Position numbers and translations under genes: made by a program
Notes under the pieces: model-generated
Databases searched by the model: none
What the model saw: only the letters and a program-made list of their open reading frames with translations
Told to the model about the DNA's origin: nothing
Source: Candidatus Micrarchaeia archaeon
GTDB lineage: Archaea; Micrarchaeota; Micrarchaeia; Anstonellales; Bilamarchaeaceae
Assembly (NCBI GenBank): GCA_046538155.1
Contig: JBKHJL010000002.1
Location: forward strand, 1 to 61,195
Length of the DNA: 61,195 nt
Direction of reading: 5' to 3'
In this document: positions 1 to 61,195 of the stretch, piece by piece
Position numbering within the stretch: position 1 is the first letter of the stretch
Layout of the letters: each line of letters begins with the position of its first letter

Positions 1-97
1 TCTTCCCGGCGCGCAGAAATGGCCGCCCTCCGGTCGCCTGCACACCGGAAAGCCACCCTCAATTTGTTTTTAAATACCTCTAACTAATTCTATATTT

Positions 98-1633
98 ATG
101 CAAAGGCCTTTAGGAACGGTAATCTCCACGGAGGAGTCCCCCACCACGATGCAGTACGCATTCGTGCTGGATGAGGGCTCCCCGGTAAAGAAAGGCCAGT
201 TTATCCAAACCACCTCCGAAGAGGGCATAATTTTTGGATATGTTTCTGAAATTACAAGAGCAAACCGCTATTTCGAGCGCGCAGAGTCAGTAGCGGAATA
301 TGAACGGGAAACCCCAATCTCAACACATTTTCCAATAAAGAGCTGGGAGTACGCAATTGCTGAGGTCAGGGTGCTGGGAAGGATGCGAAAGCTGGGGGAC
401 AAGTATATACAGTCCAGGGTTTCTCTGCCCCCCTCACCCGGAACAAAAGTAATAGAGGCAGATGAGGGGATGCTTAAGGATTTTGTGGGTTTTGTTCCCA
501 ATGGCCTCCTTTTCGGAAAACTCCAGAACCATGAAGTGGAAGCAAAAATAGATATGACCAGGCTCCTGCAGAAGCACCTTGCGATACTTGCAATGAGCGG
601 TGCAGGAAAATCCCACCTAGCTTCAGTTATGCTTGAGGAACTGCTTGACCGCTCCAAGGAGGATGGGAGGGTTGCCATGGTCATAATAGATATTCATGGG
701 GAGTATGCAGGCTTCAGGCAGGATCCCACGTATGGAAAAAAGATAAGGGTAATAAACGGCAAGGATGTCTGCGTCCCGTTTCGCAGGCTTACTTCTCAGA
801 TGATTTCCTCCTGGGTTTCCATTCCCCCAACAGGCCAGAGGGAACTGGAAAAAGTGCTGAGGGAAATGAAGGGCGAGGAAAAGAACGAGCGTTCCCTCTT
901 CTCTGTAAAAGACCTGATAAAAAGAATTGAGGAAGAACCGATGAGCAACACCATAAAGAGCCCACTACTACGCTCCATTTACGAGCTCCGCAACCTTCGC
1001 CTGGTTTCCCAGTCCAAGGAGAATCCTGACCTCAGGAAAAATGTTTCACCCGGGGAAATGCTTGTTCTGGACCTTTCCGATCTTGACGATATGCGAAAAA
1101 AGAAAGTAATAGTTGCGTATATCGCAGACAGGCTCTTTCGCCTGCGCTCAAAAACCCAGATTCCACCCACATTCCTTCTGGTTGAAGAGGCACACAATTT
1201 TGCCCCTGAGTTCGGAAAGTCCGAGCATAACCCGGACAAGAGGATAATAGAGAAAATTGCAAGGGAGGGAAGAAAATTCGGCCTTGCCCTGGGAATGGTT
1301 TCCCAGCGCCCGGTAAACCTCTCAACTACTGCCCTCAGCCAGGCCAATACACACATACTTTTGCGGGTAACCAATCCCAATGACCTGAAGCACATTGAAG
1401 AATCTGCAGAGGGAATTGACTACAGGATGGCCCGCTCAATAACTTCCCTGAACGTTGGGGAAGCTATTATGGTCGGGGAAGCAGTGCGCTATCCTGTGTT
1501 CCTTGAGGTAAGGGACAGGAAGTCCAAAAAGGTAGAGAGAGGAAAGCCTCTGCATGAGCAGGCAATTGAATATGAAAACAGCTCCAGAAAATCCGAAGAG
1601 GAAGAAGAGGAGGAGCTGGAAGCCTTCCTCTAA
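98..1633 (+). CDS. HerA/DUF87-family P-loop ATPase (HAS-barrel-like N-terminus plus FtsK/HerA-type core)
   Basis: 511-aa ORF. Walker A is LAMSGAGKSH and the Walker B-like segment is FLLVEEAHNF. The conserved tail GLALGMVSQRP...ANTHILLRVTNPND is typical of archaeal HerA-like ATPases. A TATA-like tttttaaata lies about 30 nt upstream of ATG 98. Confidence 0.7.
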   Translation: MQRPLGTVISTEESPTTMQYAFVLDEGSPVKKGQFIQTTSEEGIIFGYVSEITRANRYFERAESVAEYERETPISTHFPIKSWEYAIAEVRVLGRMRKLGDKYIQSRVSLPPSPGTKVIEADEGMLKDFVGFVPNGLLFGKLQNHEVEAKIDMTRLLQKHLAILAMSGAGKSHLASVMLEELLDRSKEDGRVAMVIIDIHGEYAGFRQDPTYGKKIRVINGKDVCVPFRRLTSQMISSWVSIPPTGQRELEKVLREMKGEEKNERSLFSVKDLIKRIEEEPMSNTIKSPLLRSIYELRNLRLVSQSKENPDLRKNVSPGEMLVLDLSDLDDMRKKKVIVAYIADRLFRLRSKTQIPPTFLLVEEAHNFAPEFGKSEHNPDKRIIEKIAREGRKFGLALGMVSQRPVNLSTTALSQANTHILLRVTNPNDLKHIEESAEGIDYRMARSITSLNVGEAIMVGEAVRYPVFLEVRDRKSKKVERGKPLHEQAIEYENSSRKSEEEEEEELEAFL

Positions 1634-2424
1634 TCGTTTTCCACAACATAATTATATAGCATAATTTCTCTTGCCAGTTCAGGGTCCAGGCCATTAAGGC
1701 CCGTTTCATGCTCCAGGTCCGCCACCACTTTCCTCCCAACGCTTGTGGCCCCATCCAACAGGTCTTCAGTTGTGCTGTCCTCCAGGCTCTCCCCGCCAAG
1801 GCCCCGGGCAAGCTTTTCAGTAAGCACAGGAGAATCAATAGTAGTCAGAGCTCTTCGGGCAGCTCCCTGTACATACGGCTCTTCGCAGGAATAAAGCAAT
1901 ATTAAAGCATCCGCCATTTTCCCCTCAGCCCTCTCCATTCTTTCAAAATCTCCTTCCTTTGCAGGTCCGGAGCCGAGACTGCGCTTTATTTTCTCATGGA
2001 CTTCGCTCAGGGAGTTGATTGCCTCCACCCGTACATCAATCCTGTTTGTGTTTCTAAGCGCAGCAACAGACAGCACTTCCAGCGTATCCCAGAGGCCTTC
2101 CGTATCCAGCCTGTCCGAGATTTTCATCATTGCCTCAATTGCTGCATTAACTTCATTTCCTTTTCCGAATTCAATGGAAACCAATGCTTCCTCAAAAGTC
2201 GCATTCAGCGCAATTCTGTCCTCATTAGCTTCCCCTGTCCTGTTTGCAACTATCCGTGTGCTTATCTCATCCCGCCTTTTGGGGTCCACCGGGCGCATCT
2301 TACCGTCAACTATTGCACTGGGCATACCACTCCTTCCCCTAAACCCTCTTCCCGGAGGATTTCGGGGCGGAACAGATGACGAAGTCTGCACCTGCGCTCT
2401 TTGCAATGGCCTGGTCGCTGCCAT
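1630..2424 (-). CDS. hypothetical protein, HEAT/PBS-lyase-like helical repeats
   Basis: The ORF track gives 1630..2514. I prefer the internal ATG at 2424 (MAATRP...) because a TATA-like tttatatttta lies about 25 nt upstream on the minus strand and the 30 upstream codons look non-coding. Segments such as EPYVQGAARRALTTIDSP and RIDVRVEAINSLSEV resemble HEAT-like repeats. Confidence 0.5.
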   Translation of the reverse strand: MAATRPLQRAQVQTSSSVPPRNPPGRGFRGRSGMPSAIVDGKMRPVDPKRRDEISTRIVANRTGEANEDRIALNATFEEALVSIEFGKGNEVNAAIEAMMKISDRLDTEGLWDTLEVLSVAALRNTNRIDVRVEAINSLSEVHEKIKRSLGSGPAKEGDFERMERAEGKMADALILLYSCEEPYVQGAARRALTTIDSPVLTEKLARGLGGESLEDSTTEDLLDGATSVGRKVVADLEHETGLNGLDPELAREIMLYNYVVEND

Positions 2425-2951
2425 TGTACTAGAAGATGTAGATAAAATATAAAAAGCTTCCGATTTACTCCACCTGTTGGACAGTCTTATTAATTTTTCC
2501 GTCCAAATCTCCAATTTAATGAGGCTTAGAGAATTATTAATCCCAGCCAGGGTTTCCCCTCAAAGGAAAAGGATATCCCCCGGGCTTTTTGAGGACCCCC
2601 CGAAATTAAAGTTCCTGAATCAGCTCATATCTAAAGCTTACCTCACTCCCAGCAGGTTCACGGTTAATGAATTGCGCACGATGTCCAGGCTGTCCAGGGA
2701 AATGCTCAGGGAGGGCCCTGGTTCTACCACTAAAGAAAAACTGGAGTTCCACAGGACCAAGCTTCAGTTGTTCTTTTCTTTTGCACGGCTTTCCTGCGCT
2801 TCCAGAAGCAGAGGAGTAAGAAATCTTGCCGAGCGCGAAATGCAGAACGCAAATTGGGATATGAGGGTTTCTCTGGAGAGTATATCTGCCGGGCATGCTG
2901 GAAAGGTTTAAATACATTCACATCCACAAAAGATAACACGCAGGTGACCCA

Positions 2952-3938
2952 ATGCAGGACCAAAAACCTCTTTCATCTCCGGGCAGGGTTCGTCCTCATG
3001 TTTCAAGGAGGCCCTGGCCAGGGCCCAGAACAGAATCCAGGATGCAAAGCCGTTCCCTGGAACTTATCCGCTCTCCTTCCCGGGTGGAAAGGCTTAATTT
3101 CAGGCACCAGGCCTCTGCAGGAAAAGTCCGGGAGCTTTCTGATTCATGGATTTCGTTTATGGATGATGCAACGCCCGAAGAAAGAGATGCGGTCCTACCT
3201 TCTTTTGGAAGGTTTGTTGATGAAATCCTGGAACTTATACACAGGAATCCCGGAGGAGAGGTTGCAAAGAAATTTCTTGAAAGTATCTGCCATCTCTCCC
3301 AGGTCGAGCCCCGGGAACCGATAAAGGCCCTGCTTAAGGTAGCAGAGAGCTATCGTGGAAGGGAGATTTATGATCTTGCAATAGAAGGGGTGGAGATGAA
3401 TGCACATTTCCTTTTTTCAAGCCCGGAGAAAACCCCATATGCACTGATACGCACATTGCTTTCCATTTACGAAAGCGACCCCAAACAGCTTCTACGGCCT
3501 TCGGCAGAAGGCACTGCAAAGTCCCTTTCCGGATTTCTTTTTTCACACAGCAGTTGCCTGATACAGAAGGGGGACAATGATCTGCTCGCGTTTGCCCTTT
3601 CCTGGGGCACAGGGATAGATTCAGAAGACAAAATAAAGCTTATGGAGAAAATCTCTGATTCCCTTGACCACAAATCCCAAATAAATATTTTCACCCGGAT
3701 GCCGTTTCTTTTCAATATGATGCCAGTAAACTCCAACTGCGCAAGGGGAGGGGTTTTACCTGAAGAGATGGAAAAGCGCTTCCCTGAGCTCAAGCGGGTT
3801 CTGGACAATACTGCTGCCAATTCTATAGAAGATGAGATAAATGAAAGACAGTATCTTCTTTATACTGCAATACAGTGTATCGAATCCGCGGGAGCCAATT
3901 TTATGATTTATCCTCATAGGGAGGACCAGCTCCATTAG
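2952..3938 (+). CDS. hypothetical helical protein (start uncertain)
   Basis: 328-aa ORF. The first roughly 69 codons are R/P/S-rich and look non-coding. The in-frame ATG at 3159 (MDDATPEERDAV...) is a more plausible start. I recognised no family motif. Confidence 0.5.
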   Translation: MQDQKPLSSPGRVRPHVSRRPWPGPRTESRMQSRSLELIRSPSRVERLNFRHQASAGKVRELSDSWISFMDDATPEERDAVLPSFGRFVDEILELIHRNPGGEVAKKFLESICHLSQVEPREPIKALLKVAESYRGREIYDLAIEGVEMNAHFLFSSPEKTPYALIRTLLSIYESDPKQLLRPSAEGTAKSLSGFLFSHSSCLIQKGDNDLLAFALSWGTGIDSEDKIKLMEKISDSLDHKSQINIFTRMPFLFNMMPVNSNCARGGVLPEEMEKRFPELKRVLDNTAANSIEDEINERQYLLYTAIQCIESAGANFMIYPHREDQLH

Positions 3939-3980
3939 CCCTTTTTAAGCTGCTCGCCCATATTCCCGCGGTGAGCATAT

Positions 3981-5282
3981 ATGCAGAAGCGTAAGGTACT
4001 TATACTCGGGGCAGCAGGCCGCGATTTCCACAATTTCAATACTTTTTTCCGAAACAATGAAGACTATGAGGTAGTCGGATTTACCGCAGCCCAAATCCCA
4101 GGGATAGAGGAACGGAGGTACCCATCTTCCCTTGCGGGCCCCATCTATCCGGACGGCATCCCTATATTCCAGGAGGAGTATCTTGAGGACATAATAAATG
4201 AAAAGGGCATAAATGATGTTGTTTTCTCCTACTCAGATGTTACACACGAGCACGTAATGCACCTCGCCTCCCGCTCTATTGCTGCAGGCGCATCCTATAT
4301 TCTCCCCGGCCCGAATGATACATGCATCCGCAGCATAAAACCAGTGTTTGCAATCTGCGCAACCCGCACAGGTGCAGGAAAGTCCCCGCTTTCCAAACTC
4401 CTCTCCAAAACCCTGGTGGAAGAAGGAATAAAGCTCGCAGTAATCCGTCACCCCATGCCCTACGGGGACCTGGAAAAACAAGCAGTGCAGCGCTTTTCTT
4501 CCCTGGAGGATTTGGACCGCTACAACTGCACAATTGAGGAACGCGAAGAATATGAAGGCCACATTGAAAACGGAGCCCTGCTTTTCGCGGGAGTAGATTA
4601 CGAAGCAATCCTCCGCAAAGCTGAAAAAGAAGCAGATCTTATCATGTGGGACGGGGGAAACAATGATTATCCCTTTTATTTCCCGGAGCTGCAAATCACT
4701 GTTTCCGATGCCCTACGCCCGGACCACGGCTACCACTACTTCCCGGGTGAGGCAAATCTTCGCATGGCAGATATCGTGCTGATAAGCAAGGCATCCCAAA
4801 ACCCCAAAGGTGCGGAGGAGGCAGCAGTTCTTGCCCAAAAACTAAACCCGGATGCACACATCCTGCGTGCAGACATTGAAGTTTCCTCTCTGGAAGGGCT
4901 GGAAGGCAAAGAAGTGATTGTAGTTGAAGACGGCCCCACCCTTACCCATGGAGGAATGGAATACGGCGCAGGCCTGCTCGCAGCAGAAAAAGCAGGAGCC
5001 AAGCCGGTTTCCCCTGTCCCATATGCAGTTGGCTCAATAAAAGAAGTGTTCAGCAAGTATCCCCACACAACAAAAGTCCTGCCGGCAATGGGTTATGGCA
5101 GAAAGCAGATTGAGGAGCTCCAGAAAACAATAAACTCAATGCCCCCGGATACGGTGGTTTCCGGCACCCCCATGGATATTTCAAAGGCGATAGCCACAGA
5201 AAAGGAGATAATCCAGGTGGAGTATTCTTACCGGAAAAGCGAGGTTGAGCCAATCCTTGAGAAAATCAAATCTCTGCTTTAA
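3981..5282 (+). CDS. COG2403-type predicted P-loop GTPase (cyclic 2,3-diphosphoglycerate synthetase-like)
   Basis: The N-terminus KVLILGAAGRDFHNFNTFFRNNEDYEVVGFTAAQIP and the P-loop ATRTGAGKSP match my recollection of the cDPG-synthetase/predicted GTPase family. A GGTGA Shine-Dalgarno lies about 10 nt upstream. Confidence 0.5.
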   Translation: MQKRKVLILGAAGRDFHNFNTFFRNNEDYEVVGFTAAQIPGIEERRYPSSLAGPIYPDGIPIFQEEYLEDIINEKGINDVVFSYSDVTHEHVMHLASRSIAAGASYILPGPNDTCIRSIKPVFAICATRTGAGKSPLSKLLSKTLVEEGIKLAVIRHPMPYGDLEKQAVQRFSSLEDLDRYNCTIEEREEYEGHIENGALLFAGVDYEAILRKAEKEADLIMWDGGNNDYPFYFPELQITVSDALRPDHGYHYFPGEANLRMADIVLISKASQNPKGAEEAAVLAQKLNPDAHILRADIEVSSLEGLEGKEVIVVEDGPTLTHGGMEYGAGLLAAEKAGAKPVSPVPYAVGSIKEVFSKYPHTTKVLPAMGYGRKQIEELQKTINSMPPDTVVSGTPMDISKAIATEKEIIQVEYSYRKSEVEPILEKIKSLL

Positions 5283-5323
5283 TACATCAATTTTTAAATA
5301 TATCTAATTTTAGATATATACTA

Positions 5324-5728
5324 ATGCCTACATATGAAGATGTTTTCTCCCAAATACCCAAATCAATAAGGGACATATTCCCCCATCCGGAAGGCTGCAA
5401 GCATCCCTCCCTTATGCAGATGCACAAGAAGGTTGCCATGACATATATGCTCTGGCTGATAGAGCGGGAACCAATGACCGGCTACCAGCTAATGAAGCTC
5501 CTTAAAGAGCACCACCACAGGGCAATGGCCACCCCATCCAGGATTTACCCCCTCCTCTCCCGACTTGAGGATGCAGGGCTCCTCCGCTCAAGAACCCTTA
5601 AAAAAGGAAAAAGGGAAAGCAAGCAGTATTCAATTACCAGTAAAGGAAAATTGGTAATAAAAACAACAAGAAAAATACTTTCCAGAATGCTCTGGGGGGA
5701 ATTCCTCCAGGATATCTCAAAAAGGTAG
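5324..5728 (+). CDS. PadR-family winged-helix transcriptional regulator
   Basis: MTGYQLMKLL...IYPLLSRLEDAGLLRS...KQYSITSKGK is the PadR wHTH signature. The TATA box tttttaaatata is centred about 27 nt upstream of the ATG. Confidence 0.8.
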   Translation: MPTYEDVFSQIPKSIRDIFPHPEGCKHPSLMQMHKKVAMTYMLWLIEREPMTGYQLMKLLKEHHHRAMATPSRIYPLLSRLEDAGLLRSRTLKKGKRESKQYSITSKGKLVIKTTRKILSRMLWGEFLQDISKR

Positions 5729-6489
5729 TGCTCATGCCGAAGAAGAAAGAAGAGGAAACAGACAAATGCCCGGTGCTGCGTCTGGATAATGTATGGAAGA
5801 CATATGAGATGGGGAAGGAGAAGGTTCACGCCCTGCGGGAGTTCAGCCTGATGGTTGACGATAATGATTACATGAGCGTAGTAGGCCCGAGCGGGAGCGG
5901 CAAAAGTACCCTGCTCCACATGCTTGGGCTCCTGGATGTTCCAACCAAGGGCAGTGTCCAGATGGATGGAAAAGATGTTTCCAAAATGAGCACAGATGAG
6001 CGGGCAGTCCTCCGCGGAAACAAAATCGGATTTGTTTTCCAGGTATTCAATCTTGTCCCCTCTCTCACCGCGGTGGAAAATGTTGCCCTTCCCATGATGT
6101 TACAGGAGGTTGGAAAGTCCGAGCGGGAGGAAAAGGCAGCAAGGATATTGGATGATCTGGGAATGGGCAAGCGCCTTGATCATCTCCCAAGCGAACTTTC
6201 AGGAGGCCAGCGCCAGAGGGTTGCAATGTCCCGTGCCCTGGTAAATGACCCCGAGCTAATCCTTGCGGATGAGCCCACCGGAAATCTTGATTCAAAAACA
6301 GGCCAGGATGTGGTGGAGCTTTTTGACAAGCTCCACAAGGAGGGCAGAACGATAGTTGTAGTTACGCACGATGAGTCAATTGCAAAGCATGCGGATGAGC
6401 AGGTTTACATAGTAGATGGAATGGTTAAGGAGTGGAAAGGCCGCTCCCACCCAAAGTACACAAGATGCATTTCAAATGGAATGAAGTAG
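5728..6489 (+). CDS. ABC transporter ATP-binding protein (MacB/LolD-like)
   Basis: Walker A GPSGSGKST, ABC signature LSGGQRQRVAMSRAL, Walker B LILADEPTGNLD. The start is GTG 5728 (overlapping the PadR stop) or ATG 5734. Confidence 0.9.
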   Translation: MLMPKKKEEETDKCPVLRLDNVWKTYEMGKEKVHALREFSLMVDDNDYMSVVGPSGSGKSTLLHMLGLLDVPTKGSVQMDGKDVSKMSTDERAVLRGNKIGFVFQVFNLVPSLTAVENVALPMMLQEVGKSEREEKAARILDDLGMGKRLDHLPSELSGGQRQRVAMSRALVNDPELILADEPTGNLDSKTGQDVVELFDKLHKEGRTIVVVTHDESIAKHADEQVYIVDGMVKEWKGRSHPKYTRCISNGMK

Positions 6490-6507
6490 TTTAATCAGGT
6501 GAATTGA

Positions 6508-7995
6508 ATGGAGATTAGGTATGTGCTTTTTGCGCTTATGGTATTTGGATTGGCTTCCGCGGGTTTGAGCATAAGTGATTACACTCTTTCCCCGGAAGTG
6601 GTTGAGCCCGGAACTTCCGGATTTCTCAAGATAACTGTTTCAAACAGTGCCCAGACCGACACGGTTGAAAATGTAGTATTAGAAGTTTCTTCCGTAGAAG
6701 CATTGGGCATAGACCGCAGCTTTTTGGTTGGGGACTTGGAAGCAATGTCTTCTGTAATGGTTTCCCTTCCTTTTTCTGCTTCAGAAGACATCTCAAGCGG
6801 CTATTATACAGTTGAAGCAAAGGCAACCGGAAGGACCAAGGATTACTATCTTGACAGCGACAACAAGTTGAAATCAAATACAAAATCATTTACAAAGCGC
6901 GCAACAATTCCGGTAGAGGTTGTTGAGCAGCCGGTGATTTCCGTTTTCCTTTCCGAAGAAAGCATAGAAGACCTGACCCAGGAGATGTTTACATTAACAA
7001 ACGAGGGAGGAACGGCAAAAAGGATAAAGGTGTCTATCCTTAATGAGGGCATTGGATTCCTCAGCCAGGACCAGCTTTATCTGGAAGAGCTGGAGAAGTC
7101 CGAAACACTAAATGCAACTCTTGATGCACGCGGCTCGGATGAAGGCGCAGCCAAGCTCCAGCTCCAGCTCATTTACCAGAACGAGCTCGGAACCGAGGTA
7201 ACCGAAACCAGGACAATACCTGTCACAGTGAAGAAAGGCAAGGGCAATTTTGTTTTTGTCCAGGAAGAGCCCATAGTTACAGGGGAGGGGGACAATCTAC
7301 AGCTCACTCTCACAAACGAGGGGAATGCAATCTCCGACCTCCGCTTCACTTTCCACTCAGATGATGTGCGTCTTCAGGGGCTGAATGAGTTTAGGGTGGG
7401 CGACCTGGGCAAGGATGAAGCAATCAGCCTGAGCGTTCCGCTTGTTGCTGACCTGGAGCCGGGAACGAAGAATGTTGCCCTTGACTTGACATGGGAGGAA
7501 TCAGGGGAAGACCGCATGGGCACAGTAACAATGCCCCTGAAAGTAATCTCTGATTCAAGCGTGGGCGTTTACCTTGAGGCAAACCCCGCCCCTCTCATAT
7601 CAGGGAATGAACACACTCTTTCAGTAACCGTTTCCAACCTTGGCTCCTATGGTATTGAAGGAACCACTGTTGAGGTTTCCAGTGAAGCGTTTGAACTCCT
7701 TACAGTGCAGCCCCAGCAATACATAGGTGGCCTGGAAAGTGACGATTTCTCCAGCGTCCAGTACAAGGTGAGGGTAAAACAACTTGAGCCCGGAAAATAT
7801 CCTGCTTCTGTAACTGTGTTGTTCAAGGATGCTTCCGGGGAATGGATAACTGTTGAAAAAGACATTGAGATACGGATTTCCGAGCCTGTTTCAGAAGATG
7901 ATTCCCTCATTCCGCTTGTAATCGGGATAGTGGCAATTGCAGCAGCAGCTTACTGGTGGTTTAAGCTTAGAAATAAAGGGAAGGAAAACAAATGA
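6508..7995 (+). CDS. secreted repeat protein (CARDB/COG1361 S-layer-domain-like) with C-terminal TM anchor
   Basis: It has an N-terminal signal/TM segment (VLFALMVFGLASAG). Repeated beta-rich modules follow the pattern PG..g.l.vtvsN.G. The C-terminus is a TM plus basic tail (LVIGIVAIAAAAYWWFKLRNKGK). It is embedded between ABC genes, a common arrangement for archaeal MacB-type systems. Confidence 0.55.
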   Translation: MEIRYVLFALMVFGLASAGLSISDYTLSPEVVEPGTSGFLKITVSNSAQTDTVENVVLEVSSVEALGIDRSFLVGDLEAMSSVMVSLPFSASEDISSGYYTVEAKATGRTKDYYLDSDNKLKSNTKSFTKRATIPVEVVEQPVISVFLSEESIEDLTQEMFTLTNEGGTAKRIKVSILNEGIGFLSQDQLYLEELEKSETLNATLDARGSDEGAAKLQLQLIYQNELGTEVTETRTIPVTVKKGKGNFVFVQEEPIVTGEGDNLQLTLTNEGNAISDLRFTFHSDDVRLQGLNEFRVGDLGKDEAISLSVPLVADLEPGTKNVALDLTWEESGEDRMGTVTMPLKVISDSSVGVYLEANPAPLISGNEHTLSVTVSNLGSYGIEGTTVEVSSEAFELLTVQPQQYIGGLESDDFSSVQYKVRVKQLEPGKYPASVTVLFKDASGEWITVEKDIEIRISEPVSEDDSLIPLVIGIVAIAAAAYWWFKLRNKGKENK

Positions 7996-9206
7996 GGTTC
8001 TGGGACGTTGCCAAATATTCATTTGGCCACCTGAAGCACAGAGGCCTGCGCACCTGGCTCACCCTTCTCGGGGTAGTGGTGGGCATAGCGGCAGTTGTCC
8101 TGCTTGTGGGGCTTGCCCAGGGCCTCCGCGCAGGCGTTTCAGAGGAGCTTGAGCTCTTCGGCCCGGACCTCATCGTGGTCCTCCCCATAAACCTGGAGGG
8201 CGGGGCATTTGCAGGCCCAACTTCTCTCCGCCCCACATCAGGCAAGCTTTTTGACAAAGATGTTGACATAGTAAAAAAAACTGAGGGGGTGGACGTAGTT
8301 ACAAGAGCAATATACACAAATGCAGACTTGAAATACAAGCGGGAAAGCGTAAGTTCTACAGTATATGGGATGGAAACAGACACCTACCAGGATACCATGG
8401 TCCTGAGGGAGCTGGATGAGGGGCGCCTCCTTGAGCCGGGTGACCGCAAGGTAGCGCTTATAGGCGCAACAATCGCCTATGATACTTTTGATGAAGAACT
8501 GCGCGCAAACTCATTTCTGGAAATTGCAGGGGAAAAGTACCGGGTAGTGGGCATACTGAGCGAAACAGGGAGCAGCTACTCAAACGTGGATTCCATGATA
8601 ATAATACCCTTTGAGGATGCCCAGCGCATTGCAGGAAACACGATTGCCGACCGCGAGGTGAGCGCAATCCGGGTAAAGATTTCCGAAGGATACGAGCCGT
8701 TTGAAGTGGAGGAAAATATAGAATGGGCCCTCATGAAGCACCGCGGCATAACAGAAGACGACAAGGATTTCAGCATGATAAGCGCCCGCTTCATACAGGA
8801 GCAGGTGGATTCCATACTCGGCGCCCTGACTGTTTTCCTGATGATTGTTTCCGGCATCTCCCTGCTTGTGGGCGCAATAGGAATCTCCAACACAATGTTC
8901 ATGAGCGTTCTTGAGCGCACCCGGGAGATAGGCGTCCTCAAGTCCATAGGCGCAACGTCCAGGCAGATACAGGATGTTTTCCTGATGGAGGCTTCAATGG
9001 TAGGGGTTTCCGGGGGAATCCTTGGGCTGGTTGTGGGGGCGCTTCTGGTCGAGCTTGTAATATTTTTTGGATTTGATGCAGTGCTCTCCATTGAAATGGC
9101 AGCAATTGCGTTCATGGTTTCTGTAGGTGTGGGAATATCTGCCGGGACGATTCCCGCAAAGAATGCTTCAAAGGTCCCGGCGATAGAAGCACTGAGGTAT
9201 GAATGA
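7992..9206 (+). CDS. ABC transporter permease, FtsX/MacB family
   Basis: It has an N-terminal TM, a large extracytoplasmic domain and then a C-terminal FtsX-like bundle (GISNTMFMSVLERTREIGVLKSIGAT...). It overlaps the upstream stop by 4 nt. Confidence 0.85.
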   Translation: MRFWDVAKYSFGHLKHRGLRTWLTLLGVVVGIAAVVLLVGLAQGLRAGVSEELELFGPDLIVVLPINLEGGAFAGPTSLRPTSGKLFDKDVDIVKKTEGVDVVTRAIYTNADLKYKRESVSSTVYGMETDTYQDTMVLRELDEGRLLEPGDRKVALIGATIAYDTFDEELRANSFLEIAGEKYRVVGILSETGSSYSNVDSMIIIPFEDAQRIAGNTIADREVSAIRVKISEGYEPFEVEENIEWALMKHRGITEDDKDFSMISARFIQEQVDSILGALTVFLMIVSGISLLVGAIGISNTMFMSVLERTREIGVLKSIGATSRQIQDVFLMEASMVGVSGGILGLVVGALLVELVIFFGFDAVLSIEMAAIAFMVSVGVGISAGTIPAKNASKVPAIEALRYE

Positions 9207-10423
9207 TGAAGTTCACTGATGTCCTTGGCTACAGCATTGAAAACATGCGCAGGAAAAAGCTGCGCTCCTACCTCACAATCTTAGGCATAATTCTTGGAAT
9301 CGCCACAATCGTAATTCTTGTTTCAGTTGGGGAAGGAGTCCGAAAGGACATAAACGACCAGCTGGAGATGTTCGGGGCAGACATGATTACAATAATGCCC
9401 TACAGCATAGAAGATGCCGCAGGCTCCTTCGGTCCCGGAATGTCCTCATCCGGTAAGCTTTTTGAAAAGGACCTTAATTATGTTGAGCGCGTCCCCGGGA
9501 TAGAGGATGTAGGATATGGAACATTCGGAAGGGCAAGCCTCAGGTTCAAGGACGAGGAGATTGCTGCAGTGATTTTTGCAGCAACTCCAAACCTGCTTCC
9601 CATGTATGAAGACCAGTTTGGGATAGAGGAGGGCAGGTATATCCAGAAAGGGGAAGAGCACGTTGTTTTCCTGATGAACGATGCGGCAAATGAGCTTTTC
9701 GGAAAAGAGAAAATCAAGGTAAATAATTACTTGTACATAAATGAACAGAGATACAGGGTAGTGGGGATAGCGGAAAAGATAGGCACTTCCATGTCCCAGC
9801 AGGATGATTCTGCCATCTATATCCCATATGAAAGCAGCGATGAGGTTTTTGGGGACACTATTGCAGAAGATGAACTCTCCTTTATTTTCATAAGGGCCCA
9901 GGAAGGCGTGGACACCGAAGTCATGGGAGAGAGGCTGGAGCAGCAGCTTGCCGCCTCCCACCGTGTATCTGTGGATGACAAAGATTTCAGCGTACTAACC
10001 GCAAAGTCCATCCAGGAAACAGTAAACCAGATTACAGACCTCCTTACAGGTTCTCTCTTCCTCATCGGCTTAATCTCTGCAGTAGTTGGGGGAATCGGTA
10101 TTGCAAACACAATGTTCATGAGTGTGCTTGAGCGCACCAAGGAAATCGGAATCCTGAAATCCATCGGCGCAACCTCCTGGCATGTTGTTGCATTGTTTGT
10201 AGTTGAGGCGGGAATTATAGGGGGGGTTGGCGGCCTTATTGGTCTTGCCCTCGGATTCCTTTTCATGCAAATCATTCCCTACTTCGGGATAATCCCCTAT
10301 CTTGCTCCTGAAATCGCAGTAGGGGTAGTTATTTTCGCAATGGCAACAGGAATGATTGCGGGCATAATTCCGGCCCGCAATGCTTCAAAAATACCTGCAA
10401 TAGAAGCTCTCCGATACGATTAG
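9203..10423 (+). CDS. ABC transporter permease, FtsX/MacB family (paralog of 7992-9206)
   Basis: Same architecture and motif as the upstream permease (GIANTMFMSVLERTKEIGILKSIGAT, C-terminal PARNASKIPAIEALRY). ATGA start/stop overlap with that gene. Confidence 0.85.
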   Translation: MMKFTDVLGYSIENMRRKKLRSYLTILGIILGIATIVILVSVGEGVRKDINDQLEMFGADMITIMPYSIEDAAGSFGPGMSSSGKLFEKDLNYVERVPGIEDVGYGTFGRASLRFKDEEIAAVIFAATPNLLPMYEDQFGIEEGRYIQKGEEHVVFLMNDAANELFGKEKIKVNNYLYINEQRYRVVGIAEKIGTSMSQQDDSAIYIPYESSDEVFGDTIAEDELSFIFIRAQEGVDTEVMGERLEQQLAASHRVSVDDKDFSVLTAKSIQETVNQITDLLTGSLFLIGLISAVVGGIGIANTMFMSVLERTKEIGILKSIGATSWHVVALFVVEAGIIGGVGGLIGLALGFLFMQIIPYFGIIPYLAPEIAVGVVIFAMATGMIAGIIPARNASKIPAIEALRYD

Positions 10424-10503
10424 CTCTCCAATCCCCCTCCTTCCCCTGCCAACCCCATCCTCCCCCAACCTACCTTTAAATCTCTTCAGTTGCCTATTTA
10501 TTC

Positions 10504-11640
10504 ATGGATGAGCTGAAGAAAACTTTTGTTGCAACCCTCTTTTTTGGGTTCATAGCCGGAGCTTTGGCTGTGTCCATGCCCCTTTTTCTTGATTCCCAGG
10601 GTTTCTCCCTTTCAGGGATCGGCTCAATTCTTGCAGCCGCTACTCTCATCGGAGGCTTAATAGGAATATATATAGGCGCCCACACGGATATTGCAGGAAG
10701 GAAAAAAATGCTCTCTGCCCTCACTTTCCTACAGGCAGGGGCAGCTATCCTCCTCGTATTTTTCAAGAATGCATTCTCTTACCTCACTGCAGAATCCGGG
10801 AGGAAGTTCAGCTCAAACACAAGATGGAGCCTGTTTATCTCCCGCCTCACTGACCTCACTTCCAGAAAAGAAAGGGGGAGGTACCTGGGCTATTTCACTG
10901 CTGCTTTCGGCCTCTCTTTTGCATTTGCCCATCTTGCCGCAGGATGGGTTTTCCAGCAGTTCGGGCCGGACCTCCTTTTTCTCCTTGTTTCCGCACTCTC
11001 TATTCTCATGGGGGTTTTCATCCTCACTTTCAAAGAGGCCCCTGCAAAAAGCACAGCTCCCAGGCCCCGCCTTTCCCTGGAACTCCTCAGGACCCGCAAC
11101 GGAATCGCCAATGCGATAGTTTCTTTCATGAACGGAAGCCAGCGGAGCATAATCTATGGGTTTGCAATCTACCTTTTCATGTCCCACACTTATTCCTTCA
11201 CTCCTGGGGAAATCGGCCTATATACTTCCATCTTCCTTGTTGTATGGGGGGTTTCCAGCTATTTCCTGGGAAAGCTGATTGATACAGGAGGCACCCTGAA
11301 AACCCTTCTCTCCGGCTCCGCAATAAATGCCTCAATCTGGGTTGCCGCAGCATTTTTCCAGCAGTGGGAAATTTTCTTTTTGCTCATGCTTTTTGAGAAT
11401 CTTATTTACCCCTTACATGGAGTATCCACAATAAAGATTTCCTCCATTCTCGCCCACCGTGAAAATACCGGCAGGGATATGCAGGTATTTGGGTATTTTG
11501 ACATTGTGGGCGCAATGTTCGGGGTATTCATCGCAGGCCTGCTTGCAGAGATATCTTTCTCATATGTCTTCCTTATGCGTGCAATCATGACGATTTCCTT
11601 GGCATTAGTTGCATACATTTTCATAACTCTGGAAGATTGA
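10504..11640 (+). CDS. MFS transporter
   Basis: About 10-12 predicted TM helices. The MFS loop motif GAHTDIAGRKKM lies after TM2. Confidence 0.7.
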   Translation: MDELKKTFVATLFFGFIAGALAVSMPLFLDSQGFSLSGIGSILAAATLIGGLIGIYIGAHTDIAGRKKMLSALTFLQAGAAILLVFFKNAFSYLTAESGRKFSSNTRWSLFISRLTDLTSRKERGRYLGYFTAAFGLSFAFAHLAAGWVFQQFGPDLLFLLVSALSILMGVFILTFKEAPAKSTAPRPRLSLELLRTRNGIANAIVSFMNGSQRSIIYGFAIYLFMSHTYSFTPGEIGLYTSIFLVVWGVSSYFLGKLIDTGGTLKTLLSGSAINASIWVAAAFFQQWEIFFLLMLFENLIYPLHGVSTIKISSILAHRENTGRDMQVFGYFDIVGAMFGVFIAGLLAEISFSYVFLMRAIMTISLALVAYIFITLED

Positions 11641-11735
11641 GCAGCATGCAATTCTGGGAATTCAGTGGCCAGGCTGCACTTCTGGCGCAACTTTAAATTT
11701 CTTCTCCTCCAAATCCTTTTCAAGGTGAGTTTTTC

Positions 11736-12839
11736 ATGTACCAGGTTGATGAGATTGGCCCAGAGCGGGTGTTTGAAGTTTATGACCAGAAAACAGGAAT
11801 GCACGGAGTTGCGGTGATTGACAATACTGCCCGCGGCCTTGGAAAAGGTGGAATCAGGATGGTAAAGGATCTTGCTACTTCAGAGGTAATGGGCCTTGCA
11901 CGTGCGATGACCTGGAAAAATGCAATGGCGGATATTCCTTTTGGGGGTGCAAAAAGCGGAATCCGTGCAGACCCCCGGGCAATTACTCCCGGACAAAAGG
12001 AGGCAATAGTCCGCTCCTTCGCAAGGAAGCTTGCCGAACTCATGCCCGAACAGTATATTGCTGGTCCGGACATGAACATGACCGAGCGGGAAATGGCATA
12101 TATTGCGGATGAGCTCCAGGACCCAATGGCGACTACTGGAAAGCCTACCCAGATGGGCGGGCTCCCGCACGAGCTCGGTTCCACCGGATACGGAGTGGCC
12201 CTCTGCACAAAGGTTGCAATTGAATTCAAAGGCGAATCCCTTGAAGGAAAGACAGTAGCAATTGAAGGATATGGAAACGTGGGCACGTTTGCCCATCAGT
12301 TTTTGGAGGAATGGGGCGCAAAAGTTGTAGCGGCATCAGATTCAAAAGGTACAATTTACAATCCAGAAGGCCTTAAGCACGAGGAGCTCATGAAAACCAA
12401 GCAGGGGCAGGGCACAGTAATTGCCCACCAGGGTGAAAAGAAAGAGGGGAAGGACCTCTTTGAACTGGATGTGGACATTCTTGTTCCAGGCGCCCGCCCT
12501 GATGTAATCACCCCGGAAAACGTGGAAAACGTAAAAGCCGGATATGTTGCAGAGGCAGCAAACCTTCCTATAAAGTATGAGGTTGAGCAGGTCCTGATGA
12601 AAAAGGGTGTGGTTGTGCTCCCGGATTTTGTTGCAAATGCAGGGGGAGTAATTTCATCCTACTGCGAAACAATGGGCTGGAACCCGGACACCATGTTCAA
12701 GACAGTAACGGACAAAATTACCGCAAACACAAAAGTAATGATGGAGCGCGCCCAGGAAGACAATGACACACGAAAGGCAGCAAAGGGCGTTGCAATGGAG
12801 CGTGTAGAGGAAGCAATGGACTTCCGCGGCTGGAAATAG
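11736..12839 (+). CDS. Glu/Leu/Phe/Val dehydrogenase family protein (short glutamate/leucine dehydrogenase-like)
   Basis: Catalytic-region motifs GLGKGGIRM and IPFGGAKSGI are present, with the NAD(P) fold GYGNVG. An AAGGTGA Shine-Dalgarno lies about 8 nt upstream. Confidence 0.85.
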   Translation: MYQVDEIGPERVFEVYDQKTGMHGVAVIDNTARGLGKGGIRMVKDLATSEVMGLARAMTWKNAMADIPFGGAKSGIRADPRAITPGQKEAIVRSFARKLAELMPEQYIAGPDMNMTEREMAYIADELQDPMATTGKPTQMGGLPHELGSTGYGVALCTKVAIEFKGESLEGKTVAIEGYGNVGTFAHQFLEEWGAKVVAASDSKGTIYNPEGLKHEELMKTKQGQGTVIAHQGEKKEGKDLFELDVDILVPGARPDVITPENVENVKAGYVAEAANLPIKYEVEQVLMKKGVVVLPDFVANAGGVISSYCETMGWNPDTMFKTVTDKITANTKVMMERAQEDNDTRKAAKGVAMERVEEAMDFRGWK

Positions 12840-12854
12840 TTCAAATCCAGGGCT

Positions 12855-13208
12855 TCATTTTCTTTTCTCTTTTTCTTCTTTCCATTTTATTTTTCCTGCC
12901 TCCACTATCTGTTCCCCCACCCATTTTGCCTTGAACACACCTCTTTTTGGCACGCTCAGCACATCATTCAGGAAAATTGTGGATTTTCTGTGGTGGTGGA
13001 ATCCATATGCAATAAAAACAAGGGAAACTGCAATTGTTGCGTATCCGATATACATGAATGCACTGCCCGGAAGGAAGTATCCAATAAAAAAGACGCCTCC
13101 CAGAAGCAGACTGAAACCTGTGCGTATGTATGCAAGGTCTGTGCGCTCTTCCGCAAGCCTTGTTCTCTCTATTGCTAAGCGTTCTTTGGTCTCCTGATTC
13201 ATCTCCAT
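12855..13208 (-). CDS. DUF202/YidH-family small membrane protein
   Basis: ERLAIERTRLAEERTDLAYIRTGFSLL followed by two further TM helices is the DUF202 pattern. Confidence 0.65.
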   Translation of the reverse strand: MEMNQETKERLAIERTRLAEERTDLAYIRTGFSLLLGGVFFIGYFLPGSAFMYIGYATIAVSLVFIAYGFHHHRKSTIFLNDVLSVPKRGVFKAKWVGEQIVEAGKIKWKEEKEKRK

Positions 13209-13362
13209 ACTACTCCTATTCCTGAAAACAATATAAGCATTAAGGCTCTCTCAGGTGGTTTCCCCCTGTTCTGGTACGGAGGGAACTGCCCGAATCAAAA
13301 CCCATATCATTATAAAGGAGGGGTGTTCTTTGTATTCCAAACTACTCATGTGGTGAGCAGAT

Positions 13363-14487
13363 ATGACAGATAAGGAAGAGCCCAAAAAAACTCAGGGTTC
13401 CTCCGGCTCTTCGGAAGGGTTCGGAGAGAACAAGATATGGTTGGTTGGTCTTTTTGGCCTTATTGTGGGTATGCTCGTAATGTACCTTGCGATGCCCGCT
13501 ATACTGCCTGCGGAGGAGACCCCCCCAACCGAAGTTCCTCCTGCTGAAGGGGAGGAAGGAGAATTCACGCCTGATGAAGGAAAGATAGAGGAGATAAGGC
13601 AGCTCCTTGCAGATACTTACCTCCTGAATACAGGGCAGGAAGTAACTGTAACTTTCACGAGATATGAAGAGGCTGACAGCCATGTGGCCCTCTATTATGA
13701 TGTGATGGGCCAGGAGATGCCCCTGTATGTTTCAAAGAACTACAAGTACATCTATCCGAGTGCGATGGATGTTTCCACTATGGAAGAGGAGGTTGCCGCG
13801 GCTAAGGAGCAGTACCTTGCAAACCTTTCCGCCCAGCCCGAAGAACCAGAGGGGTTCCCAACATCAGCTGAACCAGAGGTTTATCTTTTCCTGATGAGCA
13901 ATTGCCCTTACGGAAACCTTGCAGAGAATGCAATTGTGGATGTAGTGGGCCTGCTTGAGGGAAATGTTTCCTTTGAGCCCGTTTATATCATATATGATGA
14001 ATCGGTCCACCCTTCTTACAGTGCAGACAGTGGTGAATGCCTTGTTGATGAAAACAACGAAACTTACTGTTCAATGCACGGGCTGTACGAGCTTGAGCAG
14101 GGTATAAGGGAGAAGATGATTTACAACAGGTATGGCGAGGCAACCTGGGCAGAGTACGCAACTGCAGTTAATTCCGAGTGTTTTGATACAGGAAAAGATA
14201 TTGAAACCTGCTGGAAGACTGTTGCAGAAGCACAGGGAATCAACACAACAGAGATTGAAGAGAGCTTTGATTCAGAGAAATACACCATACTGGAAAGGGA
14301 AAAGCAGATTACTTTCAGTACCCAGAACTTCGGCTCCCCATCTATGATCATAAACGGGGTGAAGTATTCTGGCCCGAGGAGCCCGGAGGCTTACAAGGAA
14401 GCAATCTGCAGCTCTTTTACAGAATCTCCCGAAGAATGCTTTTCTGAGCTTTCAGATGAGCAGGAAGGGCCGGCTGGGCAGTGCTGA
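13363..14487 (+). CDS. membrane-anchored thioredoxin-fold (DsbA-like) protein with CPYG in place of CxxC
   Basis: A single N-terminal TM is followed by a P/E-rich linker. The thioredoxin-like stretch VYLFLMSNCPYGNLAEN and a C-terminal SPSMIINGVKY resemble DsbA-type folds. Confidence 0.45.
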   Translation: MTDKEEPKKTQGSSGSSEGFGENKIWLVGLFGLIVGMLVMYLAMPAILPAEETPPTEVPPAEGEEGEFTPDEGKIEEIRQLLADTYLLNTGQEVTVTFTRYEEADSHVALYYDVMGQEMPLYVSKNYKYIYPSAMDVSTMEEEVAAAKEQYLANLSAQPEEPEGFPTSAEPEVYLFLMSNCPYGNLAENAIVDVVGLLEGNVSFEPVYIIYDESVHPSYSADSGECLVDENNETYCSMHGLYELEQGIREKMIYNRYGEATWAEYATAVNSECFDTGKDIETCWKTVAEAQGINTTEIEESFDSEKYTILEREKQITFSTQNFGSPSMIINGVKYSGPRSPEAYKEAICSSFTESPEECFSELSDEQEGPAGQC

Positions 14488-14512
14488 AGAACAACCCCTT
14501 TTTTTTCTATTT

Positions 14513-15136
14513 TTATATTCTTATTATTCTCCGCATTATCAGAAATGCATTCATCCAGCACAGCGGAAGCCAGAGGGGCACCCCGAACATTGCAACAGGG
14601 TACTGCCAGTTGCCTGCCCATATTGAAATCCCCTCCATTGCCGTCCCCAGGATTGCTGCAGCAATCCCTGCATTTATTTCCAGGGGGCTGTATAACCCGA
14701 ATCTGAATGCTCCCAGGGTAAACGCGGAAAACAGGAACAGGGTAATTCCCTCATCAGAGGAGGCAAGCGCTGCAAGCATGGTGCCTGCAAAAGCCAGAAG
14801 GAGAGCTTTCCAGGAGAAGTATGCGGGGGCATTTTTTGCGAAACTCTCTTCCAGCAACAACACTGTGAATCCCCAACCGAGCGGAAGCCACAGTGGAGTG
14901 AAAAGGAATCCCGCGTTTGTATACCCCCATCCCCCCAGCCACACCGCGATGTTTTCACATGCCCCCCCAACAGCTACCGCAACAAGGAATTTTTTCAGGT
15001 TCTTCCAGCGGTCCATTTCAAGGGCAGCGATGCACCCTATTGCAACCACGGCCGTAAGCACTATCTCATCCTGGTAAAGGAATGCAATAAACAGTGAACC
15101 AATGGCAAAGAACAGCAGCGCATGCAATGATTTCAT
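14513..15136 (-). CDS. integral membrane protein with internal two-fold repeat
   Basis: ENIAVWLGGWGYTNAGFLFTPLWLPLGWGF and EGISIWAGNWQYPVAMFGVPLWLPLCWMNAF are clear internal repeats. About 6 TM helices. Confidence 0.6.
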   Translation of the reverse strand: MKSLHALLFFAIGSLFIAFLYQDEIVLTAVVAIGCIAALEMDRWKNLKKFLVAVAVGGACENIAVWLGGWGYTNAGFLFTPLWLPLGWGFTVLLLEESFAKNAPAYFSWKALLLAFAGTMLAALASSDEGITLFLFSAFTLGAFRFGLYSPLEINAGIAAAILGTAMEGISIWAGNWQYPVAMFGVPLWLPLCWMNAFLIMRRIIRI

Positions 15137-15147
15137 TTCTCATTCCC

Positions 15148-17313
15148 TCAGGATACTCTCCCACTACTTACTTTTTTAGTTTTAATTTCCTTCCCTCCTG
15201 CAACAAGTTTCTTCCCGTCTGCAAAAACCCTGTGTCCTTCAACCTCGAACCGGACCTTTGAAAAGTTCTTGAACTTAATCTCTTTTTTGGGGATGCTCTC
15301 TACTCCTTCAGCAAGGATTTTTTCACCCGGTTCCACCCCCGGGTCAATAACTTCCAGCCCCTCTTTCCCCTCAGCTGCAAGAAGCATTCCCCGGGATTCC
15401 ACTCCCCGCAGTTTTGCGGGTGCAAGGTTCTTTACAATTATTACTCCCGTTCCCTCCAGTTTTCCCTTTTCCAGATAAGGGGCAAGACCTGAAACAATCT
15501 GTCTTTCCTCGCCGTTTCCCATCTCCACCCTTTCTATATAAAGCTTGTCTGCATCAGGGTGTTTTTCCACAGAAATAATTTTGCCTGCCTCCAGGTCCAG
15601 GGAAGAGAATGACGACTCCTCTGTTTTCCCCGAGTATTTTTCCCGAAGTTTCTCCGCAGTTTCCTTTTCCATTTTTTGAAAGAGGATTTTTACCTCCCCC
15701 AGTTTTGCCCCCGCTTCCAAATCTGTTTTCCCGGCACTTTCCCAATGCGGGGGGGAAATGCCCAGCTGCGAGAAAATCACATCAGAAGTCTGGGGCAGGT
15801 AAGGGCTGCAGAGCAGCCCCAGGTCCTTTGCCTGGTTTGCAAGAACGTAAAGCACAACCCCCGCTCTTTCCTTATCGGATTTGACGAGTTCCCATGGTTT
15901 GTTTTCCTGGAAGTACCTGTTTGCGTTTTTGCTGAATTCCAGCACCTTCTCCAGCCCTTCTTTTATTTTGGCCTCATCAAGAAGAGAACCATATTTTTCA
16001 ATAACCTGTTTCTGCTTTTCCAGAAATTCCTCATCTTCCCGGGATAATTCTCCATACGGCAGTTCGCCTCCAAAGTTATTTTTTATAAAAACCATTGTCC
16101 TGTTGATGAGGTTGCCGATGTTTGCAATGAGTTCGTTGTTGGTTTTTTCCCTGAAATCTTCCCAGGAGAAGTTGGTGTCCGCGTGCTCCGGCCGGTTCCT
16201 GAGCAGGTAATACCTCCATACATCCGCGGGTACCCCTGATTCAACCGCCCCGTTGCCGAATACCCCCACATTCCTGGATTTGGAGAATTTTCCGCCCTCA
16301 TAATTGAGGAATTCTGTTGTGCTTATGTGGTATAGCATTGTCCAGTCCTGCCTGGTTCCCAGCAGGGTTGAGGGGAACACAACAGTGTGGAACGGCACAT
16401 TGTCTTTTCCCATGAACTGGTAGAGGGCGACTTTTTCCGGAGCCTTCCACCAATTCTCCCATTCATTGGTATAGTTTGCAGTGATTGAAAGATACCCTAT
16501 TGGCGCATCAAACCAAACATAGAATACTTTGCCTTCGTAACCCTCAAGCGGAACAGGGACACCCCATTTAAGGTCCCGGGTAATCGACCGCTTCCGCAGT
16601 CCCTCTTCAAGCCACCCCTTCACGATGCCCATGGCATTCTCACTCCAGGCACCTTCATCCGAAGCAGTTTCAATCCAGTTCCTGAGCTCTGGTTCTATTT
16701 TAGGGAGGTCAAGGAAGAGGTGCTTTGTTCTTTTTTCAACAGGCGTGCTTTTTGTTATTTTGCTGACTGGCCCAATCAGTTCCCCCGGAGTAAGCACCTT
16801 TCCGCACCCATCACACTGGTCACCCCTTGCCCCTTCGTATCCGCAGTGCGGGCAGGTCCCTTCTACATACCTGTCTGCGAGGAACATCTCTGCTTCTTCA
16901 TCATAAAGCTGTTCAACCTCTTCTTCTTTTATAAACCCGTTTTCATATAGTTTGAGGAATATTTCCTGGACGATTTTTGTGTGCTCCGGGGTGGAGGTTC
17001 TGCCAAAATAGTCAAAGGAGATTCCGAACCATTCGTAAACATCTGCATGGATTTTTCTGTATTTGCTGCATATTTCCTCGGGAATGAGTCCTTCTTCTCT
17101 TGCTTTTATTTCAGTAGCGGTCCCGTATTCATCTGTTCCGCAGATGTAGAGGGTTTCGTATCTTCTGAGCCTGCAGTACCTTGCAAAAACATCTGCGCTC
17201 AGCACGCACCCCACGATGTTTCCAAGATGAGGTACGTTGTTTACATAAGGAAGCGCAGATGTAATCAGTATTCTTTTCCCCTGCGGGATTCTGCCTTTCC
17301 TGATTTGAATCAC
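15148..17313 (-). CDS. metG: methionyl-tRNA synthetase with C-terminal tRNA-binding (Trbp111/EMAP-like) domain
   Basis: HIGH-type motif PYVNNVPHLGN, zinc knuckle CPHCG...CDGCG, KMSKS-type KFSKS. C-terminal OB-fold sequence KIISVEKHPDADKLYIERVEMG. GTG start with a TATA-like tatttaaaat about 30 nt upstream. Confidence 0.95.
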   Translation of the reverse strand: MIQIRKGRIPQGKRILITSALPYVNNVPHLGNIVGCVLSADVFARYCRLRRYETLYICGTDEYGTATEIKAREEGLIPEEICSKYRKIHADVYEWFGISFDYFGRTSTPEHTKIVQEIFLKLYENGFIKEEEVEQLYDEEAEMFLADRYVEGTCPHCGYEGARGDQCDGCGKVLTPGELIGPVSKITKSTPVEKRTKHLFLDLPKIEPELRNWIETASDEGAWSENAMGIVKGWLEEGLRKRSITRDLKWGVPVPLEGYEGKVFYVWFDAPIGYLSITANYTNEWENWWKAPEKVALYQFMGKDNVPFHTVVFPSTLLGTRQDWTMLYHISTTEFLNYEGGKFSKSRNVGVFGNGAVESGVPADVWRYYLLRNRPEHADTNFSWEDFREKTNNELIANIGNLINRTMVFIKNNFGGELPYGELSREDEEFLEKQKQVIEKYGSLLDEAKIKEGLEKVLEFSKNANRYFQENKPWELVKSDKERAGVVLYVLANQAKDLGLLCSPYLPQTSDVIFSQLGISPPHWESAGKTDLEAGAKLGEVKILFQKMEKETAEKLREKYSGKTEESSFSSLDLEAGKIISVEKHPDADKLYIERVEMGNGEERQIVSGLAPYLEKGKLEGTGVIIVKNLAPAKLRGVESRGMLLAAEGKEGLEVIDPGVEPGEKILAEGVESIPKKEIKFKNFSKVRFEVEGHRVFADGKKLVAGGKEIKTKKVSSGRVS

Positions 17314-17367
17314 CCTGAATAATTGCAGAACAAGATTTTAAATAAGGAACAGAAGAAGGGAAAAAAC

Positions 17368-17751
17368 CTACTTTAGGAGGACTCCGTTCACAACGCCGTC
17401 CTGCCCAACTCTGTTGGTGACTTTAACTTTTCCGAGCGGGGTGCTTAGAACCGCGCCCTTTGTAATTATGTTCTGGCGGGCATAGTGCGGATTATGGCTT
17501 TCAATTACTCCCTCAATTTTTGTTTTCTGCACTTTTCCCTCAGCAACTACATTTATGTGTGCAGCCCTTTTGAGCTTCGGCCGGGTGGTTCCGCCCCTTT
17601 TTCTTATCGCGTCTCTGCGGGACTCATCCCCGGCTTTGGTTGCGGTGAATATCCCTCCGATGTGGGCAAGCTTCTTGTCTCTGTACCTGCCTCTCCTGCC
17701 CCCGCTTCCGGATGAAACCTTTTTTTTGCGTCCTTCGTGGTATTCTTCCAT
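17368..17751 (-). CDS. rps8e: 30S ribosomal protein S8e
   Basis: GRKKKVSSGSGGRR...RGGTTRPKLKRA...NPHYARQNIITKGAVL matches S8e. The ORF track extends to 17853. I prefer ATG 17751 because of the GGTG Shine-Dalgarno upstream and because it gives the expected size of about 128 aa. Confidence 0.85.
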   Translation of the reverse strand: MEEYHEGRKKKVSSGSGGRRGRYRDKKLAHIGGIFTATKAGDESRRDAIRKRGGTTRPKLKRAAHINVVAEGKVQKTKIEGVIESHNPHYARQNIITKGAVLSTPLGKVKVTNRVGQDGVVNGVLLK

Positions 17752-17834
17752 TAAATATACACCTTTGTAGAAGTAATGTAAGTTGATTTTATAGAATAGT
17801 AATGTTTTAATACCTGCCCCCTCCCAATCCTCCC

Positions 17835-18233
17835 ATGCTTCTGCTGAGGGCACACTCCCCTCTTCCTAAACAAGAGCTCCTGCGGCTTGCGGAGGAGAGG
17901 GGCGCACTGCTTCTGAACCCGGAAAAGCTGAATTCTGAAGAGGAGTTCCTGCTTTCCGAAAGGCTTGCGGAGGATTCAATAAGGGAAAAAAGGAATATCG
18001 CAAGAAAAAAGGAGAAGGAGTTCCTGCTCTGGCTTTCTGCAGCAAAAGACATATCATCTGCCTTTGAAAAATATTCTTTCCACACCAATGAGGATTTCTT
18101 TTTTGTTTGTTTTTCCGGGAAAAAGAAGGAACTCCGCAGGGATTTCAGGCTGGAGGAAAAACCCCTGGACCTCAGGAAAAGGGCGACTCCTATGGAAGTG
18201 GAGCACATTTCCCTTTCCAGGATAAAAAAATAA
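17835..18233 (+). CDS. small protein, possible Cgi121 (KEOPS subunit)-like
   Basis: The pattern LLLNPEKLNSEEEFLLSERLA ... EFLLWLSAAKDISSAFEKYSF ... C-terminal EVEHISLSRIKK resembles archaeal Cgi121 as I recall it (ILNA..v....h...A ; EILvraSG.rQI.eAi ; lalielkk). The competing antisense ORF 17807..18208 is low-complexity. Confidence 0.4.
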   Translation: MLLLRAHSPLPKQELLRLAEERGALLLNPEKLNSEEEFLLSERLAEDSIREKRNIARKKEKEFLLWLSAAKDISSAFEKYSFHTNEDFFFVCFSGKKKELRRDFRLEEKPLDLRKRATPMEVEHISLSRIKK

Positions 18234-18237
18234 TCAA

Positions 18238-19800
18238 CTATTCCTGTCTTTCAAGCCGCTCAAGAAGAACATCTTCATCTATTGGCAGGTCTATTCCCAG
18301 GAGCCTGTGGATAAACATGAATATCTTGACCACCCGCTCATTGTTTTCAGAAGTCTGCCAGGCCATCTGTGACATGTCCATGTCTTTTCCAATGAGCTGG
18401 TAAAGCATTACCCCCTCTCTCCCGTATTTTTTGTAAACAGAATACCCATCTTCTCCATACTTTCTCTTTATGTCCTTGCGGGTTGATGGCTTCAGCGTTA
18501 TGAATCCTTCTTTTTCCAGATATTTCAGGATTTTGTAAACTTTGTAGAGGGGGAATTCTGTTTTGAGGGATATCTCAACAGCATCCCTGTTCCCGTTAAT
18601 CAGCTCAATTACCTTTGGTGAGCCTTTTTTGAATTTTATCATGAGGTTTGCCTTCATCCGTATTTCCCTGAAGGCGCCTTTCCCTGTTTTTTCAGGGATT
18701 TCCAGTATAAACTCCTCCCCTGCTTTACCCCCTATCGGCTCTTTCGGGGAAACTCCTTCCTCCAGCATGGGGGCAAAGCCCACCTCCTTCACCCCTTTTC
18801 TGCGCATACCCGGCTTCTTCTTTTTCTTTTTCCTCTCCGGGTGCTCAAGCTTGATTATCCCCTGGTTTTCCATGAAATCCAGCATCTCTATGAGTTTCTT
18901 CTCCGTGATTCCGGTATCCCTCATTATCTGCTCTGCAGTTCGCTGCCCGTCTATAAGATTGTAAACATCTATGCCGATTTCACCGTATTTCTTTTTTATT
19001 TTCCTTTCTCCGGGAGTAAGGAATATGTCCTCATCCTCTTCTTCAACCGGCTTTTTTCTTTTTCGATACGGCGAAATCTTTCCCTTATCCTCCTCAGGTT
19101 CTTCTTCAGGTTCAGGGAGCTCTTCAGGCTCTTCTGCAATCTCTTCAGGTGCCTCCTCCAGCTCAAGAGGGGCTATTTCTTTTTCCTCAGGAAGCTCCAC
19201 TCCGAATTCTTCTTCAGGGCCGACTCCCATCGGCGGGGGCTCGCCTTTCTTCTTTTTCGCCCGCTTTTCTGGTTTCTTTCCGGGTTTTTTTGCAGCAGGC
19301 TTCTTCTTTTTAGGCGGTTTTGCTGCAGGCTTTTTCTTCCCAGGCTCCGGCATTTCTTCAGGCTCTTCAGGAGGCTCAATCGGCATTATCTCTTCTTCAG
19401 GCTTTATTTCCTCCTGCTCTTTCCTTTTCCGTTTTTTCCCGGGTTTTGCTGCAGGCTTTTTCTTCCCAGGCTCCGGCCCTTCGTATGCCTTTTTTTCTTT
19501 TTCTGCCTTCTTTCCCCCCACTTCCCCCACAGTTTCAACCATCTTGTTTTTCTTGAGGAAAATCAGCATTTCAAAAAGCTTATCTTGCTCAATTCCTGTT
19601 TTTTCCAGAAGTTCTGCAACTTCAGTGCCAGTTTTCTTTATTGTGCGGTATACCTTGAGCCCCGGCTTCCCGAAGTTCTTCAGGACCTTGTTCTGGTTTT
19701 TGAATTTCTGGAGGGAGGTCTTCTCGATTTTTTTTATCACGTTCTTGTTTCCCTTTTCGCTGGCCATGCCACACAACACCCCTGCACATAATTTTTCCAC
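18238..19800 (-). CDS. protein with four winged-helix-like repeats separated by K/E/P-rich linkers
   Basis: There are four similar modules of about 45 aa: KVYRTIKKTGTEVAELLEKTGIEQDKLFEMLIFLKKNKMVE, IDVYNLIDGQRTAEQIMRDTGITEKKLIEMLDFMENQGIIK, PKVIELINGNRDAVEISLKTEFPLYKVYKILKYLEKEGFIT and VMLYQLIGKDMDMSQMAWQTSENNERVVKIFMFIHRLLGI. The start may be ATG 19767. Confidence 0.7.
   Translation of the reverse strand: MEKLCAGVLCGMASEKGNKNVIKKIEKTSLQKFKNQNKVLKNFGKPGLKVYRTIKKTGTEVAELLEKTGIEQDKLFEMLIFLKKNKMVETVGEVGGKKAEKEKKAYEGPEPGKKKPAAKPGKKRKRKEQEEIKPEEEIMPIEPPEEPEEMPEPGKKKPAAKPPKKKKPAAKKPGKKPEKRAKKKKGEPPPMGVGPEEEFGVELPEEKEIAPLELEEAPEEIAEEPEELPEPEEEPEEDKGKISPYRKRKKPVEEEDEDIFLTPGERKIKKKYGEIGIDVYNLIDGQRTAEQIMRDTGITEKKLIEMLDFMENQGIIKLEHPERKKKKKKPGMRRKGVKEVGFAPMLEEGVSPKEPIGGKAGEEFILEIPEKTGKGAFREIRMKANLMIKFKKGSPKVIELINGNRDAVEISLKTEFPLYKVYKILKYLEKEGFITLKPSTRKDIKRKYGEDGYSVYKKYGREGVMLYQLIGKDMDMSQMAWQTSENNERVVKIFMFIHRLLGIDLPIDEDVLLERLERQE
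19316..19477. repeat. perfect 36-nt direct repeat inside CDS 18238-19800 (copies 19316-19351 and 19442-19477)
   Basis: ggttttgctgcaggctttttcttcccaggctccggc occurs twice, 126 nt apart and in frame. Each copy encodes PEPGKKKPAAKP on the minus strand. Confidence 0.9.
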
Positions 19801-19851
19801 AATCTTTATTAACTATAGTCTTTTTGCCCAAACCCAGAGATTACCGAAATC

Positions 19852-19872
19852 TTTTAAATATACATCGGAGGA
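19852..19872 (+). promoter_or_regulatory. TATA-like box (ttttaaatata) plus GGAGGA Shine-Dalgarno upstream of the pilus operon
   Basis: ttttaaatata lies at 19852-19862 and ggagga at 19867-19872. The ATG is at 19882. This is the shared divergent intergenic region with gene 18238-19800. Confidence 0.45.
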
Positions 19873-19881
19873 TATCGTTTT

Positions 19882-21597
19882 ATGGAAATGGAGGACCTCC
19901 TCATCAGCACAGGTGTAGATTCTCTCATACGCCTCATCAAGGAAAAAAAGCGGATTGACATGTCCATGGCCTCCAAGCTTCTTAATCTTCCGCAGACAAC
20001 TGTTGAAGACTGGGCCCATATTCTTGAGGAGGAGGGGCTGATAGAGATTGATTATCAGCTTACTAAAGTGTATTTTAGCTGGGTTCCCCCTACAGAAGAA
20101 GAAATAACAAAAAAGAAAGAGCAGTTCCGCAAAAAGAAAACCAAGCTTGAGAGTGAGGTGGAGAAGCTTGAAAACATCCAGGACCAGGGAAAGAAGGAAT
20201 TGCGGGAATACACCGAAGCGATAAACAAGATTTCCCGACATTTTGAAGATGATTTTGCAAAGCTTGAGGAGCTCTCTGAGCAGCTGGAAAAGGCGAAGGC
20301 AAGGAAGAAGGATGTTTCTGCCAAATCCATGGAGAAGATAGATGAGCTCATGGAAAAGGTGAGCAATGTTGAGGGCTCGCTTAAGGGCTTGGAAGTCCAG
20401 CTGGAATCCACAGGAAAATCTTTCAGGAAGCAGGACCTCGGCCCAAAGCTGAAGAGCGTTGAGGAAGCAAAAAAACATATAGATGAGCTGGACAGCAAAC
20501 TGGATTTACTTGTTTCAGAGGTTGATGAGCTCAGGAAGAAAGCTCCCAAAAAAGATGTTGAAGTGGGGGGCATCAAGAAGAAGTTTAAGGGAATGAAAAA
20601 GGATTTTGGGGAAGTGCGTGAGGATTCCGAATACCTCCGCTCCATGATTTCCGAGTTCAAGGCAAATGCGGAAACAATAAAGGATGCAATGTCCCACATG
20701 GAGGAGCTTTCCGCAAGTGCGGAAAAAACAAGAAACCGCCTGGACAAGGAGTATAAGCATATTCAGGAGCTGAAGAAAACTCTCCCCGAGATTGAAAAGC
20801 AGATAGAGGACGACCTTGCAATAGCAGACCAGTATTCTGAAACCATAAGCATTGCCCAGGAAGTCCTTGAAAACGTCCCCACAAAAAAGGAGATTCTTGA
20901 CCGGCTGGAAGAGCTGGAAAAAGAAGAGGAGAGGATGAGTAAGGACTTCAACAAAATGGAGTCCACTCTTTCCGGGGTTTCGGGAAGCGTGCTTTCTGTG
21001 GGTGACTTGATGGCAGAGCTTGAGAATGCAAAGGCAGAGCTTGAGGATGCCCGGAGCCAGCTTTCGGAAGAAGCGGATGAAATCCTTTCTTCAGTAGAAG
21101 AAGAAACGGCCACGTATGCAACTTTCCAGAAGATAAAGGAGAAAACCAAGATGGCGATAGATGCCTATCTCGCCCAGCTTTCCAAGATAAGGAAGGAAAC
21201 CGCAAACATAAAGAAAGAGCTTAAGGAAGCCAGAGAGGAAAGCAGGAAGAAGATAGGTGAGCTGAAGGGCAGAGCAACTCCCGAGGCAACAAAGAAGGCA
21301 TTGGAGCTGGCAGACAAGCTGAAGAAAAAGAGGCAGGAACTCCAGAAGATAAAGAGAATTATTGCAGACCTGAATTCCCGCTCTGCAATGATCCAGAAAA
21401 ACATTAATCTCCTTTCAAAGGAAGCAAAGCTGATTGCGCTCAGGGAAGAAGGGGCAGGCAGGGGAAAAGGCAAGAAAGGTCCAAAGAAGGAGGGAGTTAG
21501 GGACAAGGTTTCCCTGACCGCGGATGAACAGAAAGAGTTTGAAAAGAAGAGAAAGGAATTAAAAAACTTAATACGTAAGTTGTGGGAAACGGAATGA
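19882..21597 (+). CDS. wHTH-like N-terminal domain plus long E/K-rich coiled-coil protein (pilus-operon accessory)
   Basis: The N-terminus VDSLIRLIKEKKRIDMSMASKLLNLPQTTVEDWAHILEEEGLIEIDY resembles the repeats of the divergent gene. The remaining roughly 480 aa are heptad-like and E/K/L-rich. Confidence 0.65.
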   Translation: MEMEDLLISTGVDSLIRLIKEKKRIDMSMASKLLNLPQTTVEDWAHILEEEGLIEIDYQLTKVYFSWVPPTEEEITKKKEQFRKKKTKLESEVEKLENIQDQGKKELREYTEAINKISRHFEDDFAKLEELSEQLEKAKARKKDVSAKSMEKIDELMEKVSNVEGSLKGLEVQLESTGKSFRKQDLGPKLKSVEEAKKHIDELDSKLDLLVSEVDELRKKAPKKDVEVGGIKKKFKGMKKDFGEVREDSEYLRSMISEFKANAETIKDAMSHMEELSASAEKTRNRLDKEYKHIQELKKTLPEIEKQIEDDLAIADQYSETISIAQEVLENVPTKKEILDRLEELEKEEERMSKDFNKMESTLSGVSGSVLSVGDLMAELENAKAELEDARSQLSEEADEILSSVEEETATYATFQKIKEKTKMAIDAYLAQLSKIRKETANIKKELKEAREESRKKIGELKGRATPEATKKALELADKLKKKRQELQKIKRIIADLNSRSAMIQKNINLLSKEAKLIALREEGAGRGKGKKGPKKEGVRDKVSLTADEQKEFEKKRKELKNLIRKLWETE

Positions 21598-21607
21598 TGG
21601 TGACGAT

Positions 21608-23521
21608 ATGGCAAAATCCAAAAAATCTTCAAAAAAAGGTTCGAAGAAAACAGTAAGGGATATTGTCCGGAGAATCCGGGAATCTCAGAAGAAAGCGGCA
21701 AGTAAGAAAAAAACCGCGCCCCCAAAAAAGAAGGCAGCGAAGAAACCGAAATCCAGGCCCAGAAAGGAAGAAATAGAAGAAGAGCCTGAGGAAGAGAAAG
21801 AGTTTGAGGACCTTGAGGAGGAAAAGCCGCGCGGAAAACCAGAAGAAGAATCGGAAGAGCCTGAAAAGGAAGAGGAAGAAGAAGAGGAACCTGAGGGACC
21901 AGAAGAACCAGAGGGACCAGAAGAACCAGAGGGACCAGAAGACGAAGAAGACGAAGAAGACGAAGAAGAGCCAGAAAGAATGAGCCCAACTGCAGGCGAA
22001 GGAGGCCAGCCCGGTCCGCTCCCGCCATCTCCCCCATCAGGCAGAACAAAGGTCCTGGAGTCCTATACATTCCTTAGCGAATCCATTCCTGTTGAAGTGA
22101 GCATAGTCCAAAAAGATGATTTTGTTCCATACTATACAGTTACTATTCCAGGAATAGCGGGCGGGACAAAGCTGCTTCTTGAAACCAAACTCCGTGCAGA
22201 GCTGATTTCAGATGTAAAGCTGGACATAACCGAGATTCTTGACCCGAAAAAACAGGACATGGTAAAAGCAAAGTTCCAGGAATCTGCAATGAAGGTGCTT
22301 TCAAGGAATTTCCCTCAGCTTCCGAATGAGAAAAAGAAGATTCTTGCATCCTACCTTATCCAGAATACACTTGGGATGGGAGAGCTGGAAACCCCGCTGC
22401 ATGATGAGTTCCTGGAAGAAGTTGTTGTTAATAACTCTCGCGACCCTGTGTGGGTTTACCATAAGAAATACGGATGGTGTAAGACCAACCTCCGTATGAA
22501 GAATGAGTCCAGGATTTATGATTATGCGGCGCTGGTTGCAAGAAAGGTGGGAAGGCAGATAAACATCCTCAACCCTCTGCTTGATGCGCACCTGCCAAGC
22601 GGGGACCGTGTAAATGCAACTCTGTTCCCTGTTTCAAACTATGGGAACACCATGACCATCCGCAAGTTCTCCAAGAACCCTTGGACAATTTCCAACCTGA
22701 TAAGGACAAAGACAATCAGCCCGGAGGTTGCAGCGACAATCTGGCTCTGCGTGCAGAGCGAGCTTTCCCTGCTTGTTTCCGGAGGCACGGGAAGCGGAAA
22801 GACTTCATTCCTGAATGCGCTTTCCGGCCTGGTTCCCGCAAGCCAGAGGATAATCAGCATAGAGGACACAAGGGAACTTACTCTCCCCTCTTTCCTCCAC
22901 TGGGTACCTATGGTCACAAGGGAGCCAAACCCTGAAGGAAAGGGAGAAGTTTCCATGCTGGACCTCATGATAAATGCGCTCAGGCAGAGGCCGGACAGGA
23001 TAGTTGTCGGTGAGATAAGGAGGCAGAAGGAAGCAGAGGTGCTTTTTGAGGCAATGCACACAGGCCACAGCGTCTATGCAACCCTCCATGCAGATAATGC
23101 AGGCCAAACAATAAGCAGGCTGGTAAATCCCCCGATAAATGTTCCGGAGGAGAACCTAGACGCACTTGCAGGAATTGTTGTCCAGTACAGGCAGCGCCGC
23201 CTGAATATCCGCAGAACACTGGAGTTTGCAGAGGTCCAGAACAAGGGAGACCTGAATATGATTTACCGCTGGGATTCCAAGAGGGATGTCACGGTGAAAT
23301 CAGGCAAGCTTGACAAGATTGCGAACACAATTGAGCTTTATGCGGGCCTCAACCCCAAGGAGATACAGAATGATGTGGCCGAGAAGACCAAGGTCCTTAA
23401 CTGGATGGTCAAGCATGGATATGAAGCAGTAAATGAGGTCGGCTCAATAGTTTCCAATTATTATCGCAACTCTGAAGAAGTGCTGGAAGCCGTAAAGAGG
23501 AATGAGACCTGGGAGTTCTGA
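21608..23521 (+). CDS. type II/IV secretion system ATPase (PilB/FlaI/TadA/EpdL-like) with ~150-aa charged N-terminal extension
   Basis: Walker A VSGGTGSGKTSFLNAL, Walker B region RPDRIVVGEIRRQKEA, His-box GHSVYATLHA. The N-terminus is K-rich and then E/P-rich. Confidence 0.9.
   Translation: MAKSKKSSKKGSKKTVRDIVRRIRESQKKAASKKKTAPPKKKAAKKPKSRPRKEEIEEEPEEEKEFEDLEEEKPRGKPEEESEEPEKEEEEEEEPEGPEEPEGPEEPEGPEDEEDEEDEEEPERMSPTAGEGGQPGPLPPSPPSGRTKVLESYTFLSESIPVEVSIVQKDDFVPYYTVTIPGIAGGTKLLLETKLRAELISDVKLDITEILDPKKQDMVKAKFQESAMKVLSRNFPQLPNEKKKILASYLIQNTLGMGELETPLHDEFLEEVVVNNSRDPVWVYHKKYGWCKTNLRMKNESRIYDYAALVARKVGRQINILNPLLDAHLPSGDRVNATLFPVSNYGNTMTIRKFSKNPWTISNLIRTKTISPEVAATIWLCVQSELSLLVSGGTGSGKTSFLNALSGLVPASQRIISIEDTRELTLPSFLHWVPMVTREPNPEGKGEVSMLDLMINALRQRPDRIVVGEIRRQKEAEVLFEAMHTGHSVYATLHADNAGQTISRLVNPPINVPEENLDALAGIVVQYRQRRLNIRRTLEFAEVQNKGDLNMIYRWDSKRDVTVKSGKLDKIANTIELYAGLNPKEIQNDVAEKTKVLNWMVKHGYEAVNEVGSIVSNYYRNSEEVLEAVKRNETWEF
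21887..21967 (+). repeat. in-frame tandem repeats: 3 x 18 nt (gaacc[t/a]gagggaccagaa) then 3 x 9 nt (gacgaagaa)
   Basis: Read directly. The 18-nt copies are at 21887-21904, 21905-21922 and 21923-21940. The 9-nt copies are at 21941-21949, 21950-21958 and 21959-21967. Together they encode (EPEGPE)x3 (DEE)x3 in the ATPase N-terminal extension. Confidence 0.95.
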
Positions 23522-23525
23522 TCGG

Positions 23526-25091
23526 ATGGATTTCAGCGCTGCCGCAGATGAAGTTTCCCGTGTAGAGGGGTCGGCAGAAGAATACAAACGCCCCGAAATT
23601 AAGAAGAAAAGGGTAGAGCGCTCCCTTGAACTGTCTCCCCAGGAGATATATGAATTGGAATATCCGGACATTGTAAACCAATACAACCGCCTGAAGAAGA
23701 TAATCAGCGCTTCCAGGATGGATATGGGGATGTTTGGTAAGGAGCCAGTGGAGCCCGCGGAGCCGGTTCGGCCCGCAGGAAAGGCAAAAGGCAAGGCCAG
23801 GGAAGTAGAAAAAGAGATGAAAAAAATAAGCATCGAGCGGGCCAGGGAAGCAGTGAGGCCCGCCCCTGTTGCAGAAAAGAAGCCTCCTGAAAAAGAAGCA
23901 CCCCCAAAACCTGCAGAACCCGAAATAGGGCCGATGCCCGGTGAGCCGGAAGGTCCTGCTCCCAGGAAGGCACCTCCTCCAAAACCCAAAAAGGAGAAAG
24001 CCCCCCCTGCACCAATTCTCCCGGAAAAACCCGCCCCAAAAAAGCCCAAGAAGATTACTCCACCTTCTGTGGAAAAGCCTCCCCAGCCAACCGAAGCGAC
24101 AGAACCGGTTCCCGAGGCTCCGGAGCCTGAGGTTGTTTCTCCGGAAGAAGCACCCCCTGCTCCCGCTCCCGAGCCGGGGGTAATTGTTGAAGTTCCGGTT
24201 CCGAAGGAGCTTTCTGAATCACCGGTAAAAGAGGCTGAGAAGACGGTTGACCGGCTGGAAAAACAGCTCGGGGCCCAGATGACAGGAAAGCGCAAGAAGA
24301 AGGTTGATGTTGAAGATACAAAAAAGAGGATGATGGAGCTCACAAGGGAGCTTTTCAAGGAGCGCTCCACTTCCCGCAGGGCAGAGATAAAGAAAGAGAT
24401 TGTTGCGCTCAAGGGGCTTATTTCAAAATCAAGAGAGGGGGAAGCAGTTTCAGGAGGGCTCCCTGAAGGCTCCCTCCTGGATGCGCTCAAGGATGAACAG
24501 AAATACGAACTGCGTGATGCAAAGAAGAAGGTGGAGTCAATCTATGAGAAGAACCATAAGAAGCTCCTTGCAGAACTGAAGGATCAGCGCGCAATCGCCC
24601 ATCGCGGTCCTGCATTTGATGAGTTTTCAAGTAAGCTGGTGGAGCTTGAACAAAAGCTCATGGAATTAATAGATAAATACCACCCCTTCCTGGTTGCAAA
24701 GCACACTGCAGAACTCTCAAAGCTCAAAGCAAAAGGGGCATCCACACCCGAATCCGAGAAGCTCAAAAAGAAGATTTCAATGGAGTACGGGCATGAGTTT
24801 TCAGAATTTAAAAATTCAATCGGGGAAGAGATACATTCCCAGCTGGAAAGTACTCGCGCGGTGCTTTTTGAGGATGCCGGGGACCCGGAGGCAGCAAAAC
24901 TTTCCCAGATATCAAATGCCCCGGAAGATTCCCTGTTCAACCTGCTCCAGGCAAAGGAGCCCCGCCTTTATGATAAGTATTCAAGGGGGGAGAAAAGCCG
25001 TGCAGAAGCCCTGCGCGAAGCAAGAAGGCTGATGGCCATTGAGGCAGGAATAGATGAGGATACTATAAATAAACGTTTTGGTAGTAAGTAA
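23526..25091 (+). CDS. hypothetical pilus-operon protein with central P/K/E/A-rich region and helical C-terminal half
   Basis: The ORF track starts at 23502, overlapping the ATPase. ATG 23526 lies 5 nt after the ATPase stop. The central PAPVAEKKPPEKEAPPKPAEPE...PEAPEPEVVSPEEAPPAPAPEPG is low complexity. I recognised no family motif. Confidence 0.65.
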   Translation: MDFSAAADEVSRVEGSAEEYKRPEIKKKRVERSLELSPQEIYELEYPDIVNQYNRLKKIISASRMDMGMFGKEPVEPAEPVRPAGKAKGKAREVEKEMKKISIERAREAVRPAPVAEKKPPEKEAPPKPAEPEIGPMPGEPEGPAPRKAPPPKPKKEKAPPAPILPEKPAPKKPKKITPPSVEKPPQPTEATEPVPEAPEPEVVSPEEAPPAPAPEPGVIVEVPVPKELSESPVKEAEKTVDRLEKQLGAQMTGKRKKKVDVEDTKKRMMELTRELFKERSTSRRAEIKKEIVALKGLISKSREGEAVSGGLPEGSLLDALKDEQKYELRDAKKKVESIYEKNHKKLLAELKDQRAIAHRGPAFDEFSSKLVELEQKLMELIDKYHPFLVAKHTAELSKLKAKGASTPESEKLKKKISMEYGHEFSEFKNSIGEEIHSQLESTRAVLFEDAGDPEAAKLSQISNAPEDSLFNLLQAKEPRLYDKYSRGEKSRAEALREARRLMAIEAGIDEDTINKRFGSK

Positions 25092-25116
25092 ATAAGTAAT
25101 ATTATTTGGTGAACAT

Positions 25117-26013
25117 ATGGCAAACCAGAAGAAAAAGGTTACTCCTGTTGCCCTTCCTGTAAGAGGCGGCAGCAAGAGAGGGCCCCTACGCTCAATCTCC
25201 GAGTTTATATTGCCTTATTTTCCAGCACTGCGGAAAAAGATGATCCTTGCGGACATGAAGAAGCCTCCTGAAAAATTCATGGACCAGGTTCTGATTTCAT
25301 CCGTATTTGCGGCAATTGCACTATCCATCCTCGCATTTATTTTCATGGACATGGCAGGCATTGCAATGGCAGCTGCATTCACTGCAGTGCTCTTCCTGCT
25401 CTTCCTCATCTTCGGGTTCTTTTATTTCATGATGTATCCCTCGGTAATGGTACTGAAGAGAAGGAGGGCAATAGACTATGAGCTTGTTTTTGCGGTCAGG
25501 CACCTGCTGATTGGAATCCGCTCAGGCATGCCCCTTTTTGATGCCATGGTCGGAGTTTCCCGTGGCTATGGTGAAGTAAGTAAGGAATTTAACAGCATAG
25601 TGGAGAAGATTACCCTGGGAACACCAATAGCTCAGGCAATAAGGGAGGTTGTGCAGAAGAACCCCTCCCCCGCATTCCGCAGAATAATGATACAGCTTGC
25701 AAATTCCGTGGGCTCTGGTGCAGATGTAGCAGAGTCCCTGGAGATTGTCCTTAATCAGGTCTTCAGGGAACAGATAATAGATATGAAGGCATACGGGCAG
25801 AAACTGAACCCCCTCATCATGTTCTACATGATTTTTGGAATAATTTTCCCTTCACTGGGAATGGCATTTGCAATAATACTTTTTTCATTCATTGGCTCTG
25901 GAAGGTTTGAGTTGAATGCCCCAGTATTGCTCCTTTTCCTGATAATGGTCGGAGTAATCCAGTTTATGTTCCTTTCAATGGTTGAAACATCCAGGCCGAG
26001 GTATGCATTCTGA
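25117..26013 (+). CDS. T2SSF-domain pilus platform protein (TadB/EpdJ-like), single-domain
   Basis: The cytoplasmic helical T2SSF-like domain LLIGIRSGMPLFDAMVGVSRGYGEVSKEFNSIVEKITLGTPIAQAIREV...FRRIMIQLANSVGSGADVAESLE is flanked by TM helices. A GGTGA Shine-Dalgarno lies upstream. Confidence 0.8.
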   Translation: MANQKKKVTPVALPVRGGSKRGPLRSISEFILPYFPALRKKMILADMKKPPEKFMDQVLISSVFAAIALSILAFIFMDMAGIAMAAAFTAVLFLLFLIFGFFYFMMYPSVMVLKRRRAIDYELVFAVRHLLIGIRSGMPLFDAMVGVSRGYGEVSKEFNSIVEKITLGTPIAQAIREVVQKNPSPAFRRIMIQLANSVGSGADVAESLEIVLNQVFREQIIDMKAYGQKLNPLIMFYMIFGIIFPSLGMAFAIILFSFIGSGRFELNAPVLLLFLIMVGVIQFMFLSMVETSRPRYAF

Positions 26014-26016
26014 GGG

Positions 26017-27096
26017 ATGATTATGAGCGCATTAATGGGTTTTTATGAAACAATCGGGCGGCTTCTTTCCCGGAAGCGCATAAGGGCCATTGAGAAATCT
26101 CTTTCCGGTGCAGGGATACTTGTGCCTGCGGAGTCTTTCATGGGTTTCTTTATAGTTCTGACCGTGCTTGTAGGAGCACTTCTGTTCCTGGTGCTGCTGA
26201 ATACTTCCGCAGTGCCAAAATTCATTTATGCTCTTGTAGGCACTTCTATTGTGCTTCCGGACTGGGCATCAATACTCCTCAGCCTGGTTGCTGCATTCGT
26301 GATAGCTTTCCTTGCACTGTTCACCCTTGTCTATACTGCAATACTCCTGCAGACCGAAGCAAGAAGAAGTGCAGTGGAAGAAGTCCTGCCGGATTTCCTT
26401 ACCCTGGTTGCAGGCAACATCCGGGCAGGGATGACTCTTGACCAGGCGATGTGGTATGCGGCAAAGCCGGAATACGGGCTTTTTTCAATTGAGGTAAGGC
26501 GGGTGATAAAGAGCGCTTTTTCAGGAGAGCCCATAGAGAAGTCCCTTGACCGACTGGATATGCGCTTTAACTCCCGGGTACTCCACCGCACTCTTCTTCT
26601 CCTGAAGCAGGCCCTTGCCACAGGAGGGGAAATTGCGGAGATACTGGAGGAGACATCCCAGGATGCCCGTGATGTGGCAATGCACAAAAAGGATATTGCA
26701 GCAACTCTTCTGGTTTACGTAATATTCCTTGTTTTTGCCTCAACAATAGGTGCACCATTCCTGTTTTCGGTTGCAACAAACCTGATAAGCGTGCTTTCAA
26801 TGGCATTTGCATACATGCCTGCAGGAGGGGTGGATGCAGCAGCTTCCTCAGGCATGCCCGCCAGCTTTATCGCAACACCATCCTCACCTTCAATAAGCAC
26901 GGATGAGTTCTTCTGGTTCAGCATGGCCCTGGTGTTCGTGACTTCTCTCATTTCATCCCTTCTGCTAGGAATAATAAGGGGAGGCTCAAAGACACAGGGA
27001 ATGAAGTATTTTCCGTTCATGCTGGTATTTGCCTATATAATTTACTTTGTGGTGGGTTCTTTCCTGGATTCGCTTTTCTCAAGTATGTTCTTCTAG
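26017..27096 (+). CDS. T2SSF-domain pilus platform protein (TadC/EpdK-like), single-domain
   Basis: VAGNIRAGMTLDQAMWYAAKPEYGLFSIEVRRVIKSAFSGEPIEKSLDRL...LLLLKQALATGGEIAEILE is a second T2SSF-type domain with flanking TM helices. Confidence 0.8.
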   Translation: MIMSALMGFYETIGRLLSRKRIRAIEKSLSGAGILVPAESFMGFFIVLTVLVGALLFLVLLNTSAVPKFIYALVGTSIVLPDWASILLSLVAAFVIAFLALFTLVYTAILLQTEARRSAVEEVLPDFLTLVAGNIRAGMTLDQAMWYAAKPEYGLFSIEVRRVIKSAFSGEPIEKSLDRLDMRFNSRVLHRTLLLLKQALATGGEIAEILEETSQDARDVAMHKKDIAATLLVYVIFLVFASTIGAPFLFSVATNLISVLSMAFAYMPAGGVDAAASSGMPASFIATPSSPSISTDEFFWFSMALVFVTSLISSLLLGIIRGGSKTQGMKYFPFMLVFAYIIYFVVGSFLDSLFSSMFF

Positions 27097-27618
27097 GTGA
27101 TTATGATGAAAAATAATAGAAAAGGACAGGCCGCGATGGAGTACCTGATGACTTATGGGTGGGCGCTCCTTGCAATAGTTATTGTGATTGCTGCCCTGAT
27201 TTACCTGAACCCCTTCAGTGCTCCCGAGCTGTGCTTGTTCCAGCAGCAGGGCTTCTCCTGCAGCGAGCCAAATCCTCAGCTTTACCTTAACGACAATGGT
27301 GAAGTAGAGATGAACGTTCGCCTCTGGAACAAGCTCGGAAAATCAGTTGAGGTCCACAGCATCCTCTGTACAAATGCGCAGGCTTCTGCTGTTGATGAAG
27401 ACGACGCAACAAATGCTGGGGGCGAAACCATCGCAACAGGTTCAAGCAAGGATTTCACAGGAATTTCCTGTGTTGATGCAGATGGGGACCCAATAGAGAT
27501 GGAGCCCAACCAGGAGTTCCGCGGAAGGATGATGGTCTGGTACAACTATAAGGATGACATCGACCAAACCATCCACCATGAAGCCCAGGCAAATGTCATC
27601 TCTCTTGTGGTCGGGTAA
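27097..27618 (+). CDS. archaeal type IV pilin-like protein (class III signal peptide, Flp/Epd-like)
   Basis: GTG start immediately after the upstream stop. The N-terminus NNRKGQAAMEYLMTYGWALLAIVIVIAALIYL has a basic stretch, then G/Q, then an E-Y motif and a hydrophobic helix, as in Epd pilins and bacterial Flp. Confidence 0.8.
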   Translation: MIMMKNNRKGQAAMEYLMTYGWALLAIVIVIAALIYLNPFSAPELCLFQQQGFSCSEPNPQLYLNDNGEVEMNVRLWNKLGKSVEVHSILCTNAQASAVDEDDATNAGGETIATGSSKDFTGISCVDADGDPIEMEPNQEFRGRMMVWYNYKDDIDQTIHHEAQANVISLVVG

Positions 27619-27663
27619 GTGGAATTGGAGCGGGAAAGCAATTTCCCCTCCCTGTTTTTTATT

Positions 27664-28860
27664 TTAGCTTCCTATTTTTTTCCCTTTGCCCATTGCATTG
27701 ACCATTACCGGAAAAAGGTCCCGGCCGTCTATGTGTCCGAGCCCCCCTTCCATGCAGTAGAATTCATCAAATTTTTTCATGCTGTCTTTCCTGAAACCCG
27801 GCCCCCAGCAGAGAAGTGGAACTTCATGGCCGGTGTGTTTACCTGTGCAGCAGGCGGTTGTGTGGTCCCCGGTAACCATTATATTTGCGCCTGTTTTTTT
27901 TAGCACAGGAACCAATTCCCTATCCACTTTTTCAATTATCTTCTGCTTGCATTTTGCATCCCTGTCATGCGAGCAGTTGTCTGTTGCCTTTACATGCACA
28001 AAAACAAAATCATGGTTCTTCAGCGCGGCAACTGCATGCTTTGCCTTTGCCTTCAGGTCAGTATCTGCAGTTCCGGTTGCCCCTTCAACATGCAACACAT
28101 CCATTCCTATGTATTCCGCTACGCCCCTGTACAATGCGCCACCGGCAACACATGCCCCGTTGAATCCATGGTGCTTTGCAAACGGCTCAATTTTCCGGTA
28201 TGCCCCTGCCCCCCGGCAAAGTACTGCATTTGCAGGAAGTTTCCTCCCCCTGTTCGCCTCCACCTTACCCAGCACATCCATTGCCTTTTTTGTAAATTCA
28301 TTCAATATGCGTGCAGTTTTTTCCGAGCCCTTTTTCAGTGCTCTGGATTTCGGCACCGGAACGTGTGCATGGGGGTCTGTTCCGCTAACATGTGCCCCGA
28401 GGCCATTTCCCCTGAGTATGAGCACCCCTCTGTGCTCAACCGTGCTGCGGAAGATAACCTCTGCTCCATTCACATTTATTTTTTTGATTTTCTTCTCAAG
28501 CTTCTTTCCCAGGGAAGTCGTAATTCTTCCTGCCCTCCGGTCTACTATTTCCCCTTTTTTTACCGTGGCAAAATTTGTTCTGAATGCCACATCGCCTTTC
28601 ATGAGTTTAATCCCGGAGCCGAGTGCCTCAAGCGGCCCCCTTCCGCAATAGTATTCCCAGTATGGATATCCAAGCAGGGTAAGGTGTGATGTATCGCTTC
28701 CAGGAACATTCCCTCTCCCCAGCGGTGAGAGCATTCCAAGGAGCCCTTCCCTGGCCATTCTGTCCAGGTTTTTTTTCTTTGACGCAGAAAGCGGCGTTTT
28801 TCCTTTCTTGTTACCGAGGTCTCCGAGCCCGTCCATAATAAGCAGTATTCCTTTTTCCAT
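27664..28860 (-). CDS. apgM: 2,3-bisphosphoglycerate-independent phosphoglycerate mutase, archaeal type
   Basis: GILLIMDGLGD...GSDTSHLTLLGYP...FVFVHVKATDNCSHD...IMVTGDHTT are the metal-binding motifs of the ApgM family. Confidence 0.9.
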   Translation of the reverse strand: MEKGILLIMDGLGDLGNKKGKTPLSASKKKNLDRMAREGLLGMLSPLGRGNVPGSDTSHLTLLGYPYWEYYCGRGPLEALGSGIKLMKGDVAFRTNFATVKKGEIVDRRAGRITTSLGKKLEKKIKKINVNGAEVIFRSTVEHRGVLILRGNGLGAHVSGTDPHAHVPVPKSRALKKGSEKTARILNEFTKKAMDVLGKVEANRGRKLPANAVLCRGAGAYRKIEPFAKHHGFNGACVAGGALYRGVAEYIGMDVLHVEGATGTADTDLKAKAKHAVAALKNHDFVFVHVKATDNCSHDRDAKCKQKIIEKVDRELVPVLKKTGANIMVTGDHTTACCTGKHTGHEVPLLCWGPGFRKDSMKKFDEFYCMEGGLGHIDGRDLFPVMVNAMGKGKKIGS

Positions 28861-28893
28861 ATTCCGGCTTCGGAAAAAAGAATTAAAATTCTT

Positions 28894-29529
28894 TCATCTT
28901 TCATGCACCTGTATTTTTGTGAACAGGTATTTCGCTACTTTGCCCTTTTCTTCCTGCATCTCAAGGAATTTTTCAGGCCTGAGTGCCCAGTAAGGCTGCA
29001 TATACCATGATTTCTCCTTCTTTTCTATAAGCTTCAGGTAAGCGCTGCATTCTATCGCTTCCATGCTTTGGAACGGGTCGCTGAATTTTTCCTTAAGCAG
29101 GGTGAACATCTCTTCTTTTTCCCGGAGATGTGCAGCAAGTGAGAATCCGGATGCTATCAGCCCCACCACAAGCCCTTTTTTAATATCCTGGTCCCCTCTT
29201 TCCATTACCTGGCTGAGGCAGACTACTGCCGCAACAGTGTCAAGCGCTCCTGTCTGGGCAAGGCGTTTTGCAGAAAGCGGCCTCCTGTTTTCCTTCAGCA
29301 TGTTCGCAGTTGAAAAGGAGTTAAGGGCAGTATGCAGGGAAGCGAATGCAAGAGGCCCCATTGCAATTCCCGGATGCAGCCCGCCTGTTGCAAAGAAACC
29401 GGCAGCAGCGATTGCTGCAGAAGAAAAGATGCCAAGGGGGCGGATATTCCTGAATACTGCCCTTCTCGCTTTTTCCCCAACCAGCTCTTTTTTCCTGGTT
29501 CTCCTGATCGCGGTGGTTTTGTGGTTCAT
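28894..29529 (-). CDS. hypothetical protein with 3-4 hydrophobic segments
   Basis: 211-aa ORF whose antisense partner looks non-coding. No family recognised. Confidence 0.5.
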   Translation of the reverse strand: MNHKTTAIRRTRKKELVGEKARRAVFRNIRPLGIFSSAAIAAAGFFATGGLHPGIAMGPLAFASLHTALNSFSTANMLKENRRPLSAKRLAQTGALDTVAAVVCLSQVMERGDQDIKKGLVVGLIASGFSLAAHLREKEEMFTLLKEKFSDPFQSMEAIECSAYLKLIEKKEKSWYMQPYWALRPEKFLEMQEEKGKVAKYLFTKIQVHER

Positions 29530-29575
29530 TGGCGAATAAACTACACTAAAATGTTTTTAAAACCATCATCAATTT

Positions 29576-29598
29576 AAATAAAAAATAAATAAAAAATT
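29576..29598 (-). terminator. T-rich tract (minus strand) downstream of the small zinc-ribbon gene
   Basis: The plus strand reads aaataaaaaataaataaaaaatt, so the minus strand carries oligo-T runs about 30 nt after the stop at 29627. Archaeal terminators are typically oligo-T. Confidence 0.35.
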
Positions 29599-29626
29599 CA
29601 GTAAATTCTGAAAAGTTATAATGCCT

Positions 29627-29776
29627 TCAGAATCTTGGTTTCCTTGGCCTGTAGCATTCTCTGCAATAAACAGGCCTTCCTTCGACAGGCTTGAAAGGAA
29701 CTTTGCAGGGCTTTCCGCATTTGGAGCACACCGCATCGTGCATTTCTCTTTCAGGCCTTCCGCCTTCTTCATCCAT
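29627..29776 (-). CDS. small CxxC-x17-CxxC zinc-ribbon protein (49 aa), absent from the ORF track
   Basis: Hand translation of the minus strand gives MDEEGGRPEREMHDAVCSKCGKPCKVPFKPVEGRPVYCRECYRPRKPRF. The C..CG....VPF.P...RPVYC..C pattern is the widespread CxxC-x17-CxxC domain. The track ORF 29569..29772 is in a different frame and looks spurious. Confidence 0.75.
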   Translation of the reverse strand: MDEEGGRPEREMHDAVCSKCGKPCKVPFKPVEGRPVYCRECYRPRKPRF

Positions 29777-29898
29777 ATTTTTCACCTATTCACGGGGTAA
29801 ACCCGTTTTTTTTATTTAAGCACTATTCTCTTAATAAATATTCCTGTGCCGCATTTCCGGTGCAAACACAGAAACCCACCACTGGAAACCCACCCTCC

Positions 29899-29926
29899 AA
29901 AATTTAAAAACCCATCTAAATATACA
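29899..29926 (+). promoter_or_regulatory. TATA-like elements upstream of mcm
   Basis: aaaatttaaaaa (29899-29910) and tctaaatataca (29915-29926) precede ATG 29938. A C-rich tract (cccaccctcc) lies immediately upstream. Confidence 0.4.
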
Positions 29927-29937
29927 TATCTAATCCT

Positions 29938-31986
29938 ATGGGTGAGCAGGATCTTACTTCTCTAGTTTCGGTCTTCGATGACTTCTTTACCTCTATTTAT
30001 AAAACTGAGATGAACAGGGTACTTGCATCTTATCCCACCATCCGCAGCATAAATGTGGATTTCCAGGAGCTGGACCGGTTCAATCCTTCAGTGGCCGACC
30101 GCCTCCTTTCCGAGCCGGAAATTGTAAGGGAAGCTGCAGAGGAAGCTATACGCACGATGAATCTTACCCTTCCCCCAGGGGTTGGGGAGTTTGCCCCGCA
30201 TGTCCGTTTCTATAACGGCCCGAATGCGGATTTGATGATTGAGCAGCTGAGCTCAAAAAAGCTGAACCAGCTGGTCTCATTTAAGGGAATAATTACTAAG
30301 CGCACAGATGTGATGCACAAGGTGAAAAAGGCACATTATACCTGCCAGGCCTGCGGGGAAACGTATGATGTTGTGGTGGGGAGGAATTTCAAGCCCCCGA
30401 GGATGTGTTCTTCCTGCAAGAAACTCGCCCTGGTCCCGAACGAAGAAAAATCTGATTTTGTGGACATGCAGAAAGCAGAGGTGCAGGACCTCCTGGAAAA
30501 AGTAAGTGGGGGCGCGCCCGCAGCAAAGCTGGAGCTCTGGTTTGAGGATGATGTAGTGAACAACGTCAATCCCGGAGAAAATGTCCAGATTACGGGGATA
30601 ATGAGAATCAAGCCTTCCCAGAACACCAGGCAGAAAAATGAGCTCGTTTTCAACCGCTACGTGGACGTACTGCACGTGGATAGCCTGAAACGGGATTTTG
30701 AGGAAATCAACCTTACCAAGGAAGATATCGCGAGAATAAAGGAGGCTGCAAAGCACGATAATATAACAAAACGCATATTCTCCTCAATTGCTCCTGCAGT
30801 TTATGGGTATGATGAGGTGAAAAAGGCACTTGCCCTCCAGCTTTTTGGAGGTACAAGCGGGAAGAAAATGAGAGGGGAGGCAATAGTCAGAGATGATATC
30901 CATGTACTTCTCATCGGAGACCCGGGAATAGCTAAAACAAGAATAATGAATTCTGCAGTGGACCTTGCTCCCAAATCCATGTATGTAAGCGGAAAGAGCG
31001 TTTCCGGAGTTGGCCTTACAGCTTCAGCAGAAAAGGATGAGCTCGGCGACGGAGGATGGACACTCAAAGCAGGGGCCCTTGTGCTTGCATCAGGAGGAAT
31101 CGGGGCAATAGATGAGTTTGATAAGATTGAGGATGAAGACCGTTCTTCCCTGCACGAAGTGATGGAATCAGCAACCGTTTCCATAGCAAAAGCAGGGATT
31201 GTTGCAAAGTTCAAGGCAAAGACTTCAATTGTTGCCGCTGCAAACCCGAAGCACGGGAGGTTCAACCAGACAAAGAACCTTGCAGACCAGTTTGATGTCC
31301 CACCATCTCTTCTTTCAAGGTTTGACCTGCTCTTCCCAATAATGGATGTGCTGGATGAGGAGAAGGACCTAAACCTCGCAGAGCACATACTCTCATCGCA
31401 CATAGATGCGGCAAGGGGAACTGTGCAGGAGGATGAAGAGTCTCTTGACAGGGAGTTCCTTAGAAAATATATCGCATATGCAAGGCGCAATATCCGCCCT
31501 GTCCTGAGCGATTCTGCAAAAGATAAAATAAAGGAGTTTTACCTTGATTTGAGAAGAAGGGGAAAAAACAGCGGTTCGGTTCCGATAACCCCCAGGTACC
31601 TTGAGGGCCTGGTGCGCCTTGCAGAGGCCCATGCAAAGATGCGCCTTTCCCAGATGGTGGAGCTGGAGGATGCAAAAGTGGCGATAGATCTGCTTGATTA
31701 TGTTCTCAAGAAAGTCCTTACGGACCAGGAAACCGGGAGATTTGATGTTGATATAATTACTACGGGAAAGCCCCGTTCGCAGGTGGAGAAAATAGAATCA
31801 ATTCTTGACATAATAAAGGAGAAGACGGTGGAGCAGGAGGCCGTTTCAAAGCAGGAAGTTCTTGAGGAGGCTGAAGCTGCAGGGCTTGATGCTGCAACAG
31901 CCAAGCGCATACTTTCTGAGCTCCAGCGCAAAGGAGACATATATGAAAAAGAGCCGGGGTGGATTGCAATTGTCGGAAACAAGTGA
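29938..31986 (+). CDS. mcm: MCM replicative helicase
   Basis: Zinc motif CQACG...CSSCKK, Walker A LLIGDPGIAKTR, Walker B GIGAIDEFDKI, arginine finger SRFDLLF, and a C-terminal wHTH-like tail. Confidence 0.95.
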   Translation: MGEQDLTSLVSVFDDFFTSIYKTEMNRVLASYPTIRSINVDFQELDRFNPSVADRLLSEPEIVREAAEEAIRTMNLTLPPGVGEFAPHVRFYNGPNADLMIEQLSSKKLNQLVSFKGIITKRTDVMHKVKKAHYTCQACGETYDVVVGRNFKPPRMCSSCKKLALVPNEEKSDFVDMQKAEVQDLLEKVSGGAPAAKLELWFEDDVVNNVNPGENVQITGIMRIKPSQNTRQKNELVFNRYVDVLHVDSLKRDFEEINLTKEDIARIKEAAKHDNITKRIFSSIAPAVYGYDEVKKALALQLFGGTSGKKMRGEAIVRDDIHVLLIGDPGIAKTRIMNSAVDLAPKSMYVSGKSVSGVGLTASAEKDELGDGGWTLKAGALVLASGGIGAIDEFDKIEDEDRSSLHEVMESATVSIAKAGIVAKFKAKTSIVAAANPKHGRFNQTKNLADQFDVPPSLLSRFDLLFPIMDVLDEEKDLNLAEHILSSHIDAARGTVQEDEESLDREFLRKYIAYARRNIRPVLSDSAKDKIKEFYLDLRRRGKNSGSVPITPRYLEGLVRLAEAHAKMRLSQMVELEDAKVAIDLLDYVLKKVLTDQETGRFDVDIITTGKPRSQVEKIESILDIIKEKTVEQEAVSKQEVLEEAEAAGLDAATAKRILSELQRKGDIYEKEPGWIAIVGNK

Positions 31987-32590
31987 AAGAGGAATAACCA
32001 TTGCTGAAATGAAGGAACTGGAAGAAAAAGCATATTCAGCAGGAACCACTGAGAGAGAGCTTATGGAGCGCGCAGGGAGGGGATGCGCCGGAATAATAGA
32101 ACGCAATACAGGGAAAGAGAATTTAATACTGGTTTTTTGCGGGCCGGGAAACAATGGAGGTGATGGCTTGGTATGTGCCCGCTATCTCAGCACCAAAAAC
32201 AAGGTTGCCGCAGTTGTGCTTTCAGAGCCAAAAACACAAATTTCCAGGATTAATCTTGAAAGGGCGAGGGATGCCGGAGTAAAGATAATTCCCCTGGAGG
32301 ATGCACATTCCTTTCCCCATACCGTTATCGTGGACGCCTTACTGGGCATAGGCGCGAGGCTTCCTCTTGGAGGGAGGGTAAAGGAAGCCTGCGACATAAT
32401 AAACAGCTCCCCTGGCTTCACAATCTCAATAGATGTCCCTACAGGGATGGATGCAGATACCGGAGAAAAGGATGTTTCGGCAGTTAAGCCTGATGCAACA
32501 ATATGCATACAGGAACCCAAGAAGGGAATTGTGCTCGGAGGGGAAGCAAATACGGGAGAACTCTGGATTCTGGACATCGGCCTTGGGTAG
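31943..32590 (+). CDS. nnrE: NAD(P)H-hydrate epimerase (YjeF N-terminal domain)
   Basis: LMERAG...ILVFCGPGNNGGDGLVCARYL...VIVDALLGIGARLPL...ISIDVPTGMDADTG. I chose ATG 31943 because of the AAGGAGA Shine-Dalgarno 5 nt upstream. That start overlaps the mcm 3' end by 44 nt. The alternative is ATG 32009. Confidence 0.8.
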   Translation: MKKSRGGLQLSETSERGITIAEMKELEEKAYSAGTTERELMERAGRGCAGIIERNTGKENLILVFCGPGNNGGDGLVCARYLSTKNKVAAVVLSEPKTQISRINLERARDAGVKIIPLEDAHSFPHTVIVDALLGIGARLPLGGRVKEACDIINSSPGFTISIDVPTGMDADTGEKDVSAVKPDATICIQEPKKGIVLGGEANTGELWILDIGLG

Positions 32591-32621
32591 CTTTTTATTC
32601 TCTCCGCCCGATTAAATTAGG

Positions 32622-33446
32622 ATGCGCCTTTATTTCAAGCTGCTGGTAATGTTTATTGTAACCCAGGTAATGGGAGTATATGCCGGCTCCTACATACTTG
32701 AAGATGCAAAGACTAATCAATATGTGAATACTCTTATGATGGTGAATGCAGGGCCATCCTCACTTGTTTATTTTGTTTTTGCAGTGATTTGCGGTGCCCT
32801 CCTCTTCATCCTCCTTCACCGTCTTCATATCTCGATCCTGTTTACTCTTCTTGAGTTGGCAGTCATCAGCACAACTTCCTCAATTTTTTTCTATTCTCTC
32901 CTGAACCCAGTTCTCCTTTCCACCTTAGATTCAATGGTTTTTGCAATATTGGGGGGGATGATGTTTTCCGTGCTCAAGCAGCTGTTCCCCTCTCTTAAGA
33001 ATCTTGCTGCAATGGTTTCCAGCGCAGGTGCGGGTGCAGTTTTCGGCTTCACTTTTGGTTTTGTAACTGCGCTTGTTTTTCTGTTCATTCTTGCAATCTA
33101 TGATTATATTTCTGTGTTCAAGACAAAGCACATGGTAACAATGGCAAATGAGATTGTTAAGCGGGACATGGCATTTACAATTTCCGCGGAGAAAATTATT
33201 GAAAAAGGGAAAAAGGCGCGCCTTGACCTTGGCACTGGAGACCTTTCTCTTCCCATAATGGTGGGTGTTGCCGCCTATTCCATCAGTCCCCTCCTTTCCC
33301 TGTTTACTATTGCAGGCTCAACTCTGGGCACGCTTTTTGTTCTTTTTATTGCCTGGAAGCACCACACTGTCCTTCCCGCCCTTCCTCCGATAACCGCAGG
33401 AATATTTATTTTTTCCATTGCCGCCATCTATTTCGGAATTGTTTAG
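32622..33446 (+). CDS. presenilin/signal-peptide-peptidase-type GxGD intramembrane aspartyl protease (A22, archaeal PSH-like)
   Basis: AIYDYISVF (YD), LDLGTGDLSLP (GxGD) and LPALPPI (PAL) occur in the canonical order within a protein of about 8-9 TM helices. Confidence 0.75.
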   Translation: MRLYFKLLVMFIVTQVMGVYAGSYILEDAKTNQYVNTLMMVNAGPSSLVYFVFAVICGALLFILLHRLHISILFTLLELAVISTTSSIFFYSLLNPVLLSTLDSMVFAILGGMMFSVLKQLFPSLKNLAAMVSSAGAGAVFGFTFGFVTALVFLFILAIYDYISVFKTKHMVTMANEIVKRDMAFTISAEKIIEKGKKARLDLGTGDLSLPIMVGVAAYSISPLLSLFTIAGSTLGTLFVLFIAWKHHTVLPALPPITAGIFIFSIAAIYFGIV

Positions 33447-34489
33447 AATACGCGGAAATCAACGACCACCTGCTTTGTTGATGCAGAGTATGGTCGTACT
33501 TCCTTTTCAAAAACAAATTCTATGTTTCTTCCCGCATTTTCTGCATCCTTTTCTATTTTTTCTTCAAGTGCATCAATGCCCCCTTCTCTTTCTACCATCC
33601 TGTAAAAATGCACAATGCATCCTGGTTTTGCAGCAGAAAATGCAGCACCCAGAAACTCTTCCGCGCCCATTGGAAGCGGCATCACAATCCGGTCTGCCCA
33701 CCCCCTAAACTTTCCTTTTGCAGCTTCCCGCGCATCGCCCAGCACTACTTCTACGTTTTTCAGCTTATTCAATTTGATATTTTCCCCAAAATATTTTACT
33801 GCATCAGGATTGAGTTCCACCCCAACTACTTTTGCGGAGGACTGTTTCTTCCCTATTTCCAGGGCAAACGGCCCAACTCCTGCAAAAAGCACCAGCACAT
33901 TTTCCCCTTCTCCCACCTCTTCCATGATTCGCTTCCGCTCATGGCTCAGCCTTGGGGAAAAGTAGACTTTCCTCACATCCAGCTTCATCCGCACCCCGTT
34001 TTCCACATACTCTGTTTCGCTTTTTTCCTCCCCTGCAAGGTGGGTAAGCTTTGTAACCCTGAAGTCCCCTGTTCTTCCCCCTGCCTTTTTCCACACTGCA
34101 TTTATTTTTTTGTCTCCGCGCAGCAGCAGTTCCCCCACTTCCTTTTCATGCTCCCGCAGTTTTTCCGGAATCTGCACAATTGCAATGTCCCCCACCACAT
34201 CATAAGAAGATAAAACCCCTTTAGCGTTTTCTTCCCCAAAACGCTCAATAAGCAATTCCCTGAACCCCTTTCTCTCCTCCCGTTTTTCAAGTTCACTTTC
34301 TACCAACTTATATTTTTCCGGAACCCCCTCCCCCTTTACCGGAACATAGACATATTCTCCATCGCTTCTGATAACTCTTTTTTCATCAAACAGTCCCAGT
34401 GCTTTAAGCTCATTTTTAGCTTTTTGGCCATCGCTTTTCTTTACGCGCACAGCCCTTCCCTTAACCAACATTGCTTTAATTTGCGCCAT
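33443..34489 (-). CDS. trm5: tRNA (guanine37-N1)-methyltransferase Trm5 / Met-10+ family
   Basis: VYFSPRLSHER...VLVLFAGVGPFALEIG...VVGVELNPDAVKY...ADRIVMPLP match the Trm5/Taw22 class I methyltransferase motifs. Confidence 0.8.
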   Translation of the reverse strand: MAQIKAMLVKGRAVRVKKSDGQKAKNELKALGLFDEKRVIRSDGEYVYVPVKGEGVPEKYKLVESELEKREERKGFRELLIERFGEENAKGVLSSYDVVGDIAIVQIPEKLREHEKEVGELLLRGDKKINAVWKKAGGRTGDFRVTKLTHLAGEEKSETEYVENGVRMKLDVRKVYFSPRLSHERKRIMEEVGEGENVLVLFAGVGPFALEIGKKQSSAKVVGVELNPDAVKYFGENIKLNKLKNVEVVLGDAREAAKGKFRGWADRIVMPLPMGAEEFLGAAFSAAKPGCIVHFYRMVEREGGIDALEEKIEKDAENAGRNIEFVFEKEVRPYSASTKQVVVDFRVF

Positions 34490-34525
34490 TCCCCTTTAAA
34501 CCATAATCCCCCCAATCTCAAACCA

Positions 34526-35398
34526 ATGGAGCAGAGGGAATACCTGGGTTGGCTAAATCAGTATACGGATGCAGAGGCCTGCATCCGGGTCCAGCAGTCA
34601 ATACCTATATACCTGAGGGTAAACACTCTCAAAACTACTCCCGAAGAATACTTAAGCTGGACAGAACTCAGGCTCGAAAAAACATTCATTCCTTATGCGT
34701 TCAAAGTATTGGAGCTCCCGCAAAATGGCCTTGGAAACACACTAGACTATGCAACAGGCTGGTTGCATACACAATCCCTGTCTTCCATGCTTCCCCCGCA
34801 CATTCTCAATCCAAAACCAGGAGAAAGAGTGCTGGATATCTGCGCAGCCCCCGGCTCAAAAACAACTCAGTGCGCAGCCCTCATGAATAATAAAGGCATA
34901 GTTCTGGCAAATGACAAAAACCGCGGAAGAATCAGCGCTCTCTCCAGCAATCTGGAAAGACTGGGAGCAATAAATACAACGACCATGAACCAGAACGGCA
35001 CTTGTTTCAATTCCCTCCATACATTTCCCAAAATTCTTGTGGATGTGCCCTGCTCCGGGCTGGGAAGCAGCAAAAATGCATACCGTTGGTGGAATGAGAG
35101 GTATTCAAGAGGCATCTCTGCCTCACAGACTTCCATTCTTTTCACTGCTTTCAGGCATCTGGAGCCAGGCGGAACCCTGATATATTCTACCTGCACGTAT
35201 TCTCCGGATGAAAATGAACTGCCGGTTTTCCGCCTCCTTGAAAAGCATCCTGAAGCAGGATTGGAAAGGATAGAATGCATTCCGGATACGGAGCCAGGTC
35301 TCAGCGATTTTGGAAAAGAGCTGAAAAAAGCAATTCGGATTTATCCCCACAGATTCAACAGCGAGGGATTCTTCCTTGCAAAAATCAAAAAGCATTAG
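34526..35398 (+). CDS. NOL1/NOP2/Sun-family RNA cytosine-C5 methyltransferase
   Basis: VLDICAAPGSKTTQ, ILVDVPCSGLG and GTLIYSTCTYSPDENE (two catalytic Cys motifs). The ORF track starts at 34424 inside trm5. ATG 34526 has a TATA-like ctttaaac about 25 nt upstream. Confidence 0.85.
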   Translation: MEQREYLGWLNQYTDAEACIRVQQSIPIYLRVNTLKTTPEEYLSWTELRLEKTFIPYAFKVLELPQNGLGNTLDYATGWLHTQSLSSMLPPHILNPKPGERVLDICAAPGSKTTQCAALMNNKGIVLANDKNRGRISALSSNLERLGAINTTTMNQNGTCFNSLHTFPKILVDVPCSGLGSSKNAYRWWNERYSRGISASQTSILFTAFRHLEPGGTLIYSTCTYSPDENELPVFRLLEKHPEAGLERIECIPDTEPGLSDFGKELKKAIRIYPHRFNSEGFFLAKIKKH

Positions 35399-36123
35399 AC
35401 TTTTCCTATAGCATTGATGTAGATTGAGGTTTCTCCTTCTTCAACTCTAAGAAACCTATCCATCTCTTCAGGCACAAATCCCCCAATGGGGACTGCCCCC
35501 ATGCCCAGCGAAACCGCCTCAAGCAAGAGGTTTTCGCTTATATGCCCTGCCTCCATTGCAATGTACAAATCCGCGCGTTCCCCATATTTTGCAGCAGTGC
35601 GCTCCCGCACTGCAGTCATTACAATCACAGCTGCAGCATCGCGCACGCACTCCTGCCCCAGGGCAGCCGCAGCCACTTCTTCCCTGAAGTCTCCCTCCTG
35701 GACAAGAACCAGCTTATGCTCTTCAGGAATATATTTGTAAATTCCGCAGTAAACTCCTTCCACCTTATTGGGCACGACATACAGCTCAATGGGGTAAAGT
35801 GCACCTGCGGAAGGCGCAGCGCGCCCTCCCCACTCGCTTGTGGTTCCCTGTCCTGCCCAGAGCAGCATGGACAGCTCTTCCAGTGTAATGTTTTCTCCAG
35901 TATATTCCCGCACAGACCTCCTTTCCCTGATTGCTTCTTCCACACTACTTCCTGAGTAATCCGGCTCAGGCAGGTTTATTTCGGACTGGGCCGGGTTTGA
36001 ACTGCATTCCATACCAACAACCTCTTTTTCAGAGCCACCGCTCCAGATGGCCCACAGAATGACTAAAACAACAAGGAGAGCAGCAACACCCCCAAGCACT
36101 TCCTTAAGTTCTGCCATGCACAT
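35395..36123 (-). CDS. SagB-type/nitroreductase-family protein with N-terminal TM anchor
   Basis: AIRERRSVREY...LSMLLWAGQG...GALYPIELYVV...VSLGMGAVPIGGF is the nitroreductase/SagB dehydrogenase pattern. Confidence 0.7.
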   Translation of the reverse strand: MCMAELKEVLGGVAALLVVLVILWAIWSGGSEKEVVGMECSSNPAQSEINLPEPDYSGSSVEEAIRERRSVREYTGENITLEELSMLLWAGQGTTSEWGGRAAPSAGALYPIELYVVPNKVEGVYCGIYKYIPEEHKLVLVQEGDFREEVAAAALGQECVRDAAAVIVMTAVRERTAAKYGERADLYIAMEAGHISENLLLEAVSLGMGAVPIGGFVPEEMDRFLRVEEGETSIYINAIGKV

Positions 36124-36170
36124 GCTTCAACCTGCATTTTTATATTGTTTTTTGCATCTACCCTCTACCG

Positions 36171-36581
36171 ATGCATGCCCAAAAGTTCAGGAATTACCTC
36201 AGGGACCGCTTTGGAATTATTCTTCCAGGAGGTGTGGAGCTTGTGGGAGAAAAGTCCCTCCGTGCGATGAACTCAGAACTCAAAAATTTCAGGGTTTCCA
36301 CTCCAAAGGGAATTCCCGCATCCCGCATGAAGGGAAAGTTTCCCAAGCCGACTACCAGCTTTATCCAGATTTTCGGAAATCTCGCAAAAAAGAATATTGT
36401 GGAGGTTTCCAGGGAAGAGGCCCTGAAGTTCATGGCAGGCAGGGACTTGGAAAAAAATCCTTCCTGTGAAAGGGGATATGTAATACTTACCCACAGGAAA
36501 GCAGTTCTCGGAATCGGCTTTTTCAGGGAAGGGAAAATAGAGAACATGATTCCAAAAGGAAGGAGAATCACTCCAGGATGA
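36171..36581 (+). CDS. PUA-like RNA-binding protein (Nip7/UPF0113-like)
   Basis: The C-terminal half EEALKFMAGRDLEKN...GYVILTHRKAVLGIGFFREGKIENMIPKGRRI resembles PUA-domain proteins. It is located next to an RNA methyltransferase and LeuRS. Confidence 0.45.
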   Translation: MHAQKFRNYLRDRFGIILPGGVELVGEKSLRAMNSELKNFRVSTPKGIPASRMKGKFPKPTTSFIQIFGNLAKKNIVEVSREEALKFMAGRDLEKNPSCERGYVILTHRKAVLGIGFFREGKIENMIPKGRRITPG

Positions 36582-39294
36582 TTGCAGGCTTTCCCGGAGC
36601 AGCCGCAGCCGCCTTTTCATGCTCCGCCCCCTCTTCTTTTCCAACAACTACTTCAGCACCGGTTTCCCTGGAAAGGAAATCTTTTGCATCTTCCAGTGCC
36701 CCCAGTTCTTCCTCTTCCCCGAGCACAGCCGGAAGCGAATGCACCTTCTTAAGAAGGGATTTTGCAAATTTTGAAGCTGCCCCCATATCCTCCACTCTGT
36801 TTGCCTTTGCCCATTCAATCCCTGCCCGCATATTCTTATTTTCCCGGACTTCCCTGTATATCCCCCTTTTCCAGGGGGCCGCAGCGTAAATATAAATTTT
36901 TGAAGTTTTTTTCCCAAACCTCTGTTCTATGTTTTCCACATCCCGCAGCACTTCCGCGATTAACTCTTCTCCCATCTCAACTGCATCATCTATCGCGTCA
37001 TATTCCGGCTCAGGGTATTTCTGCTCAACAGCCAGCCCTTCTTTTCCGTATCCTGACCAGAGCTCTTCTGCAAGGTGGGGCATGAACGGGGAGAAAGCGA
37101 TGCACCATTTTTCCAGGAATTCCCCGAGCGCCGGAGTTCCGGAGCGTTTCAGGTACCATTGTAATTCCTGGACGGTTTCATAGAAAAGCATCTGCCCCAG
37201 CTCCCTTATCTGCATTCCTGAATAAAGAATCTGCGCATCCCTGAGTTTCCTGTTGAGGCGGGAGCGCAGCCATTTTCCTGCCCGCGATTCATCCGTGCCC
37301 TTCCCATATTCAAGAAGGGAGAGCATGTATTCGGCCCTTTCCTTAACCCCCTCAGCAATGCTTGTTTCAAAGTTGGTGTCCTGGGGGAGGTCTGCCCCTC
37401 CCACCACAGAGAATCTTATCACATCTGCCCCGTATTTCTTTATCGCTTCCCTTAGGGGGAGGATGTTCCCAAGCGATTTGCTCATTTTCTTTCCTTCCAT
37501 GAGCACAAACCCGTTTACGATTATGCTCTCGGGCCACTGGGCTTTTGGAAATACTGCAGCATGGTTGAATATAAAGAAGGGAAGATGGTTTCTTACAAGG
37601 TCTGCCCCGGAATGCCTTGCATCAAGAGGATACCAGTAGAGGAATATCTTCCTCAGCTTCTCTGCTTGCGGGTGCACCTCTTTATCCCCATTCCCCAGGA
37701 ATACATAATCAAAAAATTCTTCAGTAAGCTCTTCCGGCTCTATTCCTGAAAGCTCATGGGCAATGGTGTAAAATGCCATGTAGATTGTGGAATCCGAAAG
37801 CGGCTCCACAATCTTGCCCTCGTTAAAGGGGAAAGGCGTGCCCAGCCCGGAAGATCTTGTGCATGCTTTTCTCTTCAGCCAGTCTATTGTATGCAGGTAA
37901 TCCTTCCTGGTCTTTTCAGGTATAAGCGACATTTCTGCCAGGCACTCTTTTGCCTTTGTTTTCCATTCTTCGTCCCCGTAGTTGATGAACCACTGGTTTT
38001 CCACCTTTTTTACCGATATCCTTTCCCCGCATCTGCAGAATACCGGCCCATTTGCAATCACGTAAATTGTGAACGCCTGTTTTTCCGAGATGAGTTTATC
38101 TGCAACCTTTTCTTTTGCCTCAAGCACAGGCACCCCTTCAAATTCCCCGATGCTCATCCTTCCTTTATGCGCTTCTTTCTTGTAAAGCTCCTTTGTTGCA
38201 ACCTCTGCTTTCACATCCCCCTGGCTTCCAACACCCAGTTTTTCAACAATTCCTTTTGCAGGAATCTCCACAGCTCCTGGAAAAGAGAGAACAGGGATAG
38301 GGGGAATCTCCTCCAGCTTCCCCAGGTCCCGGAGCGCAAGGTAATCATATGGCGCATGTGCAGGAACGCTCATTACAATCCCTGCCCCTGTAAAGGAGTC
38401 AACAAAGGACGCAGGAAGCACCGGAACTTCTCTTTTCAGGGGGGTGATTGCTTTTTTCCCCACGAATGCACTTCCCTCCATCTCCTCCAGCACCTCTCCC
38501 TCCATCTGGAGGGAAAGCGCTTTCCAGGCCCCTTTCCCGAAATAAAGCACGCCTTCTTTTGTCTTTACTTTGACTATTTTTGATTTGGGATTTATCCAGA
38601 GGTTGGTTACTCCATACACTGTTTCCGGCCGGTAGGTGCTCACAACAAGGAACTCACCTTTCCCGAGCCCGAACTTGACCGCAGTAACTTCTTCAATTTC
38701 CGGGTCCACATCTCCTCTGGTATCATGCGAGCTCACCACGTTTTTGCAGGAGGGGCACCAGGCAAGCCTGTGGCTTCCCTGTGTGATGTATCCCAGCTCA
38801 TGCAGCTTTTTCATCTGCCACTGGATGAATTTGCCGAAATGCCTGTCAAATGTGTAGAATTTTCTCCTCCAGTCTATTGAATATCCCATTTCTCTCATTC
38901 CCTCTTCAATCTCACCTGAAAAATACATCACAAGCTTTTCCGGGTCGCCCAGCCCGGCCAGCTTTTCTTCTGGAATCCCATAGATGTCCCGGAATATCCC
39001 CAGTAGCTCTTCATCCCCCTCTCTTATTTTTTTTGCCATGGCCAGGATAGGAGTGCCAGTTACATGGAATGCCATAGGCAGGAGCACATTTTTCCCCTTT
39101 AGCCTTGCATATCGTGCGTGGATATCCAGAATAGTGTATGTTCTTCCGTGGCCTATATGCTGGGGGGAGTTAGGGTAGGGGAAGGCAGCAGTGTAGAATT
39201 GCTTTTCCCCACCTTCATCCCTAGGACTATACGCTCCCTTTTTTTCCCACATTTCCTGCCACTTTTTTTCCATATCCCTAAATTCCATAAGCAT
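36568..39294 (-). CDS. leuS: leucyl-tRNA synthetase, archaeal type
   Basis: HIGH motif PYPNSPQHIGHGRTY, KMSKS motif KKMSKSLGN, a CP1 editing insertion and an archaeal-type C-terminal extension. Confidence 0.95.
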   Translation of the reverse strand: MLMEFRDMEKKWQEMWEKKGAYSPRDEGGEKQFYTAAFPYPNSPQHIGHGRTYTILDIHARYARLKGKNVLLPMAFHVTGTPILAMAKKIREGDEELLGIFRDIYGIPEEKLAGLGDPEKLVMYFSGEIEEGMREMGYSIDWRRKFYTFDRHFGKFIQWQMKKLHELGYITQGSHRLAWCPSCKNVVSSHDTRGDVDPEIEEVTAVKFGLGKGEFLVVSTYRPETVYGVTNLWINPKSKIVKVKTKEGVLYFGKGAWKALSLQMEGEVLEEMEGSAFVGKKAITPLKREVPVLPASFVDSFTGAGIVMSVPAHAPYDYLALRDLGKLEEIPPIPVLSFPGAVEIPAKGIVEKLGVGSQGDVKAEVATKELYKKEAHKGRMSIGEFEGVPVLEAKEKVADKLISEKQAFTIYVIANGPVFCRCGERISVKKVENQWFINYGDEEWKTKAKECLAEMSLIPEKTRKDYLHTIDWLKRKACTRSSGLGTPFPFNEGKIVEPLSDSTIYMAFYTIAHELSGIEPEELTEEFFDYVFLGNGDKEVHPQAEKLRKIFLYWYPLDARHSGADLVRNHLPFFIFNHAAVFPKAQWPESIIVNGFVLMEGKKMSKSLGNILPLREAIKKYGADVIRFSVVGGADLPQDTNFETSIAEGVKERAEYMLSLLEYGKGTDESRAGKWLRSRLNRKLRDAQILYSGMQIRELGQMLFYETVQELQWYLKRSGTPALGEFLEKWCIAFSPFMPHLAEELWSGYGKEGLAVEQKYPEPEYDAIDDAVEMGEELIAEVLRDVENIEQRFGKKTSKIYIYAAAPWKRGIYREVRENKNMRAGIEWAKANRVEDMGAASKFAKSLLKKVHSLPAVLGEEEELGALEDAKDFLSRETGAEVVVGKEEGAEHEKAAAAAPGKPAIILE

Positions 39295-39329
39295 TGCCTC
39301 TGATTAAGAGTAAAGTTTATGTAAATACA

Positions 39330-39338
39330 TTTATATTT
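39330..39338 (+). promoter_or_regulatory. TATA box (tttatattt) for the six-gene membrane-protein operon; predicts a leaderless mRNA starting near ATG 39361
   Basis: The box is centred about 27 nt upstream of ATG 39361 in the divergent leuS intergenic region. Confidence 0.45.
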
Positions 39339-39360
39339 GTTAGTCGCCAGAAGTATTCCC

Positions 39361-40584
39361 ATGAGCGGGCCACCAGTACTCATGCAAGTTTTACCCCTGC
39401 TCCAGGCCGGTGAGGTTTCATGGCTGGGCCAGGAGGTTTCCCAGAATCCCATGGTCACCAGCCTTCTTCCCATTGCCCTTATTACTGCAGCATTTATTGT
39501 AACCCTATACTACCTTATCGGAAAGGCCCTGAGCTCTCCCCAAGTGAATGCATTTGCCACGGAGGAGTTCTCCCAGCTCCTGATTTCTGTTTTTATTGCG
39601 GTTGCCTGGTTTGCGGTTTATGGTGCGCTTGCAGGGGCAACGTCCCTGGCAATATGCTATCCTGAGTATTGTGACCATTTTGATATTGCATTCTATTCGC
39701 TGGACATGCTTTTTTACAAGCTTCTTTCCACATACATCGGGTACACCACAATAGAAATTTTCGTGGGCCTTGTTTCAAGCCTGGGTTTCAGCGTTCCTCT
39801 GAAGGCTCCGGTGCTTGCAGTAAAGTTCCTTAGCTTTTCTCCTTATTCGGGAATGGGAATGCTGAGCAATTCAATAGTCGGGATACTGGAGAGCCTGGGG
39901 ATGTTCATAGGGCTTGTTGTGGGGAGGCGGCAGCTCCTTACCTTTTTCTATGAGATAACCCCCATGTTCCTCCTTCCGTTCGGGCTTTTCCTGCGCGCCT
40001 TCCCCTTCACCAGGAAAACAGGCTCCAGCATAATAGCAATAGCGTTTGCAGGGTTTTTCATCTTCCCTGCCTCAATAATACTTTCCCACTACATGATGTT
40101 CGGGACAAGCGGCCACCTTGCTTATATCCCCATGGCACCAACCCCCACCGGGCTCTGCACCGCTCCGGAAAACCCGGAGGATGAGGCAGCCGCCCTTGCA
40201 TATCTCAACCAGTCAAACACGGAAGTGAGGGAGCATCTGGCTGAAGACCTCAGCGTTTCCGCTTCATATGAAGGCAACTGGTACCAGTTTTCCGGGCTGG
40301 CTAATTCAATATATTCCTGGATTGCCGAGGCCTTTGGTGAGTCTTGGGGGGTTGTTTCAGAGAAATTTTCGTTTTATTCCCTTTTTGACCTGCTCAAGCC
40401 CACCACATTTGCTTATTTCTTTTATTTCCTGATACTGGAGCACCTTCAGGCATTTGCCCAGGTCGCAGTAATGACGATAGTGACTTTCGTGCTTGAGATA
40501 ATAATTACGGTTACCGGATACCGCGCAATATCAGCGGCGCTTGGCGGAGAGCTGGAAATCCTCGGCCTCACAAAGGTGGTATGA
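39361..40584 (+). CDS. paralog P1, polytopic membrane protein of unknown family
   Basis: The track ORF begins at TTG 39337, inside the TATA box, so I prefer ATG 39361. Motifs: SSPQVNAFATEEF, LLPFGLFLRAFPFTRKTGSS (nt 39991-40014 encode LRAFPFTR) and C-terminal LGGELEILGLTKVV. Confidence 0.75.
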   Translation: MSGPPVLMQVLPLLQAGEVSWLGQEVSQNPMVTSLLPIALITAAFIVTLYYLIGKALSSPQVNAFATEEFSQLLISVFIAVAWFAVYGALAGATSLAICYPEYCDHFDIAFYSLDMLFYKLLSTYIGYTTIEIFVGLVSSLGFSVPLKAPVLAVKFLSFSPYSGMGMLSNSIVGILESLGMFIGLVVGRRQLLTFFYEITPMFLLPFGLFLRAFPFTRKTGSSIIAIAFAGFFIFPASIILSHYMMFGTSGHLAYIPMAPTPTGLCTAPENPEDEAAALAYLNQSNTEVREHLAEDLSVSASYEGNWYQFSGLANSIYSWIAEAFGESWGVVSEKFSFYSLFDLLKPTTFAYFFYFLILEHLQAFAQVAVMTIVTFVLEIIITVTGYRAISAALGGELEILGLTKVV

Positions 40585-41549
40585 TGTCTCTCCTGGGAAC
40601 ATATCTTCCGATAGTCGGAATAACCGTGCTCGCAGTTGTTGCATACATCTCAATAGTGACCATCGCCGCATTTGCTCTGAGGCGACCCCAGCTTGCCGCT
40701 TACGCAAGAATAGAATCTTATCAGCTGTTCCTCTCATTCCTCATACTTGTTGCCGCATTTGCGGCCATGGAGTTCTCCACCGCAGTCTCCACTGCAATTT
40801 CAGGGGCACCTCCCGGTGAAACGGCAATAGATATCGCAGTGGGTTTTCTGGAAAAGGTAATCCATGAAGGAATCCTGCCCATCTACCTCAAGCTTGTGCG
40901 GATGGAAGTGTTTCTTACTTATTTCAATGCGGTTGAGTACAGGATGGGCCCGGGGGTATGGAACTGGATTACAAAAGCGGTTCCCGGACTTGACCCGATA
41001 CTTTCCCTTGTAAGGATGCTTGTTTTCACCTTCACTGCCCTCTACGGAACAATGAGCGTCCAGATAATAATTTTCCACCTGATTGATGCGGTGATGTATT
41101 TCTACGTACTGCCCGCAGGAGTGATATTGCGGTTTTTCCCGCCCACGCGGGATGCAGGAGTGTACCTGATAGTGTTAGCCATAGCATTCCAGGCCTTTTT
41201 TCCTATGTTTTATGCAATAAATTATGCTGCCTTGGGTGACATGTGGGAGATGCACGGATGGGCGGACCCGGACAGCACCGGCATTTATGACAGTTATACC
41301 CCGGATATTGAAGACACAAACTACTTCGAAAGCGTTAATTCAGCACTTGGCACTGTGACCGGAATAGCAGATACATATTTCAACTGGGCCCTCCCCATTT
41401 TCCAGCCCTTCACCTTCACAGTACTGGTCCCCTTCCTGGACAGGGTTGCCCAGATTTCCCTGGTCGGGCTGTTTCTCCCGGCCCTTTCAATGAGCATCAC
41501 AATAGCCTTAATTAATGCGGTGACCAAGTTCATCACCGGGAAGGGATAG
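40581..41549 (+). CDS. paralog P2, polytopic membrane protein of unknown family
   Basis: RRPQLAAYARIESY and VLPAGVILRFFPPTRDAGVY (nt 41127-41150). The C-terminus is diverged (INAVTKFITGKG). Confidence 0.75.
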   Translation: MMSLLGTYLPIVGITVLAVVAYISIVTIAAFALRRPQLAAYARIESYQLFLSFLILVAAFAAMEFSTAVSTAISGAPPGETAIDIAVGFLEKVIHEGILPIYLKLVRMEVFLTYFNAVEYRMGPGVWNWITKAVPGLDPILSLVRMLVFTFTALYGTMSVQIIIFHLIDAVMYFYVLPAGVILRFFPPTRDAGVYLIVLAIAFQAFFPMFYAINYAALGDMWEMHGWADPDSTGIYDSYTPDIEDTNYFESVNSALGTVTGIADTYFNWALPIFQPFTFTVLVPFLDRVAQISLVGLFLPALSMSITIALINAVTKFITGKG

Positions 41550-41550
41550 A

Positions 41551-42813
41551 ATGGTTCTGGAATTATGGACACACTGGGGCGGGCTTGCCGGTGTCGGGAT
41601 AATGCTGGCAGTTGCATTCGCAGTGCTTGTTTATCTTCTCGGAAGTTTCCTGAACAACGACAGGATGAGGGCTTTCGGCCGGCTTGAGGTTGTGGAGGCT
41701 TTCTATTCTGCAGTCCTTCTGGTACTTATCTTCTGGATTCTTGCAACCGCAACCGGCACAGCGGAGGCCCTGATAGTGAGCGCCTACCCGGGCGATATAG
41801 GGGCAGCAGTATGCGGCGCCCAGTATGATGCTTATTTCAATGATTATGATGGCGCGTTTCCCTGCCACATGCGCACCGCCCGCTTCTATCTTGACCAGCT
41901 CTATGCAGAGGGCAAGGTCTTCAATTATGAACTCCTTTCAATCCACATGTGGTATTCTTTTATGCAGAACATCGGGGTTTCCGCGGATTTTCATGCACAC
42001 AGCACTGGCTCTGCAAATTACTCCCCACTCGGCTCCATTTTCAGCCTTCCCTCTTCCATTTATTCTTACATGTTTGAGATAGGAATGAAGTCCATGGTAG
42101 TGATACGCTTCCAGCAGTTCCTGCTGAATTTCATAAACTACTCGCTTTTCCCGGTGCTCCTGGTGCTTGGGCTCCTGTTGCGCACATTCCCGTTCAGCCG
42201 TCGTCTTGGGGGGCTGCTCATGGCCATGGCAATTTCCCTCTATTTTATTTACCCGATGTTCTATGTGCTCGGGGGGATAATCTTTGACAATATTGCTATG
42301 AAGAGCGCCTATTATTCGGGAGGCCCAACAGTGGATGAAAACGGAAACATAAAGCGCCCTTCAGTAATTACCTCTCTTGAATTTAACCCAGAGGAGTTTT
42401 ACGATAAGGTGGGGATTACAGATGAAGATAGTGCCCTCCTGCCATCAGGGGACGAGGTTCCGGGCAATAACCAGGAAGATATAACCCTTGATTATATTGA
42501 CCAGCTTTACCCTGAGGAAATGGAGATGTGCCGGAGCTCGGACACAGGGATTGTGGATGGGATTTCTATGATATGGGACTGGGCAAAATTGTTCCTTTAT
42601 GAGATTGATTTTACCGGGCTGATAATCTCAAATGAGGATTATATAGATTCCCTTATTTCCCCTGGTGGGGTAATAGATGCCACAGCCCGTTTTGTGTTTT
42701 TTTCAATGTTTTTTGCCCTGCTTTCAATATTTTCCACAGTCGCCGCAACAAGGAGCCTTTCCCCGCTCCTTGGAGGAGACATAGAGCTCGCCGGGCTTAC
42801 CCACCTGCTATGA
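41551..42813 (+). CDS. paralog P3, polytopic membrane protein of unknown family, with ~125-aa acidic loop
   Basis: NNDRMRAFGRLEVV, LGLLLRTFPFSRRLGGL (nt 42178-42201) and C-terminal LGGDIELAGLTHLL. Confidence 0.75.
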   Translation: MVLELWTHWGGLAGVGIMLAVAFAVLVYLLGSFLNNDRMRAFGRLEVVEAFYSAVLLVLIFWILATATGTAEALIVSAYPGDIGAAVCGAQYDAYFNDYDGAFPCHMRTARFYLDQLYAEGKVFNYELLSIHMWYSFMQNIGVSADFHAHSTGSANYSPLGSIFSLPSSIYSYMFEIGMKSMVVIRFQQFLLNFINYSLFPVLLVLGLLLRTFPFSRRLGGLLMAMAISLYFIYPMFYVLGGIIFDNIAMKSAYYSGGPTVDENGNIKRPSVITSLEFNPEEFYDKVGITDEDSALLPSGDEVPGNNQEDITLDYIDQLYPEEMEMCRSSDTGIVDGISMIWDWAKLFLYEIDFTGLIISNEDYIDSLISPGGVIDATARFVFFSMFFALLSIFSTVAATRSLSPLLGGDIELAGLTHLL

Positions 42814-42823
42814 GGTCACAGAA

Positions 42824-43945
42824 ATGAAGACAAAAGTTTTGTTTCTGGTGCTGCTGGTCCTGTCTGCAGGGTTTGCCCAGTCTGTGGACCCGGAGCTGAA
42901 GGAGGCTGAGCAGGATGTGATGGAAACTGCCAGTGAACTTCTCCAGGAAATAGGGGTAACCAAAGACACATGCGCCCCGGATGAAGGCCCGCTTGACCTT
43001 GCCGGCCCCTCAGCCATAGCCCTGCTGGTTATCGGGGTGGGGCTGGCAATATTCTACATGGCGGCAAGTTTCTTCAATTCCCCGCAGATGCTCGCCATGG
43101 CAAAGCAGGAGGGCTTTGAGTTTATCCATACACTCATTATTATCGTGCTGTTCCTGAGCTTCCTTTCATTTGCCCAGGGCCTTTTGGGCATCCATGGGGT
43201 TGGTCCCTTTGATGTATATTCAAAAGCGATGGAGTACTGTGTAATCATGGTGCAGAAGATAACAGGGGATATGTTCTGGCTGGGATTTTTCAACAATATT
43301 GTTTATCTTGTTTACAGTTCTCCCCTCAGGATAGGCATCCTGCACCAGGCCATCCATTTCAATCTGGGCGGAGTACTCAAGCCCCTGGTGGACGGGATGG
43401 GCACGATGGCTTCCCTGCTTTCCTTTGCCATGGGGGAGTGGATTATCCAGCTGATTCTGCTCTGCGTAATAAAGAAGCACATGCTCACCGTTTTCCTTCC
43501 CCTCGGAATCCTCCTTAAAACCTTTCCCCAGACGAGGGGAGGGGGAAACGCAATAATCGCCATCGCAATAGCCCTTTCCCTAATCTATCCAATGATGATT
43601 GTGGTGAATTACCAGGCATACCAATACCGCTACGGCCAGATGGATGCAGTAAGCGGAATAGGGGAAATCCTGGGCGACTGGACAATTTCCGGCGGAACTC
43701 TTGCCACAGCTGCTGTGAGTCTTTTCCTACTGAAGGGGCTGCTAAAGACGCTCCCGGGGATAGTGCTGCTCAGCTGGCTGGTGACGGTTTTCTTTGACCT
43801 TTATGCGGACGTGATTTACACGGTTTTTGTGCTGAGTATTTTCCTTCCCCTTCTCAATATTTTTGTTACATTTACTTTTGCAAGGGAGATAGCGAAATAC
43901 TTCGGCACAGAGATAAATATTGCAGCTTTTACCAAGCTGATATGA
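42824..43945 (+). CDS. paralog P4, polytopic membrane protein of unknown family, with Sec-type signal peptide
   Basis: The N-terminus MKTKVLFLVLLVLSAGFAQS is signal-peptide-like. Motifs: NSPQMLAMAKQEGF, FLPLGILLKTFPQTRGGGNA (nt 43514-43537) and C-terminal FGTEINIAAFTKLI. Confidence 0.75.
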   Translation: MKTKVLFLVLLVLSAGFAQSVDPELKEAEQDVMETASELLQEIGVTKDTCAPDEGPLDLAGPSAIALLVIGVGLAIFYMAASFFNSPQMLAMAKQEGFEFIHTLIIIVLFLSFLSFAQGLLGIHGVGPFDVYSKAMEYCVIMVQKITGDMFWLGFFNNIVYLVYSSPLRIGILHQAIHFNLGGVLKPLVDGMGTMASLLSFAMGEWIIQLILLCVIKKHMLTVFLPLGILLKTFPQTRGGGNAIIAIAIALSLIYPMMIVVNYQAYQYRYGQMDAVSGIGEILGDWTISGGTLATAAVSLFLLKGLLKTLPGIVLLSWLVTVFFDLYADVIYTVFVLSIFLPLLNIFVTFTFAREIAKYFGTEINIAAFTKLI

Positions 43946-43954
43946 GGTGGAAAA

Positions 43955-44995
43955 ATGCCATATGAGATGCTTGCAACACAGGTCTGCTCCCCCGAGAACA
44001 TGCTGATTCCGGACTGGCAGGCCTTGGCAGTTGTTGCAATGGCAGCCTCCGCAGCCCTCCTTGGCCTTCTTTATGCAATAAATCGGTTTTTTGGAAACGA
44101 AGCCGGAGAGGCCGCAGTCAAGATTGAGCTTTTTGAGCTTTTCACAACCGTGTTCATAGTTGTGGTGGTATTTGCCCTGCTTAACTCCGTATGCGGGTAT
44201 GATGCAAGCAGCCTGGTAATTGCACCAAGCGGTTTTGAGCAGGGCATCAATATTTTTGACGGGGCAGCCCAGGTTCTTGATGAATTTTCAACAAAGCTGG
44301 TGATAATCGCCTCCCTGCTCCACACCATTTACATCCCGCTGGATTTCACCACTTCTACCACCCTCAGCCAGCACCCCCTGGGCATGGGAACCGCTTTCCA
44401 GCCCACAGGCGGATTTGGAGCTATCATGAAGCCACCCCTTGTGCAGTCTTTCCAGATGGTTGCTGTAGCATTCATAATTATACGCGCCCAGCTTCTTGTG
44501 CTGGATTTTGTTACCTTTGCTTTCCTCAAATACTACCTCCCGATAGGGATAATTCTGCGTTCCTTCACTCCCACCCGCAGGATAGGCGGAACAATCATAG
44601 GACTCACCTTAGGCATGGTAATTGTGTATCCCCTTCTGATAATACTCAACGGGTTCATGCTTGACGGACTTGACATACTGGATACATCCAATCTTCCCCA
44701 GTATTTTGGGGCGCTGCTTTCTGCAGCTTTTGAGCCGCTCAGGAATTCAACGGATGCCCTTTCTCTGTATGAGCCCCTGAGCATTCTGCGATTCGGAAAG
44801 CTGGTGGTAACAGGCTTTTTCGGGGGGATTGTTTCTATTTACTATGGGCTGCTAATGCGCACCGCAGCAGTGGCTTTCCTTGTGGGGCTTTTTTTCCCTG
44901 CATTCAATACACTTTTACTTGTTACCACGATAAGATACCTTACGAAGACACTTGGTGAAGAGATTGATATTACCAATCTTACGAGGCTGATATGA
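43955..44995 (+). CDS. paralog P5, polytopic membrane protein of unknown family
   Basis: A GAGGTGG Shine-Dalgarno lies upstream. Motifs: GNEAGEAAVKIELF, YLPIGIILRSFTPTRRIGGT (nt 44555-44578) and C-terminal LGEEIDITNLTRLI. Confidence 0.75.
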   Translation: MPYEMLATQVCSPENMLIPDWQALAVVAMAASAALLGLLYAINRFFGNEAGEAAVKIELFELFTTVFIVVVVFALLNSVCGYDASSLVIAPSGFEQGINIFDGAAQVLDEFSTKLVIIASLLHTIYIPLDFTTSTTLSQHPLGMGTAFQPTGGFGAIMKPPLVQSFQMVAVAFIIIRAQLLVLDFVTFAFLKYYLPIGIILRSFTPTRRIGGTIIGLTLGMVIVYPLLIILNGFMLDGLDILDTSNLPQYFGALLSAAFEPLRNSTDALSLYEPLSILRFGKLVVTGFFGGIVSIYYGLLMRTAAVAFLVGLFFPAFNTLLLVTTIRYLTKTLGEEIDITNLTRLI

Positions 44996-46038
44996 TGGAC
45001 GGTTGGATAATGATATCTGCAGTTGCGGTAATGCTTTCTGCACTGCTTGCAGCAATAATGATAATGGCCTCCCGCCTTATGCAGCTTCCTGACCTTGAGC
45101 AATGGGCAAAGTCCGAGCTGGTCTTCTCCCTTTCTACGGTTTTTGTATTGCTTTTCCTGATTTCCATAATTGAGTTTGCCGAGCCTCTCCTGGTAGACGT
45201 GATAAAGGAGATTACCGAATTCAATTTCGGGCAGCAGAGTGGCCAGATACCTGTGATCCCCTCAGGGGAAGAGGCCACTCTCATGGACTATGCCCTTGCT
45301 TACATGCACTCTGTTTTTTCCTGCATAAAATCATTTTTCAAGTTTCTGCTGAAGCTAAATTTTCCCCTGGAATTAGCAGCTTCATTCAGCGTGGATGTTT
45401 TCATGTTTGATGCAGTAGGGGGATGGGCTTACAAGGGTCCGGTCCAGACAATCAAGAATTTAACCAATTACATAACATTTACTCTATTCATATACTACCT
45501 GTTCATACACATTATGCGCTTTCTTGAGGCAACTGCTCTCACAATATTCATTCCCCTGGGGATAATTCTCAGGCAGTTCCCACCTACCCGGGGCTCGGGT
45601 GCATTCATACTTTCCTTTGCAATAGGTTTTTACATTGTGTTCCCGCTTGCCTATCTGCTCGTGGTTAATGTGGTTCCCCAGACATTTGCCTGCCCGGTCC
45701 TCCCTGAATTTGAGCACCTGGCTGACCTTTCGGGATATGGGGTGGGGAATGTTCATACTGTTTCTGATATGATTCTTTGGTCTGATGCCCACCAGAGCGG
45801 CGTCTGGAACACCTTTAGCGGTGTAGGCGGATACCTTGCAGGCTTTGACCTTGATCCTTTTGGAGTAATTCCTGATGCGGTTGAGTTTACTGCGGGAAGG
45901 GTTGCAGGATTTTCCATAAATCTCTGCTGCCTCCCGTTCCTTGCAATGATAATAACAATGAGTTTCATTCTCTCCAGCACGAACCTTTTCGGAGCCAATC
46001 TTCCTGAAATCGGGAGGGGGTTCATCAAGTTAATCTGA
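44992..46038 (+). CDS. paralog P6, polytopic membrane protein of unknown family
   Basis: QLPDLEQWAKSELV, FIPLGIILRQFPPTRGSGAF (nt 45568-45591) and C-terminal FGANLPEIGRGFIKLI. Confidence 0.75.
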   Translation: MMDGWIMISAVAVMLSALLAAIMIMASRLMQLPDLEQWAKSELVFSLSTVFVLLFLISIIEFAEPLLVDVIKEITEFNFGQQSGQIPVIPSGEEATLMDYALAYMHSVFSCIKSFFKFLLKLNFPLELAASFSVDVFMFDAVGGWAYKGPVQTIKNLTNYITFTLFIYYLFIHIMRFLEATALTIFIPLGIILRQFPPTRGSGAFILSFAIGFYIVFPLAYLLVVNVVPQTFACPVLPEFEHLADLSGYGVGNVHTVSDMILWSDAHQSGVWNTFSGVGGYLAGFDLDPFGVIPDAVEFTAGRVAGFSINLCCLPFLAMIITMSFILSSTNLFGANLPEIGRGFIKLI

Positions 46039-47007
46039 TTTGCGGAACAGGTAGTGGTAGAATGGGTTTTTTTCCACCCCTCTTTTCAGGAGCTCAATAT
46101 CATACCCCTCTTTCTCAAGTTTTTTTGCTTCCGCCTCTATTTCAGCGGCATCCATGTAGTCCAGCTTTTCAACTTCTACTGCAAAAAGTTTCTGGTCCAG
46201 CATTCTCCCTACAAAATCGTCCTGCGCCTCCACTCTGCCCCCGCATTTTTTCTCCAGCCACCCGAAATCAACATCAACAGTGTACTGCTCTCCGTACTTC
46301 CTCACAACCGAGCTGTTCCATATTTCCGGGGTAAGCGCTTCCATTTCCCCTTCTCCGCAGAATCCATACTCAAAAATGCTTATTCCTCCACCACCAATGA
46401 TTTTTCTCTTCCATTTTTCCACCAGCTTAATTGCCTCAATGTTCACAGGAACCCAGTAGCCCTCAGGGACGCTCTCCATCCTTTCTCTTGCAATCGCGGG
46501 AATACCTGGCTGCTCCCATATAGCAAGTTCCCCGTTGTTCCAGCCCACTTCGTAAGTCTTTCCCCTCTGTTTCATAAATACTCTTGCAGGGATGTCATCT
46601 AGTATTTCATTCCCCCGTATCCAGAATGCATTGCCCATTTTTTCTGCTTCTTCTGCAGGGGCACACACGGATTCAACCGCATGTCCCTCCAGCTTTTCCT
46701 CTGCCCCATCCAGCATTTTCCTGCTTATGTCCCATAATGTATATGCGATTCTCTTGCCCACGGAAGGGTCTATCCTGTTCAGGTTTTCAAGGAATTTTTT
46801 GGCAAAATTGCCGTCCCCCACCCCAAATTCATAAATCCTGAGTTCTCCCTCAGTTTCCCGCGCACTCTCCAGGAATTCCAGTGCACAGGCCCTGCCCAGC
46901 CTTGCGGATGCTGCAAATGTCTTGAAATCCTGGTAGATGTGTTTTCCCCTCTCAGGGTAATACCTGCGGTTGGTCCTCTCCATAAGCTTTGCAATATTCT
47001 CCATCAT
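46030..47007 (-). CDS. class I SAM-dependent methyltransferase (MidA/COG1565-like)
   Basis: SAM motif I is RIYEFGVGDGNFAKKF. The ORF track extends to 47151 across the start of the divergent gene. ATG 47007 (MMENIAKL...) leaves a 49-nt AT-rich intergenic region. Confidence 0.6.
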   Translation of the reverse strand: MMENIAKLMERTNRRYYPERGKHIYQDFKTFAASARLGRACALEFLESARETEGELRIYEFGVGDGNFAKKFLENLNRIDPSVGKRIAYTLWDISRKMLDGAEEKLEGHAVESVCAPAEEAEKMGNAFWIRGNEILDDIPARVFMKQRGKTYEVGWNNGELAIWEQPGIPAIARERMESVPEGYWVPVNIEAIKLVEKWKRKIIGGGGISIFEYGFCGEGEMEALTPEIWNSSVVRKYGEQYTVDVDFGWLEKKCGGRVEAQDDFVGRMLDQKLFAVEVEKLDYMDAAEIEAEAKKLEKEGYDIELLKRGVEKNPFYHYLFRKSD

Positions 47008-47056
47008 ATCTTCCCTGGCCCGAAACAAATAATAATCATGTTCATGATATACCCGC

Positions 47057-47614
47057 ATGCAGCAGTTCGTACTTGACACAAGCCTTTTTGTCAACCCCGA
47101 CTGCAGGAAGCAGTTTGGGAAAACGCCATATTCTTCGGTTTCCGGATTCATAAAAAAAGTAAAAACAAAAAAGAAAAAAGCAGAGTTCTACATGCCCCCC
47201 ATAGTGTTCAGGGAGCTTTCTCATTTCACTGAAAAAGGCGCCTCCCGGCTTTCGACTGCAGTGAAGAAACGCGCCCCAAATCTCTATGGGATTTACATCC
47301 CTGCAGCAATCCTCTACACCTTTATAGATGATGTGCGGATGCGGGTAAATAAGGGCCTGAGGCTCGCAGAGGAGTTTGCCAGGGACAATAAGCCGGACAA
47401 CCGGGCAAAGCTCAACAAGCTCCGGGCAAAGTACCGGGAGGCGATGCGCCGGGGGATGGTTGATTCCAAGGAAGACCTTGAGGTTATCCTGCTTGCCTAT
47501 GAGCTTGGGGCAACAATTGTGACCTCGGATGAGGGGATGGTTGAGATGGCAAATAAGATAGGTGTTGAATGGATAGAGGCGGAGAGGTTCGCCGCACTCC
47601 TAAAATCAATTTGA
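47057..47614 (+). CDS. HARP-family PIN-like protein (homolog of Aquifex protein-only RNase P; 'RNA ligase partner' UPF0278 family)
   Basis: The N-terminus QQFVLDTSLFVNPD and C-terminus KYREAMRRGMVDSKEDLEVILLAYELGATIVTSDEGM closely match the Aq_880/HARP signature as I recall it (FVLDTSVFTNPD ... [33 protein letters not shown]). The size (185 aa) fits. Confidence 0.75.
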   Translation: MQQFVLDTSLFVNPDCRKQFGKTPYSSVSGFIKKVKTKKKKAEFYMPPIVFRELSHFTEKGASRLSTAVKKRAPNLYGIYIPAAILYTFIDDVRMRVNKGLRLAEEFARDNKPDNRAKLNKLRAKYREAMRRGMVDSKEDLEVILLAYELGATIVTSDEGMVEMANKIGVEWIEAERFAALLKSI

Positions 47615-47659
47615 TTTAAAAATATTTCTTTAGCCTAATTCCCGCGTTTGGTGATTTTT

Positions 47660-48106
47660 ATGCCCTCCAGAAAAATCCACAAATCTGCCCCGCTGGCTGA
47701 ACGCAGCCCCACCCTCCGTAAGGCAGGAGGGGTTTCAGGACTCCAGCGCCTCCCCCGCTGGGAAAAATATCTTAAGCTGGGGGATGCTGCAGAGGAGCTG
47801 GGTCTTGGCCTGGCACATCTTGAATGGAGAATCCGGGCGTATTTCACTGCGCTGGAATGCGGAGAGTATCCTGCCGCACAGAAAATAGGGATGCGCCATT
47901 TTAGCGAAAAAGAGGTGCGCGTTGCCGAAAGCCTTCAGGTGCTCGGGGAAAATGCCCGCTCCGGGAGGCTAAACTCAGAGTTGCGGCCTCTTGCCGAGGA
48001 TGCCCTTTCAGCAGGGGTTCCGCGGGAACTGGTTGCATGGGAGCTTGCAAAACATCGTGCTCCTGGCCTGAATTTTAGGAGCTGGAAAAGTATTATGCAG
48101 CCTTAG
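47660..48106 (+). CDS. hypothetical protein, R/A/G/L-rich, possible HTH
   Basis: The ORF lies between the HARP and RNA ligase genes. YLKLGDAAEELGLGLAHLEWRIR could be an HTH. Its composition differs from the K/E-rich neighbours, so coding status is uncertain. Confidence 0.4.
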   Translation: MPSRKIHKSAPLAERSPTLRKAGGVSGLQRLPRWEKYLKLGDAAEELGLGLAHLEWRIRAYFTALECGEYPAAQKIGMRHFSEKEVRVAESLQVLGENARSGRLNSELRPLAEDALSAGVPRELVAWELAKHRAPGLNFRSWKSIMQP

Positions 48107-48112
48107 GCTCAT

Positions 48113-49180
48113 CTAATCTGCCTGAGCATACCCTTTTATTGCCCTCCTCACCCTCCTGCTCCCCTTCTTGTAAACTTTTCTGAATTTTATTCTTGTTCCC
48201 CCGTTTTCTTTTTTTTCCGAATCAACCTCTATCCGGACCTCATCCGACATGTGCTCCAGGACTTTTTTCCAGATTTTCTTTTTTTTCACGAGCACTTCAA
48301 ATTTCTCGCTCACTTCTCCTCCCTTCTTTATTGCGGTATAAAGGTTTTTGTGCAGAGCCCTGCCCATCCTCTCATCATATTTATCTTTGTCCAGGCCCAG
48401 TTCAGAAATGGATATTGCGCTCCTGAAGACTCTCTGCTTCATGAATCCTGCAGGCATATCAAATATCATGTGTGAGTTTTTTGCAAGGTCTTCTATCTCA
48501 GAAGAAGGCACTACATATTTGATTATTTTCCTCGGGTTTTGCTGTTTTAGAACAATTCCTTCTCCTCCGCTTCTTTCCACCTGTATCGCTGCTTTTTTAA
48601 GTTCCCTGGAATCCGGATTCTCCAGTTTCTTTACCAGTGGTGCGGATTCCATTCCATATTTCCTGCAGAGTTTTCTTTTTTCCCTTGTTGAACTGAAATC
48701 AAGCTTTCCGTCGCTTATGTCAAACACATAATATTTTACATCATATTTTTTTGCAGGCGGGGTGTAGGGGGTGCACCCAACCATTTCCATGTGAAGAACT
48801 TTTTCCGGGTGGTCTTTGAAGAATTCCACAACCTCTTCCATGTCCAAAATTTTCTCTGTTGCAAAATAGTCCAGGAATCCTCCACGTGAAAGGCACACAA
48901 GCTCTCCTCCCTCGCAGGCAACCCGCAGGTTGAATCCGTCAATCTTTTCCTCTACCCATGTCTCCTTGTTCTCAAGGTTCCTTTCCGCTCCCCTGGAAAG
49001 CGAAAAAACCCTTCTTATTTTCGGGTAACCATAAACAACCCGCTCTCCGATTATCACTGTTCCCCGCGGAATATTCCCTATCCTGTCTGAGAAGCGGTAG
49101 ATTCCGTCCCTCTGTTCTATCTTCCCTTTTCTGATTGCATCCCTGACTTTTTTCCTCAGCCCCTTATTAAGTTCCTTCAT
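48113..49180 (-). CDS. ATP-dependent RNA ligase, Pab1020/Rnl3 family
   Basis: The nucleotidyltransferase motif I is VEEKIDGFNLRV (KxDG), and EGIVLK is a motif IV-like segment. The track ORF extends to 49297 through a K/R-rich stretch that overlaps the antiporter 3' end. I prefer ATG 49180 (MKELNKGLRKK...). Confidence 0.75.
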   Translation of the reverse strand: MKELNKGLRKKVRDAIRKGKIEQRDGIYRFSDRIGNIPRGTVIIGERVVYGYPKIRRVFSLSRGAERNLENKETWVEEKIDGFNLRVACEGGELVCLSRGGFLDYFATEKILDMEEVVEFFKDHPEKVLHMEMVGCTPYTPPAKKYDVKYYVFDISDGKLDFSSTREKRKLCRKYGMESAPLVKKLENPDSRELKKAAIQVERSGGEGIVLKQQNPRKIIKYVVPSSEIEDLAKNSHMIFDMPAGFMKQRVFRSAISISELGLDKDKYDERMGRALHKNLYTAIKKGGEVSEKFEVLVKKKKIWKKVLEHMSDEVRIEVDSEKKENGGTRIKFRKVYKKGSRRVRRAIKGYAQAD

Positions 49181-50513
49181 CTTCCTCAACCACTGTTTTC
49201 TGGATTTCAGCCTTTTTCTTCTTTTTGGGTTTTTTTGCCGTATCCTCTCCTTCCCCTGCATTTTCTTTCTCTTTTTTTGCCGGCTTCCCGTTACCAAACA
49301 TTACCGCCCCTGCAGTTGTCATGATAATGCTTGTGATTATTACCACGAATGCAATCTGGGGAAAAGAAGAGAACATCTTATATAGTATATTAAACTCACC
49401 TGCATCAAGCAGACTGGATTTTTCCAGGAGCATTGCTGCAGGATAGGTGGCCATGATTGCGGTTGCCAGCCCCCTTGGCATCAGCACAGTGAGTTGCGGC
49501 CTGAATTCCAGCAGGTCGCTTTTCCAGGTGGAAACCCAGACAGCTGCAGTTCGCACCGCAAGCAGGAGCAGGGTTATTCCTATTCCCACAAGCACCAGCC
49601 CCAAATCAGTAATATTCACTATAGTCCCGAGGAACACAAAGAAGAATGTACGCACAAGGAAGGAAATTTCGTTCTGGAATTTGCTTACTCCCGGCTCTTC
49701 CGCAACTCCTTCAAACTTCAACATCTTACCGATTTCCCCCATGTTCCCCAGCATAAATCCAAAAACGAGTGCGGCAATTGCTCCGCTTCCTCCTGTAATC
49801 TCTGTAATTATGTAAAGCACAAGCATTATCGCGAGCGTGAGCATATAGAAGAAATTCAGCGTCCTTAGTTTTGGGCTCAGCCCCATCCATGCCATTCCGA
49901 ATATTACCCCGAGCACCGCACCTATTGAGAAGCTGGACACCACGCTTTGGGTTGTGCCCTGGATGCTTGCATGTCCTGAGATGAAGGCGCCGGTCAGGGA
50001 CAGGACGAGCACCACTGCAACAACATCGGTTATTGAGGATTCTATGGTTATTGTCTGCCTGGCCTTTTCACTTATCTTCATTCCCCTGGCTATGGGAATC
50101 ACTATTGCGGAGCCGGTCCCTGCCACTACCGAACCAAGTATTATTCCTGAGAAAAGGCTGTTTCCCATAAGTGCCCAGGCAGCTGCAACCGCACCTATTG
50201 CAAAAGCAAGCCCCAGCACGCTGAGGATTATCCCCCTCCCGCTCTCGTGAACGAGCCGGTAGATGTTCAGCTGCGTCCCTCCGTCAAAAAGAAGTATCAG
50301 CAGGGCAAGCGGGGCAAAGATATATTCCAGCCCCACCATTGTATCTACATCAACTATCCCTGTCACCGGCCCCAGCAGGTACCCTGTTGCAAGCAGCAGC
50401 AGTACGGAAGGGATTCCATATCTCCTGAATATAATCTCCCCCAGGAAGCCCACCAGTATTATCCCGGCAAAAATCGCGAAGGCAACCAGTGTAGCAAATG
50501 CCATGCATCCCAC
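49167..50513 (-). CDS. cation:proton (Na+/H+) antiporter, CPA family, with K/E-rich C-terminal tail
   Basis: About 11-12 TM helices with Na_H_Exchanger-like segments (LLLATGYLLGP, LILLFDGG). The tail is GKPAKKEKENAGEGEDTAKKPKKKKKAE. Confidence 0.75.
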   Translation of the reverse strand: MGCMAFATLVAFAIFAGIILVGFLGEIIFRRYGIPSVLLLLATGYLLGPVTGIVDVDTMVGLEYIFAPLALLILLFDGGTQLNIYRLVHESGRGIILSVLGLAFAIGAVAAAWALMGNSLFSGIILGSVVAGTGSAIVIPIARGMKISEKARQTITIESSITDVVAVVLVLSLTGAFISGHASIQGTTQSVVSSFSIGAVLGVIFGMAWMGLSPKLRTLNFFYMLTLAIMLVLYIITEITGGSGAIAALVFGFMLGNMGEIGKMLKFEGVAEEPGVSKFQNEISFLVRTFFFVFLGTIVNITDLGLVLVGIGITLLLLAVRTAAVWVSTWKSDLLEFRPQLTVLMPRGLATAIMATYPAAMLLEKSSLLDAGEFNILYKMFSSFPQIAFVVIITSIIMTTAGAVMFGNGKPAKKEKENAGEGEDTAKKPKKKKKAEIQKTVVEEDEGT

Positions 50514-51026
50514 CTACCAGGGTACTTTCTTAAGCCCTGCCCTGTTTGCCGCAAGGTTTGCCCCCATGTGGAGCAGGTATGACACAACCAGTATGAATGC
50601 GATGTTTGGAAGGACATATACTTCTTTTGCAAAAGGGTATGCAAAAACCAGAGCCCCTATCACGAAGTCTGCCTGGTCAAGCACCTTTGAATGCATCCCG
50701 GGTTTAATCCCCATCCTTCTTTTTATGAAGCTCCCGCCCGCATCCCCGACCAGGGCCCCCACTGCGAGCATTGAGCCGGAAAGGAAAAGCACTTCGCGGT
50801 TTCCAAAAAGCAGCGTGGGCCAGGCAAGCGAGATAAGCCCTGATGCAAGTACACCCGCTGCAATTCCCCCGGCGAATCCCTGCACCGTTTTGGTTTTTCC
50901 AAACAGCCCCATCCCGTCCCCGAGCTTAATTCCGCCGTCAAGGCGGTACCCACCTCCAATAAGTACGGGTGCGGCATTCGCGACGTAGCATGGAAGCATG
51001 AATGCAAGGAGCTCCAGAAACACCAT
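50514..51026 (-). CDS. carS: CDP-archaeol synthase (CarS, DUF46 family)
   Basis: LPCYVANAAPVL...LDGG...GDGMGLFGKTKTVQGFAGG...GDAGGSFIKRRMGIKPG...LDQADF matches the CarS pattern as I recall it. Confidence 0.75.
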   Translation of the reverse strand: MVFLELLAFMLPCYVANAAPVLIGGGYRLDGGIKLGDGMGLFGKTKTVQGFAGGIAAGVLASGLISLAWPTLLFGNREVLFLSGSMLAVGALVGDAGGSFIKRRMGIKPGMHSKVLDQADFVIGALVFAYPFAKEVYVLPNIAFILVVSYLLHMGANLAANRAGLKKVPW

Positions 51027-51124
51027 TTTATTCTCCTCCCCCTTCCCAATTAATATTTATAAACCGAACCTCTATTTTTCCCAATCAGTTAAGTATATAA
51101 ACATTATTTAACACAATATTTACT

Positions 51125-52195
51125 ATGAATTCCCACCAAAACCCTCCCCACAGCCCAAACCAGCAGGTTGAGGAGGCACTGGAAGGACTCTGTTCACATT
51201 CTTCCACAGACAGAATTAGTGCTGCACAGGAGCTCCAGGAGCTCGCCGGCAGCATGGTCTCTGCCCAGAGACCCAGGGTAATGGCAGCACTGGCCCGCAT
51301 GCTTGAAAGCGCTTCTGATTATACGGAAGTTGTTTTTGGACTCCATTCCTTCTCAGTTGTGGCTTCAGGAGAAATGCCCGCTTATTCAGAAGAAGAGATT
51401 TTCAGCAAGGCGACTGCCGCAGAAAGAGTTGTCACAGTATGCGGCCACACTCTTAAGGTTCTTGACAACTCAAAGGACGCCCAGGTTATCCGCATTGGGG
51501 CAAAATCGCTTTCACGCATTTTTGAAGCGTCTGGAAAAGAAGAGAGGAATTCCTTCCTTTTCAGGGCCCTCTCAGGCAGCAAACTGGAAAAGATGGTTGC
51601 CTTGTCTTCAATACACTCCATGGATTATCAGGATGAGGCAGTTGCCACAAAGGTTGCATTCTGCACCCAGGACTGGGACCATGAAGTCTGCAACAGGGCA
51701 GAAGAAGTTTTCCGCAAGATTTCACAGTATAAGGATGATAAGGGAAGATTGGTCAAGCACCCGCTCAGGGGACTGGTTCTTGAGGAAAACAGTGAAAAAC
51801 TGCCCAGGCACATCAAGAGGTATCTTAAGAAGAATGGGGAAGATTCCAATGCGGCAAAACTCCTTAAGGCATTTGCAATAACCGGCTTTGTCCGGGGTCT
51901 GGAAAACGGTACAACTATTGCAGAGGAGCTTGCGCGAATGGGCAATCTTTCAGATTCGGATATTGACAGGCACGGCAATAATGCAAAGGAAGGTGGCAGT
52001 GGCCACTCTTCCTGCCCCAATCCTGACAAGCAGCTGGACAGGCTGCGTTCTCTTGTTTCAGAAAAAGGTGGCTTTTCAGTGCGCAGGAGCCTTCCCCGCA
52101 GAGGCACACCCTCATCTCCGCCCCAGGGCGGGCACAAACCCCAGAAAAAAATACCGTTCACTTCCTGGACACTTGCCGGGAAAATGGTTAATTAG
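51125..52195 (+). CDS. hypothetical protein, helical (HEAT-like) N-terminal part and basic C-terminal tail
   Basis: 356-aa ORF preceded by an AT-rich promoter-like region. No specific family recognised. Confidence 0.5.
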   Translation: MNSHQNPPHSPNQQVEEALEGLCSHSSTDRISAAQELQELAGSMVSAQRPRVMAALARMLESASDYTEVVFGLHSFSVVASGEMPAYSEEEIFSKATAAERVVTVCGHTLKVLDNSKDAQVIRIGAKSLSRIFEASGKEERNSFLFRALSGSKLEKMVALSSIHSMDYQDEAVATKVAFCTQDWDHEVCNRAEEVFRKISQYKDDKGRLVKHPLRGLVLEENSEKLPRHIKRYLKKNGEDSNAAKLLKAFAITGFVRGLENGTTIAEELARMGNLSDSDIDRHGNNAKEGGSGHSSCPNPDKQLDRLRSLVSEKGGFSVRRSLPRRGTPSSPPQGGHKPQKKIPFTSWTLAGKMVN

Positions 52196-52269
52196 GTCTG
52201 TGGGCCCTGCAGCAGCAGACCGATAGTTATTTAATTATCATTTTCCATCTTTTTCAAACAGGTGGGCTG

Positions 52270-53220
52270 ATGTCTGATAATAAATACATTCACCGCAAGC
52301 AAACTGAGGGGAAGGGAATAAAATTTCCATACCTGGTGCTCGCATTCCTTACCCTGGGCTTTCTTGCAATGATTATTTCAGTTTTTATTTCAATGGCTTC
52401 CAAGGGCCCTGTTTTTGGGAAGTGCGTTGCCGTTGTGGAAATAAACGGTGAGATTACAGCCCAATCCTCACCCACCAGCATGTTTGCGGATGGCTCCCTC
52501 GGCTCCTACGAGATTTCAAAAAGGATAAGTGCGCTCAATGAACGTGAAGATGTTTCTTCTGTGCTGTTCGTGGTCAATTCTCCGGGCGGCTCGGTAGTTG
52601 CAGCAGATGAAATCTACCGTTCGGTGGATTCAGTTGAAAAGCCGGTTGTTGCATATTTCCGGGAAACTGCTGCTTCAGGGGGATATTATATCGCCGCCCC
52701 CGCGGATTACATAGTTTCTGAGCCCAACACCCTTACCGGCTCTCTTGGAACAGTGATGTACCTTGCTGAATTCAGCGAGCTTGCAAAGGAGCTTGGGATA
52801 AGGGATGTTGTAATAAAATCAGGGGAGATGAAGGACATGGGAAACCCCATGCGCAACATGACAAAGGAAGAGGAAGCCCTTCTCCAGGATGTTGTGGAGG
52901 AAGCATTCCAGCACATGGAATCCAATATAGAGGAGCAGCGCGGGGATGCCCTCATCTACCCTGAATTCAATAAGGTGCTGGACGGAAGGGTTCTTTCCGG
53001 CAGGATGGCTCTTGAGGCAGGCCTTGTTGATGAGCTTGGCTCCAGGGATGATGCTCTTTTGAAGGCGGCCGAACTTGGCGGGGTTCGGGCGGAATCCCCG
53101 TCCGATGTGGAGGTGTGCATGATAAAGACCAAGCCGGAGGCTGCAGGGTTCTTTGACATGAGTTCTTTCATAAGCGGAATTTTCTCAGAGGAACAGACTC
53201 CTTCGCTAAGTTACCGGTGA
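52270..53220 (+). CDS. sppA: signal peptide peptidase SppA (S49, 36K type)
   Basis: An N-terminal TM is followed by VVNSPGGSVVAADEIY, AASGGYYIAAPADYIV and GSLG. An AGGTGGG Shine-Dalgarno lies upstream. Confidence 0.85.
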   Translation: MSDNKYIHRKQTEGKGIKFPYLVLAFLTLGFLAMIISVFISMASKGPVFGKCVAVVEINGEITAQSSPTSMFADGSLGSYEISKRISALNEREDVSSVLFVVNSPGGSVVAADEIYRSVDSVEKPVVAYFRETAASGGYYIAAPADYIVSEPNTLTGSLGTVMYLAEFSELAKELGIRDVVIKSGEMKDMGNPMRNMTKEEEALLQDVVEEAFQHMESNIEEQRGDALIYPEFNKVLDGRVLSGRMALEAGLVDELGSRDDALLKAAELGGVRAESPSDVEVCMIKTKPEAAGFFDMSSFISGIFSEEQTPSLSYR

Positions 53221-53591
53221 ACAAGTTGGAAGCGGAAAAAATCCTTGTTGCATCTGTTGCACTTTTTACAGGGCTGTTAATCCTTGTGCTCTTTGTTTAT
53301 TTTTTCTCTTATCCTGCCCCATCCCTGGATTTTTCCCCCACTTCCCTTGACCTGGGCGCTTCAGGATATGAATGCAATCCAGGAGATGAGCTTCCCTGCG
53401 AGGATGAGAGGGGTTGCCCGGGCAGCAGAATCTGCCTCCACGGGGAATGGTCTTCCTGCACTGTCCGGGAGGAGTGCACCCCCGGGGAAACCCGTTTTTG
53501 CCCTACCGGAGGGTGCAGCAACGGCATCCAGGTTTGCGATTCATGTTCCCATTGGGGGCCCTGCCTCCCTTCCGGCTGCTCCAGCGGGTAA
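53217..53591 (+). CDS. small N-terminally anchored Cys-rich extracellular protein
   Basis: The GTG start overlaps the sppA stop. A TM (ILVASVALFTGLLILVLFVYFF) is followed by 12 Cys in about 70 aa (CNPGDELPCEDERGCPGSRICLHGEWSSCT...CTPGETRFCPTGGCSNGIQVCDSCSHWGPC). Confidence 0.6.
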   Translation: MNKLEAEKILVASVALFTGLLILVLFVYFFSYPAPSLDFSPTSLDLGASGYECNPGDELPCEDERGCPGSRICLHGEWSSCTVREECTPGETRFCPTGGCSNGIQVCDSCSHWGPCLPSGCSSG

Positions 53592-53631
53592 CTCCGGTGT
53601 GTTTAAAAGCTTTTATTTTAGAATTATATCG

Positions 53632-54297
53632 ATGGGAACCAGAAAAGCGTTTGTATTTTCCCTTGATTCATTTGTTGCATTTGTGCTTACAGTTGCTGCG
53701 CTGTATTCGCTCCTCTTTTTCGCAACTGTTCCCGCCGCCTATTATTCTTCGCTGACGCAGGCAAATTACCTTGCAAAAGATACTCTTCTTGCGCTTGCAA
53801 CAACTACTGCAGAGGATGGGTCTGCTTACTGCAGTGAGGGCCAGACTTATCTTGACTGTGTAATTGAAAATGACAATGCAGCGAGAGCTTATATAGGTTC
53901 AGATGGCCCTGAAGGAAAGTACGATGGGAGCGCCCTGGTGCCTGCCCAGTTCGGTTATAAGCTTGAAACTCTTGATTTTTCAGAGGGAAATGGCGAGATA
54001 AATTTCTCTGATGCAGATTGGAAAGGGGTATACAATACTGCGAACGACCCCCAGTCTGCAAACAAAAAGGAGTACCACAAACTCAAGGCAGCAGCGCATG
54101 CGCTTTATTTCGGATACAGTGAAGCCCCGGAGGGAGGAGAGGAATCCCCGCTCCACTATGTTAGCTGTGGGGGCGATTACACAATCTGCTCCTGGCCCGA
54201 ACCATTTATCTATTATGGCAGCTATGACCATGACGGGAACACGGACATCGTCGGAGATGCATATTCGCGGGTTGTGAGGCTCACAGTATATACTTGA
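53632..54297 (+). CDS. pilin-like protein with class III signal peptide
   Basis: MGTRKAFVFSLDSFVAFVLTVAALYSLLFF. The track ORF (53284..) has a non-coding-looking N-terminal extension that overlaps the Cys-rich gene. Confidence 0.65.
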   Translation: MGTRKAFVFSLDSFVAFVLTVAALYSLLFFATVPAAYYSSLTQANYLAKDTLLALATTTAEDGSAYCSEGQTYLDCVIENDNAARAYIGSDGPEGKYDGSALVPAQFGYKLETLDFSEGNGEINFSDADWKGVYNTANDPQSANKKEYHKLKAAAHALYFGYSEAPEGGEESPLHYVSCGGDYTICSWPEPFIYYGSYDHDGNTDIVGDAYSRVVRLTVYT

Positions 54298-54306
54298 GGT
54301 TTCCCC

Positions 54307-56061
54307 ATGAACAGAAAAGGATTTTTCTTCATAATTGTGGCGTTCGTCCTCCTTTCCTACATCCTTACCTCCACTTATTTCTGGGTACGGGCAATAGAGA
54401 TGGAGGAATCCAGGTATTCCGAGGCGTTCCGCACAAGCTCTATGGAGATGGTACTTTCCCAGGTAAATGAGGAGAGCGTAGGCGAGTATGTAGATATCTC
54501 CGCCAGGTATGCGTTTTACCGCCTTAATCACCATTCAATTGAAAACCCGGTGAAGGTTCATGATAATGTCAATATTGAAAGCGAGGATTCCCTGGATGGC
54601 TCCGAACTGGAGAATGTCCGCCTTGCTATGCGCGAGCTTGTGCTCTCGGGAACAGCATCCGGGGATTATTTTAAGGGAGACGGGCTGGAATATACAGAAG
54701 GGGAAAAACTGGTCTATTCTCTGGATGGATGGAAAAACCAGCTCAATGCATCTCTTGCTGCAGCCGGCTTCGAGCTTATTGAACTTTCCATAGACGAGGA
54801 TTCTTTTGAATTCAACCAGGTTAACTTTACCCGGTTTGAGCTCGTTTTTGAAATGAACATGACTGTTGTGGATACCCAGGCCGGCTCTTCAACTTCCATC
54901 CACCGCACGTATGATGTGAATCGCACAGTGGATGCAACAGGGATGGTCGACCCATATATTGCCCGGGAATCCGAGAATCTGAACATTGAATGGGAAGGCG
55001 AGAGCGTGCTGGTGGGAAAACCCGTGTTTATTGCACCCTACTGGGAGGAGGGTTATGAGGCCCTTTGCTCCGGAGGTGATAATGATCCCTGCTATTATGA
55101 GGACGAGGGCTCAGAAGGCCAGGGCTGGTTTTATGGGCCTGTTGTGATGGCCGGAGAAGCATCTACTGTTCCTGAAAATGCAACCGACAATTATATTCTT
55201 GCAGGGAATTATTCTGCCATAAAATCCACCCAGGGGTGGGACAAGTTTGGCGCATACATTCTAACGAGCCCGCCTACTGAAGAAAATTCTAATTGCCCAT
55301 CTGAAAACGACCAGGACGATACCTTCAGCCCGGTCTATTATGATGAGGAATGTGATGCAGAGCTGGATACCGGCTCAAATGATTTTATCCAGAAGCCCTT
55401 CATGGTTTACGAAGGGTTTGATATTGATGATTATTTTGGAGTGGATCTCCAGACCGGGGACGGGGAAGCCCACAAGCTCCTGTTTGTTGCAGGCGCAAAC
55501 CCCTGGGAAGTGGAAACCGACCCTGAGCTGAAGTTTGAGGAGGTTTCAGTTTACAATATCGAGAACCTCAGGGATTTTGTAATGTGCGGATACTATATGC
55601 CGCGCAACAACAGCCCCTCTTTCCTTCACCGCATGTTTGACCTGCAAGGAATGTTTAATGATGAGCTTCCTGCATATGATGACTGGCCGGAGAGCCCCTG
55701 GGGAATTGAGACCACTGCAGCAGGAAGGTGGGCAGGTGGAAATCTGGTCGCCGATTCTTGGGATGATTACAGCAGGGTTGACGTTGAGTTCTTTTCAGAG
55801 GTGGAGGACACTCCCCAGAATCCGGTACAGATGATTAAGGGAATGCCCGGAAACAAGAATGTTTACATGTGCAACATGGAGTTCGGGTACGACCCGGACC
55901 TGGAGCATGTTGGGCACTTCAGGCTGAGCGACTGGGCCCAGGATGACAGGGAAGAATACGACGATATTTATTGGATAGAGACTGATGACAGCCCGGATGT
56001 ACCGGAAAACGACAATATAGGTTGTGATAATGATGAGCAGGCAGACTGCGAGCTTGAGTAA
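54307..56061 (+). CDS. large (584 aa) acidic pilin-like protein with class III signal peptide
   Basis: MNRKGFFFIIVAFVLLSYILTS is followed by about 550 aa rich in D/E/N/G/Y with no further TM. Confidence 0.65.
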   Translation: MNRKGFFFIIVAFVLLSYILTSTYFWVRAIEMEESRYSEAFRTSSMEMVLSQVNEESVGEYVDISARYAFYRLNHHSIENPVKVHDNVNIESEDSLDGSELENVRLAMRELVLSGTASGDYFKGDGLEYTEGEKLVYSLDGWKNQLNASLAAAGFELIELSIDEDSFEFNQVNFTRFELVFEMNMTVVDTQAGSSTSIHRTYDVNRTVDATGMVDPYIARESENLNIEWEGESVLVGKPVFIAPYWEEGYEALCSGGDNDPCYYEDEGSEGQGWFYGPVVMAGEASTVPENATDNYILAGNYSAIKSTQGWDKFGAYILTSPPTEENSNCPSENDQDDTFSPVYYDEECDAELDTGSNDFIQKPFMVYEGFDIDDYFGVDLQTGDGEAHKLLFVAGANPWEVETDPELKFEEVSVYNIENLRDFVMCGYYMPRNNSPSFLHRMFDLQGMFNDELPAYDDWPESPWGIETTAAGRWAGGNLVADSWDDYSRVDVEFFSEVEDTPQNPVQMIKGMPGNKNVYMCNMEFGYDPDLEHVGHFRLSDWAQDDREEYDDIYWIETDDSPDVPENDNIGCDNDEQADCELE

Positions 56062-56497
56062 GAAAGGCCAGGCAGCCACTGAAACAATGGTCACCCTGGG
56101 AATGATTCTTGTTTTCGTGATACCTATACTGCTCCTGCTGCTCGTTGGTGCACAGGCCAGGTTTGAGTCCCTTTCCCATATCCAGGGGGGCTCAGTTACC
56201 CGGATAGTTTCTGATTCCATAAATGAGGTCTATATTGAAGGCCCTGGCGCCTCAAAAACAGTTGTAGTCAATTTCCCGAGCAATGCCCGGTACCTGAACA
56301 TAACAGGGGATGAAGCAGTAATGGGGCTGGATACACGTAGCGGGCCAACGGAGATAGTTTCCCCGTTTTTCGGAGAGCTCAACCAGAGTTCCCAGGGGCT
56401 GGTTGCACTTCCCTCTGGGGATGCACCTTCCGGGCTTTACCCGATAAAGTTTTACGCAGACAGCAGCGGAAATGTGGTGATTGAGCATGGCGGGTAG
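56024..56497 (+). CDS. pilin-like protein with class III signal peptide (KGQ type)
   Basis: SLSKKGQAATETMVTLGMILVFVIPILLLLLVG. The start is ambiguous among the ATGs at 56024-56033 and overlaps the upstream 3' end. Confidence 0.7.
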   Translation: MIMMSRQTASLSKKGQAATETMVTLGMILVFVIPILLLLLVGAQARFESLSHIQGGSVTRIVSDSINEVYIEGPGASKTVVVNFPSNARYLNITGDEAVMGLDTRSGPTEIVSPFFGELNQSSQGLVALPSGDAPSGLYPIKFYADSSGNVVIEHGG

Positions 56498-57032
56498 CAG
56501 GAAGGGCCAGATTGCAATTGAGTTTCTGATGTATTCAGGGCTTTTCCTGATAATCGCAATTGGGGCATATGTCCTCACTTCTTTTACAGAGAGGGGTGAA
56601 GTGAGCCTCAGGGAGTCCCAGCTTATTGACGCCTTTGGATACAAGTTCGCTTCTGCCCCCACAATCGCTTACAAGGGAGGGGAGGGACTCACATATGATA
56701 TTTCTTTTGCAAAGAAGCTTGACAACCGCCCCTACAACGTCACCTATGCCTGCACTGACGGCGGCTCCAGGAGCTGCTATGTGCAGATTGCCTGGAGAGG
56801 AACCTACCAGGAGTTCAATTATCCATATGTGATTGCGCCTGCAATTTACAAAAAAGGGGAGGGTGCAGGGAGTTCAGATTGCATCGAAGACATAAGTTCA
56901 AGCAGTGCTGTTGACCTTGCCCTAAGGGTGGATTCAGAAGACACGGACGGCCACCTCATGTTCCACAACACGGGAATCCAGCCCGGGGACGAGTATCCCA
57001 CGATTGAGCTTTACTGCGAGGTGAATCAATGA
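56481..57032 (+). CDS. pilin-like protein with class III signal peptide (KGQ type)
   Basis: MAGSRKGQIAIEFLMYSGLFLIIAIGAYVL. Confidence 0.7.
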   Translation: MSMAGSRKGQIAIEFLMYSGLFLIIAIGAYVLTSFTERGEVSLRESQLIDAFGYKFASAPTIAYKGGEGLTYDISFAKKLDNRPYNVTYACTDGGSRSCYVQIAWRGTYQEFNYPYVIAPAIYKKGEGAGSSDCIEDISSSSAVDLALRVDSEDTDGHLMFHNTGIQPGDEYPTIELYCEVNQ

Positions 57033-57487
57033 AGGGCCAGTATTTCAGTTTTGACGCAATAATCGGAGCATCCATATTCATCCTCACCCTTGTTGCAATC
57101 TTTTCTTACTGGTACGGGGTGAGCAATTCAATTGAGCAGCAGCAGTCGGCCCTTGCAACAGAGGCAATCCGCATCGCGGATATTCTTTATTCTCCAACCG
57201 AAGTCCCTTACGGAATAACTGTAAATTGGAGCGATAAGCATCTCTATGTTCCAAAGGTGGAAGATCTCTGCGACGGTGAAAGTCCTCCTGCAGAGGCACT
57301 GGGCTCTGAATACGCAGTTTCAATTGATTTCAATACCCGCGGGGATGATGTTTGCACCTGGGGCCCCGAGTCCATAGATTCAAATGAGATATACAGGATG
57401 CGCAGGACGGGCTCTTATCTGTACGAAGATGGCACAACCCAACTGGGTTATGTAGATATTTACGTATATAATCCCTATAGCAACTAA
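57029..57487 (+). CDS. pilin-like protein with class III signal peptide (KGQ type)
   Basis: MKGQYFSFDAIIGASIFILTLVAIFSYW. ATGA overlap with the upstream gene. Confidence 0.7.
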   Translation: MKGQYFSFDAIIGASIFILTLVAIFSYWYGVSNSIEQQQSALATEAIRIADILYSPTEVPYGITVNWSDKHLYVPKVEDLCDGESPPAEALGSEYAVSIDFNTRGDDVCTWGPESIDSNEIYRMRRTGSYLYEDGTTQLGYVDIYVYNPYSN

Positions 57488-58746
57488 ACCAGTTCCCCAA
57501 ACAGGCTTCCGTGATTGCAATCCACTATTTTTGCTTTTACCCATTCCCCGATTTTAACATCAGAATTTATGCATACCTGCTTGTAATTGTTCATTCTTCC
57601 TGTAGGCGTTTTCTGCATTTCTGTTATGAGCACGTCTTCTGTTTTCCCAAGATGTCCTGAATTGCGCTTTTCTCCGAGAAGGTGGACCAGCCTGCTCATC
57701 TCAGTGCTCCTCCTCTTTATTTCCGCAGTATCTATTTTTTTCATCCTGCTTGCTTCCGTTCCCTTCCTGGACGAGAATTTTGAAATGTTTACTATGTCCG
57801 GTTTTACCCTCTCCAGCAGTTTTTTGCTCTGGTCAAAGTCTCCCTCTGTTTCAGTCGGGTAGCCCACAATAATGTCCGTGGATATTGTTGCATCCGGGAA
57901 CTTCCCCCTTACTGCTGACACAACATTCTCAAAATCCTTCACGCTGTGCGCACGGTTCATGCTTTCCCGCACCCTCTCGCTCCCGGTCTGAACAGGAATG
58001 TGGAGGAACCTGTAGAATTTCGTGTGCCCCATTATCTCCAGCAGCTCGGGCAGGAATCTTTTTGCATGGCCGGGATTCACCATCCCCAGCCTTACCCGGA
58101 AATCACCTTCTACCGCCAGTATCCCCCTCAGGAGTTCCGGCAACCCTGAACCGATGTCCAGCCCATATGCCCCTGTGTCCTGCCCGGTCACCTGTATCTC
58201 CTTTGCGCCCTTTTCAACTCCGAGTTCAACCCACCTTTTTATGGTTGTCGGGCTCCTGCTGCTCAGCTTTGGCCTTGCTATTTTTGTCTGGCAGAAGCTG
58301 CAGTTCCCTACACATCCATCCTGTGCAGGTATTCTCAGTATGGGAACAGTATAAAGCCTGGGGAGCAGGTCCTTGTTTTCCCCCCCTTCAAAAATCTTCA
58401 TCCCCTCCCTTTTTGCGCACTCCACCGCCTCAACTATGCTTGATAGGGCATCCGGCATGACTATGGGCGCATCCGGGCAGGCTGTGGCTACCCTTTCCCT
58501 GTTGGGATTCATCCCAAGGCAGCCCGCAACAACGATTTTTTTTCCTTGCTTGTGCAGCTGTGAAATGCGGTAAATGATTTTGTTTTCTGTTGTTTCCTTT
58601 ACTGCGCAGGTATTCAGGATAATGATGTTTGCATCAGGAGAGAGACAGTATCCTGCCTCTTCCAGGATGCCTTTCATTATGTCGCTGTCCCCATGGTTTA
58701 GCGTGCATCCATATGTTTCAATCCATACTGTTTCCATCACGCTCAC
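57484..58746 (-). CDS. MiaB-like radical SAM tRNA methylthiotransferase, archaeal (CDKAL1/e-MtaB) type
   Basis: N-terminal UPF0004 cysteines (TYGCTLNHGDS...NTCAV...AGCL), radical SAM motif CVGNCSFCQ and a C-terminal TRAM-like domain. Confidence 0.85.
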   Translation of the reverse strand: MSVMETVWIETYGCTLNHGDSDIMKGILEEAGYCLSPDANIIILNTCAVKETTENKIIYRISQLHKQGKKIVVAGCLGMNPNRERVATACPDAPIVMPDALSSIVEAVECAKREGMKIFEGGENKDLLPRLYTVPILRIPAQDGCVGNCSFCQTKIARPKLSSRSPTTIKRWVELGVEKGAKEIQVTGQDTGAYGLDIGSGLPELLRGILAVEGDFRVRLGMVNPGHAKRFLPELLEIMGHTKFYRFLHIPVQTGSERVRESMNRAHSVKDFENVVSAVRGKFPDATISTDIIVGYPTETEGDFDQSKKLLERVKPDIVNISKFSSRKGTEASRMKKIDTAEIKRRSTEMSRLVHLLGEKRNSGHLGKTEDVLITEMQKTPTGRMNNYKQVCINSDVKIGEWVKAKIVDCNHGSLFGELV

Positions 58747-58747
58747 A

Positions 58748-60181
58748 CTACTTCCTGGAGGAGGGAATCACCAGCTCAAGCTTGGTGGGCTTTTTGCTGA
58801 CGTTCCCCATTTTTCCTCCCACAAGGACTTGCACTTCTTTGCTTTCCGCAAGGTCCACGAGCCTCTGGGTCACAATCCCGTCAAAGACGATTGCGTGGAT
58901 TCCCTTCACTTCTTCCAGGGATTTTATCACTTCCCTTACCGGAAGTTCCTTTATCATCTTGTAATCCTCATCATAGAACCTTGCCTTGAGGGTTTTGGAA
59001 AGCTCCTTGAGCTCGTTTTCCAGTTCCTCCTTGGAAAGCTTCTTTTTTTCCGGCGCAGGGGGTGCGGCTGCCTCTTTTTCCCTGGTTTTTTTCTCCTCGC
59101 CTTTATCTTCCTCCTTTTTCTCTTTTTCCCTGGACGGGGCCGCTTCTTCCTTTGCCTTCTTTTCCCCTTCCTCTTTGACCGATGCTTTCATTTTTGCAGC
59201 CTCCCTCTCAACCTTTTCAAGGATGCTCTCCCTTTTCCTCCGTCTTCCTCCCCCGGAAGGGGCAGGGCGCTCGCTCGGCTGCTGCGGTGCTTTTTGCTCG
59301 GGCACGTTCATCACTGTGTTCCTGTGCGAGGGTATGGGCGAAGACCCCTTTGCCTCCTGCTCAAACGGCACCTTGTTTTTTAGGCATTTCATCACTTCCT
59401 TTCTTGTAAGCTCTTCTACTTCCTTTCCTGCGGGCGCCCTTGCAAGGAAGTCTATGTCTGCCCCCGCATTTATCAGCTCCCGCAGTATCATGTCTCCTCC
59501 ACGGTCGCCATCAAGGAATACGGTGGTTTCTCTTTCCCTGGTGAGCGTTGCTATTGTGGGGGGTACTTTTGCCCCGCCTATTCCTACCACGCTGGAGATG
59601 TCCTTTTTCAGGAGGTTCACGACATCTGCCCTGCCTTCAACAAGGATTATCTCTTCTGCCCTGGATATTCCCGGGCCTGCAGGAAGCCGGTCTTTTCCGT
59701 AAGTGGTTATTTCTGCTGCCTTTACCTCTTCCCTCACCATATCTGATATCTCCTGGCTCTCGGGAAGTTCGGTATTTATCAGGTGCCTGAGCAGCCCTTT
59801 TGAGCGGTTGATAAGCTGGTCCCTCTTTATGTTGCGGGTATCCTCTATGTTGCTCGTTTTGATGTTTGCTTCGCAGGGTCCAACCCTTTCCACTGTTTCA
59901 ATAGCTGCTGCAATTATGCAGGTTTCAACCATATCCAGTGAACTGGGGATTTTTATTACCCCCCTGGTCTTTCCACTTTTGGGCTTCAGATCAACTTCTA
60001 TCCTGCCGATTCTTCCGTTTTTCTGGAGGTCTCTCAGGTCGAGTTCTTCCCCGAGGAGCCCCTCAGTCTGCCCGAATATTGCTCCCACAACATCCGGCTT
60101 ATCTACTATTCCATCAACATTTACGTCTGCATAAATGAGGTACTTTACTGTATCTATGTATGTTTTTGCCATAATATTCAC
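58748..60181 (-). CDS. dnaG: archaeal DnaG primase (Toprim) with K/E-rich linker
   Basis: N-terminus KYLIYADVNVDGIVDKPDVVGAIFGQTEGLLG and Toprim segment IILVEGRADVVNL...VFLDGDRGGD. Confidence 0.9.
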   Translation of the reverse strand: MNIMAKTYIDTVKYLIYADVNVDGIVDKPDVVGAIFGQTEGLLGEELDLRDLQKNGRIGRIEVDLKPKSGKTRGVIKIPSSLDMVETCIIAAAIETVERVGPCEANIKTSNIEDTRNIKRDQLINRSKGLLRHLINTELPESQEISDMVREEVKAAEITTYGKDRLPAGPGISRAEEIILVEGRADVVNLLKKDISSVVGIGGAKVPPTIATLTRERETTVFLDGDRGGDMILRELINAGADIDFLARAPAGKEVEELTRKEVMKCLKNKVPFEQEAKGSSPIPSHRNTVMNVPEQKAPQQPSERPAPSGGGRRRKRESILEKVEREAAKMKASVKEEGEKKAKEEAAPSREKEKKEEDKGEEKKTREKEAAAPPAPEKKKLSKEELENELKELSKTLKARFYDEDYKMIKELPVREVIKSLEEVKGIHAIVFDGIVTQRLVDLAESKEVQVLVGGKMGNVSKKPTKLELVIPSSRK

Positions 60182-60544
60182 CTAATTTTCTTTTAGTTCT
60201 TCTAATTTTTCCTTATATTTTTTTTCAAAGTTTTCAATATGCGTAAGCCGAAGTATTGCCATAAGCCGCTTTCTTGTTTCAAGGTCTGCCTTTATGCTGT
60301 TCGATTCAAGCTCTCCTTTTGCCATCACTGCCAGCTCTTCACCCGCACTGTCCCTGTCCATAAGCACTATCGCCTCTCCCCCTGTTTCATTTCCCCAGGC
60401 CCTGAATATTTCTGAAGCCATCCTGCAGGCGGTTTCCAGCCTGCCCGCCGCTTTCAGGATTTTCCCTGATTCCATGTATGGCTCCAGCGCCCTCTCATCC
60501 TTTTTGCCCTCCACCAGGACCACAGAGTCCTGCAGCCTTTCCAT
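60182..60544 (-). CDS. small Toprim-domain protein (COG1658/RNase M5-like)
   Basis: VVLVEGKKDERAL...IVLMDRDSAGEEL. The track start at 60616 would overlap the upstream gene by 68 nt. ATG 60544 (MERLQD...) avoids that. Confidence 0.65.
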   Translation of the reverse strand: MERLQDSVVLVEGKKDERALEPYMESGKILKAAGRLETACRMASEIFRAWGNETGGEAIVLMDRDSAGEELAVMAKGELESNSIKADLETRKRLMAILRLTHIENFEKKYKEKLEELKEN

Positions 60545-60548
60545 CAGC

Positions 60549-60815
60549 TTATTGAGCTCCTTTTCCTGAGCCTGCTTTTCTGAGTGCGTCAAGGACCTCT
60601 TCTTCTTTTCCTTCAATCTTCAGCACCTTCTTTTTTGCCTTTGCTCCGGAAATGAGCCAGACATCCTTTCCCAGGAGTTTTTCCAGCCCTGTTATTACTG
60701 CTGCATTTGCCTTGTTTCCTTCTGCCTTTTCTTTCACGTATATTTTCCATCCGCTGCTGTTACTGCCTATCCTGAATTTTCCGGCATTTGGCACCACTCT
60801 TACGCATATTTTCAT
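60549..60815 (-). CDS. DUF167/YggU-family protein
   Basis: MKICVRVVPNAGKFRI...IYVKEKAEGNKANAAVITGLEKLLGKDVWLISGAKAKKKVLKIEG fits the DUF167 pattern (V.V.PnA...v.apP..GkAN..l..fL...l.....i..G..s..K.v.i). The track ORF start at 60899 looks non-coding. Confidence 0.65.
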   Translation of the reverse strand: MKICVRVVPNAGKFRIGSNSSGWKIYVKEKAEGNKANAAVITGLEKLLGKDVWLISGAKAKKKVLKIEGKEEEVLDALRKAGSGKGAQ

Positions 60816-61002
60816 ATCTTCACATGCTGAGGGTTCCGGAAAGGCGGTATCTGCCGCCTTAAAACGAGTAGGAGTATGAGCTGTGCACTGTTGACGCAAC
60901 GGTCATCGCTTGAAGCTACCGCGGCCATCCTGTGCACAGCGTGAGCATGCTGCATCCGCCGCCCCTTCAAAACAAAAACAGGGCAGGCAGTTGCAGGTCT
61001 TT

Positions 61003-61195
61003 TCAAACCAGGCCTGCTTCGGCCCTTTCTTCCAGCAGGTCAACAATTGAGGGAAAAACACCCATTATGTCCCCCTCGCTTATCATTCCCACCAGTCTGT
61101 TGTCTTTACCAACTACGGGAAACCTCTTGAGCCCGTATTTCCGCATCATTCTTGCGACCTCTTCAATTTTTGTTGCGGGCCGTACAACTTTGAGC
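61003..61195 (-). CDS. CBS-domain protein, C-terminal fragment (5' end outside the window)
   Basis: Hand translation of the minus strand from 61194 gives LKVVRPATKIEEVARMMRKYGLKRFPVVGKDNRLVGMISEGDIMGVFPSIVDLLEERAEAGLV followed by a stop at 61003-61005. This is a typical CBS motif. It is not in the ORF track. Confidence 0.7.
   Translation of the reverse strand, partial: LKVVRPATKIEEVARMMRKYGLKRFPVVGKDNRLVGMISEGDIMGVFPSIVDLLEERAEAGLV

Follow-up and report, generated by a model that had tools for sequence, protein, structure and literature searches.

A six-gene tandem array of paralogous membrane proteins in Micrarchaeota, the possible subunits of one membrane complex

VirB6 is modelled with an outward N-terminus, five transmembrane (TM) helices, of which TM2 and TM3 are separated by a large extracytoplasmic domain, and a cytoplasmic C-terminus. 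The Tweety (TTYH) proteins, confined to eukaryotes to our knowledge, also show an N-out, five-TM, C-in arrangement, with an extracellular helical bundle built from extended TM helices. FliP, FliQ and FliR, structurally related subunits built as helical hairpins, sit at positions that are not equivalent in a pseudo-hexameric helical ring. In MCM2-7 and Rpt1-6, the six ring positions are taken by diverged paralogs, and Rpt1-6 attach to a partner ring through their conserved C-terminal tails. In the inner membrane, VirB6 assembles into a pentameric platform shaped like a funnel (PMC12624023). Five VirB6 paralogs (RvhB6a-e) are present in Rickettsia (PMC2653234), and Bartonella genomes were found to contain several copies of TrwI.

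The array described here lies in a window of 61,195 nucleotides from Candidatus Micrarchaeia archaeon (contig JBKHJL010000002.1, positions 1 to 61,195). Like VirB6/TrbL (TrwI of plasmid R388, RvhB6a-e), its products are predicted to be polytopic and N-out, with about five TM helices, a large domain after TM2, a C-in end and long helices extending past the membrane. Conserved multi-paralog sets are shared with some VirB6 lineages (PMC2653234), and a ring or funnel platform, a pentamer in VirB6/TrbL (PMC12624023), is proposed for the array too; a faint Foldseek similarity was also seen. However, profile similarity was absent, the motif set was different, six fixed paralogs were found instead of a homo-pentamer and no T4SS partner genes were found near the array, which is archaeal, chromosomal and phylum-wide whereas VirB6/TrbL is found on mobile elements. 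TTYH1-3 were the best, non-significant PDB structural matches of the array models, with which they share the five TM helices inferred for the array, the N-out/C-in topology, an extracellular bundle of TM extensions and disulfides in some members. Unlike the array proteins, they are homodimers without conserved cytoplasmic loop motifs or such a C-terminal tail, and showed no sequence similarity and TM-scores of ≤0.28. The array resembles FliP/FliQ/FliR (SctR/S/T) in its duplicable helical hairpin and its six retained non-identical subunits, but differs in subunit sizes and stoichiometry and in the absence of FlhA/FlhB or ATPase partners; no Pfam, NCBIfam or Foldseek match of the array proteins to FliP/FliQ/FliR was found. 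With the LRRC8/connexin-type hetero-hexameric channels, MCM2-7 and Rpt1-6, the array may share the concept alone, an analogy from general knowledge; no relationship was seen in sequence or in fold.

Layout of the array and its six subunits

The array was found to contain six plus-strand ORFs (window 39361-46038), with products of 407, 322, 420, 373, 346 and 348 aa.

39330..39337, + strand: TATA-like box (TTTATATT), read from the sequence, 24 nt 5' of the gene 1 ATG
39361..40584, + strand: subunit 1, 407 aa, family HMM E = 4e-126
40581..41549, + strand: subunit 2, 322 aa, shortest of the six, family HMM match
41551..42813, + strand: subunit 3, 420 aa, family HMM match
42824..43945, + strand: subunit 4, 373 aa, family HMM match
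43955..44995, + strand: subunit 5, 346 aa, family HMM match
44992..46038, + strand: subunit 6, 348 aa, family HMM match

Junctions 1/2 and 5/6 were found to contain 4-nt ATGA overlaps, and the others gaps of 1, 10 and 9 nt, so that the tight coupling described in the earlier note agreed with the ORF coordinates. Overlapping start and stop codons, and spacers of 1-10 nt, are as expected of translationally coupled genes. The TATA-like box at 39330, located in the 66-nt divergent intergenic region between leuS and gene 1, is a putative promoter of the array, and its distance of 24 nt from the gene 1 ATG would give a leaderless or near-leaderless operon mRNA. The ATG at 39361 was taken as the start of gene 1; a second possible start, the TTG at 39337, shares sequence with the TATA-like box, and the ATG gives 407 aa, the length of the NCBI-called ortholog P0001 (96% identical).

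Subunit 1 was found to contain loop A at aa 54-72, loop B at aa 206-223 and the tail RAISAALGGELEILGLTKVV at aa 388-407, and a Glu in TM5 (VLEIIITVT); its AF2 model had a pLDDT of 74. The tail of subunit 2 lacked the acidic GGExE part and ended in ...AVTKFITGKG, and this acidic half was consistently missing in its orthologs. In other lineages, subunit 2 contained an N-terminal signal peptide followed by two additional TM-hairpin repeats. Its AF2 model had a pLDDT of 85.9 and a pTM of 0.79. Subunit 3, with the largest predicted extracellular domains of the six and the tail GGDIELAGLTHLL, had subunit 1 as its nearest paralog. Subunit 4 contained a signal-peptide-like N-terminus (MKTKVLFLVLLVLSAGFAQS) followed by an acidic segment of ~45 aa ahead of TM1, and the tail GTEINIAAFTKLI. 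Subunit 5, with the tail GEEIDITNLTRLI, had subunit 4 as its nearest paralog. The tail of subunit 6 was ANLPEIGRGFIKLI, and its stop and that of the convergent Methyltransf_28 gene were found to overlap by 9 nt.

Paralogy, conserved motifs and predicted topology

The six proteins were 21-25% identical in pairs, whereas hhalign of their six position-specific profiles gave probabilities of 98.3-99.8% in all 15 pairs. They matched the family HMM at E = 1e-70 to 4e-126, and the best non-member ORF in the window and 55 related loci reached E = 0.07. Judged from these comparisons, the six products are true paralogs, far beyond chance, in agreement with the diverged paralogs of low identity noted earlier. 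The motif strings noted earlier were all found in the six proteins. Across 228 sequences (38 non-redundant arrays x 6), the motif A Glu was conserved in 96%, the motif B Gly, Arg, Phe, Arg and Gly in 96%, 97%, 83%, 97% and 100%, respectively, and the Pro in the helix after motif B in 100%, so that the motif A Glu and the motif B Arg, Pro and Gly positions were retained in 96-100% of these orthologs and paralogs. The lengths of loop A (19 aa), loop B (12 aa; consensus LRxFPxTRxxG) and the C-terminal tail (20 aa; consensus GGExExxGLTK[LV][IV]-COOH) were found to be constant.

No known-family match was found in Pfam, NCBIfam, PHROGs, PADLOC or the PDB sequences, and Foldseek against the PDB and BFVD gave no confident match, also for a model predicted with confidence (pLDDT 86). 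The family thus appeared without known relatives, as the earlier note had suspected, in all libraries searched by sequence profile and structure, and no confident match to a characterised family turned up. Neither PF04610 nor the Tweety Pfam family was among the listed matches of the 106 members scanned (E ≤ 1), and the TTYH chains in the PDB sequences were not found by the family profile even at E ≤ 10. In hhalign, the family profile and a narrow TrwI/VirB6 alignment (members at least 51% identical) were matched at a probability of 0.27%.

Each subunit is predicted to be N-out and C-in with five TM helices, which would place motif A, motif B and the C-terminal tail on the cytoplasmic side. 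The conserved Lys/Arg residues were restricted to loop A, loop B and the tail, the N-termini contained no K/R, the large loops were net acidic and signal peptides were found ahead of N-terminal extensions. The 6-8 hydrophobic helices counted earlier are most likely five TM helices and the hydrophobic helices of two extracellular hairpin domains. These helical-hairpin domains, after TM2 and after TM4, were variable in sequence and length (~60 to 174 aa), and the ECD1 helices were unusually hydrophobic. Among 106 members, knottin-like C..C..CC..C..C modules followed TM4 in 14 and TM2 in a single one. TM5 contained a polar stripe with i, i+4, i+7, i+11 spacing, the TM1-loop A-TM2 hairpin behaved as a duplicable module, as in the N-terminal repeats, and the AF2 models were all-helical, with helices of 32-49 residues.

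Distribution, gene order and neighbourhood

The family profile matched 3,153 metagenome cluster representatives at E ≤ 1e-3, and the named ones all carried Micrarchaeota or close DPANN labels. The genome scan for the array used peptide patterns specific to subunit 1. Exactly six genes were found in every locus with enough contig, namely 41 loci (38 non-redundant arrays, window included) and the two divergent lineages L056 and L058, and all loci with fewer than six matches were cut off by contig ends. One further contig (P0058) contained, by gene calls only, six tandem Pfam-less genes followed by a seventh cut by the contig end. No singleton homologs were seen; six stood in tandem wherever the contig left room.

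In 41 of 41 loci, the gene at each of the six positions was the ortholog of the window gene at that position, and the six orthologous groups were always ordered 1-6 in complete loci. The duplications therefore predate the radiation of these lineages, with no birth-and-death of copies. Orthologs were down to 20-30% identical across lineages, yet the copy number of six and the order were unchanged. Against the sister species, dN/dS was 0.035, 0.058, 0.044, 0.067, 0.082 and 0.048 for subunits 1 to 6, respectively (0.035-0.082), and purifying selection was uniformly strong. The distance matrices of the six paralogs were correlated at r = 0.91-0.96 among themselves; with those of two neighbours, the PIN_5 and RNA ligase genes, r was 0.78-0.90. 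Controlled for these neighbours, the partial r among the six was 0.49-0.80. This co-variation of rates could stem from a shared membrane environment or function and not from contact.

The conserved neighbours of the array were RNA-processing and housekeeping genes, and a CDP-archaeol synthase gene was found near it in the window organism. In ~41 loci, no linked ATPase, pilin or other partner gene was found near the array, including VirB4/CedB-type ATPases, VirB2-like pilins and other T4SS genes; no S-layer gene was linked to it, and the array, without a plasmid or phage match, is chromosomal. The sole ATPase cluster of the window belongs to a type IV pilus (T2SSE/T2SSF); the other loci contained no counterpart of it at distances of up to 10 kb from the array. 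The pilus clusters were thus not conserved neighbours, and the earlier caution that a link with the pilus is speculation was justified.

A possible single membrane complex and its alternatives

As all six genes were kept in the same order in every relative examined, they most likely encode one membrane machine. The explanation tentatively preferred, at a probability of about 40%, is that the six genes form one operon and that their products, paralogs of ancient origin, are the subunits of an integral-membrane complex of Micrarchaeota not described before. In this complex, each paralog would be present once (1:1:1:1:1:1) in an obligate hetero-oligomer, probably arranged as a pseudo-sixfold ring that serves as a conduit or platform. 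The subunits would pack side by side into such a ring or a short spiral. Its unvarying inner opening, that of a conduit or assembly platform across the cytoplasmic membrane, would be made up of the conserved TM core, TM5 polar stripe included, and of the loops and tails on the cytoplasmic side. The extracellular crown, variable, acidic and sometimes disulfide-rich, would be turned towards the S-layer, a host or the environment. The TM5 stripe could equally serve helix packing. The proteins that the models resemble, in architecture alone, are either pentameric platforms (VirB6) or lack a proven pore (TTYH), which counts against the proposal, as does the RNA-processing and housekeeping nature of the conserved neighbours. 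The hetero-oligomeric assembly suggested in the earlier note was supported, not proven, by the fixed number of six, the order, the coupling, the selection and the co-variation of rates.

A cell-envelope anchor or scaffold is rather unlikely; here the complex would tie a sixfold-symmetric S-layer or other surface structure to the cytoplasmic membrane, with the variable crown as contact surface. The phylum-wide conservation of the array in core-genome neighbourhoods, as for a housekeeping envelope component, and the tall, acidic, sometimes disulfide-stabilised extracellular hairpins are consistent with it. However, the best-conserved parts are cytoplasmic or TM whereas a pure anchor would be expected to have a conserved outer contact surface, an S-layer gene is not linked, and matching six subunits to a sixfold lattice is so far numerology. 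It is unlikely that the array is a very remote VirB6/TrbL/CedA-type platform, in which six paralogs, in place of the VirB6 homo-pentamer, make up the base or funnel in the inner membrane for a filament or a DNA/protein conduit, and the ATPase and pilin are encoded elsewhere in the genome. The loose VirB6 analogy drawn earlier stood as to the predicted topology, which agrees with the published model, and two faint Foldseek matches: TrwI/VirB6 8rt9_F had the top TM-score in the PDB list of the subunit 1 model (TMt 0.34, rmsd 9.3 A), and a phage 'TrbL' model was matched by the subunit 2 model (prob 0.94, TM 0.33/0.30). VirB6 being itself a funnel-shaped pentameric inner-membrane platform (PMC12624023) and the paralog sets of Rickettsia (PMC2653234) and Bartonella TrwI also point this way. 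The analogy did not stand as to the profile (hhalign 0.27% with the narrow alignment, PF04610 unlisted) or the T4SS genes, none of which was close to the array; the Foldseek E-values were 0.17 and 4.7 at TM-scores below 0.35, and the only ATPase cluster of the window, the T2SSE/T2SSF pilus, is unlinked to the array elsewhere.

Six independent channels or transporters, each paralog a homo-oligomer with its own specificity and merely co-regulated by the operon, are improbable. Tandem paralog arrays of transporters are common, and every paralog retained the full core motif set, so that each could be self-sufficient. However, lineage-specific gains and losses are usual in such families, whereas the number and order were invariant in all complete loci; the consistent lack of the acidic tail half in subunit 2, the co-varying rates and the apparent translational coupling also argue for the single complex. 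A TTYH-like family, lipid-handling or anion-related, in which the tall hydrophobic extracellular hairpins bind or shuttle lipids, is very improbable. The top nine PDB Foldseek matches of the subunit 2 model were all TTYH1/2/3 (E 0.07-0.6, prob up to 0.75), TTYH2 was also the top match of the subunit 1 model, the predicted architecture is that of TTYH structures, and the ECD1 helices were unusually hydrophobic. However, TM-scores were 0.16-0.28 at rmsd 15-25 A, none reached E ≤ 0.001, the family profile did not find TTYH chains in the PDB sequences even at E ≤ 10, the Tweety Pfam family was not among the listed matches, and TTYH proteins are dimers from single genes and not six-paralog operons. 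Lipid dependence was not evident, because CDP-archaeol synthase is encoded nearby; were such lipid handling true, it could matter to host-dependent DPANN cells.

The six-gene array and its paralogous proteins

The array was found to contain six genes on the forward strand, coding for subunits 1 to 6 in gene order.

Genes of the array, its neighbours and the two clusters described earlier as pilus-like (window coordinates)
19882-27618, forward strand: type IV pilus-like cluster with a T2SSE ATPase and two T2SSF proteins
36568-39294, reverse strand: leuS, transcribed divergently from the array
39361-40584, forward strand: subunit 1 gene (ORF, 407 aa)
40581-41549, forward strand: subunit 2 gene (ORF, 322 aa)
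41551-42813, forward strand: subunit 3 gene (ORF, 420 aa)
42824-43945, forward strand: subunit 4 gene (ORF, 373 aa)
43955-44995, forward strand: subunit 5 gene (ORF, 346 aa)
44992-46038, forward strand: subunit 6 gene (ORF, 348 aa)
46030-47151, reverse strand: Methyltransf_28 gene, convergent with the array
47057-47614, forward strand: PIN_5 gene (PF08745, E 2e-53, 185 aa)
47648-48106, forward strand: 152-aa ORF with no Pfam match, between annotated housekeeping genes
48113-49297, reverse strand: Pab1020-type RNA ligase, beyond the array
49167-50513, reverse strand: Na+/H+ exchanger, beyond the array
50514-51026, reverse strand: CDP-archaeol synthase (CarS), beyond the array
51125-52195, forward strand: 356-aa ORF with no Pfam match, between annotated housekeeping genes
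53284-57487, forward strand: second 'pilus-like' cluster with no Pfam match, pilus assignment putative

The ORF coordinates gave the junctions reported in the earlier note: two of them are 4-nt ATGA overlaps, and the other three are gaps of 1, 10 and 9 nt. An alternative upstream start of subunit 1 was found at TTG 39337. The ATG at 39361 was preferred because the TTTATATT box (39330-39337) has the TTG at its 3′ edge, the NCBI-called subunit 1 ortholog (96% identical) has 407 aa, and the N-terminus aligns with those of the orthologs from this ATG. The stop codons of subunit 6 and of the convergent Methyltransf_28 gene overlap by 9 nt (window 46030-46038), so that there is no terminator space between the two. 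The PIN_5 ORF and the convergent methyltransferase ORF overlap by 95 nt at the annotated 5′ end of the latter, and one of the two starts is therefore probably over-extended. The RNA ligase, the Na+/H+ exchanger and CarS were found in a synteny block common to the window and a distant Micrarchaeota locus (L002), and the presence of CarS indicates that the organism retains at least part of archaeal lipid synthesis.

The low overall identity of the six proteins noted earlier was reproduced, with global pairwise values of 21-25%, and the position-specific profiles (each from 38 genomes) aligned with hhalign probabilities of 98.3-99.8% in all 15 pairs. With the family HMM, the six proteins of the window gave E values from 1e-70 to 4e-126, and the next-best ORF in the window and 55 related loci gave E = 0.07; this marks a sharp boundary of the family, with exactly six members in the window. 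Both proposed loop motifs held up in 228 sequences. The Glu of motif A, in the loop after the first membrane-spanning helix (TM1), was kept in 96%, and motif B (LRxFPxTRxxG) contained conserved Gly (96%), Arg (97%), Phe (83%), Arg (97%) and Gly (100%), followed by the presence of the Pro of the next helix in 100%. The six-gene array is real and statistically secure. A 3×2 or 2×3 scheme of duplication was rejected, since no clean pattern was found among the six, of which 1-3 and 4-5 were the closest pairs. An internal duplication of the core was not detected between the TM1-2 and TM3-4 hairpins.

Conservation of copy number, order and neighbourhood

A word-indexed search retrieved 59 relatives, all annotated as 'hypothetical' and all without a Pfam domain, and the names among them were Candidatus Micrarchaeota, Ca. 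Bilamarchaeum dharawalense and one record labelled '[Ca.] ainarchaeum sp.' When 1.84 billion cluster representatives were searched exhaustively with the profile, 3,153 proved to be family members at E ≤ 1e-3 and 2,548 at the stricter E ≤ 1e-10, and the family size in clusters at 50% identity was >3,000. The scan of one genome per GTDB species gave 52 loci labelled Micrarchaeota, Micrarchaeia, Bilamarchaeaceae, 'ainarchaeum sp.' or 'archaeon'; it used peptide patterns of subunit 1 orthologs, is biased to subunit 1 motifs and therefore cannot show absence from other phyla. Divergent subunit 1 sequences used as protein queries gave only four matches, with no named cultivated Micrarchaeota strain among them, and the family had no tblastn match in the plasmid and phage collections. 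The closest relative, WJMN01000047.1 (Micrarchaeota Bin_349), showed 91-96% amino-acid identity and a dS of about 0.55-0.77.

In the locus survey, ORFs were called per locus and searched with the family HMM. The strict set of six described earlier was found wherever the sequence suffices, with exactly six tandem matches on one strand in 41 complete loci (38 non-redundant arrays, window included), and the divergent lineages L056 and L058 also contained six matches each. The 7 or 8 matches in two loci were due to single genes split by frameshifts, and all 12 loci with fewer matches end within 277 nt of the last match. By gene calls only, the contig of the family protein P0058 contained six tandem Pfam-less genes followed by a seventh cut by the contig end. 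The protein at each of the six positions had the window gene of the same position as its best BLAST match in 41/41 complete loci, and orthologs were followed down to 20-30% identity across lineages with copy number and order unchanged. The six duplications are therefore older than the split of these lineages. The array is conserved phylum-wide as a rigid six-subunit membrane module.

All six genes showed dN/dS values of 0.035-0.082 against the sister species. The pairwise-distance matrices of the six orthologous groups were correlated at r = 0.91-0.96, compared with r = 0.81-0.90 when the genes for PIN_5 and the RNA ligase next to the array were taken as controls, and 0.78 between these two controls, and partial correlations of 0.49-0.80 were found among the six after the controls were regressed out. 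This co-variation of rates fits subunits of one machine, and contact is not proven by it.

Flanking ORFs were clustered across 41 arrays (the window and 40 related loci), and the recurrent neighbours were all housekeeping genes. PIN_5 was the most conserved, being downstream in 34 of the 41 arrays and on the same strand in 33; its product is of the family of RNA-free RNase P 'HARP' proteins. The Pab1020-type RNA ligase was found near the array in 25 loci and CarS in 15, Methyltransf_28 adjoined the array in 12, and leuS or aspS was present upstream in divergent orientation. The recurrent upstream ORFs, considered as a conserved seventh component, were shadow ORFs within aspS, and the extra ORFs after the array in L001, another related locus, were not family members.

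The cluster at 19882-27618 contained a T2SSE ATPase matched at E 2e-38; it also codes for a 571-aa coiled-coil protein, a 529-aa Pfam-less protein and a 173-aa protein. In the cluster at 53284-57487, the last gene showed a weak, sub-threshold DUF7287 match (E 1e-4, 23 bits, cutoff 27 bits), and homologs of this cluster were found near the array only in L022 and L024. A link of the array to a type IV pilus was rejected, as no T2SSE or T2SSF homolog was present within 10 kb of any other array. The caution with which the pilus had been mentioned was justified, the pilus clusters not being conserved neighbours. Genes for pili, ATPases or transport components are thus not linked to the array in a conserved way.

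Predicted topology and comparison with known families

Family-wide hydropathy was found to contain five strongly hydrophobic segments. Conserved Lys/Arg were confined to the loop after TM1 (loop A, with motif A), the loop after TM3 (loop B, with motif B) and the C-terminal tail. Loop B contained 2-3 K/R and essentially no D/E, the N-termini contained almost no K/R, and both large loops were net acidic. Loop A, loop B and the tail were invariant in length (19, 12 and 20 residues, respectively) and the large loops ranged from ~60 to 174 residues. A knottin-like C-x-C-x-CC-x-C-x-C module was found 40-50 residues after motif B in 14 of 106 members and after TM2 in one. The window subunit 4 contained a signal-peptide-like N-terminal segment and an acidic stretch ahead of TM1. 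The cystine modules, together with the signal peptides of subunit 4 and of an enlarged form of subunit 2, place both large loops outside the cell. From these sequence features we infer the order N-terminus (outside), TM1, loop A (inside), TM2, extracellular helical-hairpin domain ECD1, TM3, loop B (inside), TM4, ECD2, TM5 and tail (inside). Motif A, motif B and the tail would then all lie on the cytoplasmic face, and the outside would evolve freely.

Such knottin/conotoxin-like modules were present in the extracellular domains of ~14% of representative members. The carriers after TM4 were P0083, P0097, P0098, P0102, P0104, P0107, P0108, P0113-P0115, P0118, P0122, P0123 and P0165, and P0168 was the carrier after TM2.

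The conserved C-terminal tail was confirmed within each position, with the patterns GGExEIxGLTKVV, GGDIEIAGLT[HR]LI, [ED][IV]N...F.[KR][IL]I, GEE[VI]D[IV]..LTR[ML]I and NIPE[IV]GRG[LF][VI]KLI. The tail of subunit 2 was reduced to ...TKFIxxK[VG], its acidic half being missing in nearly all genomes. One face of the TM5 helix was lined by conserved polar residues (S/G, P, N/S/E, T, T at i, i+4, i+7, i+11), a stripe which includes a Glu in subunit 1. The AF2 models of subunit 1 (pLDDT 74, pTM 0.67) and subunit 2 (pLDDT 85.9, pTM 0.79) were all-helical with helices of 32-49 residues, and ECD1 was modelled as a long, unusually hydrophobic antiparallel helical hairpin running into TM3. Helix packing was judged from secondary structure and sequence only.

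The earlier statement that the proteins belong to no recognised family stood. Pfam and NCBIfam gave only chance matches below cutoffs for the six proteins, and PHROGs and PADLOC gave none. The Pfam scan of 106 diverse members found no recurrent match in the core, the exception being conotoxin-type matches to the knottin-like inserts. Family profiles searched against all PDB sequences at E ≤ 10 found only two unrelated chains, and Foldseek of the subunit 1 and 2 models against 350,542 PDB chains and BFVD found none at E ≤ 0.001. The family and its fold have no detectable relatives in the libraries searched.

T2SSF (PF00482) was found in none of the six proteins and was not listed for the 106 members, and the genuine T2SSF genes of the window (25117-26013 and 26017-27096) matched at E 6e-18 and 8e-15. 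For ABC domains, neither set had a listed Pfam match, in keeping with the earlier note on ABC-2. MsbA-type chains appeared in Foldseek only at E > 1 (TM about 0.13) and no ATPase gene adjoined the array in any locus. The label 'ABC-type multidrug transport system fused ATPase/permease subunit' of P0019, a subunit 1 ortholog from a JGI metagenome, was supported by neither Pfam, NCBIfam nor fold searches and looks like an annotation artefact. For the FliPQR/SctRST export gates, there was no Pfam or NCBIfam match and none among the Foldseek matches; the only match related to an export gate was a chance FlhB hit (E 0.34, 9 bits against a cutoff of 886).

Proposed assembly of the six subunits and alternative readings

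The suggestion of a hetero-oligomer gained support. On sequence evidence, the data fit an obligate hetero-oligomer with one copy per paralog much better than the alternatives, because the set is strictly six in fixed order with no birth-and-death, and because of translational coupling, uniformly strong purifying selection, rate co-variation and the divergent tail of subunit 2. The most economical geometry would be six non-equivalent positions arranged as a ring or shallow spiral. Homo-hexamers with diverged subunits have given six non-equivalent positions in MCM2-7, Rpt1-6 and the FliP5-FliR1 pseudo-hexamer, to which the proposed ring may be likened. The assembly could be a conduit or platform with its conserved business end toward the cytoplasm and bilayer, and its extracellular crown might contact the S-layer, the environment or a host. 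The composite reading, a hetero-oligomer forming a ring-shaped conduit or platform, is tentative (probability about 0.4); of its two parts, the single complex of six different subunits has a considerably higher probability than the ring-shaped conduit.

A conduit or platform is favoured because the TM core, cytoplasmic loops and tails are invariant while the outside is variable. An array serving as S-layer anchor is unlikely. Cryo-ET of the cultivated micrarchaeon ARM-1 showed a sixfold S-layer lattice and densities extending to the cytoplasmic membrane; these envelope structures could involve an unidentified membrane complex, which is a lead and not evidence. Six separate channels are improbable, as a variable gene number would be expected if the paralogs were independent transporters. 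VirB6 is N-out and C-in, with about five TM and a large extracytoplasmic loop separating TM2 from TM3, and the array proteins are predicted to share this VirB6/TrbL-like topology. The VirB6 analogy extends to this predicted topology and finds no support in sequence profiles or in the genes next to the array. PF04610 (VirB6/TrbL) was not listed for the six proteins, nor for the 106 members at E ≤ 1. A demonstrated homology to VirB6 was rejected, hhalign against the alignment of TrwI of plasmid R388 and its homologs (all fetched homologs carry PF04610, and the alignment is narrow) giving a probability of 0.27% and E 0.23. The matches of TrwI/VirB6 8rt9_F to the subunit 1 model (E 4.7, TMq/TMt 0.25/0.34, rmsd 9.3 Å) and of a phage 'TrbL' model to the subunit 2 model (E 0.17, prob 0.94, TM 0.33/0.30) were below accepted thresholds, and no VirB4-type ATPase, VirB2-like pilin or other T4SS/Ced gene was found within ±10 kb of the arrays, including L056 and L058. 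VirB6/TrbL is an architectural analog at best, and a remote VirB6-like platform is unlikely. VirB6 is a funnel-shaped pentameric platform (PMC12624023), and Rickettsia retain five VirB6 paralogs (PMC2653234); among conserved sets of paralogs of a protein of this kind, theirs is the closest precedent.

The top nine PDB Foldseek matches of the subunit 2 model were TTYH1-3 (E 0.07-0.6, prob 0.30-0.75, TM 0.18-0.28, rmsd 15-24 Å); together with TrwI/VirB6 and the phage 'TrbL' model, these came nearest among the fold matches. Tweety was absent from the listed Pfam matches, and family profiles found no TTYH chain in the PDB at E ≤ 10; a TTYH-like lipid function is very improbable. A hetero-hexameric wide-bore gateway unique to Micrarchaeota, acting as a connexin-like or translocon-like conduit, is a further, improbable reading. 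Gating, or the docking of cytoplasmic partners, would fall to its invariant mouth on the inside (loop A Glu, loop B Arg pair, tails), and its fast-evolving, hydrophobic, sometimes cystine-knotted crown would make contact with the S-layer or a partner cell. If true, it would be the long-sought device for the exchange of metabolites, lipids or macromolecules between these ultrasmall archaea of reduced metabolism and their hosts or neighbours.

Micrarchaeota are ultrasmall archaea; little is known of the way in which their envelope is built and material is traded with hosts, and 'hypothetical' is the annotation of most of their conserved genes. A large family with a fold unmatched among solved ones, a rigid six-gene module and strong purifying selection is the signature of an essential multi-subunit machine rather than of accessory genes. 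The array could reveal a new class of membrane assembly, and would be a clean natural case of a prokaryotic homo-oligomer becoming a fixed-order hetero-oligomer of six paralogs. No description of it was found by full-text searching or in the main Micrarchaeota papers (PMC8784108, PMC11329633, PMC8975820 and PMC12892359).

Enlarged forms of subunit 2

Subunit 2 of many lineages was found to be ~190 aa longer than in the window, as in L019:11236-11910 of a Micrarchaeota MAG, and forms of 500-590 aa were present at position 2 in ~25 loci. No known domains were found in the enlarged variants. The extension contained a cleavable-looking signal peptide followed by the presence of two extra TM-hairpin repeats, the cytoplasmic loops of which (GSEYRAKANQWA, GAQTRAKASVWA) resemble motif A. 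The repeats were detected at 98% probability in the hhalign self-comparison, and the TM1-loop A-TM2 hairpin therefore acts as a duplicable module.
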